From assembly GCA_900299285.1 (NCBI GenBank), contig OMJF01000154.1, forward strand, positions 4,306 to 68,305: a stretch of 64,000 nt of DNA, in the 5' to 3' direction. The translations under genes were made by a program, and so were the position numbers. Positions 1-64,000 of this stretch are shown here, piece by piece (position 1 is the first letter of the stretch; every line of letters begins with the position of its first letter). The notes under the pieces were generated by a model that was not told where the DNA came from, ran no database searches, and saw nothing but the letters and a program-made list of their open reading frames with translations. The stretch is from Anabaena sp. 54 (GTDB taxonomy: Bacteria > Cyanobacteriota > Cyanobacteriia > Cyanobacteriales > Nostocaceae).

Positions 1-1
1 A

Positions 2-334
2 GACTATGTTTGGGTTCCCGGTAGTTTTGAAGTTCCCAATGTAGCTCGTCAATTAGCAATGTCTGGCCGTTATGATGCCATAATTTGTCTTGGTGCAGTA
101 ATTAAAGGACAAACGCCACATTTTGATTATGTATCTGCTGAAGTTTCTAAAGGCATTGCTGCGGCTAGTTTCCAAACAGGAGTACCCGTGATTTTTGGGA
201 TTTTGACAACGGATACCATGCAGCAAGCTCTAGAACGGGCAGGAATTAAAAGTAATCACGGTTGGGAATATGCTATGAATGCCATAGAAATGGCCAGTCT
301 TATGCGTCAATTACGCCCCAATTTAGCAAGTTAG
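2..334 (+). CDS. ribH: 6,7-dimethyl-8-ribityllumazine synthase (5' end outside window)
   Basis: Frame is open from base 2: [12 protein letters not shown]...[28 protein letters not shown]...[20 protein letters not shown], the lumazine synthase signature. Confidence 0.95.
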
Positions 335-337
335 TTA

Positions 338-379
338 GGTAATGGGTATTGGGTAATAGGTAATGGGTAATAAGTAATT
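338..379. repeat. STRR-type heptamer tandem repeat (GGTAATG-like x6)
   Basis: ggtaatg ggtattg ggtaata ggtaatg ggtaata agtaatt; typical of Nostocales intergenic DNA. Confidence 0.8.
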
Positions 380-454
380 TTTTTTCACTAAAAACTAATG
401 ACCACTGACTAATTGCACCGGAAAAAAATTTTTTAATTAATTTTAATTTAGGGG

Positions 455-483
455 TTGACAAACAAGAATAAATCTGGAATAAT
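455..483 (+). promoter_or_regulatory. sigma70-type promoter of tRNA-Gly
   Basis: TTGACA (455-460), 17-nt spacer, AATAAT (478-483) preceded by TG; 17 nt upstream of the tRNA. Confidence 0.7.
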
Positions 484-500
484 AAGATTATTGATGAGTT

Positions 501-572
501 GCGGGTATAGCTCAGTGGTAGAGCGCAACCTTGCCAAGGTTGATGTCGCGCGTTCGAATCGCGTTACCCGCT
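501..572 (+). tRNA. trnG: tRNA-Gly(GCC)
   Basis: Acceptor stem GCGGGTA/TACCCGC, D-arm AGCTCAGTGGTAGAGC, anticodon arm CAACC-TTGCCAA-GGTTG, T-loop GTTCGAATC. Confidence 0.97.
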
Positions 573-763
573 TTCTAGGTTTTTAGATTAAAATGAAATT
601 TACTGATTTTCCATCTATATCAAATCGGTATGTGATGGATTTTTAGGTTAGGAGCTTTAATAGTAGGCTTTATGGGCTACTTGGGCTTCTAGGAGTAATT
701 TTAGGTTTCCTCATACTGATTTTTGGAAAAAGTGAGGAATAATGTAAAAAACCGCTCAAGTTA

Positions 764-1183
764 TTGATCTCGCTTGTGCAACCTCAAAAACCAGATAAAA
801 TAGACCTAAACACGGAATACGCTTGTCCTTGTCGTCGCAAGGGACAGTTAATTCCCATCACGCTGACAGAAGCTTTTGGATGCGATCGCTGTCAGCAGAT
901 TTTTGTTGTAGAAGAAAATGGATATATATTAGAACAACTGTCTACAACTTATCCTTATAAGCGGGCTTGGCGCTGGAAAGGAAATAGTTGGTACGTTGTT
1001 CAACCTCCCTTAAAACGAAGCTATTTACCAATAGCGCTAGGCATTATTTTTGTGTTAGTCATTATATGGCTACCATTAACCCTGCGGTTAGCTAATAGCT
1101 CTAGTATCCTCGCTTGGGCAATGGTAGCAGTATTATTGGCAATTCTACCAGTGCTAATGATCTGGCTTACTTACAGACGTTAA
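764..1183 (+). CDS. conserved cyanobacterial membrane protein with N-terminal Cys cluster (CPC...CDRC) and two C-terminal TM helices
   Basis: ORF track; YACPCRRKG...FGCDRCQQIF and two hydrophobic segments; 4 nt upstream of the proA-like gene. Start may be a few codons downstream. Confidence 0.75.
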   Translation: MISLVQPQKPDKIDLNTEYACPCRRKGQLIPITLTEAFGCDRCQQIFVVEENGYILEQLSTTYPYKRAWRWKGNSWYVVQPPLKRSYLPIALGIIFVLVIIWLPLTLRLANSSSILAWAMVAVLLAILPVLMIWLTYRR

Positions 1184-1187
1184 CCCC

Positions 1188-2453
1188 ATGACAGATGAAG
1201 TGATTAATGATTACCCCGAACCTATGACAAGCGCCCAACGCGCTTTTCAAGCTTCTCTGAAATTGGGAATTACCAAGGGGACAGATAGGAGTCGGGCTGT
1301 GTTAGCAATGGCACAAGCCATCGAACGGGATTTTGATGAAATTCTCGAAGCTAATACCTTGGATTTAGAAGCAAGTCGAGAAATGGCAGTTCCAGAATTA
1401 ATTTTGGACTGGTTGAGACTAACCCCCTCCAGGTTGGAGAATGCAGTTAAGATTCTGCAACGGTTGGGGGAATTATCTGATCCTTTGCGACGAGTCCGAA
1501 CCGCTGACTATCAGCAGGAAGACTCCCAAAGTTATACCCAGTTAATGCCTTTAGGGGTAATTGCTTTTATTTATGAAGCTTTCCCGGATTTAGGGGCAAT
1601 TGCGGCTGGTTTTTGTCTGAAAACTGGTAATAGTATTATTCTCAAAGGGAGTACAGAAGCTAGTCATTCTAATAAAGCGATCGCTAATGCACTACAAACA
1701 GCTATTACTAAAGTCGGTTTACCAGATGGTTGTGTGGAGTTAATCACTGCTGAACATGGTGCTTCTGTGCGAGATCTAGTAACTCAAGACCAGTATTTAA
1801 GTTTAGTGATTCCTTATGGGCGTACTAGTTTAATTCAACAAGTAGTTAGACAGGCAACTTGTCCAGTTCTCAAGTCGGCTATGGGTAATTGTTACCTGTA
1901 TTGGTCTGTTAATAGTAGCTTAGAAATGGTACGCTGGATGATTATAGATAGCCATGAAAGCGAACCAGATCCAGTAAATGCCATTGAAAAAGTTTTAATT
2001 CATCGTCAAGCTTTACCATCTTCTTTATCAGTGTTATGGAGTAGCTTAAAAGAAAAAGGTTTTGAACTTAAAGGAGATGCAGAATTAGTTGCGGCTTTTC
2101 CGCAGTTACAACTAGTAAAAGATCAAGAATGGGGGACACCTTATTTAACAAAAACAGTGACTTTTAAATTGGTAGATAGTTTAGAAAGTGCGATCGCTTG
2201 GATTAACCAATATAGTAGCAGTCATGCTGATAGTATTGTTACAGAATCTTATCAAGAAAGTCGCCAATTTGCATTAGGAGTAAATAGTGCTTCCACTTAC
2301 ATTAATGCTTCCCCTCGTTTTTCCCGTCATTCCTCACGAGGAGAAACTGTATTTTTAGGAATGTCTAATCAAAAAGGACATAGAAGGGGATTTATGAGTT
2401 TAGAAACTTTAACAACAGTGAAGCATATTATTCAAGGGAATGGGCGGTTTTAG
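1188..2453 (+). CDS. proA: gamma-glutamyl phosphate reductase-like protein (divergent ProA, catalytic Cys absent)
   Basis: PLGVIAFIYEAFP, LKTGNSIILKG, LVIPYGRTSLI, GNCYLY, HADSIVTE and YINASPRF match ProA; the CNA motif reads VNA. Confidence 0.8.
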   Translation: MTDEVINDYPEPMTSAQRAFQASLKLGITKGTDRSRAVLAMAQAIERDFDEILEANTLDLEASREMAVPELILDWLRLTPSRLENAVKILQRLGELSDPLRRVRTADYQQEDSQSYTQLMPLGVIAFIYEAFPDLGAIAAGFCLKTGNSIILKGSTEASHSNKAIANALQTAITKVGLPDGCVELITAEHGASVRDLVTQDQYLSLVIPYGRTSLIQQVVRQATCPVLKSAMGNCYLYWSVNSSLEMVRWMIIDSHESEPDPVNAIEKVLIHRQALPSSLSVLWSSLKEKGFELKGDAELVAAFPQLQLVKDQEWGTPYLTKTVTFKLVDSLESAIAWINQYSSSHADSIVTESYQESRQFALGVNSASTYINASPRFSRHSSRGETVFLGMSNQKGHRRGFMSLETLTTVKHIIQGNGRF

Positions 2454-2527
2454 GGAAAATATCTGAACAATAACAATATTTACCCATTTTTCCGTAAATC
2501 AAGGTAGGATATCATATAAGTACAAGT

Positions 2528-4501
2528 ATGCTACCTACCAAGATTATGAGCCTCTGCATCAATCCTAACTGCCTACAGCCCGAAAATCCAGACAATATCC
2601 TTTTTTGTCAAGCCTGTGGTTCAGAATTGATGATACAAGGACGTTATCGGGTTATAATTGAGTTAGGACGTGGTGGTTTTGGTGTTACCTACCAGATTAA
2701 TGAAATTCGTAAAAATCAAGCCAAAGTTCTCAAAGTCCTGATTAATAATCAACCAAAAGCAATAGAATTATTTAAACAAGAAGTCGCAGTTTTAAGTCAA
2801 CTAAATCATCCGGGTATTCCCAAAGTAGAATCAGATGCTTACTTTGTCTATTTTCCCCAGGAAAGCAGAAATCCAATTCATTGTTTTGTCATGGAAAAAA
2901 TTGAGGGAATAGACTTAGAAAAATATATGCAAAACCGTAATTTGCTTCCCATTGATCAAACCTTAGCAATACACTTACTGAAAGATTTAGTTACTATTTT
3001 AGAACAGGTCCATAATCAAAACTTTTTTCATCGAGATATCAAACCATCTAACATTATGCTGAGGGCTGAAAATGCTCAACTGGTATTAATTGATTTTGGC
3101 TCAGTTAGACAAGTTACAGAAACAGTCGTTAATCAACAAGGCAAAGTTACAGCAATAGTTTCAGCCGGTTTCACACCTCCAGAACAAATTAATAATAACG
3201 CTGTACCCCAATCTGATTTTTTTGCTTTAGGACGGACATTTGTTTATTTGCTGACAGCTAGAAAACCGCTTGATCCTGCAATATATGATTCTGATAATGA
3301 GACCCTAAATTGGCGTACTCATGCACCGCAAATATCACCTATATTAGCAGATTTATTAGATGATATGATGCAGCGTTTATATAAAGATCGTCCGCAAAAT
3401 ATTAAGCAGATATCTCAGCGGTTAGCAGCTATAGAAAAAGCTTTACAACAACCTCAAATAAAACCTCAACCACAAAAAAATAAATTTACTCGGCGGGTTT
3501 TTATAAAAACGGGTTTCATAATTGGAACATTTACTGTAGCAGTAGTAGGAAAAAATATATTTAAGAATCAAAATCATAAAATAACAACACCAAAAACTAC
3601 AACTTCTATAAATAGTTCCACCCCAGAACCTACAACATCTCCAAACTCAACTCCAGAAAATACCACATCTTTCACCAAGCTGAAAACCTTTGAATTTGAA
3701 GTTGTCACCACAGACGCAAAGGGAAATATCACTAACCGACGCAACGCAACAGCAAAATACTTCACAGAAGACTTAGGAAACGGTGTTTTCTTAGAAATGG
3801 TAGAAATACCAGGGGGAAAATTTTTGATGGGTTCACCGGAAAATGAAGCGAAAAGAAGTGATAATGAAAGTCCCCAACATCAAGTTACAGTTCCTAGTTT
3901 CTGGATAGGGAAATATGAATTGACACAGGCACAATATCAAGCTATTATAGGAAATAATCCTTCTTTCTTCAAAGGCGATAACCACCCAGTTGAACAAGTT
4001 AGCTGGAATGATGCAGTTACATTCTGTCAAAAGTTAAGCCAAAGGACAGGAAAAAACTATAGATTACCAAGTGAAGCCGAATGGGAGTATGCGTGTCGTG
4101 CGGGAACAACCACACCATTTTATTTTGGTGAAAGTATTACCCCAGAATTGGTAAACTATGATGGTAATCACGTCTACTCATCTGCACCAAAAGGACAATA
4201 TCGAGAACAAACCACAGATGTAGGAAATTTTCCTCCTAACGCTTTTGGTTTGTACGATATGCACGGAAATGTCTGGGAATGGTGTCAAGACAATTTCCAT
4301 GATCATTATACAAATGCGCCTCAAGATGGTACTGCTTGGATTAGTCAAAGCGGTAATGCTAAAATGCTACGTGGTGGGTCATGGGGTGACAATCCCGATA
4401 ATTGCCGTTCTGCTTATCGCAACACCCACTACTTCGACTACAACTTCGATCTTATCGGTTTTCGAGTTGTGTGTGGTGGTGGGGTCAGGGTTTTCTGGTA
4501 G
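2528..4501 (+). CDS. Ser/Thr protein kinase fused to C-terminal FGE-sulfatase (SUMF1/CLec-fold) domain
   Basis: Kinase motifs LGRGGFG, VLK, HRDIKPSN, DFG; TM/basic linker; FGE motifs RLPSEAEWEYACRAG, NAFGLYDMHGNVWEWC, LRGGSW, GFRVV. Confidence 0.93.
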   Translation: MLPTKIMSLCINPNCLQPENPDNILFCQACGSELMIQGRYRVIIELGRGGFGVTYQINEIRKNQAKVLKVLINNQPKAIELFKQEVAVLSQLNHPGIPKVESDAYFVYFPQESRNPIHCFVMEKIEGIDLEKYMQNRNLLPIDQTLAIHLLKDLVTILEQVHNQNFFHRDIKPSNIMLRAENAQLVLIDFGSVRQVTETVVNQQGKVTAIVSAGFTPPEQINNNAVPQSDFFALGRTFVYLLTARKPLDPAIYDSDNETLNWRTHAPQISPILADLLDDMMQRLYKDRPQNIKQISQRLAAIEKALQQPQIKPQPQKNKFTRRVFIKTGFIIGTFTVAVVGKNIFKNQNHKITTPKTTTSINSSTPEPTTSPNSTPENTTSFTKLKTFEFEVVTTDAKGNITNRRNATAKYFTEDLGNGVFLEMVEIPGGKFLMGSPENEAKRSDNESPQHQVTVPSFWIGKYELTQAQYQAIIGNNPSFFKGDNHPVEQVSWNDAVTFCQKLSQRTGKNYRLPSEAEWEYACRAGTTTPFYFGESITPELVNYDGNHVYSSAPKGQYREQTTDVGNFPPNAFGLYDMHGNVWEWCQDNFHDHYTNAPQDGTAWISQSGNAKMLRGGSWGDNPDNCRSAYRNTHYFDYNFDLIGFRVVCGGGVRVFW

Positions 4502-4615
4502 CCGGTACAAAAAGCTAACATAAGCTAACAATAGCCAACTTTTTTTCCTGGTTCATTCTAGAAGTGTCGGCACTATCTAGTCCACATAGCACACATTTTC
4601 CATTTTGTCTTAATC

Positions 4616-4647
4616 AGTCCGGTCACTAGGATTGAAGTAACCGGACT
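4616..4647. terminator. hairpin between convergent kinase-FGE and desB genes
   Basis: AGTCCGGT(C)ACT...AGT(A)ACCGGACT inverted repeat. Confidence 0.55.
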
Positions 4648-4707
4648 AATTTGTGAAAGCTTTAATTCAGCCCTTTATTCCCGGTTGGAGTCTGGAATTA
4701 ACTGATT

Positions 4708-5784
4708 TTACTTGACATTCTGATTTTTAGAAGTGTAGTAAACCTTACTTCCTGTATCGGGAACAAAATGACAACTAATAGCAGAATTCCATAAAGACTT
4801 CCAAATTGGTTCTTTTGATTCGTGAAAATACTCACCCATAATTGGTTTAATTGCCTTAGTAGCTTTCAACAAATTGTAGTGAGGCATATTTAAGAAAATG
4901 TGATGGGCAACATGAGTACCGATATCATGATGAATGTGGTTAAAAATACCATAATCTCTGTCAACACTAGAAATTGCCCCTTTCAGGAAAGTCCATTCTT
5001 CTCCACGATACCAGGGAACTCCCGGTTCAGTGTGGTGTAAAAAAGTCACCAAATCCAGCCAAATGATAAAGACAATGTAAGGTCCAGCGTAGTATTTTAA
5101 TAACCACATCCAACCATATTGATAGGTCAGAAAAACTAGTAAAGCTACCATACTCATCCAAAGCGTGGTACTAGTGATAATGTCCCATTTTTCAGACGGT
5201 TTAAACAGTGGACTGCTGGGAGAAAAGTGAGAACCTTCTTTACCGGGAGAACGCTTAAACAGATACACTGGATAAGCCAATAAGAACACATAAAAACGCC
5301 CTATTTTTTGTACTAAGGGCATCTCATTGTACTCAGATTCAGAGACAGGATACCAGCTTTCATCATTTTCCAAGCTGCCTGTATTTTTGTGGTGAGTTCT
5401 GTGACTAATTCTCCAACCATGATAAGGAACGAGAATGGGAGTATGGGAGAGATGACCAACCAGATCATTCAACCATTTATACTTAGAAAAAGATTGATGT
5501 CCACAGTCATGTCCAACTACAAATAAAGCCCAAAACATAGTTCCTTGCATTAACCAGAAAACCGGCCAAAAATACCAAGAATCTAGATAATTAGCCACTG
5601 CATATAGCAGACCAATAATTAGAACATCACGAAAGAAATAAGAGAGTGATTTAGTCACATTAGGCTGAAAACATTCAGCGGGAATAGCAGCTTTTAGATC
5701 TTGAAGAGTAAAGGGTAATTTTTCTTGACCTTCAAAAGATTCCGAACTAGGTTTTTGATGGAACTGGATTGTATCTAATTGCAC
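4708..5784 (-). CDS. desB: omega-3 (delta-15) acyl-lipid desaturase
   Basis: His boxes HDCGH, HRTHH, HVAHH; LFKRSP and DRDYG motifs; GTG start. Confidence 0.93.
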   Translation of the reverse strand: MQLDTIQFHQKPSSESFEGQEKLPFTLQDLKAAIPAECFQPNVTKSLSYFFRDVLIIGLLYAVANYLDSWYFWPVFWLMQGTMFWALFVVGHDCGHQSFSKYKWLNDLVGHLSHTPILVPYHGWRISHRTHHKNTGSLENDESWYPVSESEYNEMPLVQKIGRFYVFLLAYPVYLFKRSPGKEGSHFSPSSPLFKPSEKWDIITSTTLWMSMVALLVFLTYQYGWMWLLKYYAGPYIVFIIWLDLVTFLHHTEPGVPWYRGEEWTFLKGAISSVDRDYGIFNHIHHDIGTHVAHHIFLNMPHYNLLKATKAIKPIMGEYFHESKEPIWKSLWNSAISCHFVPDTGSKVYYTSKNQNVK

Positions 5785-5938
5785 TAGATTAATTGAGTGA
5801 TTGTAAATTAGAAATTAATCCAGAGGTTATATTTAGTTACCCCTGGAAGTTAGACTTGGGAATATTGGCTGAAAAAATTGGTGATGAAAGGAGAAGTAAT
5901 TAATTCATACGTCAGAGTTCATGCCCAATATTAATATT

Positions 5939-7000
5939 TTATGATCTTTCTGCACGATATTCATCAAAAGTGACATAACCAATATCAGTTTTATATAATT
6001 GACATTGATTAGTGATTTCCTTCATTAAATCCCAGGAGAACTTATATTCTTCATGGAGATAAGGACTCCAATTTTCCTTGATACTGCTGTAAGCCAACCT
6101 TAGATTATAGGAAGGAATTGCAGTAGAAATATGATGGGGAACATGAACATTAATATCATGACAAAGAATTTCTACCCAGCGAGGATAATCACAATGAATT
6201 GTGCCAAATAGCTGTGCTAAGGCTTCATTCCATTTGTCAGCAGTGCTAAAAGGAACATCTGGAAGAGTGTGGTGAACAATAGTAAAGGTACTCATCCAAA
6301 AATGGTAAACCATCCAGGGAATAAACCAGAATTTAATAAAGCCCCAAACACCAGTTGTAATAATTAAAGTTGGGAAAACAATAGCCGCAAATAAAGCTAC
6401 CACAGCCACAGAAAGTTTAACACTAGCTTGGTCTTTTTTTTGGAAATTGCGCCAATCAAAATGGACAACAGCCCAATGTCCAATAGAACCTACCCACCAA
6501 AGACGTTGACGTAGAAACAACTCAAAAGAGGACTGTCTATTTTTAGACCAACTTGTAAAAACTTCTGTTCTAATGGGATGCCAAGCGTTATCTTCATCTA
6601 ACTTGTTAGTATGTTTATGGTGATGATTATGTTTAATCCGCCAACTGTGAAAGGGGTAAATTAGGAACATCATGAAGAAATGCCCGACTAAATCATTTAC
6701 CCAGCGACGTTGTGCAAAGGAACGATGACCACAATCATGACCAATCACAAAAAAACCCGTTAAGGCCGTTCCTGTAAAAATCCAAGCTAGGGGTAAAAGA
6801 AACCAGGGGGAAACCGCTATAAAATAATAGCCTAGTGCAGCCATAGATAAACTGATAACTACAGTTGTCCATGCTTTGCGACTATTTTTTTGAAAACATT
6901 CCTTGGGGAGACTTTTGATAATATGTTTTAGTTTGATTTCGTCCTTACCCAGGTCTGTGGAGACCGTTATTTCCCGAATCTTAATAGTTGATGTAGTCAT
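5939..7000 (-). CDS. desA: delta-12 acyl-lipid desaturase
   Basis: His boxes HDCGH, HNHHH, HVPHH; likely start MTTSTIK at 7000 (ORF track extends to 7060). Confidence 0.93.
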
Positions 7001-7228
7001 GAATACCTGAAAAACAACAGAACAAGACACAGGGTTACTAAAAAAAGTAACTTCCTGCAAAGTTTTGTAACATTAATTTCTGAGATTATAGCAACTTAAC
7101 AATCATTTAGGATAGTGATTGAGAAATTAAAAATTTCCGATCAAAAATTGCCGCAGTTGCACGCAAAAAGCCAATAGTCTCAAGCCAAAATGACCATAAA
7201 ACTATTGACTTTGGGCATATAATTTGTA

Positions 7229-8044
7229 TTATGCTTTTTTGGTTGCCAGTTTTACATTTGTAGCTAGACCGAGTAATTGTAATAACTGAATGGTCATCCA
7301 AGTCAAATCAATTTCCCACCATTCTAAACCATGACGGGCGGAGTATTGAAAAGCGTGGTGATTATTGTGCCAACCTTCGCCGAAGACGAGGATAGCAACC
7401 CACCAACAGTTAGTTGATTTATCCCCGGAGTCATAAGTGCGGTAGCCAAACTTATGAGTAGCACTATTGACTAACCATGTACAGTGATAAACCCAGATAA
7501 TGCGGACAAAAATTCCCCAGACCACCATTGGCCAGTCGCCTAAGAAGTATAAGACCAAGCCCAAAGCAATTTGTAAGAAAATGAAATATTTCTGTAAAAA
7601 CTGATAAACTGGGTCATCAATAATGTCTTTAGTGAAGCGAGGAACTTGATCGTGGGCGGGGGCGAAATGAATCATCCAACCCATATGACTCCACCAGAAA
7701 CCTTGATTTGAATCATGGGGATCAGATTCAGTATCAGAATGTAAGTGGTGAATGCGGTGTGTTCCCACCCATTCAATGGGACCACCTTCACAGGATAGTG
7801 TTCCAAAAATCACCAGGAGATACTCTAGCCACTTAGGTGTTTGAAAACTGCGGTGAGTAACAAGACGGTGATATCCCAAAGTAATACCTAAACCTCCAGT
7901 TACCCAGTAAAGCAATAAAGCAACACCAACTGCATTCCAGCTAAAATTGCTAGGAACTAGAGCAAACAGAGCGCCGACGTGTAATGCAATGAAAAATAGG
8001 GTATTAACCCAATTAATGTGAGGTTTAGAAGTAGCAATTGTCAT
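7229..8044 (-). CDS. desC: delta-9 acyl-lipid desaturase
   Basis: GITLGYHRLVTHRSF, HRIHH, GEGWHNNHH motifs; first gene of a desC-desA-desB run. Confidence 0.95.
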   Translation of the reverse strand: MTIATSKPHINWVNTLFFIALHVGALFALVPSNFSWNAVGVALLLYWVTGGLGITLGYHRLVTHRSFQTPKWLEYLLVIFGTLSCEGGPIEWVGTHRIHHLHSDTESDPHDSNQGFWWSHMGWMIHFAPAHDQVPRFTKDIIDDPVYQFLQKYFIFLQIALGLVLYFLGDWPMVVWGIFVRIIWVYHCTWLVNSATHKFGYRTYDSGDKSTNCWWVAILVFGEGWHNNHHAFQYSARHGLEWWEIDLTWMTIQLLQLLGLATNVKLATKKA

Positions 8045-8127
8045 GCAGTAACCTGAATAGAAATTGTTCAGCCTAGTCTGCGCGATCCTAAAATCCGCAT
8101 ATCTATTTTATTTTTTTCAATGAGGAA

Positions 8128-9360
8128 ATGATGAACAGCTTTGAACAGCTGCGGGAAGCAGAACAGGCGCTATTAGAAATTTTTTCCGCTATTGACGCTC
8201 AGGTCAAGCATAATCTTAAAAGAGTATTAGATGCCTTTCGTGATCATCGAGTGGGAGCGCACCATTTTGCGGGCGTGAGTGGCTACGGACACGATGATTT
8301 AGGAAGAGAAACCTTAGATCAAGTTTTTGCCCAAGTAATGGGCGCTGAAGCTGCGGTGGTGCGAGTGCAGTTTGTTTCGGGAACTCATGCGATCGCTTGT
8401 GCGCTCTATGGTGTACTTCGTCCTGGTGATGAAATGTTAGCAGTGGTTGGTTCTCCCTACGATACATTGGAAGAGGTGATTGGCTTGAGGGGACAAGGCC
8501 AAGGCTCTCTTCTTGATTTTGGCATAAAATACCGCCAATTAGAACTAACTGATCAAGGAAAAATAGATTGGCAAAACTTAACCACTTGCATTACCGACAA
8601 CACAAAGTTAGTATTGATTCAACGCTCCTGCGGATATTCATGGCGGCCAAGCCTTTCTATTGCTGAAATCGAAAAAATTGTTCAGATAGTCAAACAGCAA
8701 AATCCCCACACCATTTGCTTTGTAGACAACTGCTACGGCGAATTTATAGAAACCCAAGAACCAACCCATATTGGTGCCGACCTCATAGCCGGGTCATTGA
8801 TCAAAAATCCTGGGGGTACAGTCGTGAGTGCTGGTGGTTACATAGCTGGTCGAGCCGAATTAGTAGAAGCAGCCGCTTGTAGACTGACAGCCCCTGGAAT
8901 TGGTAGCCAAGGGGGAGCGACCTTTGATCAAAACCGCCTCTTATTCCAAGGATTATTTTTAGCGCCGCAGATGGTAGGGGAAGCAATGAAAGGAACATAC
9001 CTGACGGGTTATGTATTTGACAAACTGGGTTATCCAGTCAACCCCCCACCACTAGCGCCCAGAGGAGACGTGATTCAGGCCATTAAACTTGGTTCAGCCA
9101 AAAAACTCATCGCCTTCTGCAAAGCCATACAGCAGCATTCACCCATAGGATCTTATCTAGACCCCATACCCGACGATATGCCAGGCTACGAAAGCCAAGT
9201 AGTCATGGCTGGAGGAACATTTATTGAAGGCAGTACCTTGGAACTATCGGCAGATGGACCATTGCGAGAACCTTATGTGGTTTATTGCCAGGGCGGTACA
9301 CATTGGACTCATGTATCTATAGCTTTACAAGCGGCTATTGAGGCAGTAGGGACTTTATGA
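8128..9360 (+). CDS. PLP-dependent methionine gamma-lyase / aluminium-resistance (YnbB-like) family protein
   Basis: GYGHDDLGRETLD, VSGTHAI, FVDNCYGEF, GSLIKNPGG, MAGGTFIEGST motifs. Confidence 0.88.
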   Translation: MMNSFEQLREAEQALLEIFSAIDAQVKHNLKRVLDAFRDHRVGAHHFAGVSGYGHDDLGRETLDQVFAQVMGAEAAVVRVQFVSGTHAIACALYGVLRPGDEMLAVVGSPYDTLEEVIGLRGQGQGSLLDFGIKYRQLELTDQGKIDWQNLTTCITDNTKLVLIQRSCGYSWRPSLSIAEIEKIVQIVKQQNPHTICFVDNCYGEFIETQEPTHIGADLIAGSLIKNPGGTVVSAGGYIAGRAELVEAAACRLTAPGIGSQGGATFDQNRLLFQGLFLAPQMVGEAMKGTYLTGYVFDKLGYPVNPPPLAPRGDVIQAIKLGSAKKLIAFCKAIQQHSPIGSYLDPIPDDMPGYESQVVMAGGTFIEGSTLELSADGPLREPYVVYCQGGTHWTHVSIALQAAIEAVGTL

Positions 9361-9373
9361 GGTAAGATTTTTG

Positions 9374-9400
9374 CACGCAGAGACGCAGAGGCGCAGAGAG
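9374..9400 (+). repeat. left arm of 27-bp inverted repeat (tandem CGCAGAG(G/A) units) flanking the GxxExxY gene
   Basis: CACGCAGAGACGCAGAGGCGCAGAGAG; 24/27 identical to the reverse complement of 9782-9808. Confidence 0.9.
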
Positions 9401-9778
9401 ATGATTGAGAATGAGATTTCGGGAGTTATTGTTGATGTGGCTTATAAGGTTCACAATACTTTGGGACCTGGTTTGTTGGAGTCGGTATATGAGACGGTGA
9501 TGGATGTTGAATTGAGAAGGCGAAAGTTGGAGGTGAGAAGACAGGTAATTATTCCCATCATCTATGATGGTGTGGTTTTGGAGGAAGGTTTTCGGGCTGA
9601 TTTGATAGTTGAAGACAAGGTGATTGTCGAACTCAAATCAGTGGAAAATCTCCATCCTGTACATAAAAAGCAGCTATTAACCTATCTACGTCTTGCTGAT
9701 AAAAAAGTCGGACTACTAATCAACTTTAACGTCCCACTCATCAAAGACGGTATTACACGCATAGTCAACAAACTCTAA
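9401..9778 (+). CDS. GxxExxY protein (PD-(D/E)XK_3 nuclease-like)
   Basis: GPGLLESVY motif, FRADLIVEDKVIVELKS, QLLTYL, GLLINF; ATG at 9401 directly after the repeat arm (ORF track starts at TTG 9371 inside the repeat). Confidence 0.92.
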   Translation: MIENEISGVIVDVAYKVHNTLGPGLLESVYETVMDVELRRRKLEVRRQVIIPIIYDGVVLEEGFRADLIVEDKVIVELKSVENLHPVHKKQLLTYLRLADKKVGLLINFNVPLIKDGITRIVNKL

Positions 9779-9781
9779 AAA

Positions 9782-9808
9782 CTCTCCGCGCCTCTGCGCC
9801 TCTGCGCG
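9782..9808 (-). repeat. right arm of 27-bp inverted repeat flanking the GxxExxY gene
   Basis: CTCTCCGCGCCTCTGCGCCTCTGCGCG, 3 nt after the stop codon. Confidence 0.9.
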
Positions 9809-9813
9809 AAACC

Positions 9814-11007
9814 TTATTCCGGTAATTTATACTGCCCCACTATCCGCTTCGCAAACTCTGGTACGTGCGCTGCTAATTTCTTTCCATGATTCCGCTTTAC
9901 ATATAGATAATTTCTCGCAAAGTGGGAATCTATGGAAAATCTCGCATATTCCAGTCCTTTGGGTCCGATTTTATCTATCACTACCCCCATTAATTTTGCA
10001 GCCCACATCGGTAAGGTAACGGCTTGATCATAAGCTGGTATACTTTGCTGTACTGCTGGTTTGCGGTTTCCTTGGGATATGACGGGTTGGGTATCCAATT
10101 GGTCTTTAACGAGTTCTAACATTTCTTTGCCTGTATCGTTTCTGACTACTATCCATTGCCATTTGTACGGTGCGCCCATATACCCGACGACTATATCGGC
10201 CAGGGAGTTGACGTAATCAAAGCAACTCATACAGGATGGGGCAAAGATGTCTTTAAGCACGTTTGTTTTTAAGCCAAAGAAGGGTACTGTCTCTTCTGAG
10301 CCGTCTTGGTGTTTGAAGTGAACTCGGAAGTCTTGCATAAATTCGTAACTGACAACTGTTTGCGGGGAACGGCTGGTGGTTTCTAGGAATTTTTGCAGTC
10401 CGGCGCGGGTAACGTTATCTACGCAGGGTGTTCCCAGTACGTAGAGTTTTTCTAGGCCGAGTTTTTTCTCGACGGCTCGTAATGCTTGAATTTGACAACC
10501 TACTCCAATCACTAATAACCGTTTCATTCCCGATTTTTCTATCTGTTCTAATACGGACAGGTTGGGGGATAGGGTAGGTTTATTGACTTTGGCGGCTAGT
10601 ATTTCTTCTGGAGTGCGGGCTATTATGGGCATGGGTTGAAAGCGATCTTCTTTGCTGTTTTGGACACAAACTACGCCTTCAACTAGTCCACGATTAAGCA
10701 TTTCTATGGCTATGCTGCTCACTATTCCTGTCCATTGCGCGCCTTCTATGGGTTGTTGTTTTCTCGCGGACATCATTTCTTGGTGTACACCAAAGTAGAG
10801 TTCGTTTTCGTCTTCTAGGTTGCGGGGACGGTTATGGGTGGTGGTTTCTAGTTCGTCTATTCTTTGGGTAATGAAGGCGCACGCTTCTTTAACGTAGTGG
10901 ATGTAGTAAGTGTCGCATAGTCCGCATTCGCTACATAGTTCTTTGGCGGGGCGCACGCTTCCGGGTTTGAGGGCTTTGGCTTTTTTGTGGGATTCTATGG
11001 ATGTCAT
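9814..11007 (-). CDS. bciB: ferredoxin-dependent 8-vinyl (divinyl chlorophyllide) reductase, FrhB/F420 hydrogenase beta family
   Basis: CSECGLCD Fe-S motif, AQWTGIVS, GVGCQ, GTPCVDN, CMSCFDY match the cyanobacterial Slr1923/BciB type. Confidence 0.85.
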   Translation of the reverse strand: MTSIESHKKAKALKPGSVRPAKELCSECGLCDTYYIHYVKEACAFITQRIDELETTTHNRPRNLEDENELYFGVHQEMMSARKQQPIEGAQWTGIVSSIAIEMLNRGLVEGVVCVQNSKEDRFQPMPIIARTPEEILAAKVNKPTLSPNLSVLEQIEKSGMKRLLVIGVGCQIQALRAVEKKLGLEKLYVLGTPCVDNVTRAGLQKFLETTSRSPQTVVSYEFMQDFRVHFKHQDGSEETVPFFGLKTNVLKDIFAPSCMSCFDYVNSLADIVVGYMGAPYKWQWIVVRNDTGKEMLELVKDQLDTQPVISQGNRKPAVQQSIPAYDQAVTLPMWAAKLMGVVIDKIGPKGLEYARFSIDSHFARNYLYVKRNHGKKLAAHVPEFAKRIVGQYKLPE

Positions 11008-11099
11008 CTATTTTGTTTATTTTTACTAAATATGGCTTTTATTACCTTACCGTTACAGGATGTGAAGTTGGCGGTTTGAGGTGAATAAGAGTTTTTTAT

Positions 11100-11259
11100 C
11101 GCGCAGAGACGCAGAGGCGCAAAGAAGAGCGCGGAAGGAGTTTTGATGGGTAGGTAAGACGTAGTTTTTATTAATAACCCTTCGGTTAATTTATAGAGGG
11201 TTTTTTATGTATTTATACCACACTTTTGATTTCTCTCTGCGACTCTGCGCCTCTGCGTG
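11100..11259. mobile_element. gene-less element bounded by the same CGCAGAG inverted repeats (MITE-like)
   Basis: Left arm CGCGCAGAGACGCAGAGGCGCAAAG from 11100; right arm CTCTCTGCGACTCTGCGCCTCTGCGTG at 11233-11259; ~105 bp non-coding interior. Confidence 0.65.
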
Positions 11260-11269
11260 AGACAAAAAA

Positions 11270-11377
11270 ATGATTACTGATGATGATTATCGTCTTGGTA
11301 TGATTTTCGATGGTCAAAGATTAATTTTTGAAAGAGTTTTACACCGTCAAGAAATTTATCGTTATTTTCCTAAATAG
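11270..11377 (+). pseudogene. 3' remnant of a RelE/ParE-family toxin gene
   Basis: Translates MITDDDYRLGMIFDGQRLIFERVLHRQEIYRYFPK*, resembling the RelE C-terminus (DYRIG...RVLHRxEIYRYFP); N-terminal two-thirds missing. Confidence 0.7.
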
Positions 11378-11457
11378 TGGTTTAAATATAAAAAGTACCG
11401 TAATTACAGAAAAATTCTTACAGCGCAAATCAACTCACAAACACATTTGATAACTTT

Positions 11458-11939
11458 ATGCGTAATATTCCAATTCAGCCTTTAGCCATGGGAATAAGTA
11501 TGATTTTACTTTCCCTATTCTCATCCTTTAGTGTCCAAGCACAAAAGGGAGGAAATAAAATTGAACTCAAAGTTTATAGTGAAAACGTGCAAAAAAAAGT
11601 TGTCCAGATAAAGTTATTGTCACGGAAATTCCCCAACCTTATCGAGAGGGAAGTTTTGCTACCGACGGTTCTGTGAATTTGAGTGAGTACGCAAATAATA
11701 TTTCTATCAGCACAAGTAATAGCTTTAGTACGACATGGGTAGGAACATTAAAACCGAAATATGCTCAATGCTTTGCTTCTGCTGGAAATAGTCGTTATCG
11801 GCTGCATTTTGTTAAGGGTAAAGTTTATTTTATGCTTGATTTAGCCGGCGGTTTTGATCCTAATAATTATCCTTTAATGGTTATCAAGCAGGGAATGAAA
11901 ATAGGTAATCCTGTGTGGACTTGGGGTGGAACTGATTAA
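11458..11939 (+). pseudogene. secreted hypothetical protein (~160 aa) split by a frameshift at an A8 tract
   Basis: Signal-peptide ORF 11458-11676 continues in the -1 frame (SCPDKVIVTEIPQPYREGSFATDGSVNLSEY...) into ORF 11673-11939; A8 run at 11591-11598. Confidence 0.75.
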
Positions 11940-12007
11940 AGAATAGTAAATCACTTCATTTAATCTGGACTGGATTTAAAATAAGGCTTACTCAAAACAG
12001 AAATAAA

Positions 12008-12035
12008 GTAGGGGTAATTCATGAATTACCCCTAC
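12008..12035. repeat. GTAG-type REP-like perfect palindrome
   Basis: GTAGGGGTAATTCATGAATTACCCCTAC (28 bp) between convergent genes. Confidence 0.85.
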
Positions 12036-12074
12036 CCAAGAATTAAATTTTTAGTCTTTTTAAATTGTCTTTAA

Positions 12075-12866
12075 TTATTTATTTTCTTGCATACTTCTGA
12101 CAATTTTTGTTACCATTTTTCTGGGTATAAAGCGAATACATTTTGCCATTAGTTTATTAACAAAACCAGGAATAATAATTGTTTTTCCCTGCATGAAACC
12201 ATCATAACCGATTTGGGCTACAGTTTCCGCATCCATCATTTTTTTGCGTTTTAATAGTTTAGAATCTGCCATTCCTGTTCTTTCATGAAATGCTGATGCT
12301 GTTGAACCTGGACAAAGAACAGTTACAGTTATACCTGTACCTTCTAATTCATTAGCAATAGCTTCTGAAAAAGATAAAATATAAGCCTTAGTAGCAAAAT
12401 AAACCGCCATTAATGGACCTGGTTGAAATGCAGCTGCAGAAGCAACATTAAGAATTTTACCATGACGTTGTTTAACCATTTCTCTAAGAAATAATTTGGT
12501 TAAATGGGTAAGACAAACCAAATTTACCTGCAACATTTCTAGTTCAGTATTGAGGTCGGTTTCATAAAATAATCCATGATTACCAAAACCTGCATTATTG
12601 ACTAATATATCAACTTTAATACCTACTTGTTGCAATTCTGTAAAAATTTCTTCGGGAGATGTGGATATAGATAGATCTTTAGTAATGGGTTGAACAAATA
12701 TTCCAAACTCTTCTGCAAGTTCAACAGCTATGATTTGCAGTTTTTCTCCTAACCTATCTACTAATACAAGATTGTAATTTTCATGAGCAAAAATCCGTGC
12801 AAACTGATAGCCAATACCACTAGCTGAACCAGTAATTAAAACAGTTTCCCGACATTTTATGTTCAT
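12075..12866 (-). CDS. short-chain dehydrogenase/reductase at the hetN position of the hgl cluster
   Basis: TGSASGIG, NNAG, YFATK motifs; directly downstream of hglB; lacks RGSGR, so not called hetN. Confidence 0.88.
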   Translation of the reverse strand: MNIKCRETVLITGSASGIGYQFARIFAHENYNLVLVDRLGEKLQIIAVELAEEFGIFVQPITKDLSISTSPEEIFTELQQVGIKVDILVNNAGFGNHGLFYETDLNTELEMLQVNLVCLTHLTKLFLREMVKQRHGKILNVASAAAFQPGPLMAVYFATKAYILSFSEAIANELEGTGITVTVLCPGSTASAFHERTGMADSKLLKRKKMMDAETVAQIGYDGFMQGKTIIIPGFVNKLMAKCIRFIPRKMVTKIVRSMQENK

Positions 12867-12924
12867 TTTTAAAAACGTAAATTGGCATTAATAAAATAGG
12901 CACAGTTTATCTGTGCCAAGAGCA

Positions 12925-14439
12925 TTAGACAAGAGTTAAAAAACCAGTTTGCACTAAATAGGATGTGTAAGTCATCAACAATTGAGAATCAATAGGAGGA
13001 CAAACAATTAAACTACCCTTTAATGCTTCTAGAGTTTTTTCACAACTAATAATTGGTCTTCTAGCTTGTAAATACAAATCGGGAATAGTGATTTGTTCAT
13101 CTGACCAGCGTTCTAACAAAAATGGACGCAAAGTATATAAAGGATTGTCTGGAGATGTGACATTATTAATTAATTCTGCTTGCCATTCTTGGTATGGAAT
13201 CATCTTTAATGAAAACCCAAAAGAACGCACCCAATCAACTAAAGATATTAAAGAAGCGGGTTGAGGATGTTGTAAATGGAAAGCTTTACCTACAGATGTT
13301 TTTTGTCGAGAAAGATAAACAACAGATTTGCTAACATAATCAACAGGAGACATATCTAACATATAATCTACATCGGGAAAAGAACCCATTTGTAGACAAC
13401 CTTTAATCATTAAATTGATGAAATCATGGGTATTACAAATTCCGGTTTTGCTATCTCCAGAAATTAAAGGTGGTCTGTAAATAGTAATAGGTAATCCTCG
13501 ACTACCAGCGATTTTTACTAACTTTTCTGCCACCCATTTAGTTTGAGAATAACCGAGAAAAATACCTTCCCAGTCATGAAAATCATCATCTTCTTTAACC
13601 AGTTTACCGGCATAAGCACTAGACTCAAAAACAGCAACACTAGAAACATAATGAAATGGCTTAACTTTGGTTTGACAAGCTAAACGTAAAACTTCCTGTG
13701 TACCCAAAACATTCGCTGTTTTTAGTGCTGAGTAAGGATAAACATAATTCAGTAAAGCTGCACTATGATAAATAGCATCAATATTAGCAGCTAGATTTTG
13801 AAATTGTTCTGCATTAATACCCAAATGTGGTTGTGATAAATCACCAATAATGGGGATAATACGGTGACTATATTTATCTTGCCAAATTCCATATTGTTGC
13901 AAATTATTTTCTAATTTGCTTTTCCCTTCTTCCACATTACTAGCACGCACTAAACAATAAAGAATTGCTTCACTAACTTCTAGTAATTCCTTGATAATGA
14001 AAGCACCTAAATAACCTGTTCCTCCCGTTAAAAAGATATTTTTGGGGTGAGAAATAAAAACGGTATTACCTACTGGTTGAATGGTGGGGTCTAGAACAGC
14101 TTCCGCAGCTAAATCTAGGAAAGGAGGAGCAAAATTAACAGAAAAATTTGCACCTAAATTGACATCTTTTACCTGGCAATTATCACTTGATTCCTCTGAT
14201 AAACGCTGGGAAAGAGCAGCAATATTAGGATAATGCCAAAGTAAAATAGGAGAGGGTTTAAAACCTAGTAATTCTTCTAATTTACTAATAATAATCATGG
14301 CTTGAGCAGAATCTAAACCATAATTTTCTAAGTTTTCGTGAACATCAATTTCTGCGGTTTCAACTCCAAGCACTTCCGCAAGATGAGAAACCAAAAATGC
14401 TTGAATACTTTCAGCAGTATAAGACTGTTTAAAATTCAT
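12925..14439 (-). CDS. hglB: heterocyst glycolipid synthase HglB/HetM (ACP + thioester reductase)
   Basis: [11 protein letters not shown]; reductase [24 protein letters not shown]. Confidence 0.9.
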
Positions 14440-14441
14440 TT

Positions 14442-16112
14442 TTACTTCTCCAATGTAGAGGAAACTGGTTGATATTGACTGTAATAAGAAGGCATTTGCA
14501 AACCCTGAATTTTCAAACTATGGGTACGATATAAAAATGCAGTTCCCTTCATAATTTGGTTAGCAACATCAACAACATGACGTTGATTAGGTTCTGATAA
14601 ATATGAACCACGCACCCAGTCATTAAAGCCACCCATAGCAGGTCCACACCAAATTTGATAATCAACTTCTCGACCTTTTTCACCAGTGCTAGACCAGCGG
14701 GAAGATAACCCTAAATACCATCTAAAAATTAAGGCCATTTTCAGCTTAGGATTATTAACAGCTTTACCCAATTTTTCAGGATTCTTTTGCGATAAATAAG
14801 CGGCTGTACCTTCCCAAACTTCGGCAATACTTTTACGAAAAATTTGTTTTTCTAACTTTTCTTTTTCCGCTTTGGGAATATGTTCAATAGAGTCGTAAGT
14901 GCGATATAATTCATACAGTTTTTGCGCTCGCATGGGGAACATTGTCCCCCGTTTGAGAACTTGTAATTTCACTCCCATTTCAAACATATCGGCTGCGGGA
15001 GCCATAATCATATCTGCCATTTCTGCTTGTGCTAATAACTTTTTAGTATGTTCACAAGCACCAGATTCAACACAAGATTGATTAATTGAACCAGTCACTA
15101 TATAAGCCGCACCCATTATGAAACCAGCTAAAGCTGATTCTGGTGTACCAATGCCTCCAGCGACTCCAATTCTAATAGGAACTGAGTAATTATATTGCGC
15201 TTGAATTTCATCTCTGAGGGCAATAATTGAAGGTAATAAACATACTAAAGGACGATTATCAGTGTGACCTCCAGAATCAGCTTCAACGGTAATATCATCA
15301 GCCATTGGTACTTGGCTGGCTAAATTTGCCTGTAGTTCGGTAATTAATCCTTGCTGAAGTAATTCTTTGATAATTCTCGCGGGTGCTGGTTGCAAAAACT
15401 TAGTTGCAACTTCTCGACGGGAAATTTTAGCAATGACCTTATTTCTAATATCAATTTGATTGGCAGCATTCAATCTTAACCCAGCAATTCGATAATAAAC
15501 AATATTAGGAGTTAAGTCTAAAAATGCAGATGCTTCTACTGTTCTGACACTATATTTTAGATATAAATCTACAGCGCGACGTTCAATGATTGGTTCATTG
15601 GGACTGTGAATTAAATTGAAAGCATAGGGTCCATTTGGTAAGGCTTGTTGAATAGAATTAATGGCAGATTCTAAACGTTCTGGAACTAAGCCACCAGCAC
15701 CAAAAGAGCTTAAAATCTTCTCTTTTCCTAATGCAATTACCATTTTTTCAGAAGCAATACCACCAGCCATTGCTCCTGTCATATAGGCGTATTTTACACC
15801 ATAAGCAGCAAGAAAACTGGAATCACCAAGTTGTTGTAAACGTAGAGGTGGTAGTGAGATTAAAAGTTCTGGTTGTCCAGATGAACTATTATCATTAGGT
15901 GTTAAATAACCATCATTGGTAACACCAATTCTCCCTGCTATTTTGATAATATGACAAGGTTGATCTAATGTTAATAGTTTATCTTTGATGGCATTTTTTT
16001 CAAAGCTAACACAATCTAATGAACCTTTCCAAATTTGGTTTTGATGATGATTCCAGCCAAAAAAACCAAGTCCATTATCATGTTGATTTCGTACCGTCTC
16101 TATTGTTTTCAC
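14442..16112 (-). CDS. hglA: PfaD-family enoyl reductase HglA
   Basis: [44 protein letters not shown]. Confidence 0.92.
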
Positions 16113-16164
16113 GGTAGTTATTCCTCAATTTATAAGCAAAGGATTTGAAATGAAGAATTTAGTT

Positions 16165-16190
16165 CACGCAGAGACGCAGAGGCACAGAGA
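16165..16190 (+). repeat. CGCAGAG-family repeat arm
   Basis: CACGCAGAGACGCAGAGGCACAGAGA, near-identical to 9374-9400. Confidence 0.8.
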
Positions 16191-16238
16191 AAGAGGTTGA
16201 TCTTTTTACGTCTAGGTGTAATTTTCAGCCTATTTCTG

Positions 16239-16339
16239 AATACAGTTCAGTTAAGCATTTTTTTATTCCCTCTGTGTCCTCTGTGGTATGGCTAACGCCA
16301 CGCTGCGCGAACGTCAAAAAAAGAGCTTTACACTTAACA
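16239..16339. mobile_element. AATAC(A/G)GTTCAGTTAAG-family MITE-like element carrying a 26-nt SDR-like insert
   Basis: Aligns with the reverse complement of 34048-34134 except for an extra segment at 16287-16312; right terminus degenerate. Confidence 0.6.
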
Positions 16340-16348
16340 CTAAGTGGA

Positions 16349-19300
16349 TTATTTCTCTTCGTTGAGTAGGTTTTGAGCGCAAGCTAATTGTAATTGGATA
16401 ATTTCGCTCATTTGTTGACTAAAATCCTGTCTTGCTGCTAAGAAATTTGTGTGCGTTTTAGTTAATTTGGCGGTGTTGTTACTGAGTTTTTTGTACTGAG
16501 AAATCTTTAAATCATTCATGCTAATTTTTTCAGTAGGTTCTTGGTTTATGTTTGGCTTTAAGATTTTTGTTGACTCAAAGAATTTTAGTTTCTTTGACAA
16601 TTCTAAACCGTTCTCCATGATAGTTTTCATGGATTTTTTTTCTGGTTTAGATTTAGGTTGGGGATAAATATCTGTGGGTGCTATTTTCTCTACTGTTTGT
16701 AAGGAATTGATGATTTTATCCTCATCGAGAGGATAAATTATTTGCTTTTGGTTATTAACAAAAATTTGGCAATTTTCTGCATTTAAAATTGCAGAAGTCA
16801 TGGAATTACCACCTAATGTAACTTTCCTGTGCGTTAATTTATTCTGTTTGTTATTGTCTGAGGATAAGTTATATAAAGGAGCTAAGTTCAATTTAACTTG
16901 ATGACTCAATAGTTTTGCTAATGCTTTAATTAGGGAACTATGATCATCTGTACCACGTCGGTTCAGGGATACGGTAATATGTTCTTGATTACCAAGATTT
17001 TTACTTATCCAACGCGAACAAATACCACCAGCACCAGCTTCAATAAAGATTTTTGCTCCGTCTGCATAAACACGATTAACTAAGCGAGGAAAGTCGAGTT
17101 GTTGACATAAACCTGTAGCAATATGATCAGCAATTGATTCACTTTCTAGGGAAATGGGTTGATATTGAGCAGCAGAATAAAATGTAACTCCGGGAATTTG
17201 TTGTGCTGGTAAGTTATTGAGTTTAAATAATTCTGGGTATTCTGACTGCATTGCTTGACAATGAATTACATGATCAAATGGTGCAGGAAAGGCATTACAA
17301 CCCAGTTTTTTAATTACTCGTTCACAAGCTGCTGGTTCACCGGCAATTAATACTTCTTCTGATGTATTAATTTGGGTTAAATAAACGCGATTTTCGCTTT
17401 TTAAACATTCTCTTACCTGTGCAGGACTTGCTATCAGCACATAGTTACTCCACAAATTATTATAGGAATTTGTAGAATTTTTTGGTAGTCCCCAATACTC
17501 ACAGACAGCGTTTTTTTGACCTGATAATCTATCACCAAATAAGTTAGAAGAATTAAAAGTATTACTTCCTTGATAGAAGTTACTCCACACTCCTTGAGCA
17601 ACCATCATACTGGTTTCTCCCAAACTATAACCAAAGATATATTTGGGTTTAATTTGAAAGTCGTCGCTGATAATTGTGGTCATAAGTCTGGTAAATAGCA
17701 TTTCTGCTTCAAACATAGCTAAAGAATCAGCTAACAATTGTTTTTCTAATGTTTCTAATTCTCTGGTAGATAATTTACCTAAACTTCTGGGAAATACTAA
17801 TTTTTCTACATCAGCAGCGCGTTTGTAAAGACTTTTGACAATTACATCATCAAAAGCTTTAGGAAATAGTCGGAATAATGTCCGACCAATACCTAAATAA
17901 GAGTTAACTGCTGCGGGGTAAATAAAGGCAATTTCTTGATGTTTTCCTAATGGTTTGGGTGTAAAATAACTACCTATGGGAGTTTGCCAATCTTTACCAT
18001 TTTCAAAGGCATTAGTTACACCTTTTTTTGCAGAATTAATTTCTTTAATTAATTCTTTTTGGTTATGTCCAGTAATTGATAATGTGTATTTAGGATCAGA
18101 ATTTTGCTGAAATTTAAGAAAGTTCTGAGTAGCTGTATTTTTGAGATCATCTGTATTTTCAATTGTTGTCTGTAGATGATCTAATGCTGCTAATAAACTA
18201 GATTGATCATTAGCAACTAGGGGGAAAATATGAAAAGATTTGGACTCTAAATAACGACTTTGGGGTTCTGGTTGATTGGTTTCTTCTGATAAGATGATAT
18301 GAGCAAAAGAACCATCACAACCAATACTATTAATGGCGGAAATTCTGCATTTGACTTCTTTTTGTAAAAACCAGGGTCGGGACTCGGTAGCAACATAGAA
18401 AGGACTACCTTCCCATACTTGCGGTGTTTTCACTCCAGACCAGTTGGGTGTTGCAGGTATATATTTATAATACAAACTCAGTGCAGTTTTAATTAAACTA
18501 GCAATTCCTGAAGCCACGAAGGTATGACCAATATTAGATTTAACGCTACCTATAGCGCAGTGTAAACCATCTCCTACGGAGGGATAAGCTTGGAGAATAC
18601 CATTAATTTCGGCTTCGTCTTCTGCGGGAATACCACTAGCGCAGACTTCTAAATAGTTCACTTCTTGAGGTTGGATACCTGCTTGTTGAAATGCTTGTTT
18701 GCAGACTTGAGTAATGGTGGTATCATTTACAGCCATAGAGGCAGATTGACCAATACTAACAGCATCAATTACTGCATAGATGCGTTCTTGGTTTTGCAAT
18801 GCGACATCATGACGTTTAAGAACTACCGCACCCGCACCTTCTCCTACATTCCAACCGTCGGCTTTTTCGTCAAAACTTAAAGTATTTACTCCTATATTAA
18901 TTTTGCCAAATTGACTTCGCAATAAGACGTTTTCTACCCCACCTGCTAAGTCAACAGCACCCACAATTACAGCATCTACTTCATTAGTATCTAACAGCAT
19001 TTGTGCTAATTCTAAAGCTTTAAAAGCGGCTGTTTCTACGGCACTAATTGTAAAAGATGGACCAGAAAAATTCCATAAAGAGGAAATGCGACTAGCCATA
19101 ATATTGGTAACGTAACTGAGATATTCACTAAGTTCAACTTGATTGTGAATACTATCTTGAACAATACTTTCTAATTGATGAATTTTTTCTGGTGATAAGG
19201 CGATTTCGGCACTATTTAAACCATCTTTAATTTGCCAGGATGAATTCCATCTTTGCTGTAATTGGTGCACAGATAATTCTGTATCTGCTGCAATAATTAC

Positions 19301-19663
19301 GGCTACATTACTATTAGTTGAAATTTTCGCATCTTTGAGAGCGCGGTCAGCAACTCTTAATAATAAAAGTTGTTGAGGGTTGATATTTTCAACTTCATTG
19401 GGAGGAATTTTGTAAGCGAAAGTATCAACTTCAAAATTATCAATATAAGCTCCTTGTGGTACTTTTCCAGCTTCTAAACCATACGCTTGTAGTAAAGTTT
19501 CTTGTTGATTAATACCATGCCATCTTGATTCTGGTAGGGGAATAAAATGCTGTTTTCCGTCATAAATACTGCTCTCGAAGGCATCTAATTCTTGACATTC
19601 ACCAAAAAAGGCATCCATACCAACAATTGCCATTTTTAAGGTCTTCTGTTGCTGAATATTCAT
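16349..19663 (-). CDS. hglC: HglC (chain-length-factor KS + acyltransferase)
   Basis: KS-like domain lacking catalytic Cys (SAVETAAFKAL); AT GYSLG; PfaB/C-like organisation. Confidence 0.9.
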   Translation of the reverse strand: MNIQQQKTLKMAIVGMDAFFGECQELDAFESSIYDGKQHFIPLPESRWHGINQQETLLQAYGLEAGKVPQGAYIDNFEVDTFAYKIPPNEVENINPQQLLLLRVADRALKDAKISTNSNVAVIIAADTELSVHQLQQRWNSSWQIKDGLNSAEIALSPEKIHQLESIVQDSIHNQVELSEYLSYVTNIMASRISSLWNFSGPSFTISAVETAAFKALELAQMLLDTNEVDAVIVGAVDLAGGVENVLLRSQFGKINIGVNTLSFDEKADGWNVGEGAGAVVLKRHDVALQNQERIYAVIDAVSIGQSASMAVNDTTITQVCKQAFQQAGIQPQEVNYLEVCASGIPAEDEAEINGILQAYPSVGDGLHCAIGSVKSNIGHTFVASGIASLIKTALSLYYKYIPATPNWSGVKTPQVWEGSPFYVATESRPWFLQKEVKCRISAINSIGCDGSFAHIILSEETNQPEPQSRYLESKSFHIFPLVANDQSSLLAALDHLQTTIENTDDLKNTATQNFLKFQQNSDPKYTLSITGHNQKELIKEINSAKKGVTNAFENGKDWQTPIGSYFTPKPLGKHQEIAFIYPAAVNSYLGIGRTLFRLFPKAFDDVIVKSLYKRAADVEKLVFPRSLGKLSTRELETLEKQLLADSLAMFEAEMLFTRLMTTIISDDFQIKPKYIFGYSLGETSMMVAQGVWSNFYQGSNTFNSSNLFGDRLSGQKNAVCEYWGLPKNSTNSYNNLWSNYVLIASPAQVRECLKSENRVYLTQINTSEEVLIAGEPAACERVIKKLGCNAFPAPFDHVIHCQAMQSEYPELFKLNNLPAQQIPGVTFYSAAQYQPISLESESIADHIATGLCQQLDFPRLVNRVYADGAKIFIEAGAGGICSRWISKNLGNQEHITVSLNRRGTDDHSSLIKALAKLLSHQVKLNLAPLYNLSSDNNKQNKLTHRKVTLGGNSMTSAILNAENCQIFVNNQKQIIYPLDEDKIINSLQTVEKIAPTDIYPQPKSKPEKKSMKTIMENGLELSKKLKFFESTKILKPNINQEPTEKISMNDLKISQYKKLSNNTAKLTKTHTNFLAARQDFSQQMSEIIQLQLACAQNLLNEEK

Positions 19664-19667
19664 CTGT

Positions 19668-21020
19668 TTACTTCCCTGCTTCTAGAATAATATGAGAGTT
19701 TGTACCACCAAAACCAAAGGCGCTTAAAGCTGCTCTTTTAGTTCCTTGACTTGGCCATTGAGTAGGAGTTCTGACAATGTTTTGTGGAGAGATAACATTA
19801 TTTTCAGAACCTATAGGTTGAGTCACATTAATAGTAGGAGGAATCACACCATAGCGCATACTTAATATTGTCTTGGTTATGCCTACCATGCCGGCGGCCA
19901 CAAGTAAATGACCAACATTTGTTTTCGTTGAACCTACTAATGGAGTTGCTTTATATGGACTAAAAAAGCTTTCAATTGAGTTAAATTCGGTGGTATCTCC
20001 TAATAGAGTTCCTGTGGCATGACACTCTAAATAATCAATAGATTTGGGGTTAAGTTTGGCCTCAGAATAAGCTCTTTGATATGCTAGAGTTTGACCTTGA
20101 GAATTAGGACTAAGAAGATGTTTACCTTTACCATCATTAGATAGTCCATTACCACAAATTGTGGCTAAAATTTTGTCTCCATCTCTAATAGCATCACTGT
20201 GTCTTTTGAGCATTACCATTCCTATACCTTCGGAGGTAATTAACCCGCGTGATGACTTATCTAGGGGACGACTAATGCCATTATCTGGATATCCTTGAAT
20301 ACCAGAAAATAACATTCTAATAAATAATGGATCTGCACAACTAATCGCACCAGCTAACATCAAATCAGCTTTGCCAGATTGCAGATAATGAGATGCCAAT
20401 TTAATAGCATAAAATGATGATGAACAAGCAGCATCTATACAGAAATGACTTGCAGATAAAGAAAATGCTTTAGAAACTATAGCAGCAGGTAAACCGGAAA
20501 CCATAGCATTATATGGAGAGACTTTTGTAGAGGTTAATGAACCACCTAAACGAAAGTCATTTTCCTGCAAAACTTCACTAATTGCAGGTTCAATATTTTG
20601 CTGATAAATAGGAGCAAATAAACTATGAGAAGCTTTGGTTGGAAATCCCAAAGTTCCTAAAATTACACCACATTTTGAGAGTGCAGTTTGATTTTCTAAG
20701 TAACCACTATCAATAATTGCCTGTTTAGCGGCATATAGTGACCATTTAAAACTATTGTCGAGACTTTCAACAAATGATGTTGGTAAATTGTACTCATTAG
20801 CATCAAACTTAAAGTTGCGGATAAATCCACCTTTTTGAAAGTAGAATTTTTCCGGTTTACCTTTAGTTGAATCGTAAAATATCGCAGGATCTATTCCCAA
20901 ATCCGCTACAGTTATAGATGATGTAGAATCTTTTTCTTGTGTAAGATTCTGCCAAAATTCTTCGGGATTATTAGCATCGGGAAATAGGCAAGATAACCCG
21001 ATGATAGCTATTTTTTCCAC
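19668..21020 (-). CDS. hglD: HglD ketosynthase
   Basis: DAACSSS, ECHATGT, NVGHLL triad motifs; GTG start with AAGGAGGA RBS. Confidence 0.9.
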   Translation of the reverse strand: MEKIAIIGLSCLFPDANNPEEFWQNLTQEKDSTSSITVADLGIDPAIFYDSTKGKPEKFYFQKGGFIRNFKFDANEYNLPTSFVESLDNSFKWSLYAAKQAIIDSGYLENQTALSKCGVILGTLGFPTKASHSLFAPIYQQNIEPAISEVLQENDFRLGGSLTSTKVSPYNAMVSGLPAAIVSKAFSLSASHFCIDAACSSSFYAIKLASHYLQSGKADLMLAGAISCADPLFIRMLFSGIQGYPDNGISRPLDKSSRGLITSEGIGMVMLKRHSDAIRDGDKILATICGNGLSNDGKGKHLLSPNSQGQTLAYQRAYSEAKLNPKSIDYLECHATGTLLGDTTEFNSIESFFSPYKATPLVGSTKTNVGHLLVAAGMVGITKTILSMRYGVIPPTINVTQPIGSENNVISPQNIVRTPTQWPSQGTKRAALSAFGFGGTNSHIILEAGK

Positions 21021-21119
21021 TGTTGAAATCCTCCTTGGGGCATAAGACGTGACTGAAAAGGATTTACGCTATTCCCCCAATTGGCAAGGATTAACAACTT
21101 GCGCTGTTATTAGAAAATT

Positions 21120-21176
21120 GTAGGTTGGTAACAAAGTTTCGGAATGTTGGGTTTCACTTCGTTCTACCCAACCTAC
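21120..21176. repeat. GTAG-type REP-like element
   Basis: GTAGGTTGG...CCAACCTAC with internal GTTGGGT...ACCCAAC hairpin, between hglG and hglD. Confidence 0.7.
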
Positions 21177-21190
21177 GGACTAGTTATTAA

Positions 21191-22921
21191 TTATTTATGT
21201 TTGAGTAATTCCTGTGGACAAATTACTGCTTTTGCTCCTAATATCTGTGAGTATATTTGTCCTTCTCGACCGTGAATAATGAAATCACAAGTTGCACCAC
21301 TATTTGTTTTGGCTTTAATTTCACAGGAGACATAATAGGCTGCGTCGCAAGGAATTGGTGCAAATTGTTGGGAATCTGTTAGTTGTCCAGGTAGACATAT
21401 TTCTTGATAAAAATGATTTAACCATAACCATAAAGGTTGTGTACTCAAGTCTGTTGCATAAGGGTTATACCATCTAATAGGAAATTGTCCTTGTTTTTGA
21501 GCAGAAATTGATTCCCAATAACATTCTGTGGTGATTTTTTCGTTAGTGATATTGATGACTCTGTTGATTTTTTGGAAACATGAACCGTGAAATAATGCGG
21601 TATCACTTGTTTGATAAAAGTCTGTTCCGGTGGTAGTAATAATATTGTCTTCTGTGAGATCCACTCTTGGATAAATTGGCTGTTCTGGTGTTTTTCCTAC
21701 TACTTTAATAACTGCACGGAAGTGAAATAAGGGTTTACCCAGGGGATTTTTACTAGTAATAGTCGTTTCAAATTCGATAAATTCACCATCTTTTTTATCC
21801 AGTTCTTTCAATTCTAACAAAAATTCATCTGCTAAATTGGCATTAAAGGTAATTCCCTTTAATACTTTAAATTGTTGACAACTTAAATAGCGATAACCTG
21901 GATAAACTTCTTCACAAGCATTAATCATCCAAGCCATAGCACAAGTAGCTGGTAAAACTGGCGTTCCTGCAATTACATGATCATACAAAAACGGGTTTTC
22001 TGCTAATGTCATTTTCCGCCGAATGTGATGTATTCGCAATTGGGAATCTAAAGATGAAGGAGGCAAAAACATCGGACTACCAATCACAACTTGTGTATGA
22101 TCTTGATAAGCTGGATGTAGTTCATTAACTAACATTTGTGTACCAATTTCTACAGGAATAATATCAATTCCTCTTTCTGCAAATGCCTTTTTTAATTGTG
22201 GTGTCACCATCCCACTATCCCAACCTCCCCAATTAATTGCGACTACATGACAATTAGGGTGATATTGTTTGATTAAATGGGCTGATTTATTAAGAATTTC
22301 GTTAGCTATAGCATAATCAGTTTGACCAATATTCCCATAAAAACCACTTACCGAAGAAAACAATACTAAATGTTTTAATTGTTGAGGATTAACACAAGAT
22401 AGCAGATTTTCTAAACCCTGAACTTTAGCCGTATAAACTTTCTCAAAATCATCTTCTGTCTTTTTTTCAATTAACTTATCAGCTAAGTTACCAGCGCCGT
22501 GAATAATTCCGGTAATTTGACCGACTTTCTGAGAAATTTCTTGCAATTTTGCTTGCAAATTTACAGTGTCAGTCACATCAACACTAATATATTCAGCCGT
22601 TCCTCCTGTAGCTGTAATAGCTGCTAATGTCTTCTTAATTTCTCGACTGGAATTAATTTGATTAAATATCTTTTGTACCATCATGGGAGTTGGTTTTTCA
22701 CCCTGAGAAATCAAATTTTCCATAATGCGCTTTTTCAAAGCTGAATCTTCTAAACAATCTCGCGCATATTCCGGTTCTGTAGTAATTTCTGAACGACCTA
22801 AAAGAATAAACTTACAAAGTTGTTGTTGAGCTAATTTAACAGTACATTGAGCAGTGATTCCCTTTGCTCCACCACTGACAACAAAAACAGAAGATGGAGT
22901 AATTTGAACAGTTGCAATCAT
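21191..22921 (-). CDS. hglG: HglG (ketoreductase catalytic subdomain + dehydratase)
   Basis: SGGAKGIT, HGAGNLAD, QTDYAIANE; DH motif LYDHVIAGTPVLP. Confidence 0.88.
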   Translation of the reverse strand: MIATVQITPSSVFVVSGGAKGITAQCTVKLAQQQLCKFILLGRSEITTEPEYARDCLEDSALKKRIMENLISQGEKPTPMMVQKIFNQINSSREIKKTLAAITATGGTAEYISVDVTDTVNLQAKLQEISQKVGQITGIIHGAGNLADKLIEKKTEDDFEKVYTAKVQGLENLLSCVNPQQLKHLVLFSSVSGFYGNIGQTDYAIANEILNKSAHLIKQYHPNCHVVAINWGGWDSGMVTPQLKKAFAERGIDIIPVEIGTQMLVNELHPAYQDHTQVVIGSPMFLPPSSLDSQLRIHHIRRKMTLAENPFLYDHVIAGTPVLPATCAMAWMINACEEVYPGYRYLSCQQFKVLKGITFNANLADEFLLELKELDKKDGEFIEFETTITSKNPLGKPLFHFRAVIKVVGKTPEQPIYPRVDLTEDNIITTTGTDFYQTSDTALFHGSCFQKINRVINITNEKITTECYWESISAQKQGQFPIRWYNPYATDLSTQPLWLWLNHFYQEICLPGQLTDSQQFAPIPCDAAYYVSCEIKAKTNSGATCDFIIHGREGQIYSQILGAKAVICPQELLKHK

Positions 22922-22968
22922 AAATCCTCTCCCAAAAAATCAAAATATCAAACTCTTACTCATATAAT

Positions 22969-22989
22969 GGTGGGCAATGCCCACCCTAC
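22969..22989. repeat. GTAG-type REP-like palindrome
   Basis: GGTGGGCAATGCCCACC-CTAC between hglE and hglG. Confidence 0.75.
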
Positions 22990-22992
22990 AAA

Positions 22993-25900
22993 TTATTCAG
23001 CCTTAGCAACCAGTGTTACTCGTCCTTGATTACCATAACCAACTTCGCTAATATAGCGATTAGAATCGTGCAATTCAGCGACAATATATTGAGCAGATTC
23101 GTGAGGATCTAAGGTGGGATTTAGGTCAATTGCTCTAAAAAATACCTGTGGCCATTCCCATCGCAAACTCTTTGTTAAACCAAACAAACCGGCAGCAATT
23201 GCACTAAAATTAGTTTGATGTCCTAACCCAAATTCACCATCAAGATGAGCGACTGTGCAGAAGCTTGTTCTTCCTGCTAATGATGCTGCATTATTCAATA
23301 TTGCTTTCAAATGTTTTGCCATTAAAAACACTTGTTTAATAATTGCTTTTTCTACTTCTGGATAGGAAATATGCTCGATTTTTTCAGGTTTAAATTGAGG
23401 ATGTAGGTGAATAAATGCCCCAATTGGTCCATGTTTAGTAATCACACTTTGCAATAATAATTGCAGATGTTGTTCACTCATGTTTGCTAATGTAACACGG
23501 ATAACACCTGCTGGTAATGGCAATTGTTGGGAAACTAAGGATGGGGGGAAACTCAAAACTACAATTTTCCAACCTTGTGCTATCAGTGCATTAGCTAGTT
23601 TTGTGGTAGTTAAAGAACCATCATCTGTAATTAAACAAATATGTGCTACTGGTAATTGTATTGATAAAAAATCCGGTCTTGGTAACGTTATTAGTTGAAC
23701 TGGACGACGGGGAAGATGAGGATCTACTATAGGTGGTGGGGTTAAATCCACTGTTATAGTAGACTCCACCCCCGCACTTTCCTCCTTGGTTAAGTAAGAA
23801 TTAAGAGTTACCGAGTTAATATCAGTGTGCGGCTTTTTTTTTTCACCTCCCACCAATGTTTGGAGGTAGTTAACGATTTGCCCAATTGTCCGTAAATCTC
23901 CCAGTTCTTCTATATTAGGTTTAGGTAAATTCGGATATGCTTCCTGCATTGCCCCTAGTATTTCTACTCGTTTAATGGAATCTATACCTAAGTCTGCTTC
24001 CATATCCATATCCAGTTCCAACATTTCCACCGGATAACCTGTTTTTTCGCTGGTAATGTTTAATAGAGTTTGGGCTAAATCTGCATATTCGTTAGTGTTT
24101 TCGTTAGGTTGGGAACTGGGAACTGAAAATTGGGGAATAATCATTGGTTCTGGTGCTAATTCCTCTATTATCTCTGTGGGAATTTGAGGAATGATCATTG
24201 ATTCTTCTGGGATTTCTGTTGTTAATGGATTCTGTTTTTGCAGATATTCAACAACTTGACCAATGGTGCGTTTTTCTGCTAGTTCTTCGAGGTTTGGTTT
24301 GGGCAAATTAGGATATAATTCTTGCAATCCTCCTAAAATTTCCACTTTTTTAATAGAGTCAATTCCTAAATCTGCTTCCATATCCATATCGAGTTCTAAC
24401 ATTTCGATAGGATAACCTGTTTTTTCGCTGGTAATAGTTAATAAGTTGTTGGCTAAATCATCCAGGTTAATATTATTAACTACGGGTACAGTTTCTGGAA
24501 TTAATGCAATTGGTTCAGGTTCAGACTGAATGATCTCGTTAATTACCGGTTCTATAACTTTATTGACAGTTGAAATGGGTATTTCTAATTCAACTTTTGA
24601 CTCAATTACTGGTACTTGTTGGGGGGGAATAATAGTAATATTAGCAGCGACAGATGCTTCTTCAGGAGTAGATAGGGGAATAAAAGCTGCCGTTTCTTGA
24701 GTTTCAGAAATCAGTTGAGAATATTCTTCTTGAATAAGTTGGAAAAAGTGTTTGGTATATTCTATTTGTTCCCGCAAATATTGTTCATGAATGCGGAGGG
24801 TTTCACCTTGTTGAGAATGAAACTGCATCATGCTGCGTTCTAAACTTTCCATGATTATCTGCTTAATTTGAGCAGCTTCAGCAGAAGATTTAACATTAGC
24901 AAATAATTTATTTTGCTGCTGCATTAATTGAAAGAATGTTTTGGTGTATTCTATTTGATGGTTAAGATATGTGCTGTGAACTTCTAAATTCTCGCTTTGG
25001 TTATATTGAAACTGGCTGAGAAGTTGTTCCAAACTGGTGAGAATTTGTTGACAATTTACAAGTTTATCTGGTGTTGGCATTTTATCTCTAGATTGCTGTG
25101 GAAACAATTCTGAAATGGATATTTTTTCTGCTTCTTTTGGCGATTCTTTAATGAGAGTTTGAGTATTCATCTGTGGTTGAAACTGAGTTGCAATGATGGG
25201 TTGTTTTTTATGTCCATTACCGTTGCCGTTATGTCCAGTTGTTGAAGGAATTTTGATAATTTCTGAATGATCAATTTCTAGATTTTTCAATTCTGGAATT
25301 TCTGGACTTTTTAACTTCTGAATTTCAGAAATTTTATCTGCGTTCTGCAAGCTTTCAGTAAAGGCATTTTTGGTTTTATCGGAAATGTAGTTAATGCCAG
25401 TTAATTTGACGTTAAGAGTCTTTTTAGCCGCAGTAGGAGGTAATACGGGAGGAAGTTGATAAGGGTCAAGATTGCCAAGATTCATGCCGATAACGCGCAA
25501 CTGAACTACCGCTTCTCGCAAAGAGCGATCGCTATTTTTTTGTGGACTAGGATTAAGAGATATAGTAATATGAGGACGATCTCCTAATATCTCTTTCACC
25601 AAATTACTTAAAACCCGTTTTGGTCCAAATTCTACAAAGCAATAACCACCAGCGCCATAGATATTTTCAATCTCTTGTTTAAACAGCACTGAACTAGCCA
25701 AATGGCTTTCTAAATTCTTTTGAATTGCTGTGGCATCTTGGGGATACTGTTTACCAGTAACATTACTAAAAACGGGAATTTGCGGATTTTTAAAAGTTAC
25801 TGATTTAGTAGCAATAGCAAAAGATTTTTGTGCGAATGCTATTAATGGAGTATGAAAAGCCGCAGACACAGGTAATAAAACCGCACCATATCCCAATTTT

Positions 25901-28422
25901 TGGCAACCATGATGAATTTTATCAATTTCTAACTTTGAACCTGCTAAAACAATTTGAGTGGGAGAATTAAAATTAGCAATACTTACTTTCGGAAATTGCT
26001 TCAGCAGTGGTTCAATTTTGCCGATATCTTCCTTCACCGCTAACATAGTACCAGCGTCATGATCTGGGTCCTTTGGTGCAGCCATGGCTTGTCCTCTAGA
26101 CTTCACCAAAAACAAATAATCTGCCTCACTCAATACTCCAGCAGCCCACAAAGCCGTTAATTCACCAAAACTATGACCAGCGGTAAAATCTGCTTTAAAG
26201 CCAGCTTGCTGCAAAATCCCATACAAACCAGCGCTAAAAACCCCAATAGCAGGTTGGGCATATTCGGTTCTTTGTAAAGCTGCAATTTGCGTTTTTTTCT
26301 CAGTTTCATCAAAGGTAGAATGAGGAAAAACAACTTGAGAAATCGGTTGCAAATTACTTTGTTTTAACAAATTATCCATCTTGCCATATAACTGCCGCAA
26401 GCTGGGGAAATTCATTACCACTTCTCTTCCCATTTCCAAATATTGAGAACCTTGTCCAGAGAATAAAGCAACAACTTTTCCAGCCAATTCCATACCAGAG
26501 GAACGGTAATAAATACCTTGAGGATGTTCCCAAGATGTTGAGTCAGGCTTATTTTTTAGTAACTCAATACTAACTTGCAGTAACTTACAAGCTTCCTGTA
26601 AATTATCGGCTATAAACCCAATTCTTACCGCTGTTTTGGGAATAGTTAGAGATTGACACTCTTGCAATAATTGAGAATAATATCTTTCTCCATTATTAGC
26701 TTGCAAATTATTAAAAGTTGCCTCTAACTTACTAATTAATTCAGCTTGACTAGCACCAAATAATAGCACTTCATTAGAGGTATGATGTAACCGGTAGGGA
26801 TTTTGTTGTTCTGGTTCATACTCTTCTAAAACAACATGATAATTCGTGCCACCAAAACCGAAAGAACTCACCCCCGCACGTCTGGGAGTTTCACCTTCTG
26901 CTTTTATCCAAGGTCTAGTTTGAGTATTTAGATAAAAGGAGGAATTTTCAATATCTAATTTTGGATTTGGTTCATTAATATTGATAGTTGCTGGTAATAT
27001 TTTGTGATGCAATGCTAGGGCAGTTTTAATTAAACTAGCAGCACCTGCGGCGGCTTTTGTATGGCCAATTTGCGATTTTACACTTCCTAAAGCAATGTGT
27101 TGTTTTTGGGTATCATGTTTCGCAAAATAATCTCTTAAAGAACCAAATTCTGTAGGATCTCCAGCCATTGTTCCCGTACCATGGGCTTCCATTAAACCCA
27201 CAGTTGCTGGAGAAAAACCAGCATCATTATAAGCCCTTTCTAAAGCCTTAACTTGTCCTTCTTTTCTAGGGGCATAAATACTCTTGTAGCGACCATCACT
27301 AGAAGTACCAATTCCCTTAATTACCGCATAGATTTTATCCCCATCTTTTTGGGCATCTTCTAAGCGTTTTAAGAGAATCATCCCAATACCTTCACCTAAC
27401 ATCATCCCATCAGATTTAGCATCAAATGGTTTAACATTATCGCTAGGACTAACAGCCGGAGTTTTACTAAAAGAAATGTAGGCCATGATGGTATTATCGG
27501 TGTCTACTCCACCGGTTAACATCATATCGCTACGATGTTCAACTAATTCACTTATGGCCATTTTTAATGCCCCGAAAGAACTAGCACAAGCGGCATCAAC
27601 TACACAATTTGTACCACCAAAATTGAAACGATTAGCAATTCTCCCAGCCACAACATTTGCTAACATTCCAGGGAAAGCATTTTCATCCCATTTAACATAA
27701 GCAGATTTGATTTTATCAACTATTTTCTTAGTATCTTCCTCAGATAAACCACTGCTTTTGAGAACTTTTTCCCAAATTGGATATTCTAATCTAGCAGCTA
27801 AAGGCATTGCTAATTGTTTGCCCATTGCTACACCTAAAATAACCCCAATATTCTCGCGGTTAAATTCACGGGAATCACCATAACCTGCATCTTCCATTGC
27901 TTCTTTCGCAACTACTAAACTTAATAGTTGAGAAACATCTGTAACTTCTAAAATGCTGGGGGGAATGCCAAATTCCATGGGGTTAAAATCAACTTCGGGA
28001 ATAAAACCACCACGTTTACAATAGGTTTTATCTTCTGATGTTCTAGGATTAGGATCATAGTAATCTTCCACACTCCAATGACTTGCAGGAACATCAGTAA
28101 TACAGTCAATTTTATTAACAATATTTTGCCAATAATCTCTTAAATTTCTCGCTTGAGGCATTAAAGAAGCCATACCAATAATAGCTATTGGATTTGCTTG
28201 TAGTTTTCTGTTAATTTCTTTAGTTGACATAGAATTTTCTGATGAAGAAGCATTATTCATGTTCATTTTCTTTTCCTTTATAAACCTAACTAAAGTCTGT
28301 TCACAACTATTAATTTGGGCTTCTAATTCCGTTAAGGAAGTATTTATTGTGTCTATCTTTTTTTGGGGGTAAGACATCATGGCATAGACTAATCTTGAGT
28401 ACCGTAAATTGTGCAGCACCAT
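22993..28422 (-). CDS. hglE: HglE PfaA-type PKS (KS-MAT-ACP-ACP + KR structural subdomain)
   Basis: DAACASS, EAHGTGT, GHSFG, two GIDSIK ACPs; C-terminal KR N-half. Alternative start ATG 28266 has an AAGGA RBS. Confidence 0.93.
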   Translation of the reverse strand: MVLHNLRYSRLVYAMMSYPQKKIDTINTSLTELEAQINSCEQTLVRFIKEKKMNMNNASSSENSMSTKEINRKLQANPIAIIGMASLMPQARNLRDYWQNIVNKIDCITDVPASHWSVEDYYDPNPRTSEDKTYCKRGGFIPEVDFNPMEFGIPPSILEVTDVSQLLSLVVAKEAMEDAGYGDSREFNRENIGVILGVAMGKQLAMPLAARLEYPIWEKVLKSSGLSEEDTKKIVDKIKSAYVKWDENAFPGMLANVVAGRIANRFNFGGTNCVVDAACASSFGALKMAISELVEHRSDMMLTGGVDTDNTIMAYISFSKTPAVSPSDNVKPFDAKSDGMMLGEGIGMILLKRLEDAQKDGDKIYAVIKGIGTSSDGRYKSIYAPRKEGQVKALERAYNDAGFSPATVGLMEAHGTGTMAGDPTEFGSLRDYFAKHDTQKQHIALGSVKSQIGHTKAAAGAASLIKTALALHHKILPATININEPNPKLDIENSSFYLNTQTRPWIKAEGETPRRAGVSSFGFGGTNYHVVLEEYEPEQQNPYRLHHTSNEVLLFGASQAELISKLEATFNNLQANNGERYYSQLLQECQSLTIPKTAVRIGFIADNLQEACKLLQVSIELLKNKPDSTSWEHPQGIYYRSSGMELAGKVVALFSGQGSQYLEMGREVVMNFPSLRQLYGKMDNLLKQSNLQPISQVVFPHSTFDETEKKTQIAALQRTEYAQPAIGVFSAGLYGILQQAGFKADFTAGHSFGELTALWAAGVLSEADYLFLVKSRGQAMAAPKDPDHDAGTMLAVKEDIGKIEPLLKQFPKVSIANFNSPTQIVLAGSKLEIDKIHHGCQKLGYGAVLLPVSAAFHTPLIAFAQKSFAIATKSVTFKNPQIPVFSNVTGKQYPQDATAIQKNLESHLASSVLFKQEIENIYGAGGYCFVEFGPKRVLSNLVKEILGDRPHITISLNPSPQKNSDRSLREAVVQLRVIGMNLGNLDPYQLPPVLPPTAAKKTLNVKLTGINYISDKTKNAFTESLQNADKISEIQKLKSPEIPELKNLEIDHSEIIKIPSTTGHNGNGNGHKKQPIIATQFQPQMNTQTLIKESPKEAEKISISELFPQQSRDKMPTPDKLVNCQQILTSLEQLLSQFQYNQSENLEVHSTYLNHQIEYTKTFFQLMQQQNKLFANVKSSAEAAQIKQIIMESLERSMMQFHSQQGETLRIHEQYLREQIEYTKHFFQLIQEEYSQLISETQETAAFIPLSTPEEASVAANITIIPPQQVPVIESKVELEIPISTVNKVIEPVINEIIQSEPEPIALIPETVPVVNNINLDDLANNLLTITSEKTGYPIEMLELDMDMEADLGIDSIKKVEILGGLQELYPNLPKPNLEELAEKRTIGQVVEYLQKQNPLTTEIPEESMIIPQIPTEIIEELAPEPMIIPQFSVPSSQPNENTNEYADLAQTLLNITSEKTGYPVEMLELDMDMEADLGIDSIKRVEILGAMQEAYPNLPKPNIEELGDLRTIGQIVNYLQTLVGGEKKKPHTDINSVTLNSYLTKEESAGVESTITVDLTPPPIVDPHLPRRPVQLITLPRPDFLSIQLPVAHICLITDDGSLTTTKLANALIAQGWKIVVLSFPPSLVSQQLPLPAGVIRVTLANMSEQHLQLLLQSVITKHGPIGAFIHLHPQFKPEKIEHISYPEVEKAIIKQVFLMAKHLKAILNNAASLAGRTSFCTVAHLDGEFGLGHQTNFSAIAAGLFGLTKSLRWEWPQVFFRAIDLNPTLDPHESAQYIVAELHDSNRYISEVGYGNQGRVTLVAKAE

Positions 28423-29467
28423 AGGCTATTAACAGATAGTTTCCTATCTGCATTCGCGCAGTTACTACAGGTGAGTTTAAATGTTTGACCGGACATCAAT
28501 TCCACAGTATATATACTGCCTTGTTTGTTGTAATCATCGAATTTCTAAGTGTTTTTTGGATATTTTTCACCAATGCTATAACATCATTGAATGTTTTACC
28601 TATTAGATAATAATGTTGTGTATGGTGATATAGAAGTTACCAGTTTTTACAGTTCAGGATAACCTATTTTAGATGATTAAACTCATAAAAGCTGCCAAGA
28701 TCGTTACAAAAATAATTAGCACTTTGTGGCAAATTCTCTGCATAGTGAAAAAATACTTAAACAGTTTTTTAAGAATCTAGCAGTTTGTAACTTAGGGAAA
28801 TACAAAACCCCGGTTTATTAAGGGATAGGTTTTGTTTCTTTAGGTAATTCTGCTCTAAAAAACTGAATTAATTTTAGTATTTATTCTGTTTCTTGACATG
28901 AAATCAACAATTTATTTTTAATCTATAAATGTTGAATTAATAAAAAGACTAACACAGTTTAGGAAAACTGAATAGTTCATTTCTGCTAATTTTTGGAGAA
29001 AAATATTTGTTAATTTACCTCCTTTTCCATACAACTGAATTACATTAGTATAATTTATAACTGCATTTTCTCCTAACATATTCTTGGTAATTACGGTTTT
29101 CATATCAATCTTTTCTTGATAATTCAAGAATTTTATGTAAATTGTTTCATAAGTAACTAATCAATAAATATACAAGGGAAATATTTGAACATAACCGGGT
29201 ATTTTTTGAGCAAACTATCATAATTAAGTCCTAGTTTTTGATGAATTTATAAGATAACTCACCTTTTATAGACAATTCGTTATTTATAAACTAAAGATTA
29301 ATTTTTTGTCCTTGATCATGTCAATAATTGATAACAATGTTAGAAATTATTGTTATAGCATTAAATATGAAAATTCTGCATATATTTAGTAAAATTTGCT
29401 AAAATAAATACAAATTTTTATATTAAATTATGATTAATCAAGTATTTTAATAAAAAAATAAATTTAG

Positions 29468-29496
29468 TTGACAAGATCAAATTTATTTGGGATACT
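29468..29496 (+). promoter_or_regulatory. candidate sigma70 promoter upstream of hgdB
   Basis: TTGACA-N17-GATACT, ~330 nt upstream of the start codon. Confidence 0.4.
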
Positions 29497-29828
29497 TACA
29501 GGTAAGTTTATTCATTTGCCTAAGTTATGAGCATCATTAATGCTTAGGAATTGAAGATTTTTATTTCTGATGAGGACTATCGTATTTTAGGTTACTTAAT
29601 TAAATGCCAATCCAAGATAAAATTGATAGTATAACGTGGCATTAATCATCAATTATTTGCAGTAAAATCCACCTTAATTCTAGGTTAATTTGGGTATTTA
29701 TAACAGCTAGGAATGCTGACAACAATTCATACATAAATAATTAGACATATCGCTGCTATCAAAGCAATAGAGGATAAGTCTATAACCATTACGAGTATTT
29801 TCCGAAATAACACCATGGGAATAAAAAT

Positions 29829-31040
29829 ATGGCACTAAATAAACAAAGCCAATTATTCAAATTGACGGCGCTGAAGTGGAAAATAATTTTGGCAACTTCT
29901 CTAACTTTAGCTACGGGGTTAGTATCTTTATACATTTTCTATCAATTGAAGATCAATTCTCAAATTTTATCTCCTGCGGAGACAACAACTAATAAATCTC
30001 AACCTACCCCTATTAAAGTTGCTATAACTGCATTAGGAAGGTTACAACCAAAAGATAAAATTACTTATTTATCTGCTCCCAATTCTATCAACGGTGTCAG
30101 AGTAGAAAAACTGTTGATAAAGGAAGGAGATAATGTGAAGAAAGGACAAGTATTAGCTTATTTAGAAAACTATGCTCGTTCCCAAGCAGCCATACAACAA
30201 GCATTTGATAAATTGTTAATTGCTAGGGCTAAATTGGCACAGGTAAAAGCTGGAGCAAAAACTGGAGATATTAATGCTCAAAAAGCCACAATTACTCGGT
30301 TGAATTCCCAATTACAAGGAGATATTGCCGCGCAAGTAGCAACAATTAATCGTATTCGGGCTGAAGTTGAAAATGCTCAAAAAGAGAGTAATCGCTATCA
30401 GCAATTATTCAAAGATGGTGCTGTTTCTGCTTCCATTGTTGATAGTAAAAATTTAACCCTAAAAACTACACAACAGCAGCTAAAAGAGGCTCAAGCTACT
30501 CTTAAAAGGACTGAAAATACACTTGAAGATCAACTCAAAGAAGCAAAAGCCAAACTTAATAGCATTAAAGAAGTTAGGTCTGTAGATGTAGAATTAGCAG
30601 AAAGTGAAGTTAAAAGTGCAGAAACAGCAATTAAACAAGCGAAAGCCGATCATGATTTAACTTATATTTCTTCCACTATAGATGGGACAATTTTGCGAAT
30701 TAATGCTAGAAATGGAGAAATAATTTCTACTAATGGCTTTGCAGAAATTGGTAATATATCACAAATGCAAGTCTTAGCAGAAGTCTATCAAACGGATATT
30801 CAAAATATTCGAGTTGGTCAAAAAGCTAAAATTACTAGCACTACATTTCCTGGCGAATTACAAGGAACTGTGCGAGAAATTGGCTGGCAAGTTAATCAAC
30901 AAGGTATCTTTAGTATTAATCCCAATTCTGACGCAGACCGGAGAGTAATTGAAGTCAAAATATCTATTGATAATCCCGTAGATACTCAAAAGATATCTCG
31001 CTTAACTAACTTACAAGTTGACGTTGCTATCCAAATTTAG
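29829..31040 (+). CDS. hgdB: DevB-family membrane fusion protein HgdB
   Basis: TM anchor, ALGRLQP, coiled coil, AEVYQTDI, RRVIEVKI; position divergent from hglE. Confidence 0.85.
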   Translation: MALNKQSQLFKLTALKWKIILATSLTLATGLVSLYIFYQLKINSQILSPAETTTNKSQPTPIKVAITALGRLQPKDKITYLSAPNSINGVRVEKLLIKEGDNVKKGQVLAYLENYARSQAAIQQAFDKLLIARAKLAQVKAGAKTGDINAQKATITRLNSQLQGDIAAQVATINRIRAEVENAQKESNRYQQLFKDGAVSASIVDSKNLTLKTTQQQLKEAQATLKRTENTLEDQLKEAKAKLNSIKEVRSVDVELAESEVKSAETAIKQAKADHDLTYISSTIDGTILRINARNGEIISTNGFAEIGNISQMQVLAEVYQTDIQNIRVGQKAKITSTTFPGELQGTVREIGWQVNQQGIFSINPNSDADRRVIEVKISIDNPVDTQKISRLTNLQVDVAIQI

Positions 31041-31080
31041 TTATTAATTAATGTTTATTTGTTATTTGTTATTTTCAACA

Positions 31081-31127
31081 AATGACAACTACTAACTAAT
31101 AACTACTAACTAATAACTAACAACTAA
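31081..31127. repeat. STRR-type tandem repeat (ACTAATA/ACTACTA-like)
   Basis: caactactaactaataactactaactaataactaacaactaat. Confidence 0.65.
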
Positions 31128-31128
31128 T

Positions 31129-32307
31129 ATGAATATCAAAATTCCTTTAGCGTGGCTACAACTTGTCCAGCAGAAACTTCGCTTTGTGATAGCTGTAGCT
31201 GGAATTGGCTTTATTGTGCTATTAATGTTTATCCAGCTAGGTTTTCAAGATGCACTATATTCTAGTGCAACAGCATTACATCAACGATTGAGCGGTGATT
31301 TGTTTTTAGTTAGTTCTCAATATAAATCTTTGACAGCAATTCAAAGTTTTTCTCGGACTCGATTATATCAAACATTAGGATTTGATGGTGTTGATTCTGT
31401 TAGTTCAATTTATTTGCAATTTGCGAAATTAAAAAATCCCATTAGTGGTGAGAAATATTCAATTTATGTCATTGGTTTTGATCCGGGAAAATCCGTTCTA
31501 GATATTCCAGAAGTTGAGCAAAATTTAGATAAACTCAAAATTCCTGATGTCATGCTATTTGATAGAGATGCCCGTTCAGAATTTGGACCAATAGCAGAAT
31601 TATTTAATCAGGGAAATATTCAACAACCAATTGAAATCTTTCCCTTTGATGCGATTAAGGGTTATCGGGTGCGAGTTGGGGGTTTATTTAGTTTAGGACC
31701 GTCCTTTGGTGTTGATGGTAATTTAATTGTTAGCGACTCAACTTTTTTAAGAATTAATCCTAATAGTCGTCCAGTGGAAAAAATAGATATGGGAGTGATT
31801 AAACTCAAATCTGGTGCTGATATAAAACGAGTTTTAAATAGTTTAAAAAACAAGCTCCCACAGGATGTAAAAATATTCACTCGTCAAGAATTTATTGATT
31901 TTGAAAAACAATATTGGTCTGTAAGAACTCCTATTGGTTTTATTCTTAACTTAATGCTGATTATGGCTTCTGTTGTTGGGGTGGTAATTGTTTACCAAAT
32001 TTTGTATAGCAACATTGCTACTCAATTTATTGCCTATGCCACTTTAAAAGCTATTGGTTATGCTAATGGATATTTATTAAATGTTGTTTTTCAACAAGCA
32101 TTAATCTTAGCATTGTTAGGTTATCTTCCTGGCTTTATTGTTTCCATTGCTTTATATGATTTTGCTATGAAAGCAACTAAATTACCTATCATGATGACAA
32201 GTAATAATGCCTTACTTGTCTTAGTATCTACAGTCTTAATTTGTATCACCTCTGGAGCATTAGCTATTAATAAACTGCGTTCTGCTGATCCGGCTGATAG
32301 TTTTTAG
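31129..32307 (+). CDS. hgdC: DevC-family ABC exporter permease HgdC
   Basis: IPLAWLQL, FIQLGFQDAL, YATLKAIGY, KLRSADPAD. Confidence 0.87.
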   Translation: MNIKIPLAWLQLVQQKLRFVIAVAGIGFIVLLMFIQLGFQDALYSSATALHQRLSGDLFLVSSQYKSLTAIQSFSRTRLYQTLGFDGVDSVSSIYLQFAKLKNPISGEKYSIYVIGFDPGKSVLDIPEVEQNLDKLKIPDVMLFDRDARSEFGPIAELFNQGNIQQPIEIFPFDAIKGYRVRVGGLFSLGPSFGVDGNLIVSDSTFLRINPNSRPVEKIDMGVIKLKSGADIKRVLNSLKNKLPQDVKIFTRQEFIDFEKQYWSVRTPIGFILNLMLIMASVVGVVIVYQILYSNIATQFIAYATLKAIGYANGYLLNVVFQQALILALLGYLPGFIVSIALYDFAMKATKLPIMMTSNNALLVLVSTVLICITSGALAINKLRSADPADSF

Positions 32308-32526
32308 GGATTTATTGTTCTGTAAATTAATCAAATTTTCCCCAATATTCTCTAAATTAAAACCAACCAAAGATAGAAATTTCATGTTATTAGCAACAGT
32401 AAAATTTTATTGTCAGTGCAACAGTTCTTAATTGCAATTTCCCGCAATTAGGAAATAAGGTTGTATTGCTTTCTCAACTGTATCATTATCGTCACACTCC
32501 CACAAAACACTTATCTATCTTTGAAC

Positions 32527-33531
32527 ATGAACTTGCAAAATAAAACTCTGCTAATTACCGGAATTGACGAATTTATTGGTTTACGTGCAGCCGAATTAGC
32601 CGTAGCTCAAGGGATGAAAGTTAGAGGTATACAAAGTTCCCAAATTAAAGATCAAACAGTGCGAAGTTTAGGTATTGAAATTGTAGTTGGTAATATCACT
32701 GATCCTGGAATTTGCTCAAAAGCTTGTCAAGGAGTAGATATAGTTTTACATACTGCTCAAATTGCCGAAGAAGCTGGGGATATTAAGCATTTTCGAGAAA
32801 TAAATGTCAATGGTACTATTAATATCGCCAAGGCTGCTAAACAAGCAGGTGTAAAAACATTTGTCCATCTTTCTAGCACTTTAGTATATGGGTTTGATTA
32901 CCCTGAGAAAGTTACAGAATTAGGTGTACTTTCTGGTGAAAATAATGCTTATTGTCAGACAAAAATTGAAGGCGAAATCGAAGTTTTAAAACTCAATAAT
33001 CCCGCTGAATTTGGAGTAATTGTAATTCGGGCTGGTGATGTTTATGGTCCTGGAAGTATTCCTTGGATTGTCCGGCCAATTCAGATGATGCGACAAAAAT
33101 TATTTGCCTATGCTAATGATGGTAAAGGTGTGATGAATCATCTATATGTAGATAACTTAATTGATGCTATCTTTTTAGCTATAGAAAAATCAGCCTATGG
33201 GGAAATTTTTAACATTACTGATGGTCAAGAAACTTCCTGGAAAGATTATTTTATTCATCTTGCTTCTCTCGAAGGTTTACCAGCGCCAATGTCTTTACCT
33301 AAAGAGGAAATGAAGTTATTTTTGCGTGTGCGTCTTCAGGGACAAAAACTATTCCGTAAAAAAGCTGATATTCTCCCGGAATCAGTTGATTTTATGAGTC
33401 GTCCTTATGCCTATTCTATTGCAAAGGCGCAAAATATTTTGAATTATCAAGCTAAAGTTAATTTAGCAGAAGGAATGGGTCGTACTCGTGAATGGTTGCA
33501 GAAAACTGACATTCAAAAACTGATGAAATAG
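32527..33531 (+). CDS. hgdA: NAD-dependent epimerase/dehydratase (HgdA-like)
   Basis: ITGIDEFIG, VHLSS, YCQTK, RAGDVYGPG; follows hgdC as in the Anabaena hgl island; ATG 32527 preferred over TTG 32461. Confidence 0.7.
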   Translation: MNLQNKTLLITGIDEFIGLRAAELAVAQGMKVRGIQSSQIKDQTVRSLGIEIVVGNITDPGICSKACQGVDIVLHTAQIAEEAGDIKHFREINVNGTINIAKAAKQAGVKTFVHLSSTLVYGFDYPEKVTELGVLSGENNAYCQTKIEGEIEVLKLNNPAEFGVIVIRAGDVYGPGSIPWIVRPIQMMRQKLFAYANDGKGVMNHLYVDNLIDAIFLAIEKSAYGEIFNITDGQETSWKDYFIHLASLEGLPAPMSLPKEEMKLFLRVRLQGQKLFRKKADILPESVDFMSRPYAYSIAKAQNILNYQAKVNLAEGMGRTREWLQKTDIQKLMK

Positions 33532-33578
33532 ATAAAGTTCTTCAAGGATAAATTTTCACAATTAGGAAGTTTTGACTA

Positions 33579-34037
33579 ATGTTTAAAATTGTAAACCTGT
33601 TCATTGCCACTTTGCTAACTATTAGCTTCACCGAAATAGTTCAGGCTGAATCAACAACATCATTAACTGTAGTTGTTAATGGTATTCGTAATCAAACCGG
33701 GGAAATTTGCATGAGAGTTTATAATTCTGAAAAAGGATTTCCGGATAATGCTAAAAGTGAAGTTAAAAGTGGCTGTACTAAAATTACAGGGACTTCTATT
33801 AAACAGGTATTTTCTGGATTAAAACCTGGTAATTATGCTGTGGCTGTAATTGATGATCAAAATGGCGATCGCAAACTCAATAAAGACTTTTTTGGGATTC
33901 CTGAAGAGGGTTTTGGCATTTCTAGAAATCCCATTGTTTCTATCAGCACTGGCACACCTAAGTTCAAAAATGCCAGTTTTAAAGTTGATAAGAATACTAC
34001 AATTAATATCTTTTTGAAGTATTCTCTTGATCCCTAA
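33579..34037 (+). CDS. DUF2141 family secreted protein
   Basis: Signal peptide; PGNYAVAVIDDQNGDRKL...GIPEEGFGISRNP motif. Confidence 0.85.
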   Translation: MFKIVNLFIATLLTISFTEIVQAESTTSLTVVVNGIRNQTGEICMRVYNSEKGFPDNAKSEVKSGCTKITGTSIKQVFSGLKPGNYAVAVIDDQNGDRKLNKDFFGIPEEGFGISRNPIVSISTGTPKFKNASFKVDKNTTINIFLKYSLDP

Positions 34038-34047
34038 TTTGAAGTTT

Positions 34048-34134
34048 AATACGGTTCAGTTAAGCCTAAAACTCTTTTTTTTAATGCACCACAAAGGACA
34101 CAAAAAGAAGAGAAATTCTTAACTAAACTGTATT
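34048..34134. mobile_element. 87-bp MITE-like element with 17-bp terminal inverted repeats
   Basis: AATACGGTTCAGTTAAG...CTTAACTAAACTGTATT (15/17 match); internal CCACAAAGGACACAAA repeat. Confidence 0.7.
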
Positions 34135-34218
34135 GATTGATAATTTACAATCGGGAGTTAGATATAGATGCTAACTCTTTTTCCTGACTCCTAAGTTATA
34201 TCTGAGACTATAGAGATA

Positions 34219-35478
34219 ATGCCAGATTTGATGATATTTCTATCTAAGTCTTTGTTGGGTTGGTTGCTAATTCAGAGTTGTTTAACGTTAATATTTTTAT
34301 GGTATTTACGTTCATACAAACCACAGTTATTACCAGATGAAAAATTACCAAAAACGGCAGTAATTCTTTGTTTAAGAGGTGCTGATCCATTTTTACATAA
34401 TTGTTTGCGATCGCTCTTACAACAAAATTACCCGCAATATGATCTAAAATTGATCATTGATAGTCAAGAAGATCCAGCTTTTAAAATTGCCAGTGAAACA
34501 ATCAATGAACTGGGTGCAACTAATGTCCAAATTAGCATTTTAAGAGCAGTTAATCATAATTGTAGTCTTAAATGTAGTTCTCTAATACAAGCTGTTTCTG
34601 ACTTAGATAATGCTTATCCAATTATCGCTTTTATTGATGCTGATACTGTAGTTCATCCTCATTGGTTACGAGAATTAGTTACTCCTCTTCTTGATGACAA
34701 AGTTGGTCTAACAACAGGGAATCGTTGGTATGTTCCCACTGGTAATTATTGGGGTTCATTAGTTCGCTACTCTGGTAATGTTTCTACAGTTGTGCAAATG
34801 TTTCTCTTTCAAATTCCTTGGGGTGGAACTTTAGCTATCAAAACAGAAGTCTTAAACCGCATCAAACTTTTGGATAAGTGGGGACAAGTATTAACAGATG
34901 ATATGCTTCTTCATAAACTTATCAAAAAACAAAAGTTACAAATTAAATTTATTCCTTCTTTATTGATGCTAAATCAGGAAGAAAGTAGTTTAAGTAACTT
35001 ACTAGAATCATTAAAAAGATTAATAATTAGTTTTAAACTTTATCACCCTGGTTGGTTAGCCATAATTAGTGAAGCATATTCTAGTATTCTCATACCCAAT
35101 CTAGTCATCCTCATCATTTTCTATCTCTTGCTTCACTCTCAATGGTACGCTGGATTTTTATTATTTTCCTCTTACATTTCCTACACCATTGGTTTGGTTT
35201 TACTCATGCTATTAATGGAAATATCAATACATCATATCCTATATAATCAAGGTAAAAAAATACCAAAATTATCGCCTTTAATTATCCTCAAAATGTTCAT
35301 AACTATCCCTTTAACACAGTGGGTTTATGGTTTAATAATACTATCTTCTTTGTGGACATCAAGTATTACTTGGCGGGGAATTACTTATCGAATACAAGGA
35401 CGCGAAAATATTCGGTTAATTGAATACCGTCCTTACCAATGGTTAGATCAACCAATTGATCCAAAAGCCTCTCTCTAG
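34219..35478 (+). CDS. GT2/ceramide-glucosyltransferase-like glycosyltransferase of the hgl island
   Basis: LCLRGADP, FIDADT, WGGTLA, TDDM, TWRGITY; immediately upstream of hglT. Confidence 0.82.
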   Translation: MPDLMIFLSKSLLGWLLIQSCLTLIFLWYLRSYKPQLLPDEKLPKTAVILCLRGADPFLHNCLRSLLQQNYPQYDLKLIIDSQEDPAFKIASETINELGATNVQISILRAVNHNCSLKCSSLIQAVSDLDNAYPIIAFIDADTVVHPHWLRELVTPLLDDKVGLTTGNRWYVPTGNYWGSLVRYSGNVSTVVQMFLFQIPWGGTLAIKTEVLNRIKLLDKWGQVLTDDMLLHKLIKKQKLQIKFIPSLLMLNQEESSLSNLLESLKRLIISFKLYHPGWLAIISEAYSSILIPNLVILIIFYLLLHSQWYAGFLLFSSYISYTIGLVLLMLLMEISIHHILYNQGKKIPKLSPLIILKMFITIPLTQWVYGLIILSSLWTSSITWRGITYRIQGRENIRLIEYRPYQWLDQPIDPKASL

Positions 35479-35593
35479 AGAATGGGTAAAATTTTAGATT
35501 TTTTATTTTCGCTTCCATATCTAAAATCCCCAAATCCAATAATTATTGGAAACTATCGCATCAGTAATATATTTTATCAGGAAAAATCATCTC

Positions 35594-36856
35594 ATGATTA
35601 TGAACAAAAAACCCCTTCGTATCGCCTTATTCACAGGATTATACGCTCCATTTTTAACAGGAGTTTCTGTTGCTGTACACCAGCGAGTTCACTGGTTATT
35701 AAAACAAGGGCATGAAGTTTTTTTAATTCACCCAGAAATTAATGATCAATACCCTCCACAAGTTGGTAAGCGTCCCATGTCAGGAATTGAAGAACTAGAA
35801 ACATTTATTAATTTTTCTGCTTATTCATTTCCCACAGAACCACTGATTTTTTATAAATCTTTACCCCAACCATTAAACTATCGTCATTGGAGTGATACAA
35901 AATTACTCACTCACTTTCAACCTGATATTATTGTTGTTGAAGAAGCCCCACAAATGCGAGGTTTATATTCTGGTTTTTTGCAAGGTTATGGACGTTCCGT
36001 GGGAGTAGAATATGCCAGAAAAACAAACACACCTATTGTTTCAGTTTTCCATACAGATATCATTGCCTATATTCAATATTATTTCGGTAACACAGTCTTT
36101 AATTTAGTGCGTCCTTTTCTGCCAATTTTAGTTAAACAATTTAGTGAAACTTATGATTTAAGTTTATTTTCTTCCCGTGAACAACTGGCTAAATACCAAA
36201 AATTAAAAGCTCAACGCGCCGAATATCTTCCCTATCAAGGAATTGATTGTCAAAAATTTCATCCCCGCAATATTTGTTATGATCCAATTCCTGATGATCA
36301 ACGTCCAACTATTTTATTTGTAGGACGTATTACTCCAGAAAAAAATGTTAATCAACTTTTAGATATTTATCCTCTCATTGCTGCTAAAATTCCTGATGTT
36401 CATCTAGTAATTGTTGGTAGCGGTCCTTTGGATGCAGAAATTCGTCGTCGCGCTGAAAATTTCCCCCATGGTGTCACTATTTGGGGTGAATCTCATGGTA
36501 AAGAACTTTTAGGTTGGTTTGCAAAAGCAGATATATTTGTTAACCCTTCTATCACCGAAAATTTCTGCACTACAACTAACGAAGCTTTAGCTTCTGGAAC
36601 GCCTGTAGTGGCCGTGGTCGCCCCTTCAACTGCTGAACAGGTTATTTCTGGGGTTAATGGTTTTCTAGCCGCACCTAATGACCCTAGAGATTTTGCCCAA
36701 AAAGTAATTACAATTCTCGAAAATCCTGACCTCAAAAATCAATTAACTCAACAAGCTCGTCCCTCAATTCTGGAATTTGATTGGTCAGCTTGTACCCAAA
36801 AGTTTGAAGATAAGCTTTATGAATTAGTTAATATCCGCCGAGAGGTAGATGTCTAA
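35594..36856 (+). CDS. hglT: heterocyst glycolipid glucosyltransferase HglT (GT4)
   Basis: LRIALFTGLYAPFLTGVSVAVHQR, VGRITPEKN, ENFCTTTNEALASG; start ATG 35594 or 35600 (ORF track 35546). Confidence 0.88.
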   Translation: MIMNKKPLRIALFTGLYAPFLTGVSVAVHQRVHWLLKQGHEVFLIHPEINDQYPPQVGKRPMSGIEELETFINFSAYSFPTEPLIFYKSLPQPLNYRHWSDTKLLTHFQPDIIVVEEAPQMRGLYSGFLQGYGRSVGVEYARKTNTPIVSVFHTDIIAYIQYYFGNTVFNLVRPFLPILVKQFSETYDLSLFSSREQLAKYQKLKAQRAEYLPYQGIDCQKFHPRNICYDPIPDDQRPTILFVGRITPEKNVNQLLDIYPLIAAKIPDVHLVIVGSGPLDAEIRRRAENFPHGVTIWGESHGKELLGWFAKADIFVNPSITENFCTTTNEALASGTPVVAVVAPSTAEQVISGVNGFLAAPNDPRDFAQKVITILENPDLKNQLTQQARPSILEFDWSACTQKFEDKLYELVNIRREVDV

Positions 36857-37052
36857 ATCAAACTCAAAAAAACGCCAATTTGGCTACTGAAATAGAAATA
36901 GCTCTGCTAGAGTATTTAAGTAGTTGACCTGTGGGCTTTTAGGTTCTTAGTTTGAGATATTGATAAAGCTATCTTGTGATCATTCTCAAGATTTCCTACT
37001 CGAATTGATCACCAGATTAGTATTATCCTCAATCGTGCCTAAAACTCTTTAT

Positions 37053-37083
37053 ACCTCAGAAGCACCAACTTCTGAGGTTTTTG
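37053..37083 (+). terminator. intrinsic terminator-like hairpin
   Basis: ACCTCAGAAG-caccaa-CTTCTGAGGT followed by a T run. Confidence 0.65.
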
Positions 37084-37206
37084 TGATTTTTTTGACAATT
37101 ATTCCTCTGGACTAGGATTATACTACACCAGGGACAGAATAAGCGTAACCTATTCTTCCCCAGTCGGCGTAACAGCTTACATAATTCTGCTATAAACAGC
37201 CCTAAA

Positions 37207-38088
37207 TCAGTGATGAAAGTGAATACCTATGAAAATATCATAGATAAATTCAAAAAAGTCCTGTTTCTGTAATAAACCGGAAGTTTGGGGACTGCCTTTT
37301 TCGTCCAATAACGGCTTCATTAAATAATAAGCCGGTTGATAATTATACCAAGGAATCGAAGGCCACAGATGATGAATTAAATGGTAATTCTGCCCTAAAA
37401 TCAGGATATTGAGAACCTTACCTGGATAAACCCGGGCATTTTTCCAGCGATTTGTTTCTACAAACGGACGGTGGGGTAAATAGTCAAAAAATAACCCTAA
37501 AGTTATTCCCACTAAAAAAGCGGGAATAAACCAAAAGTTAAGAATATAGCCCAAAAAGTGATATTGGACAGAAATATAAACAATAGTAATGATGATTAAG
37601 CGACTAATAAACCATTCTAGTAGTTCATAATTACGCCATAATCGTCTTTGGAAGAAAAATACCTCATGGTACAAAAATCTCACCGCAATTAACCACAGGG
37701 GTCCACCTGTGGAAACATAATGATCTGGGTCATCTTTAGGGTGATTAACATTACCATGATGTTGTAAATGTACTCGTGTAAATACTGGAAAAGCAAAGGC
37801 GAGAATTAAGGCACTACAATGGCCTAACATAGCATTAACAATTCGATTTCGATGGGCTGACTGGTGACAAGCATCATGAATAATTGTTCCAGAACAATGA
37901 AGTGCTAGTGTATTGATACTAAAACACAACCAATGAGGCCATTCCCACAACCAATACCCAAAATTAGATAAAACCAACATCATCACTACGACTAAAAACA
38001 TCAGCAGTGTGGGGTTAAAATCACCAGGAGGTGATAAAAGTTCTTTGGGGGGAATTGTCAGTGGCTTTTGTGCCTCCGACGTGAGCAT
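37207..38088 (-). CDS. crtR: beta-carotene hydroxylase
   Basis: HDACH, HLQHH, HLIHH boxes; MLTSEAQKPL N-terminus typical of cyanobacterial CrtR. Confidence 0.92.
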   Translation of the reverse strand: MLTSEAQKPLTIPPKELLSPPGDFNPTLLMFLVVVMMLVLSNFGYWLWEWPHWLCFSINTLALHCSGTIIHDACHQSAHRNRIVNAMLGHCSALILAFAFPVFTRVHLQHHGNVNHPKDDPDHYVSTGGPLWLIAVRFLYHEVFFFQRRLWRNYELLEWFISRLIIITIVYISVQYHFLGYILNFWFIPAFLVGITLGLFFDYLPHRPFVETNRWKNARVYPGKVLNILILGQNYHLIHHLWPSIPWYNYQPAYYLMKPLLDEKGSPQTSGLLQKQDFFEFIYDIFIGIHFHH

Positions 38089-38507
38089 TATTAACTCCTT
38101 TAATTCATAATTAATCTTTACGGATCATACTATTAATCTTAGTTAAGAGTAAAGTTATGTAAAGCAAGATTGATTTACAGTTCTGTTGAAGGGTCAATAA
38201 ATGAGGCTATGATTCTTGGCTAAACCAGTGCTTTTAGATAAAAAACTCTCTCAGAGGACTGTTGCCAATGTACGATATCAAATTTATACCATAATTATCT
38301 CCCTAACTGCCTGTAACATTGATTTAGCAGTTAATAAAAAAGACAGTTCGTTTAATTCATACCAATTTGCAAAATGATGGTGATCAATGGAAAAATGAAT
38401 TGCTGATACTGTCAGTCTTTCATCATCCAAAATCTTAGATCTCAAATGGTATAAGCAAAGATGACGAGAAATTCCCCGGTAGACTCCAAAAATCTTCAAC
38501 CCAGCCC

Positions 38508-40277
38508 ATGACGCAATTAAGAGATTCTCAGCGCCGAACTAAAATTGTTGCTACTATTGGACCTGCTACTAGTAGTCCAGAAATGCTGAAAGCAATTATT
38601 GAAGCGGGTGCTACAACCCTTAGACTCAACTTCTCCCACGGAACTCATGCTGATCATCAGCGTAGTATTCGGTTAATTAGGCAAACTGCTTTTGAATTAA
38701 ATAGACCAGTAGCAATTCTCCAAGATTTACAAGGTCCCAAAATCCGTTTGGGGCGATTTGAAAATGGTTCTATAATCTTAGCTAAGGGCGATCGCTTCAC
38801 TTTGACAAATCGCCCCATAGAAGGAACTCAAGAAATAAGTTGTGTCACTTACGATTACTTAGCAGATGAAGTTCCTGTGGGTGCAAAAATCCTCCTCGAT
38901 GATGGTAAAGTCGAAATGGTGGTAGAGGACATCAACCGCGAAAAAGGTGATTTACACTGTCGTGTCACAGTCCCAGGTAAACTTTCTAACAACAAAGGTG
39001 TTAATTTTCCGGGAGTTTACTTATCCATTAAAGCCATGACCGACAAAGACCGGGAGGATCTGATGTTTGGTCTAGACCAGGGTGTTGATTGGGTAGCACT
39101 TTCCTTTGTCCGTAATCCCCAGGATATCATCGAAATTAAAGAACTAATTTCTAGCACCGGTAAAAGTGTCCCTGTAGTTGCTAAAATCGAAAAACACGAA
39201 GCCATTGAACAAATGGAAGCAGTTTTGTCTTTGTGTGACGGTGTCATGGTCGCTAGAGGTGATTTAGGGGTAGAATTACCAGCAGAAGACGTACCCGTAC
39301 TACAAAAACGGCTAATTGCTACAGCTAACCGCTTGGGTATTCCCATCATTACCGCTACCCAAATGCTAGATAGCATGGTCAGTAACCCCCGTCCCACCCG
39401 CGCCGAAGTATCAGATGTTGCCAATGCAATTTTAGACGGTACAGACGCTGTAATGCTTTCCAATGAAACCGCCGTTGGTAGTTTCCCTGTGGAAGCCGTA
39501 GCCACCATGGCCAGGATAGCAGAACGCATGGAACAGGAGTACGCACAAAACCCCAACTCCCGTCAGTCACGAGATAATAAACCCTCTATTCCCAATGCTA
39601 TTAGTCAAGCAGTTGGTCAAATTGCGGAGAATTTGGGTGCGGCCGCCATTATGACTTTAACACAAACCGGGGCTACAGCCCGCAACGTTTCTAAATTCCG
39701 CCCGAAAACACCAATTTTAGCAATTACACCCCATGTTAACGTAGCGAGACAGTTACAGATGGTCTGGGGAGTTAAACCGCTATTGGTGTTAGAATTACCT
39801 TCCACGGGTCAGACGTTCCAAGCAGCTATCAATGTAGCCCAGGAAAAAAACCTCTTAACAGAAGGTGATTTAGTGGTAATGACCGCTGGTACACTTCAGG
39901 GGGTTTCTGGGTCAACCGACTTGATTAAGGTGGAAGTGGTGACTGCTATACTCGGCCAGGGAATTGGTCTAGGTCAAGGTTCAGTCAGTGGACGCGCTAG
40001 GGTAATTCATAATGCTATGGATGCCAGTAATTTTAATTCTGGTGATATTTTAGTAGCATCCCGCACAGGTGTGGATTTTGTAGAAGCAATTCGCAAAGCT
40101 GGGGGTATTATCACTGAGGAAGATAGTCTCACTAGTCACGCCGCAGTTATTGGTTTACGTTTAGGTGTACCAATAATTCTGGGTGTGAAGGAAGCAACAC
40201 AAGCAATTAAAGACGGTGCGATTTTAACTTTGGATATACAGCGAGGTTTGATTTACTCCGGCGCTGTGGGAACTTAA
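38508..40277 (+). CDS. pyk: pyruvate kinase with C-terminal PEP-utiliser mobile domain
   Basis: RTKIVATIGPA, RLNFSHG, KIEKHEA, MVARGDLGVE, TSHAAVI. Confidence 0.96.
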   Translation: MTQLRDSQRRTKIVATIGPATSSPEMLKAIIEAGATTLRLNFSHGTHADHQRSIRLIRQTAFELNRPVAILQDLQGPKIRLGRFENGSIILAKGDRFTLTNRPIEGTQEISCVTYDYLADEVPVGAKILLDDGKVEMVVEDINREKGDLHCRVTVPGKLSNNKGVNFPGVYLSIKAMTDKDREDLMFGLDQGVDWVALSFVRNPQDIIEIKELISSTGKSVPVVAKIEKHEAIEQMEAVLSLCDGVMVARGDLGVELPAEDVPVLQKRLIATANRLGIPIITATQMLDSMVSNPRPTRAEVSDVANAILDGTDAVMLSNETAVGSFPVEAVATMARIAERMEQEYAQNPNSRQSRDNKPSIPNAISQAVGQIAENLGAAAIMTLTQTGATARNVSKFRPKTPILAITPHVNVARQLQMVWGVKPLLVLELPSTGQTFQAAINVAQEKNLLTEGDLVVMTAGTLQGVSGSTDLIKVEVVTAILGQGIGLGQGSVSGRARVIHNAMDASNFNSGDILVASRTGVDFVEAIRKAGGIITEEDSLTSHAAVIGLRLGVPIILGVKEATQAIKDGAILTLDIQRGLIYSGAVGT

Positions 40278-40408
40278 ACCTGTATCATTTTTAAGTTTCA
40301 GTGTGTATCTCATTTAACTGCTTACCGCTATAAAAATTCACAAAAATAAAAGACGTGGAGACGCAAAAGGCGTTTTCTGCGTCTTAGTTTTTATGAAAAA
40401 TGAACCAA

Positions 40409-40434
40409 GTTCGCGTAGCGTCCCGTCAGGAATA
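40409..40434 (+). repeat. SDR-like 26-nt small dispersed repeat
   Basis: GTTCGCGTAGCGTCCCGTCAGGAATA; shares 5' GTTCGCGYAGCGT and a hairpin with the reverse complement of 16287-16312. Confidence 0.6.
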
Positions 40435-40519
40435 GCAGTGAAGGACACGAAGGAAGAAGAAGGTTATTAGGACTTCTGAAGAATTTAGCATATTAGGTAT
40501 TCAAGAACCATAAAATATA

Positions 40520-40715
40520 GAAATTAATCCTGATGAAATTTGGGTAAATATTCGTGATTATCGTCCAGGAAGAGAGGTGATTTGGTGATTCGCTTTTTAT
40601 GAGATAAAAATATCATTTCTGAACCATTAAGGATAGAACCTAATCAAATAGTATTACCAGAAGTGTTGAATGTTAAGATTTTGAGGATATTGTCCAAGTT
40701 GTGCATTGGCATTGA
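40520..40715 (+). pseudogene. decayed antitoxin-PIN toxin (vapBC-like) operon remnant
   Basis: ...IEINPDEIWVNIRDYRPGREVIW* overlaps via GTGA (40585-40588) with VIRFL*DKNIISEPLRIEPNQIVL, then frameshifted (NVK)DFEDIVQVVHWH*; PIN N- and C-termini with the middle deleted. Confidence 0.6.
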
Positions 40716-40823
40716 TGATACCAAATTTAAGCAGTTAATGACTCTATTCTCAATAAACAAGGGATTTTACCTGGGTGAAACCCAAACATTGTAAAGTTTC
40801 ATTGCAGGATTCAACACTTCTGC

Positions 40824-41012
40824 TTAGAGGGATTATTAGAAATTTTTACTCCCTATTGAGAAATTTATGTCGAATTAGCTCAAGTATTACCATGAGAACA
40901 ACTTATGTCCTATGGTGATGTTCAAATGGTAGAAGAAAAAGCGGTGAGATTTATTGTTGAGCAAGAAGCATTAACTCAGACTGTGTCCCGGATTTTAGCA
41001 GATGTTAGTTAA
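40824..41012 (+). pseudogene. 3' fragment of an ABC transporter ATP-binding protein gene
   Basis: LEGLLEIFTPY*EIYVELAQVLP*EQLMSYGDVQMVEEKAVRFIVEQEALTQTVSRILADVS*; two in-frame TGA stops. Confidence 0.6.
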
Positions 41013-41887
41013 ATTAACTTTTTCAGTAATTCAGGAATTTGAGACGGACTATCAGCCAGGGGAATTTTTAGGGACTTAAAAGCAGCCAATTTACTTTCTA
41101 CCGTGCCAAAATTAGCACAACGTCCAATTACAGTGGCTAAAGTTCCTGTTTGTTGCCAATTTTGTGTGGGAGGTGCGTGTCTACCGGCAATATAGGCAAT
41201 TACGGGTTTATCAATTGTTTCAGCAATATATTTTGCTGCTGCTTCTTCACTTCCTCCACCAGGTTGGCCGATTAAAACAATGGCTTCCGTGGTGTCATCT
41301 TCATCGAGAATTTGTAACCATTGCAGAAATGAAGAACCGACAATAGTATCACTGCCAATACTTACACTAATTGACTGTCCCCAACCCACCTTTGTTAATT
41401 CCCAAGCTACTTCATAGGTGAGGGTACTACTGCGGCTGACAATTCCCACAGGACCTGGGATATAAAACTCACGTTCGTGAGTACCGAGAAGAATTTTCCC
41501 AGGGACGATAATTCCCGGACTATTTGGACCGATAATTAAGGTTTCACCTGCTTCTGTTTTCCTAAGTAATTGCACCATATCTAGGGGTGGTACACCAGCA
41601 GTGATAATAATAATTTGGGGGATATTAGAAGCGATAGCTTCTAATGCTGCATCCAAAACTTGATCAGGTTGAACACAAATAATTGTTGTGTCAATTTGTC
41701 CAAATTTGGCAACAACCTCCTCAACTAAATCAAATACTGGTAGATTATATATTTGTTGTCCACTATGTCCAGGATGGACACCAGCTACCAAATTTGTACC
41801 ATAAGCTTGCATTTGAGCAATATGATTTGCTGAGATAAATTCACAAAATCCCTGGATTAAAACTTTACTTTCTGGTGTTAAGTTCAT
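41009..41887 (-). CDS. sucD: succinyl-CoA ligase alpha subunit (degenerate active site)
   Basis: IIGPNSPGII, GIVSRSSTLTYE, GQSISVSIGSD, KPVIAYIAG; GHAGA phospho-His motif absent. Confidence 0.88.
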   Translation of the reverse strand: MNLTPESKVLIQGFCEFISANHIAQMQAYGTNLVAGVHPGHSGQQIYNLPVFDLVEEVVAKFGQIDTTIICVQPDQVLDAALEAIASNIPQIIIITAGVPPLDMVQLLRKTEAGETLIIGPNSPGIIVPGKILLGTHEREFYIPGPVGIVSRSSTLTYEVAWELTKVGWGQSISVSIGSDTIVGSSFLQWLQILDEDDTTEAIVLIGQPGGGSEEAAAKYIAETIDKPVIAYIAGRHAPPTQNWQQTGTLATVIGRCANFGTVESKLAAFKSLKIPLADSPSQIPELLKKLI

Positions 41888-41948
41888 AATTTCTTATTTG
41901 TCAGGTTTCATTAGGTAAGTAATTCAATTTTTAACTTTTAACTTTTAC

Positions 41949-43187
41949 TTATCTGTTCCTCTTTTTATTCCCAGGTAATTTTACTAAACTAACTGCTTCC
42001 TTAACTGCTTCATCTAAATTTTCTACAACTATAAGTGATTGATTTGTATTTTTAAATGTGGCTAGATATTCTCTGACATCATTAAATTGAGAACCAACTA
42101 AACGCAGAACTAAATGGGGTAAATTCACCTGATTTTGACTCTTTTTACCATTAGTAGTTGACACCTGAAATGTGATTTCACTTCTGTCTAATTGTAGAAA
42201 ATTACCCATAATTTCGGGAAGTTTGTTAACTTGAGGGATAGTTCCTAAAAAGTTGATTAAAATAACTTGAATACTTGGATCTTCAGTCAAATTTTTCAAA
42301 CTACTGATTAAGCGATCGCTAAAAGTTGTCGCTTTAATATCACTCATAAATGAATGACGCAAATTGACACATTTACCAGGTTTACCACCTGCATAAACAA
42401 CCGCATCCAATGTTGTAAATATAGAACCTTTACCGTTACCTAAGATACCGATTTTACCTGGCATTTCTAAGCTATCCCAACTACCTAAAAAGTCGTTCTT
42501 TTTTTGATTACCATGACGACGACCGACCATTTTTGCGGCCATGTCAGCTATTTCGGGATGACGGTTAATAGCTCGTTCATTCACCCTGATTTTACCATTC
42601 AGAGCCATGACTTGACCCATTGAGTTCACGCCCAAAGGATTAATTTCTACTAAGTCCAAATCTTTCTGGATAAATAACTGGTACAGTTTCTCGACAATAT
42701 TACTCACAGACTGCATCAAAGTACCCCGCAAACCCATTTTCAAAGCCAGTCTTCGAGCGTAAAATGGAGAAAATTCCTGTTCGACAACCACGTGCTGGAA
42801 TTTTTCTCCTGCTGTTTCCCAGTCAATATTTGCTTCTGTACAACCCAATAAAACGGGACGACACAGCGCAGTATCCAAAACTACAGCAAGATAAAACTCC
42901 TCTTGGGCATCATACTTTGATTCTGCCAATAAGACTTCTGGGAATTGTCCCCAAATTGGTAAATTAAAGATATTCTGTGCCGCAGCTATGGCATCAATGG
43001 TTGTTTCTACGATTCTCACCCCACCCGCTTTTTCCCTTTCCCCCCCTTGTACCTGGGATTTCAGCACAATCGGGTAACGAATTTTTAAGCGTTTTAAATC
43101 TGTGGGATGATCTATTCTTTGGGATGGTAGGACAGGAATCCCGATTTTACCAAACCATTCTTTAACTTGATACTCCAATAAATCCAT
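41949..43187 (-). CDS. sucC: succinyl-CoA ligase beta subunit (divergent)
   Basis: MDLLEYQVKEWF, KSQV..G.R.KAGGV, EINPL, GNGKG. Confidence 0.88.
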   Translation of the reverse strand: MDLLEYQVKEWFGKIGIPVLPSQRIDHPTDLKRLKIRYPIVLKSQVQGGEREKAGGVRIVETTIDAIAAAQNIFNLPIWGQFPEVLLAESKYDAQEEFYLAVVLDTALCRPVLLGCTEANIDWETAGEKFQHVVVEQEFSPFYARRLALKMGLRGTLMQSVSNIVEKLYQLFIQKDLDLVEINPLGVNSMGQVMALNGKIRVNERAINRHPEIADMAAKMVGRRHGNQKKNDFLGSWDSLEMPGKIGILGNGKGSIFTTLDAVVYAGGKPGKCVNLRHSFMSDIKATTFSDRLISSLKNLTEDPSIQVILINFLGTIPQVNKLPEIMGNFLQLDRSEITFQVSTTNGKKSQNQVNLPHLVLRLVGSQFNDVREYLATFKNTNQSLIVVENLDEAVKEAVSLVKLPGNKKRNR

Positions 43188-43523
43188 TGAGACACACCTT
43201 ATACTGATAACTCCAACGCTCTATATTCCTGATATTATCTAATATTCTGCACTATCCTGAAGAATATAGAATTTGGCTTTGCTTAACTGAAAAATTTCTT
43301 TTGCCATTGTCTAATTTATAATCTAGTTGTATAAAAAAAAGTATAAGACTTGATGATCACTATTTGGCGTGTTTTTCCTGAATAATTCAACATTGGTTAG
43401 AAAATGATTCTCTCAGCTTGGAAATCCGGGTCTACATTTGACTACGAATTTTCCCTATCCCTGTACCAATTCCCGTTTTCTTTGATTATCAAAACTATAC
43501 ATAAAAAGCGACAGTAACGCCTC

Positions 43524-45065
43524 ATGAAAATTACACTTGAACAACAAGAACTACGACTTTTAAGTGATATTTTACAAAAAAGATTAGCAGCAAAAGTGAC
43601 TGATATTCAGGATTTTCAGGTAAAATGCGCTATCAAAAATGATTTATTGATGATTCTCACTGAACATGGTTCTGAAGTAATCCTTGACACTCAGCAAGTT
43701 TTTGATGTGTTGGCACAAACATTACAATCCCAATTTAACTACAAAACTCAAAAGATTCAATTTTTCTTGAGAGTTTTTGGGGACAAGCTTCCCTATGCTA
43801 AATATTTCCTAGATTCTCCCATGCCGAGAACGGAGGAAGAAATTTCCTTAACCCAACCTATTCCTGATTCATTTGTCTCCACTCCTAAAGCCTCCTTTTT
43901 AAACCCACTAGATTCAATTTTACAGAATCTATCTGAGGATGAAGATGAATCCCAGGAAATTACCCAAGGGTCTTATCCTTTTGTTCATATCCCAGATCAA
44001 CCGGAAAAAAGACATTTATGGCGATCATTTCTGCCTGTGTCTATAATTGGTACTACTGTATTTATCGTCTTCGTTTACCTTGGTGGTACTTTTGTTCTCC
44101 ATCGTGGTTGTGTAATTTTGGAGTGTAAAGAATTGCAAACAGCCAAAAAATTTAAAGGTGAATATCAGCAACAGATCAAAAGTACCAAAACCGATTTAGA
44201 GTTATTAGCAATACAACAAAAACTAGACGAGGTAGTAGCAGATTTACAAAAAATACCTCAATGGTCTCCTCGTTATCGAGAATCTCAGGAATTAGTTGCT
44301 AACCTGTCTCAAAAGTCGTTAAAAATTAACCAGGTGCTACTGGCCTTACGGACGGCAATATCTGTAGAAAAAAGAAATTTAGATCCCGCTAAAAGTTCGG
44401 ATGAATTACGTAACAGACAAAATTTGTTGAGACAGGCAATTACCCAACTAAACACCATTAAACCTGAAAGTAAATTTTATCAATTAGTACAAGGGAATTT
44501 ACCAAAGTATGAAAATAGTGTAAACACTATTACCCAGCAGTTAATTAGAGAAGAAACATGGCTGAAAAAAATTGCTAGTGCTAAAACTTTGGGGGACGCA
44601 GCTATCAAAGGTCAAGCTACTGCTAACTCTGCTACTGACGGGCAACAAGTAAAATTGAATTTACGTACAGCAATTAATACCTTAAAAACTATTCCTCAAG
44701 ATAGTTTTGGGTTTGAAGACGCGAGTAAACTTTTAGCGGCCTACCAAGCAAAAATAACTGTAGCAAATGATAACGCCAAAAAAGAACAATTATCAATAAT
44801 CTCCTCTCAACAATTTATCGCCATTATGAATCAAGTCAAAACTGATCTTAATAAAACTTGTACCAGTAAAATTAAGATTTGTACTTTTACCATCGAGAAG
44901 GATAAAATTAATATTCGCTTAACTGTTGAATATCAAAGCTTATTAAAAGTTAATAATCCCACAATGCGGCTTCACTTCCAAAGTTTGCAAAATACTCTCA
45001 AAGTCATTAGTCAAAAATATCAACTTCCTGTATCTATTGATAATTACCAGGTACAGGAACAGTAG
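43524..45065 (+). CDS. hypothetical membrane-anchored helical-repeat protein
   Basis: 513-aa ORF with a central TM helix (~aa 170-193) and two similar helical units (AINTLKTIP..S..Y/F...L..YQ). Confidence 0.75.
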   Translation: MKITLEQQELRLLSDILQKRLAAKVTDIQDFQVKCAIKNDLLMILTEHGSEVILDTQQVFDVLAQTLQSQFNYKTQKIQFFLRVFGDKLPYAKYFLDSPMPRTEEEISLTQPIPDSFVSTPKASFLNPLDSILQNLSEDEDESQEITQGSYPFVHIPDQPEKRHLWRSFLPVSIIGTTVFIVFVYLGGTFVLHRGCVILECKELQTAKKFKGEYQQQIKSTKTDLELLAIQQKLDEVVADLQKIPQWSPRYRESQELVANLSQKSLKINQVLLALRTAISVEKRNLDPAKSSDELRNRQNLLRQAITQLNTIKPESKFYQLVQGNLPKYENSVNTITQQLIREETWLKKIASAKTLGDAAIKGQATANSATDGQQVKLNLRTAINTLKTIPQDSFGFEDASKLLAAYQAKITVANDNAKKEQLSIISSQQFIAIMNQVKTDLNKTCTSKIKICTFTIEKDKINIRLTVEYQSLLKVNNPTMRLHFQSLQNTLKVISQKYQLPVSIDNYQVQEQ

Positions 45066-45087
45066 AAGAAGCAGGGGAAGTGACTCC

Positions 45088-45978
45088 TTAAATTCCCAAG
45101 TGATTTTGTAATACTTGACGCATTTGTGTCACGGGAACAGTTTCTTGTTGTAACCAGATTTTTAAGGCTGCTGCACCTTGTTGTACCAGCATTTCTAAAC
45201 CGTCAATAGTTACTATCCCTTGTTTTTGGGCTAGGTGCAAAAATTTTGTTGGTTTAGGGATATATATTAAATCATAGGCGATGGCATCACCAGGTAAATA
45301 ACCCATTTCTTGACTACTCAGTGGTGATTGTTCAACATGGGGATACATTCCTATGGGGGTTGTATTTACTAACAGGTTAGCTTGGTGAAGTAGATTTGGT
45401 AATTCCGTCCATTCATGTACTTGGAATTTATCCGCAAAGGGTGAATTTTGCCAACTTTGCTCAAATACTTGTAATTTCTGTAAATTCCGCCCCACAACGT
45501 GAATTTCTGCCAAACCGAGTTGAATACAACCAGCAACAACAGCCCTCGCAGCACCACCATTCCCTAAAATTACCGCTTTTTTCTGACTCCAATCTTGATG
45601 ATATGTTGTTTGTAAAGGAGCGATAAATCCTTCTACATCTGTATTTGTACCCAACCATTTATTACCTTTATTCACGACGGTATTTACAGCACCAATGGCT
45701 TGGGCAATAGGGGAAATTTCGGATAATAAAGGTAATATTGCTTGCTTGTGAGGAATTGTGATACTAAAGCCTACAACACCAATACTAGCAAAACCTGCGA
45801 TCGCTGTTGTTAAATTTTCTGGTGCAATGGCAAAAGGTAAATATACATAATCTAATCCCAGATTTGTCAAAGCGGCATTGTGCATCAATGGTGACAGAGA
45901 ATGTTCGACAGGGTATCCAATTACTCCCAAAATTTTAGTTTTTCCGGTAATCATTTGTATTAGTTGTTGGTTGTACAT
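45088..45978 (-). CDS. aroE: shikimate dehydrogenase
   Basis: HSLSPLMHN, TIPHK, GAVNT, NTD, GNGGAARA, DGLEMLVQQG. Confidence 0.95.
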   Translation of the reverse strand: MYNQQLIQMITGKTKILGVIGYPVEHSLSPLMHNAALTNLGLDYVYLPFAIAPENLTTAIAGFASIGVVGFSITIPHKQAILPLLSEISPIAQAIGAVNTVVNKGNKWLGTNTDVEGFIAPLQTTYHQDWSQKKAVILGNGGAARAVVAGCIQLGLAEIHVVGRNLQKLQVFEQSWQNSPFADKFQVHEWTELPNLLHQANLLVNTTPIGMYPHVEQSPLSSQEMGYLPGDAIAYDLIYIPKPTKFLHLAQKQGIVTIDGLEMLVQQGAAALKIWLQQETVPVTQMRQVLQNHLGI

Positions 45979-46044
45979 TTAAAAGGTGGTTAGAAACCGC
46001 ATTTCCCGGTATTATGAAGTACAGATATTAATGATAAAACTCTT

Positions 46045-46105
46045 GTGGTGCGGGCATCTTGCCTGCACAAAGTGTACCTCACTCAAAGCTACTTGCTGTA
46101 AATAA
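46045..46105 (+). repeat. ~60-bp dispersed repeat with GCGGGCATCTTGCC palindromic head (copies near 47084 and 48745)
   Basis: GTGGTGCGGGCATCTTGC...AAAGTGT(A/C)CCTCAC...TGCTGTAAA shared between 46045 and 48745; partial copy 47084-47135. Confidence 0.7.
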
Positions 46106-46172
46106 TTTAATTTATATAATTTAATTTACATAATTTACAATTGTTCACAGTAACTTAATATTTTTTGGCAAT

Positions 46173-47075
46173 ATGCAAACAAAAACCGCTCCTTTAACAA
46201 ATCCAATTCCTGGTCAATATTGGCAATGGCGTGGACACAAAGTGTATTATGTACAAGCAGGAGAACCGCAAGTACAACGTCCACCCTTACTACTAGTACA
46301 TGGTTTTGGTGCGTCCACAGACCATTGGCGCAAGAATATCACAGAATTGAGTGCAGACTTCCAAGTATTTGCCATTGACCTATTAGGATTTGGACGTTCA
46401 GCAAAACCTAAATTGCAGTATAGCGCCGATTTGTGGCGAGATCAACTCCATGATTTTATCAATGAAGTCATTGGTCAAAAAACAATTTTAGCAGGTAATT
46501 CCTTAGGGGGATATGCTTGTTTATGCGTTGCTTCTCAACGTTGTAATAGTGCTGCTGGTGTAGCATTACTTAATAGTGCAGGTCCATTTTCCTCAACAGA
46601 AAATCAAATTCAACCTGTTCCAAATCCCCTCAAAAAACTTTTAGGAAACGCTATCAAATGGTGTTTTAAACAACGGTTAGCACAGTCTTTGTTATTTGAA
46701 TATACGCGGCAAAAATGGGTAATTCGGAGAACATTAGAAAAGGTTTATCTTGACAAAAGTGCAGTGACAGAACAATTAGTAGAAGAAATTCAACGTCCTG
46801 CTTATGATCAAGGGGCTTTGGATGTATTCATTTCTGTTTTTAGCACTCCTCAAGGGCAGAAAGTTGATGTTTTACTCCAACAATTAAATTGTCCTTTATT
46901 GTTATTATGGGGAGAAGCAGATCCTTGGATGAAAGCGAGAGAACGTTCTCAGAAATTCCATGAATATTATCCCCAATTAACAGAATATTTTTTGATAGCT
47001 GGTCATTGTCCCCATGATGAAATTCCCCAACAGGTAAATTCACATTTACGTAACTGGGTAATTAGTTTAAATTAA
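46173..47075 (+). CDS. alpha/beta fold hydrolase
   Basis: LVHGFGAS, GNSLGG nucleophile elbow, WGEADPW, AGHCPHDE. Confidence 0.92.
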   Translation: MQTKTAPLTNPIPGQYWQWRGHKVYYVQAGEPQVQRPPLLLVHGFGASTDHWRKNITELSADFQVFAIDLLGFGRSAKPKLQYSADLWRDQLHDFINEVIGQKTILAGNSLGGYACLCVASQRCNSAAGVALLNSAGPFSSTENQIQPVPNPLKKLLGNAIKWCFKQRLAQSLLFEYTRQKWVIRRTLEKVYLDKSAVTEQLVEEIQRPAYDQGALDVFISVFSTPQGQKVDVLLQQLNCPLLLLWGEADPWMKARERSQKFHEYYPQLTEYFLIAGHCPHDEIPQQVNSHLRNWVISLN

Positions 47076-47144
47076 AATTAAGATAGGCGGGTATCTTGCC
47101 CGCTAATGATGTACCTAACTCAAGCTAAAAATGCTAGATCGAAA

Positions 47145-48656
47145 TTATCCTAAAAATAACTTATATGCGGGATTATCACTTTCATGTAAATAGCTGTAAC
47201 CAAGAGTATCTAAAAATGATTGCCATTCTGTCATTTCATGGGGAGGAACTTGCATTCCTACTAAAATGCGTCCATAATCTGCGCCATTATTGCGATAATG
47301 AAATAAGCTAATATTCCAATCAGGAGACATAGAACTGACAAACTGCATTAAAGCGCCGGGACGTTCAGGAAATTCAAAGCGATAAAGTAGTTCATTTTCT
47401 GCTAGGGGGGAATGTCCTCCTACCATGTGACGTAAATGCAGCTTTGTTAATTCATCATCTGTTAGATCTATGGTTTTTAAATCGTGAGATTCAAAATTTT
47501 CGACCATTTTAGCTGAGTCGGCACGATTTTCTATTTGCACACCCACAAAAATATGCGCTTCTTTTTCGTTAGCAATACGATAATTAAATTCGGTTAAATT
47601 CCGTTTACCAATACATTCACAAAACTTTCTTAAACTGCCTCTTTCTTCGGGAATTTTAACTGCAAAAATTGCCTCTCGACGTTCTCCAAATTCTGCCCGT
47701 TCAGCCACAAAACGCAACCGATCAAAATTCATGTTAGCGCCACAAGCAACAGCGACCAGAGTTTGATTTTGAATTTGTTCTCTTTCTGCGTAAACTTTTG
47801 CTGCGGCGATCGCTAATGCCCCCGCTGGTTCTAAAATAGAACGAGTATCCTCAAAAACATCTTTAATAGCCGCACAGGTAGCATCTGTATCCACTAAAAT
47901 AATTTCATCTACATATTGTTGACATAAACGGAAGGTTTCTTCTCCTACTTCTCGCACCGCTACCCCGTCAGCAAATAAACCGACCTGAGACAACCGCACT
48001 CTTTCACCAGCTTGCAGTGATTGATACATAGCGTTAGCGTCCACAGGTTCAACACCGATAATTTTAATATTGGGACGCAAGCGTTTAACGTAAGCAGCAA
48101 TACCGGAAATCAAGCCACCACCACCAATGGCCACAAAAATGGCGTGAATAGGTTGTTGGTATTGTCGGAGTATTTCCATACCAATTGTTCCCTGGCCAGC
48201 AATGACATCAGGATCATCAAAAGGATGTATAAAAGTTAATCCCTTTTCCGCTTCTAATTGGCGAGCGTAAGCGTAAGCATCGTCATAATTATTACCGTAT
48301 AATATTACTTCCCCTCCTCTAGCCTTGACTGCATTAATTTTTACTTGGGGTGTAATCACTGGCATGACGATAATTGCCTTTGTTCCCAAGCGACTAGCAG
48401 CTAAAGCTACACCTTGGGCGTGATTTCCCGCAGAAGCCGCTATCACACCCTGCTTGAGTAAATCTGGTGTGAGATTGACCATTTTATTATAAGCACCCCG
48501 CAATTTGAAAGAGAAGACTGACTGCATATCTTCCCGTTTCAGTAGAAGTTTGTTATTAATACGCCGAGAGAGATTGGGAGCATATTCCAGGGGTGTTTCC
48601 TGAGCTACATCATAGACACGGGCGGTAAGGATTTGTACTAAATAGTCGCAATACAT
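47145..48656 (-). CDS. ilvA: biosynthetic threonine ammonia-lyase
   Basis: SFKLRGA, ASAGNHAQG, IGGGGL, two C-terminal ACT-like regulatory domains. Confidence 0.96.
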   Translation of the reverse strand: MYCDYLVQILTARVYDVAQETPLEYAPNLSRRINNKLLLKREDMQSVFSFKLRGAYNKMVNLTPDLLKQGVIAASAGNHAQGVALAASRLGTKAIIVMPVITPQVKINAVKARGGEVILYGNNYDDAYAYARQLEAEKGLTFIHPFDDPDVIAGQGTIGMEILRQYQQPIHAIFVAIGGGGLISGIAAYVKRLRPNIKIIGVEPVDANAMYQSLQAGERVRLSQVGLFADGVAVREVGEETFRLCQQYVDEIILVDTDATCAAIKDVFEDTRSILEPAGALAIAAAKVYAEREQIQNQTLVAVACGANMNFDRLRFVAERAEFGERREAIFAVKIPEERGSLRKFCECIGKRNLTEFNYRIANEKEAHIFVGVQIENRADSAKMVENFESHDLKTIDLTDDELTKLHLRHMVGGHSPLAENELLYRFEFPERPGALMQFVSSMSPDWNISLFHYRNNGADYGRILVGMQVPPHEMTEWQSFLDTLGYSYLHESDNPAYKLFLG

Positions 48657-49032
48657 ATCAAGGGGTGCATTTCGGGTTGGTTATTAATTGTACCGCTTGT
48701 TGGGTCTTTTGGTGGCAGGTTTTGAGAAAAAGGATAAACATCCCGTGGTGCGGGCATCTTGCAGGGTAAAAGTGTCCCTCACCCTTATGGTAATCTGCTG
48801 TAAAATATATTTACGATGATTGTACTTAATAATACTATGGGGCAATCACAGATTGATATTGACTATCAATAGTAAATCCAATCTCTGCGATCGCTTTTCC
48901 CATATCTCTAAGTAAAAATTCCTATACTATACCATCATTTAATGACATCCCGTACTAATATTAGATAAAGTAGATTTAGGGTTAGTTGTTAATTTTACTC
49001 CTTGTTGTCCAGATGGTGCATTTAATTTGATA

Positions 49033-49200
49033 GAGTTTTGAGTTCTGAGGATGAAATTTTGGCCCCTGAGAATGAGGTTACGAGTTCTCAGTATGGAGTT
49101 TTGAGTTCTGAGTACAGGGTTGCAAGTTCTGACTACAGGATTTTGAGTTTTGAGGACGGAGTTTTGATTTTTAAGTACGTAGTTGTGAGTTTTGAGCATA
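49033..49200. repeat. 8 x 21-bp degenerate tandem repeat
   Basis: Units such as GAGTTTTGAGTTCTGAGGATG / GAGTTTTGAGTTCTGAGTACA; contiguous, no spacers. Confidence 0.85.
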
Positions 49201-49384
49201 AAGTAAAGTTTTGGCTTCTCAGCTTGATCATCCCTGTTTTTTAGAGAATATCATCATATCAATCTTTTGTTCCCTATATTTAGTCAAGGCGAAAATTTTG
49301 ATATTTTAACTTTTCATGCCCTTCTACTCCAATATACTATAGTAAATAGACCTGATATACATTACTAATTAAGCGTAATTCCCC

Positions 49385-50746
49385 ATGACCACTAAACGAC
49401 ATTACCACATTATTACCTTAGGTTGCCAAATGAATAAGGCCGACTCCGAGCGCATGGCTGGTATTTTAGAAGACATGAACTTTGAGTGGTCAGAAGACCC
49501 AAATCAAGCAAATGTAATCCTTTACAACACTTGCACTATTCGGGATAATGCGGAACAAAAGGTATATTCTTATTTGGGTAGACAGGCTAAACGCAAGCAT
49601 GAACAACCTGATTTAACTTTGATTGTTGCTGGTTGTGTCGCTCAACAGGAAGGAGAAGCTTTATTGCGACGAGTACCCGAATTAGATCTAGTTATGGGAC
49701 CACAACACGCTAACCGTCTCCAAGATTTGCTAGAGTCTGTCTTTGAGGGTAATCAAATTGTCGCTACGGAAGAAGTTCACATTTTTGAAGATATCACCCA
49801 ACCCCGTCGGGATAGTCAGGTAACAGCTTGGGTAAATATTATTTATGGCTGTAACGAACGTTGTACCTATTGCGTAGTTCCCAACGTGCGCGGTGTGGAA
49901 CAGTCCCGCACACCACAGGCAATTAAGTATGAAATCGAACAGTTAGGAAAACAAGGTTACAAAGAAATTACGCTGCTGGGTCAAAATATTGACGCTTATG
50001 GTCGAGACTTACCCGGTTCTACTCCCCAAGGTCGTCATCTGTACACATTGACAGATTTACTTTATTATGTACATGATGTGCCGGGAATTGAAAGAATTAG
50101 ATTCGCTACTAGTCATCCTCGTTATTTTACAGAAAGATTAATTAAAGCTTGTGCTGAATTACCGAAAGTGTGTGAACATTTCCATATTCCCTTTCAATCT
50201 GGAGATAATGAGCTTTTAAAAGCCATGTCACGGGGGTATACTCATGAAAAATATCGGCGAATTATTAATACCATTAGACAGTATATGCCGGATGCGTCAA
50301 TAAGTGCTGATGCGATTGTAGGTTTTCCCGGTGAAACAGAAGCACAATTTGAAAATACTTTGAAATTGGTAGAAGATATCGGTTTTGATTTATTGAATAC
50401 CGCTGCTTATTCACCCCGTCCCGGTACACCTGCGGCTTTGTGGGATGATCAAATCAGTGAAGAGGTAAAAAGCGACAGATTGCAAAGATTAAATCATTTA
50501 GTTAATATTAAAGCAGCAGAGCGATCGCAACGTTACCTTGGACGCATTGAAGAAGTATTAGTAGAAGCTGAAAACAGTAAAGACAAAACTCAGGTTATGG
50601 GAAGAACTGCGGGAAATCGTCTGACATTCTTTACAGGTGATATTAATTATCTAAAAGGGAAAATAGTCAAAGTCAAAATTACCCAAGTTCGTCCTTTCAG
50701 TTTGACAGGAGAAGCGGTAGCAGTTCCTCAAGCCACAACAGTTTAA
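49385..50746 (+). CDS. miaB: tRNA-i6A37 methylthiotransferase
   Basis: [21 protein letters not shown] radical SAM motif, C-terminal TRAM domain. Confidence 0.95.
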
Positions 50747-50826
50747 TAAAAACAACTGTTAATAGGTTTTACAACTAAGACTTACTTAACTGCCACAAAA
50801 AATTATCATCCTTTAAAGGAGTAACT

Positions 50827-50896
50827 CTGACAACTGACAACTGACAACTGACAACTGACAACTGACAACTGACAACTGACAACTGACCACTGACAA
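50827..50896. repeat. STRR heptamer array (CTGACAA x10)
   Basis: Nine CTGACAA units and one CTGACCA unit. Confidence 0.92.
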
Positions 50897-50913
50897 CCTA
50901 CTTAAATACAATC

Positions 50914-51783
50914 ATGTTTACCATTGAACTCCAAGAAAGACAATACAAAACTTACATCTTGTCGGATAAAACCGCTGATACACAAATAGAAGTTGTTCCA
51001 GAAAGAGGTGGTATAATTACTCGTTGGCTGGTGCAAGGTCAAGAAGTTTTCTACATGGACCTTGAACGCTTTACTCATCCTGATTTGAGCGTTAGAGGTG
51101 GTAATCCCATTTTGTTTCCCCTTTGCGGTAACTTACCTGATAATACTTATAATGTTGATGGTAAGCCGTATAATATTAAACAACATGGTTTTGCGCGGGA
51201 ATTGCCTTGGACAGCAACAGAGCAAAATACAGAAGGTAAAGCTAGTGTGACTGTAATTCTCAACAGCAATGAAGAAACAAAGGCCGTTTATCCTTTTGAT
51301 TTTCAATTGGCTTTTACCTACGAACTCCAAGGTAATACTTTAACAGTCCGTCAGGAATACAAAAATCTGTCCTCCACACCCATGCCATTTTCCGCTGGTT
51401 TCCACCCTTATTTTCTCTGTGGGGATAAAAATCAGCTAGAAGTGGAACTTCCCTCTGGAGAATATCAAGACAACAAAACCAAGGAATTTCACGCTTTTAA
51501 TGGCAAATTTGACTTTAGTCAAGATGAAATTGATTTTGCTTTTGGTGGACTAACCGCTAAATCTGCCTCTGTCACCGATAATAGCCGCAAATTCAAGCTC
51601 ACCCTCGATTATGATGATTTTACCACCTGGTTGGTGTTTTGGACTGTGAAGGGCAAAGATTTCTATTGTCTAGAGCCTTGGAGCGCCACCCGCAATGCTT
51701 TCAACACGGGTGATAACCTGACTGTTTTAGCTCCAGGAGCTAGTTGTACTGCGGCTTTCCAACTAACAGCAAATTTTTTCTAA
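50914..51783 (+). CDS. aldose 1-epimerase family protein
   Basis: RGGNPILFP, HGFAR, GFHPYF, FYCLEPW. Confidence 0.9.
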   Translation: MFTIELQERQYKTYILSDKTADTQIEVVPERGGIITRWLVQGQEVFYMDLERFTHPDLSVRGGNPILFPLCGNLPDNTYNVDGKPYNIKQHGFARELPWTATEQNTEGKASVTVILNSNEETKAVYPFDFQLAFTYELQGNTLTVRQEYKNLSSTPMPFSAGFHPYFLCGDKNQLEVELPSGEYQDNKTKEFHAFNGKFDFSQDEIDFAFGGLTAKSASVTDNSRKFKLTLDYDDFTTWLVFWTVKGKDFYCLEPWSATRNAFNTGDNLTVLAPGASCTAAFQLTANFF

Positions 51784-51790
51784 AAACCCC

Positions 51791-51821
51791 TTGACAAAAC
51801 CATGGCTGTTTATGGTATATT
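51791..51821 (+). promoter_or_regulatory. candidate promoter of tRNA-Lys
   Basis: TTGACA at 51791 and TG-N-TATATT at 51813-51821. Confidence 0.5.
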
Positions 51822-51845
51822 TATAAAGTTGGAAAAACAGCAAAA

Positions 51846-51917
51846 GGGTCGCTAACTCAACGGTAGAGTACTCGGCTTTTAACCGATTAGTTCCGGGTTC
51901 GAATCCCGGGCGACCCA
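51846..51917 (+). tRNA. trnK: tRNA-Lys(TTT)
   Basis: Acceptor GGGTCGC/GCGACCC, anticodon loop CTTTTAA, T-arm CCGGG-TTCGAAT-CCCGG. Confidence 0.97.
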
Positions 51918-52113
51918 TTTTTTAGGTGAAAGTATAATTTAAAGTATAATTTCATGGGATGTCCGGTGATAAATAAGACATCAGGTGAATGGTATTGTTG
52001 AGACGTGATTTCCACAAGTCTAAAAACTCAGTAACATTTTCACTGCATTTAAGTAGGTTGGCGTTAAAAATTGTCGTTATGAGGGATCTAGGAAATTGAA
52101 GTTACTCAGAAAT

Positions 52114-52155
52114 GTTCCCAGTTAAGAGTTCCCAGTTAAGAGTTCCCTGTTCCCT
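52114..52155. repeat. short tandem repeat (GTTCCCAGTTAAGA x2, GTTCCCT x2)
   Basis: Read directly from the sequence. Confidence 0.7.
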
Positions 52156-52188
52156 ACCCTCGCAGACAAATTTTTGAGAATTTTTCCC

Positions 52189-52644
52189 ATGAATATTTAC
52201 TTTTATAAGGTTTCCGACCCCTATGGCTGTTTTTCTAATTTTTCCGCTCACGGTATTAATATCGAAGGTACTTATTGGCCGACTGTTGAACATTATTATC
52301 AAGCACAAAAGTTTGTTGGTAGTCCAGATGCTCCAATTATACCTTTAATTCACGCTGCTGCTACTCCTGAACAAGCTGCTGCTTTAGGGCGTTGTCATTC
52401 TCGTTGTCTGCGTCTAGATTGGGAATTGGTAAAAACTCAAGTTATGCGGGTTGGGGTACTACAAAAGTTTATGACTCATGCTGATATTAGGGAGATATTG
52501 TTATTAACAGGTGATAATATCTTAATAGAGGATTCACCTATAGACTATTTTTGGGGCTGTGGTGCTGATGGTACTGGGGAAAATTACTTGGGTAAAATTC
52601 TGATGAGTGTACGTGGGGAAATACGGAGAATTAGTGATTTTTAA
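52189..52644 (+). CDS. NADAR (YbiA-like) family protein
   Basis: YGCFSNF, WPTVEHYYQAQKF, KF.TH, LIEDSPIDYFWGCG, NYLGKILM; ATG 52189. Confidence 0.92.
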   Translation: MNIYFYKVSDPYGCFSNFSAHGINIEGTYWPTVEHYYQAQKFVGSPDAPIIPLIHAAATPEQAAALGRCHSRCLRLDWELVKTQVMRVGVLQKFMTHADIREILLLTGDNILIEDSPIDYFWGCGADGTGENYLGKILMSVRGEIRRISDF

Positions 52645-54110
52645 TTAATTGGTAAATCCCGGAGATAATAAAAGCGATCTTTTTTCCAAAAATCTTCTTT
52701 AATTCTTCCTAAATATCCTGTTAATGGTGATGATAGTTCTATGAGAATATCATATAATTCTCTGTCTTCTAGGTTTTGTGGTGGATGATCATAAAGATAT
52801 GCTATACAAAGATTACCAACTTGAGCATCTTTAGCACCTGTTTTTTCTAGATGTCTTTTGACGAGTTGGATAATATGCGATCGCAATTTTATCTCTTTTT
52901 CTATCTTAGCAATATATTCGTTAATTTGATCATCTATTTGTCCCGGTTCTAAATATTGCTTTAATTCAATTAAGTTGATCGCACCTGGATATTTGGCTTT
53001 GAGTTCTACTAATTTTTGTAATGTCATAGCTTTAATAATACTGACTTTCCATTCTTTTGATGATTTGAGATTATCTGAAGTTGCGTTACCTGGCCCTATT
53101 ATTAGTTTTGCTGAGTTAATAAATTGTTCTCTACCTAAGTGCATTCCACCAAGTTTAATTAATTCCTGAACTGTACCACTAGGAATACTTTTACCTGCTT
53201 TACATTCGCACACTAAAGGATAGGGTTGAGAACAATATAAATCTAATCCTCCCGCACCTCCTTGATAAGCATTTTCTACATTAAACCCTAAAAATTCTAA
53301 GCTTTGACGAGAGATATTTTCAAAGTTTGTACCTGCTTGATAATTACTTTTTTTATCTTCTAATTCTATGCTTCTATCTCCTAATGCTGCAATGGTTTTT
53401 ATCCAAGCTAAACTTTGATCTAATTTTGGGATAGGTGGAACACTATACCAGCCTAAAAATTGCTTAATGTCATGATTTAGCTTTTCAAAATCTCGATTAG
53501 TTTCTGAAATATTTTCACATTGAAACTGTAAAGCTTCTATATTTTGGTATGGAGAAATATTTCCAAATAAAATTAGGTTTTTTTGTTGGCTAAAACTAGA
53601 ATCAGAAACCACAGGAATATCATTTTCACTTGCATTGCTTATTATATCCTCTGATTTAGTCCAATAAAATGAACCTGTATCTGTTGGTGTATTAACTATG
53701 CAAGGTTTAGAAAGATGATAAACTCGCAATATCAACAACTTGAGAACTTTCTGCTGTTCAAATATATTTTCTAAAGCAGTCAAATTCCAAATTGTTGATT
53801 GTGCAATTTTCGGTAAAATATCCTTTTGCTCAGGATTAATACGCCATTGATATTCACAACGCGCCCAAAATTTAAGATGAATAGGGTATGTTGAATATTT
53901 AGCCCAGGAATTTCTAGCTTTTGCTAAATACTCAGGTTGATAGTATTCCTCTAAACTGAGGTCATTTGGGAGTTGTTGACATGGATATAACCAAAATGCT
54001 TTACCTTCAGGTTGAAACTGTTTAAAAGGTACTACGATCAATTTTCCCAAAGCCAGAATTTCCACATCAAAAGCTGGTAATTGAATTCCATTCATTATTT
54101 GAATATTCAT
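52641..54110 (-). CDS. DUF1802-like N-terminal domain fused to Mrr-like PD-(D/E)XK endonuclease
   Basis: N-half FWLYP...WARCE...TIWN...LLILRVYHL resembles DUF1802; C-half FENISRQSLEFLGF...GGAGGLDLY...VCECKAG has D...ExK; ATG 54110 lies 1 nt after the upstream stop. Confidence 0.7.
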   Translation of the reverse strand: MNIQIMNGIQLPAFDVEILALGKLIVVPFKQFQPEGKAFWLYPCQQLPNDLSLEEYYQPEYLAKARNSWAKYSTYPIHLKFWARCEYQWRINPEQKDILPKIAQSTIWNLTALENIFEQQKVLKLLILRVYHLSKPCIVNTPTDTGSFYWTKSEDIISNASENDIPVVSDSSFSQQKNLILFGNISPYQNIEALQFQCENISETNRDFEKLNHDIKQFLGWYSVPPIPKLDQSLAWIKTIAALGDRSIELEDKKSNYQAGTNFENISRQSLEFLGFNVENAYQGGAGGLDLYCSQPYPLVCECKAGKSIPSGTVQELIKLGGMHLGREQFINSAKLIIGPGNATSDNLKSSKEWKVSIIKAMTLQKLVELKAKYPGAINLIELKQYLEPGQIDDQINEYIAKIEKEIKLRSHIIQLVKRHLEKTGAKDAQVGNLCIAYLYDHPPQNLEDRELYDILIELSSPLTGYLGRIKEDFWKKDRFYYLRDLPIN

Positions 54111-54111
54111 A

Positions 54112-55953
54112 TCACACCGGCGCACTTAAGATTTCACAAATCAATAGATTATCAGCAGCTAGTCTTAACTCTTTAACTAATTCTGTTACCTCTTCTTTGC
54201 TAAATCCATAGTCTTCAGCTTGTTCATAAATTTTTTGAATCGCTACTAGAGGTTTAATTTCATTTTTTTTCAAAATCACTACTTCACCTCCCTGTTCTTT
54301 TTCCAGTTTTTCTTTTAGCGCATATCCAATTTTCCAACTTCTCGGAACATCTGTAGAACGTACTAGACAACCACGAGTAAGTTCGTATTTAGCATAGTTT
54401 ACTAATCTCGTCATTACTGCATTAAAGGTTTTGCCATTTGTAGTTTCACATATTCTTACACCGATTTTGACCTGGCATTTATGTAAACAGTCATAACCAG
54501 AGATAATAAAATGTAAATCATGTGTTGCATCAGAAACTTTTTTCACTTCTTGAATTACTACATTTGCTGTACCACCATTAGGAATCATAGTCATAGCACA
54601 CAGAATTATTGCTGCTAACTGATCATCCTCTTTCATTGGTATCCGAATTCGTTTAAGTAACTCTTGATAGGTTTCTAAAAATTGTTTATTTTTATCTGGT
54701 GGTGGTGGAGGAGGTACTGGTTTGTTACCTTTTGGTCCTGGTGGTTGAATAATTACCTTTTCAAACTCGTCAGCGCACCATATCATCAAAGAACGCGCAC
54801 CGGCAGATTCACTAGCAATATGTCTAATTTTGGTTTCTTCAAAAGGATATAAATGAGGATAATCTTGAGAATTGAGGCTATTATTTTTGTAAAACCAATC
54901 TAGTCTGAGTTTAACTAATTCTATAGTCTGTTCAGTAGTAGGGGGTTTAGCTCTAACGGATCTTTGTCCAACTCTATCTGGGATACCACTCCCCATTTGT
55001 TCAATTTCTTTCCATGTGTCACTAATGACACAGCAAATAAGAATTACATTACTACATTGAAAGTAAATTTGATCGATACATTTAGCAATCGTTTGAGCAG
55101 GACTATCTCCAGAATCATTATCAGTACCAGCACTATCAAGTTGATCAAAACAAATTACCACTGGTAATGATGCTATTTCCGCTAATTTGCAAATTTGTTG
55201 CATCATCCAGATAGATTTATCTTCTTGTTGTTCAAGTAAAAATTCAGGTAATCCTACTGTTTTAATCTCTGAATTATCCTCTCCTTTAATCCAAGCTAAG
55301 GCAATTTGAGCAATTTTTACACTTTTCAACAGTAAAAATAAGATTGCCTTTAAAAAGTTGAAATCAATTCCAGTTTGATTTTCTAATATTGCTTCAACTA
55401 ATTCATCAAAAAAGCCTAATAGTGTAGTTTTATTTTCACTCGCTACAATATATTTTCGTAATTCATTAGGTGAATTAGATTTTTCAATATATAGACGATA
55501 TTTATCCTCAAACTCTGTTCCTTTTAACGTATTAATTGCTGCTGCTGCCAATTTTTGCCATTGGGTAATTCCTAGACTATCTTGATGAGTAAAACTATCA
55601 GCCAAGTAAAATCGTACATGAGAATTAATTCGTTTAGGATTAGCACAAGGACCTATATAGGCAAAAACAGAACCCCCTTCTTGTGTTATTTTTTTCCACA
55701 ACCTATGGATAATATGACTTTTGCCTGTACCTCGATCACCTTTAATTGCAATTCCAATTTTGCTAGAATACTTTTTACGTACCTCAAAAATTGCATCAAA
55801 TATTCTTTCGTCAATATGTTGATTCAGTTCAGGTAAATCAGTAATAACATCACCCCAAACTTCATTATCTGAAATTACTGGACTTAAGCTAAAAGGATTT
55901 ACAGATTTTTGACGTGCTTGTTCAAATAAGGCATATATATCTTTGTTTGACAT
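54112..55953 (-). CDS. P-loop (AAA+-like) ATPase with C-terminal extension
   Basis: Walker A GDRGTGKS, Walker B VVICFDQLD, Pro-rich linker, ~180-aa C-terminal domain. Confidence 0.85.
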   Translation of the reverse strand: MSNKDIYALFEQARQKSVNPFSLSPVISDNEVWGDVITDLPELNQHIDERIFDAIFEVRKKYSSKIGIAIKGDRGTGKSHIIHRLWKKITQEGGSVFAYIGPCANPKRINSHVRFYLADSFTHQDSLGITQWQKLAAAAINTLKGTEFEDKYRLYIEKSNSPNELRKYIVASENKTTLLGFFDELVEAILENQTGIDFNFLKAILFLLLKSVKIAQIALAWIKGEDNSEIKTVGLPEFLLEQQEDKSIWMMQQICKLAEIASLPVVICFDQLDSAGTDNDSGDSPAQTIAKCIDQIYFQCSNVILICCVISDTWKEIEQMGSGIPDRVGQRSVRAKPPTTEQTIELVKLRLDWFYKNNSLNSQDYPHLYPFEETKIRHIASESAGARSLMIWCADEFEKVIIQPPGPKGNKPVPPPPPPDKNKQFLETYQELLKRIRIPMKEDDQLAAIILCAMTMIPNGGTANVVIQEVKKVSDATHDLHFIISGYDCLHKCQVKIGVRICETTNGKTFNAVMTRLVNYAKYELTRGCLVRSTDVPRSWKIGYALKEKLEKEQGGEVVILKKNEIKPLVAIQKIYEQAEDYGFSKEEVTELVKELRLAADNLLICEILSAPV

Positions 55954-55976
55954 AATTTTTCTCTACTTTACTTTTA

Positions 55977-56660
55977 TCAAGGTTTACTAGCGAAGAATAA
56001 AAGACCTCTTATTTCACTATTAATAGAGTCTTGTTTCTGTTCTTCGGTTGCTCCTCGTGCTTCTCCACTTTGGAGATATAATAATTGCTCTGCTTGCATA
56101 TCCATGATCCAAGTATTAAATTGATCACGTTGTAAGCGATTTCCTACCTCTTTGCGTATTTGCCAAATAGGAACTAACCCAGCATGACTATAGCTTTTAT
56201 CTAGCTTGTCAAATAAACCAAGAATCTCTAATTTAAACTCTTCATAAGAACCAATTACCTCAACCTTAACCCCATTATCTAATACGACGGTCTTGTTTAC
56301 AACCACATCAACCTGACGAAACCACCGCAATAACGCATTAGCTACCCACGTCCCTATAGTCTTACCAGATTCAAACTCAAACTCATCACTATGCAAACCA
56401 GCACGTAATACATCTAAACCTATTGGTGAATTCAGAGTATAACTAATTGCCGATCCTTTTTTAAGGATAGTAATAGCTCCCTGCTCTTGCAAATCCTCTA
56501 AAATACCTTGATAGTCGGTTATTTTCTGACCCTTAGACACCACCCGCTTGCTTAATTTACCCTTAGCTACCTTCTGTTCATTTGCTCCTAATTCCCACAA
56601 TGCAAGCAGTAAGCGAGTTTTAGCGTAACTGCCCTGTAAATCTTTATTCTTTGAACTCAT
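55977..56660 (-). CDS. hypothetical protein, probable tandem winged-helix DNA-binding domains
   Basis: 227-aa ORF heading the operon; ILEDLQEQGAITI and LVPIWQIRKEV...FNTWIMDMQAEQLLYL look like wHTH units (inference). Confidence 0.7.
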   Translation of the reverse strand: MSSKNKDLQGSYAKTRLLLALWELGANEQKVAKGKLSKRVVSKGQKITDYQGILEDLQEQGAITILKKGSAISYTLNSPIGLDVLRAGLHSDEFEFESGKTIGTWVANALLRWFRQVDVVVNKTVVLDNGVKVEVIGSYEEFKLEILGLFDKLDKSYSHAGLVPIWQIRKEVGNRLQRDQFNTWIMDMQAEQLLYLQSGEARGATEEQKQDSINSEIRGLLFFASKP

Positions 56661-56682
56661 GATGATGTGTGTTAAATGACTA

Positions 56683-56761
56683 AATTATTATAATAAAGAT
56701 TGTGTTTTTTATGCAACCACAGCTAAAATATCGTTAATTTCCTCAATATTTGTCACATATC
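56683..56761 (-). repeat. 79-bp direct repeat copy 1, containing TTGCAT-N18-TATAAT promoter
   Basis: Base-for-base identical to 60673-60751; 3' end on the minus strand is 22 nt upstream of the ATG at 56660. Confidence 0.93.
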
Positions 56762-56780
56762 ACTTAAAATAAAATTATGA

Positions 56781-56886
56781 TGATATACGCAAAACATAAT
56801 GTAGGTGGGGGTAATTCATAAATTACCCCCACTCAAGAATAGGGTTTATGGCTACGCAGGCTATCAGTATATCTAGAGTAAGTCTT
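56781..56886. mobile_element. degenerate AGGACTTACGCA-family MITE with 8-bp target-site duplication
   Basis: Flanked by AATTATGA at 56773-56780 and 56887-56894; ends resemble the 62279-62386 element; internal palindrome GTGGGGGTAATT-CATA-AATTACCCCCAC (56805-56832). Confidence 0.6.
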
Positions 56887-56936
56887 AATTATGAAAACAA
56901 ATTATAAATATAAAAATAAATATAAAAATATAAAAG

Positions 56937-57010
56937 GCGATCGCAATTTTATCTCTTTTTCCATTTTATCAATATATTCATTAATTTTATCATCAAATCC
57001 TAGTTTTAAA
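56937..57010 (-). pseudogene. 74-bp remnant of a paralog of the DUF1802-nuclease gene, ending at a HIP1 site
   Basis: 56937-56994 matches 52877-52934 at 53/58 nt; encodes DDKINEYIDKMEKEIKLRS versus DDQINEYIAKIEKEIKLRS. Confidence 0.8.
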
Positions 57011-60650
<3,640 letters not shown>

Positions 60651-60672
60651 AATTTATTTTTAATTTATACTG

Positions 60673-60751
60673 AATTATTATAATAAAGATTGTGTTTTTT
60701 ATGCAACCACAGCTAAAATATCGTTAATTTCCTCAATATTTGTCACATATC
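60673..60751 (-). repeat. 79-bp direct repeat copy 2, containing TTGCAT-N18-TATAAT promoter
   Basis: Identical to 56683-56761; 22 nt upstream of the ATG at 60650. Confidence 0.93.
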
Positions 60752-60798
60752 GCTGAAAATTATGAAAACAACAACTAACCGTAAATATACGTAAATAT

Positions 60799-60827
60799 AT
60801 CCCCGACCTCTTGAAGAAGTCGGGGAT
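60799..60827. terminator. hairpin/REP-like element downstream of ndhO
   Basis: ATCCCCGAC-N11-GTCGGGGAT. Confidence 0.65.
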
Positions 60828-60848
60828 CTGGAGAGGAATTGAAAGTGA

Positions 60849-61064
60849 TTAAACGAACTCTTCCAACTGTTCTAATTTTAACCAAATATTTGGCGTTGGT
60901 ACTCGTCCAAATTTAACCAAAGCATAGTCACCCTTGATATCAACAACTTCCCCCTGAGTTTCAAATAAATAACTAGGAAAGCGGAAATCACTAGCTTTAG
61001 CTTCCAGACTATTTTCTAACTTTTCCCGAATAGCTCGTACCATATTTCCTTTTTTCACAGCCAT
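60849..61064 (-). CDS. ndhO: NAD(P)H-quinone oxidoreductase subunit O
   Basis: [54 protein letters not shown]. Confidence 0.93.
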
Positions 61065-61343
61065 AAGTTACCCTCGTTCCAAAATAAACGCCTTTACCGG
61101 AAATTTTATCTTGTAACTCCAACTCAAGGCTATTCTTTTATTAAAACAAATAACCGCCTATTTTCAAGTCAACGGCTTGGTGATATATTCTTATATATTA
61201 CGATATAATATCGTAGTTCTTCCTCGTCGGTTATATTATAACCGAATTCAAAGGCATTGTCAACCCCCTAATTCTCTTTTTTCGCGGTTTTTTATTTATT
61301 GGCAAATTTGGGGTGAGTCTTTGCGTTTTGGTGCGAAACATGA

Positions 61344-62177
61344 TTATTTTTGACAATGAGAACAAAAATGGCTAGAACGACCACCTAATTTAATTCGTTG
61401 TATGATGTTACCACAAATTTTGCAAGGTTCTCCTGCCCGATTATAAACCCAAGCAGCACCGCCATAATTACCATTAACGCCTTGAACGCTAAGAAAATTA
61501 CTAAAAGTTGTGCCACCTACAGCAATACTAGCTGATAAAACCTCAATAATAGCGATTCGCAACAGTTCAATTTGGGGAATTTGTAATTCTATCCCCAGGG
61601 TTGTAGGTAAAATACCACTTTTAAATAAAGCTTCATCAGCATAAATATTACCTAATCCTGCCACCACTGACTGATCTAATAATCCAATTTTAATAGGACG
61701 ACGGGATTTTTTTAATTTACTGGCAAAATACTCTATTGTAAATTCTGGATCAAAGGGGTCAATGGCTAATTTTGCTAAACCTGTAATAATGTTTTCTATA
61801 GCCATGTCATGAGGAATATACCACATTTGCCCGAAAGTGCGCTGGTCAACAAAGCGCAATTCATGACTTTCGCCCAAAAATAAGCGGACTCTGGTATGTT
61901 TATGTAAAGGTTGATTTTGTTCTACCCATAATAATTGACCAGTCATTCGCAAATGAACACCCAAGAAAGAATGAGGACTAAGTTGAGCGATCAGATATTT
62001 GCCACGACGAAGCCAGGTAGTTATATTAGTCCCTTTAATTTTATCAATAAATTCATTAGCAGAAAATGGATAGGCGATAGTGCGTTCTAGTAAGACATTT
62101 CCATCTGTAATTTCTCGATTCAGGGTGAATTGATTTAAACCTCGGCGGACTGTTTCAACTTCGGGCAATTCAGGCAT
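61344..62177 (-). CDS. mutM: formamidopyrimidine-DNA glycosylase
   Basis: MPELPEVETV start (ATG 62177), RRGKYL, HLRMTG, AGLGNIYADE, C-terminal Zn finger. Confidence 0.96.
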   Translation of the reverse strand: MPELPEVETVRRGLNQFTLNREITDGNVLLERTIAYPFSANEFIDKIKGTNITTWLRRGKYLIAQLSPHSFLGVHLRMTGQLLWVEQNQPLHKHTRVRLFLGESHELRFVDQRTFGQMWYIPHDMAIENIITGLAKLAIDPFDPEFTIEYFASKLKKSRRPIKIGLLDQSVVAGLGNIYADEALFKSGILPTTLGIELQIPQIELLRIAIIEVLSASIAVGGTTFSNFLSVQGVNGNYGGAAWVYNRAGEPCKICGNIIQRIKLGGRSSHFCSHCQK

Positions 62178-62278
62178 GAAAGTCAATAATCTTTAAAAAC
62201 ATGTATAATCAGAGACAAAAATGATAGAATATTTTACTAGATTTGAGTGATAAAATCTGCGTAAAATTTAGTGAAATT

Positions 62279-62386
62279 AGGACTTACGCAAAACACAAAG
62301 AAAGTAGCGGTAATTGGTTAATTACCGCGAGAATGGGGTGTATGGTGACACCATGGAGACTATCAGTGATATCTTGCGTAAGTCCT
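62279..62386. mobile_element. 108-bp MITE-like element with 13-bp terminal inverted repeats
   Basis: AGGACTTACGCAA...TTGCGTAAGTCCT, with internal hairpin GCGGTAATT...AATTACCGC. Confidence 0.75.
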
Positions 62387-62450
62387 GGTGATATGATTAA
62401 TTGTTAGCGTAGGCTACTTTTAATCAAACCCCTGTCGGTTGACTATTTAC

Positions 62451-62660
62451 TTACTTTGCTTTAGCAGCGGGTGCTGCTACTTCGATTAATTCATCTACAG
62501 CAAAGTTGTTAGTATTAACACCAGAGTAGTTAACTTTGTCAAATCTGACAATGACAGGGTATTTGATGGCGCTTTTTTCAATAGAAGCGACAGTACCAAC
62601 GTCCTGAAACCAGTAGGACTCAGGACGGAGAATACGTACCTTAGAACCACGTTGAACCAT
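62451..62660 (-). CDS. psaE: photosystem I subunit IV
   Basis: [27 protein letters not shown]...[21 protein letters not shown]. Confidence 0.97.
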
Positions 62661-62871
62661 GATGTATCTTCCCTTTTGAAGAATGAATGCCGTAAAGTAG
62701 GGCTGATTGTTCTCACTCTACAACAAGAGAGGCGTGTCCTTGGGTTTTGTTAAGTTATTTATCAAATTGGTCGCTTTTGATGGGTAATGAGTTGTTAATC
62801 ATGTCAATGACCACTTGACATAGTAGGCATAATAGGGTAAGTTTATTGGCGAACACTGCTGGCAAAATGTT

Positions 62872-63462
62872 TTATGTCTTACTTAATACAAAAACGCTAC
62901 CTTCGTTGCCTCTGGAAATACGGAGATCATCATCTAGATAAGTGATATCTAACCAACCTTGTTGTTGTTGACTTTGAATGGGAAAATCAAAAGCTAGTTT
63001 ATTTTGAAAATGTCCAGATTCAATTTGTTGGATAAAGTTTTCTGGTGTTGTATAGCCAATTAAACGCTGTAAGCCAATGATAGAACGCTGGAATTTCACC
63101 TGTACACGAGATGGTGATACTGGTACAAATTTAGCAGCAACGCTGACTAATCCCTCTAAGGCAGGAATACCGCAAATCTCAGCTATGTTATAAACACTGT
63201 TAGTTTCTACCCGAATACATTGGTAAATCTGACCGAGTTGAAAAAATGGCAGACGATCTATGTTTAATAAAGCCTTACTTGTAGTGTATAGTAGTCGCCA
63301 GTTGCCTTCTAGTAAATTACTAGCTGCTAGGGGACGTGGTGTAGGATTAAAATCTTCAAGGTTAGCGATCGCTGCTAAAATAGCTTGTTGCTGTACTGCA
63401 TTGACTAACAAACCGCGATTTGTTCCCAAAATTACATCTATGAGATTTGATTTACCTATCAT
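62872..63462 (-). CDS. PAP/fibrillin family protein
   Basis: LEDFNPTPRP, LEGNWRLLYTTS, GWLDITYLDDDLRISRGNEGSVFVL. Confidence 0.92.
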   Translation of the reverse strand: MIGKSNLIDVILGTNRGLLVNAVQQQAILAAIANLEDFNPTPRPLAASNLLEGNWRLLYTTSKALLNIDRLPFFQLGQIYQCIRVETNSVYNIAEICGIPALEGLVSVAAKFVPVSPSRVQVKFQRSIIGLQRLIGYTTPENFIQQIESGHFQNKLAFDFPIQSQQQQGWLDITYLDDDLRISRGNEGSVFVLSKT

Positions 63463-63729
63463 TGTTTTTTACCTCAAGAGTATACATAATGAAACAGTAT
63501 CAAGGAGATATAGATTTCCCTTATTTATAAGCATACAACTCTAAAATATGGACTTTTTAGCCAATATTTCCTAATTAAGTGAACAACTCTATGGAAAGGA
63601 TAAAAATTTTGTTTATTTTGTTTAATTCGGATAAAGCAATTAAAGAGTTGAATGAAGAATAAAATAACTCGTATCAAATGATAAACTGTTAATGTCTAGT
63701 TAAATAAACCCTAAGATGTGCTTGTTGAT

Positions 63730-63969
63730 ATGTTAGATTCTCCCTTGCGTGAAGCACCCAGAAACCAGCGAGCAGAGGTTATTCCCGTCAAACAGGAATC
63801 TTCAATGTTAGATTGGTTACGACTCAGTGGCCGGCTGATAGCCCGTGAAGTCCATGAAACAGACTCCCGCGAAGATGTAGAAGTAATATCCGATTTTCTG
63901 ATCACAGACGACGGAATTGGTGATATTGATTACGATGACGACGATGATATAACTATTGAGGAAGATTAG
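63730..63969 (+). CDS. DUF3134 family protein
   Basis: LREAPRNQRAEVIPVKQESSMLDWL..SGRLIAR plus acidic tail; ATG 63730. Confidence 0.8.
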   Translation: MLDSPLREAPRNQRAEVIPVKQESSMLDWLRLSGRLIAREVHETDSREDVEVISDFLITDDGIGDIDYDDDDDITIEED

Positions 63970-64000
63970 GTGTGAGTATTTTGGGTCTCTAGTTCCCAAA

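Follow-up and report, generated by a model that had tools for sequence, protein, structure and literature searches.

A minimal PD-(D/E)XK nuclease gene nested in an octamer-repeat hairpin in Anabaena: a recurrent bacterial arrangement and a possible REPIN/RAYT-like partnership

The described systems that come closest in organisation to the locus reported here are the REP/REPIN-RAYT systems, in which, as at this locus, one small nuclease-type gene lies between inverted copies of a hairpin repeat (PMC3116915, PMC5581495, PMC3733652). The REP repeats have stems of 5-13 bp and carry a GTAG or CGTC tag (PMC3733652). The protein encoded at our locus belongs to the GxxExxY/PF13366 family, which comprises 20,775 cluster representatives at 50% identity and the function of which has been given as unknown (PMC3424549). 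In the searchable literature, including that on REPIN/RAYT in cyanobacteria and on small Nostoc repeats, we found no description of GxxExxY genes within hairpins, nor of a dispersed hairpin repeat family with a cross-phylum sequence.

The locus was studied in a stretch of 64,000 nucleotides of Anabaena sp. 54 (contig OMJF01000154.1, positions 4,306 to 68,305), hereafter called the window. Its features are, in window coordinates:

8128-9360, plus strand: upstream neighbour, a ynbB-like gene of the Met_gamma_lyase family
9374-9400, plus strand: left arm, CACGCAGAGACGCAGAGGCGCAGAGAG, made up of the clamp CA, three octamer units (CGCAGAGA, CGCAGAGG and CGCAGAGA) and a terminal G
9401-9778, plus strand: gene for a GxxExxY protein of 125 aa, with its ATG at 9401 and its stop codon TAA at 9776-9778; by profile a minimal PD-(D/E)XK nuclease
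9782-9808, minus strand: right arm, CTCTCCGCGCCTCTGCGCCTCTGCGCG, an inverted copy of the left arm whose three units read CGCAGAG on the minus strand
9814-11007, minus strand: downstream neighbour, an FrhB-type gene, the homologues of which are named 3,8-divinyl protochlorophyllide 8-vinyl reductase, bciB, by some sources
11100-11259, no strand assigned: gene-less hairpin of the same family as the cassette arms, upstream of bciB; arms at 11102-11124 (plus) and 11235-11257 (minus) around a non-coding loop of 110 nt
16165-16290, no strand assigned: gene-less hairpin of the same family; left arm at 16167-16189, right arm at 16270-16285 diverged and shorter (CTCTGTG units), loop of about 80 nt

Both gene-less arm pairs were absent from the preliminary description of this DNA.

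The arms enclose the gene very tightly. The last base of the left arm directly precedes the ATG, and the right arm begins 3 nt past the stop codon and ends 5 nt short of the stop codon of the convergent bciB. The left arm is identical to the reverse complement of the right arm at 24 of 27 positions; the three mismatches all place an A (left) opposite a C (right), which on the minus strand would give G-T or G-U pairs. As re-read here, the sequence matches the arm geometry of the preliminary description in all these respects (identity, octamer units, spacing of 0 and 3 nt, type of mismatch), and the unit is indeed wedged between two convergent genes, of the Met_gamma_lyase family and the FrhB type. 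An inverted-repeat search of the window recovers the arm pair with a perfect core of 15 nt. The sequence CGCAGAGRCGCAGAG, with at most two mismatches, has 10 matches in the window, where chance would give 0.03, and CGCAGAG alone has 13 against 1.9 expected, with 12 of the 13 lying at three sites. An Rfam scan of positions 9000-17000 (E up to 1) gave nothing relevant, and no terminator-like site was found at the arms, which lie 381 nt apart and are not followed by a T run. An alternative TTG start at 9371, inside the left arm, was rejected in favour of the ATG, because the alignment of the orthologues begins at 9401.

Two profiles match the open reading frame 9401-9778 far above their curated cut-offs: PF13366 PDDEXK_3 (E 5e-43, 146.6 bits where the cut-off is 22, with positions 2-117 of the 117-position profile aligned) and TIGR04256 GxxExxY (E 2e-44, 150.6 bits against a cut-off of 35). 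The assignment to these families, made before without database searches, thus holds. The name-giving motif is G24-E27-Y30, the catalytic-type residues are D67, E77 and K79, and all six are invariant in an alignment of 35 homologues. An AlphaFold2 model predicts an alpha-beta core (pLDDT 89). Foldseek matches this model best, though weakly, to Cas4 SSO0001 and lambda exonuclease (TM 0.4-0.5), so that the modelled fold bears a weak similarity to Cas4/RecB-like nucleases. A sequence search of the PDB gave no match, and PADLOC and PHROGs yielded weak Cas4-like matches only. Among families of the Pfam/TIGRFAM type, no transposase family was matched, only PD-(D/E)XK families. The gene is under purifying selection, with a dN/dS of about 0.11 among the orthologues at this junction.

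The arrangement is no local oddity but recurs across about 12 bacterial phyla. At least two octamer units are present on each side of the gene in 65 of 78 homologous loci, compared with 1 of 619 random placements, which bears out the enrichment of flanking inverted repeats at GxxExxY loci for which the preliminary description had proposed a test. Inverted repeats with a score of 14 or more bracket 38 of 79 loci, compared with none of the 780 random placements and 2 of the 1072 other open reading frames; in 842 kb there are 236 occurrences of the arm motif, as compared to 6 in shuffled sequence. The modal arm consists of a short clamp (4-6 bp) and three tandem 8-nt units with the consensus CGCARAGN, so that the stem is about 30 bp long. 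The two arms are in-register inverted copies of each other, with 85% paired cells and compensatory changes in 20 of 33 pairs, a value reached by none of 500 shuffles. The presence of the same repeats elsewhere in the window without a gene could suggest that the gene merely landed beside ordinary genome-wide repeats, with no functional link. Such a coincidence is refuted by the two-sided arms in so many phyla and by their covariation in register.

GxxExxY is also the sole recurrent cargo of these hairpins, accounting for 40 of 54 arm-bracketed open reading frames. The small arm-bracketed phage open reading frames are without family assignment, bar one DUF5131, and the long-loop hairpins that were checked in metagenome contigs are mostly non-coding. 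The only two other candidates for a filled hairpin within the bacterial flanks (L035 and L042) proved to be chance pairings. The variant of the octamer unit tracks the clade of the protein and not the phylum of the host: in Verrucomicrobia and Chloroflexi, CGCAAAG arms accompany clade-3 proteins, and CGCCAAG or CAC-type units accompany clade-5 proteins. More distant members of the family have still other unit types, such as CACAGAG in Bacteroides and Bernardetia and CGCGAAG in Sphingomonas, and in some distant members (Prevotella, Fusobacteria) the flanking repeats are direct instead of inverted.

The cassette lies between the same two genes in at least 10 Nostocales genomes from several genera, and both arms are retained at this position in 10 orthologous Nostocales loci. 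Synteny of the gene without the repeats would have spoken against the preliminary description; in the relatives, the gene is fixed together with them. N. punctiforme, Fischerella and Mastigocladus were left out of the comparison for empty sites, having a different synteny at bciB. Three lineages depart from the common arrangement. In Cylindrospermum stagnale PCC 7417 the cassette has been deleted, and the outer arm ends alone remain. Calothrix NIES-2100 carries a divergent allele, with the divergence beginning just inside the clamp: in comparison with N. linckia FACHB-104, dS is 0.35-0.44 for the flanks, whereas the cassette has a dS of 1.18 and a dN of 0.19. Finally, in Nostoc CENA543 the gene lies in the opposite orientation between its flanks. 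The breakpoints of the deletion and of the allele swap fall in the arms. The deletion, replacement and inversion in three lineages show that, on an evolutionary time scale, the arms and the gene behave together as one discrete piece of DNA. It should be kept in mind, however, that ordinary slippage and homologous recombination at inverted repeats of 27 bp can give deletion, inversion and allele replacement without a dedicated enzyme.

The cassette in Anabaena is, then, an ancient, vertically inherited resident and no recent insertion. Of the "autonomous mini mobile element" that had been proposed, the discrete unit stands, but recent or active transposition does not, given the common junction across Nostocales and the lack of an excised form: metagenomic population contigs are colinear and contain no excised or empty cassette. 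Apparent "skip" joints in these contigs turned out to be other copies of the hairpin and not cassette excisions. One might still regard the arms as the terminal inverted repeats, and GxxExxY as the transposase, of a currently mobile insertion sequence of 435 bp, since a single nuclease gene is bracketed by such repeats and short, gene-less derivatives resembling MITEs exist. For this locus that reading is largely refuted, and we give it very little credence. In addition to the conserved junction, the colinear contigs and the lack of a match to a transposase family, inspection by eye of a few hairpin flanks revealed no target-site duplication outside the clamps, and the loops of the gene-less hairpins, as inspected in the window, have no sequence in common with the ends of the gene. 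Moreover, the gene is nearly absent from mobile replicons, with 7 occurrences among 72,556 plasmids and none found in phage records.

The gene-less hairpins are far more numerous than the filled ones. Of 120 arm-bearing loci in an unbiased metagenome sample, 3 contain the gene, a ratio of gene-less to filled of roughly 40 to 1, and in metagenome contigs the depth of the arms is 5-15 times that of the flanks. The hairpin at 11100-11259 is kept in D. circinale AWQC310F and has decayed in Aphanizomenon; this comparison revealed no new hairpin insertion between close strains. On plasmids, the CGCAGAG-type arm was found only in Nostocales, Sphingomonadaceae and Thiodictyon, and the CGCAAAG-type arm on a single Nostocales plasmid; the former type was found in none of 5,426 E. 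coli genomes and none of 50,697 phage records. Taxonomically, the arms and the gene overlap. Phage-like contigs do carry gene-less hairpins, and 1.1 Mb of such contigs encode no GxxExxY protein; most hairpin-bearing metagenome contigs likewise have no GxxExxY gene nearby. The hairpins in phage-like contigs are consistent with action in trans, which in fact has to be assumed if the protein acts on hairpins in contigs of either kind, as these lack a nearby gene.

The abundance of hairpins without a gene could also mean that the hairpin family is independent and that the GxxExxY gene is a homing-type parasite, which would target the loop or centre of the hairpin and be copied into empty hairpins by break repair; the arms would then be its target and not its product. 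PD-(D/E)XK homing endonucleases exist, I-Ssp6803I being an example. The gene lies exactly within the loop of a hairpin that elsewhere is commonly empty, the hairpins occur in contigs and phages that lack GxxExxY, and in Calothrix a divergent allele has replaced the cassette at the same hairpin. Frameshifted copies inside or beside arms (loci L217 and L325) are, furthermore, what decaying homing genes would give. Homing genes usually decay after fixation, however, whereas the present gene has been retained at one site across an order at a dN/dS of about 0.1. The Nostocales comparison yielded no orthologous site at which an intact hairpin stood empty, the single gene-less site being a deletion footprint, and the tracking of protein clade by unit type fits a lasting partnership of nuclease and hairpin as well. 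We consider homing an improbable explanation.

With respect to expression, a consensus scan found no promoter or terminator belonging to the GxxExxY gene itself. Assembled metatranscriptome contigs run from the 3' end of the ynbB-like gene through the left arm into the gene, and so attest to co-transcription and not to transcript ends. Across loci, the gene and its upstream neighbour are co-directional in 53 of 68 cases, and it is found inserted within operons, e.g. fabD-GxxExxY-fabG in Sphingomonas. The only Shine-Dalgarno-like sequence upstream of the gene is GAGAG, at the inner end of the left arm, where several orthologues have a similar GGAG, and the minimum-free-energy RNA fold closes the arms (z = -6). 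These observations, and the compensatory changes in the arms, would all suit a cassette that works at the RNA level, with a double-stranded stem of about 27 bp that is cut by RNase III or hides the ribosome-binding site, such that the gene is insulated within the operon mRNA or cut out of it, and is expressed at a low level. Yet no test for a strand bias that would point to RNA-level selection, whether by duplex energy, mismatch type or loop A/T content, was significant: the arms show no sense-strand excess of G-U over A-C mismatches (19 vs 28), no bias between sense and antisense stability (filled hairpins 20 vs 21, short hairpins 34 vs 27) and no A/T orientation of the loop relative to transcription. 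The second option of the preliminary description, that the arms loop the gene out of RNA or ssDNA, accords with the RNA fold but is not backed by any strand bias. RNase III, besides, does not need a conserved octamer, yet the octamer is conserved in different phyla and varies with the protein clade, and the breakpoints of DNA rearrangements coincide with the arms. An RNA-level role as the main explanation therefore appears unlikely to us.

Our preferred reading, held tentatively and with a confidence that falls a little short of even, is that the unit belongs, as a resident, to a widespread partnership of nuclease and hairpin that resembles REPIN/RAYT but has an enzyme unrelated to RAYT. Starting from the anatomy, the family-wide association, the arm covariation, the synteny, the purifying selection, the three cassette rearrangements and the taxonomic overlap of arms with gene, all of which are observed, we infer that the protein may bind and cut the arms and that this activity may drive the spread of the hairpins. 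A minimal PD-(D/E)XK nuclease would thus be housed in the loop of one member of a dispersed hairpin family. It would recognise the octamer hairpin or cruciform, both in its own arms and in the gene-less copies, and would cut close to the base of the stem. Such cutting could act in trans to preserve the gene-less hairpins or to spread them, in the way of RAYT with REPs and REPINs, and could turn the arms and the gene into a cassette that is open to deletion, replacement and flipping by host repair. Since a hydrolytic PD-(D/E)XK nuclease is unable to join DNA, any "paste" step would have to come from host repair. The gene, having no recognisable promoter, would be transcribed from the upstream gene, and because its ribosome-binding region lies in the inner end of the left arm, pairing of the arms in the mRNA could limit its expression.

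A more far-reaching version of the partnership can be envisaged, namely a cross-phylum, self-perpetuating replicator in which a nuclease of 125 aa reads a hairpin code of "3 x 8 nt" and maintains and spreads hundreds of gene-less hairpins in trans, including into infecting phages. It would be convergent with REPIN-RAYT, with a hydrolytic nuclease in place of the HUH transposase, and the conservation of its repeat would extend from Cyanobacteria to Acidobacteria, Planctomycetes, Bacteroidota and Chloroflexi. This extension we regard as doubtful. Since the GxxExxY genes are mostly nested in hairpins and the repeat variant tracks their clade, the octamer hairpin is a concrete, testable candidate substrate for the family. 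If the nuclease does act on the hairpins, this would be a second, mechanistically independent symbiosis of the REP/RAYT type between a genome-resident repeat and an enzyme. In practice, the hairpins bear on the annotation of intergenic repeats, on assembly breaks and on the linkage of phages to hosts via common hairpins.

Several known systems share part of these characteristics. Like Correia/NEMIS and other MITEs processed by RNase III, the hairpins are dispersed between genes, have inverted-repeat ends and form long hairpins in transcripts; those elements, however, lack an open reading frame, make target-site duplications and are restricted to species, whereas here a nuclease is the recurrent cargo and the unit sequence crosses phyla. 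The intervening sequences of 23S rRNA in Leptospira and Coxiella (S23p ORF; PMC4990558) likewise consist of an open reading frame of about 120 aa with inverted repeats on both sides that pair into a stem within the host transcript, and they too encode a multi-copy protein family without an assigned function, found in overlapping phyla. They differ in being located in rRNA instead of between protein-coding genes, in encoding the S23p four-helix bundle instead of a PF13366 PD-(D/E)XK protein, and in that the cassette arms show no strand bias for selection on the RNA. The IS200/IS605 elements are, like the cassette, very small and largely quiescent, with one small nuclease gene, hairpin-forming ends and no conventional DDE transposase. 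Their ends, though, are two different sub-terminal hairpins and not complementary arms, their enzyme is of the HUH Y1 type, and they occur as identical multi-copy insertions, in contrast to a cassette that is syntenic across an order. With the Cas4/RecB-family nucleases and PD-(D/E)XK homing endonucleases such as I-Ssp6803I, the GxxExxY protein is predicted to share the catalytic fold and residues; it differs from Cas4 in having no Fe-S cluster module and no CRISPR context, and the structural match is weak, with the TM score at 0.4-0.5.

The analogy with RAYT-REP drawn in the preliminary description agrees with most of the comparative features, including the inverted flanking repeats, the vertical inheritance under purifying selection and the repeat variant that tracks the protein clade. 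In both cases gene-less copies abound, often arranged as inverted doublets, the gene resides on the chromosome, each clade of the protein has its own variant of the repeat, and the repeats are mostly located between co-directional or convergent genes. The differences concern both partners. The stem of the cassette is about 30 bp long and is built from a clamp and three tandem octamers (3 x CGCARAGN) without a GTAG or CGTC tag, the gene is enclosed by one hairpin whose arms pair over a long range into a single stem, and a near-identical repeat recurs across phyla and in phage contigs. The enzyme is of the PD-(D/E)XK type, unlike RAYT, which is an HUH/Y1 (IS200-like) transposase. Because the sole family matches are to PD-(D/E)XK, the cassette is not a member of the REP/REPIN-RAYT systems, and its likeness to them is one of organisation.

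The preliminary description had placed a GxxExxY gene between two convergent genes and within 27-nt inverted arms. On rereading the sequence, the arm positions, their complementarity (24/27) and the type of mismatch were borne out: each of the three mismatches sets an A against a C on the plus strand, i.e. G-T on the minus strand. The arm pair was also recovered in an inverted-repeat search of the window. The ORF between the arms matches the GxxExxY profiles PF13366 and TIGR04256 over its full length, and the plus-strand and convergent neighbours are as described. With at most 2 mismatches, the two-unit pattern CGCAGAGRCGCAGAG has 10 matches in the window (0.03 expected).

Features of the cassette and its surroundings in the window
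9374-9400, plus strand: left arm CACGCAGAGACGCAGAGGCGCAGAGAG, directly adjoining the ATG at 9401
9776-9778, plus strand: stop codon TAA of the GxxExxY ORF, from sequence reading
9782-9808, minus strand: right arm CTCTCCGCGCCTCTGCGCCTCTGCGCG, starting 3 nt past the stop codon
Neighbour of the cassette, plus strand: Met_gamma_lyase-family gene (ynbB-like), from a profile match
Convergent neighbour: FrhB-type gene, called bciB in homologues by some sources
11100-11259: gene-less hairpin with arms of cassette type and a 110-nt loop
16165-16290: gene-less hairpin with arms of cassette type, a loop of ~80 nt and a decayed right arm

The stretch 11380-11960 contains two small ORFs of 72 and 88 aa (11458-11939) and exceeds its counterpart in Dolichospermum circinale AWQC310F by ~530 nt; that strain keeps mere fragments of it between bciB and a short-chain dehydrogenase gene.

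Relatives of the protein were sought in one genome per GTDB species, which returned more than 554, and the best 80 (54-98% identity) were analysed. These include Cyanobacteria, Acidobacteriota, Chloroflexota, Planctomycetota, Verrucomicrobiota, Bacteroidota, Nitrospirota, Desulfobacterota, Ignavibacteria, Armatimonadota, Proteobacteria and others. In 38 of 79 loci drawn from this set, the best bracketing ungapped inverted repeat reached a score of 14 or more, versus 0/780 random places and 2/1072 other ORFs of those loci examined with identical geometry. When arms were defined by motif (two units C[GA]CN[AG]AG, 1-3 nt apart), they were present on both sides in 65/78 loci, on one side in 11 and on neither in 2; the enrichment of inverted repeats proposed earlier as a check was found, as only 1/619 random placements had such arms on both sides. 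In 842 kb the motif was counted 236 times, compared with 6 times in shuffled sequence. A typical locus has three units on the gene strand ahead of the gene and three on the opposite strand behind it, and 164 of the 230 arms of these loci have exactly three. Coincidence, with the gene merely lying beside unrelated repeats, is effectively excluded for this locus.

Filled and gene-less hairpins share one design: a clamp, three octamers and an inner end that is frequently A-rich. The clamp (4-6 bp) is variable yet complementary (CTCA/TGAG, CTCG/CGAG, TTGA/TCAA and others), and the octamer consensus is CGCARAGN, with the weakest constraint at unit position 4 and the spacer base. Both arms are inverted copies in register, and where a unit deviates the partner arm has the matching variant, such as a CGCTAAG middle unit in one locus (L038) and an AAG/GAG/AAG pattern in Flavobacterium loci. 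Among 19 non-redundant loci, selected for the unit motif in both arms (a motif that leaves the covarying positions free), 85% of the cells are paired, versus 37-56% with the partner slid by 1-3 columns; changes occur on both sides in 20/33 pairs, and the observed values were reached by 0/500 shuffles. Two loci have three same-strand arms downstream of the gene at a regular spacing of 52 nt (L043 6580-6706) and 44 nt (L076 4879-4989), array-like and unlike a hairpin. In a Thermoflexales MAG (L035), arms at 1696-1719 and 2668-2682 lie inside a 1478-aa ORF (1346-5782); either a coding sequence can tolerate in-frame arms, or this is not a true ORF.

The cassette with its arms occupies one and the same gene junction in D. 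circinale, Aphanizomenon flos-aquae, Nostoc linckia, Anabaena minutissima, Nostoc sp. WHI, Komarekiella, Calothrix NIES-2100, Calothrix MO_167.B12, Cylindrospermum NIES-4074 and two MAGs. Protein identity is 82-98%, in parallel with the neighbouring genes, and dN/dS is ~0.11; the gene is therefore old, vertically inherited and under selection, and no recent insertion. Lake-metagenome population contigs are colinear and contain no empty or excised form. The proposal of an autonomous mobile element was only partly supported, and a classical active TIR transposon is effectively excluded for this locus. Among the relatives compared at this junction, those listed keep the cassette and Cylindrospermum stagnale PCC 7417 has lost it. 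In the latter, 37 nt separate the flanking genes, and the remnant TCACGCA-AGTGTCCTC-CTCTGCGT comprises only the outer arm ends; the congener NIES-4074 retains the cassette. A 24-nt part of this remnant, TCACGCAAGTGTCCTCCTCTGCGT (within L086 4201-4237), resembles the reverse complement of ACGCAGAGGAGGACACTTGC, a motif that in a related MAG (L009, about 5926-5945) precedes the left arm. This similarity suggests that a second small repeat may be nested at the cassette site.

Between N. linckia FACHB-104 and Calothrix NIES-2100 the flanks are similar (ynbB-like dS 0.44, bciB dS 0.35, 90-93% nucleotide identity); the cassettes are far apart (dS 1.18, dN 0.19, 73% nucleotide identity), with every arm unit switched from CGCAGAG to CGCAAAG and the divergence setting in immediately inward of the clamp at either end. 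In Nostoc sp. CENA543 the gene at this junction is reversed, downstream of bciB, with the arms in place. These three lineages show, by deletion, a divergent cassette and inversion, that arms and gene act as one DNA block. Within the alignment of L007 and L025 (A4 columns 201-245), a ~44-nt identical tract covers the GxxExxY motif region of alleles otherwise 73% identical, a mosaic that suggests gene conversion may have occurred. The GxxExxY dS (window 9401-9775 versus loci L006-L011) is 0.7-0.9, and in those genome pairs the neighbours have higher values (ynbB-like 1.2-1.6, bciB above 2); relative to D. circinale it is 0.035, the compared values being 0.14-0.22. These low values could reflect constraint on the nucleotide sequence or an occasional exchange of alleles between lineages.

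The GxxExxY gene is co-transcribed with its upstream neighbour, as metatranscriptome contigs span the junction, and the upstream gene is co-directional in 53/68 loci. At the window locus a consensus scan found neither a promoter-like nor a terminator-like site beside the gene, and in a 459-nt RNA fold the arms form the closing stem (z = -6). These observations agree with a serious alternative, namely that the arms are an RNA-level stem for insulation or processing. Strand selection was, however, not detected in duplex energy (sense versus antisense, 20 versus 21 filled and 34 versus 27 short hairpins), in mismatch types (A-C 28 versus G-T 19) or in loop A/T orientation (43 versus 33). Since, moreover, the octamer sequence is conserved between phyla and DNA rearrangement breakpoints are located at the arms, the evidence favours arms that work at the DNA level, or at least are recognised by a specific factor; RNA processing may also play a part.

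Most hairpins contain no gene. A scan of IMG/VR with the three-unit pattern yielded 120 loci (1.1 Mb); they contain hundreds of arms, and none of them has a GxxExxY gene. Most of the arms form short hairpins lying between phage genes, and a few pairs bracket small phage ORFs without family assignment. Four IMG/VR contigs contain uninterrupted arrays of 9-15 octamers (L118 6845-6963, L153 5-75, L160 10392-10486, L208 11118-11212), two of them at the extreme contig end, which could be terminal repeats or repeat-caused assembly breaks. Metagenome contigs likewise gave 120 loci (636 kb), three with the gene:

L217: frameshifted GxxExxY copy, exactly between two arms
L263: intact GxxExxY copy with hairpins on its flanks
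L325: frameshifted GxxExxY copy

Nearly all remaining metagenome arms are short hairpins or long-loop non-coding ones. Among 54 ORFs of 70-260 aa with arms at most 90 nt away on both sides (2.6 Mb of collected loci), 40 are GxxExxY and no second family recurs. In 72,556 plasmids the CGCAGAG-type arm is confined to those of Nostocales, Sphingomonadaceae and Thiodictyon, and the CGCAAAG type to one Nostocales plasmid; the GxxExxY gene was found on just 7 plasmids and in no phage record. No CGCAGAG-type arm was found in 5,426 E. coli genomes or 50,697 GenBank phages. The hairpin is therefore a dispersed repeat that exists independently of the gene; gene-less hairpins outnumber filled ones roughly 40 to 1, and GxxExxY is the only cargo that recurs. 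A homing-type gene, parasitic on an independently maintained hairpin, is a serious alternative at this point.

Arm unit type tracks protein clade (UPGMA clustering by identity), not host phylum. Clade 5 (Verrucomicrobiota, Chloroflexota, Ignavibacteria, Desulfobacterota) has CGCCAAG or CAC-type units, and clade 3 proteins from the same phyla have CGCAAAG units. Distant plasmid-borne members keep the arm principle with different unit types: CACAGAG(GA) in Bacteroides and Bernardetia, and CGCGAAG in Sphingomonas, where the gene lies within a fab operon. On the chromid of Sphingomonas parapaucimobilis (L334 1471-1899) it sits between fabD and fabG, and the ORF, 17 codons over the usual length, apparently reads through the expected right-arm position. 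A Treponema gene has another inverted repeat; in Prevotella and a Fusobacterium the repeats are direct, not inverted. The genes of Prevotella nigrescens (L337) and Fusobacteria bacterium ZRK30 (L335) are distant family members (37-44% identity), with direct repeats of ~50-60 nt that in P. nigrescens hold three ACAAATC-type units.

The family comprises 20,775 representatives at 50% identity (E up to 0.001). Invariant residues are G24, E27 and Y30 of the GxxExxY motif, together with D67, E77 and K79. AlphaFold2 gave a confident model (pLDDT 89), with Cas4 SSO0001 and lambda-type exonucleases as the closest solved folds, at weak scores; no sequence relative was found in the PDB. Some members (P0241-P0244, P0250 and others) are fused proteins of ~275-295 aa in which two GxxExxY domains lie in tandem, and they hint that the single-domain proteins may act as dimers.

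Neither the arrangement nor the arm sequences appear in any paper of the searchable literature, although database comments or non-indexed papers may describe them. The best-supported reading is a repeat-nuclease partnership with an organisation like that of REPIN-RAYT: the nuclease gene is inherited vertically and housed in its cognate hairpin, many other hairpins hold no gene, and the repeat variant is matched to the protein clade. We infer that the GxxExxY protein binds or cuts the hairpin. The likeness is one of organisation only, and this system is no member of that family: the enzyme is of the PD-(D/E)XK type and the repeat a 3x8 stem, whereas REPIN-RAYT combines an HUH/Y1 enzyme with REPs that have a GTAG or CGTC tag (PMC3733652).
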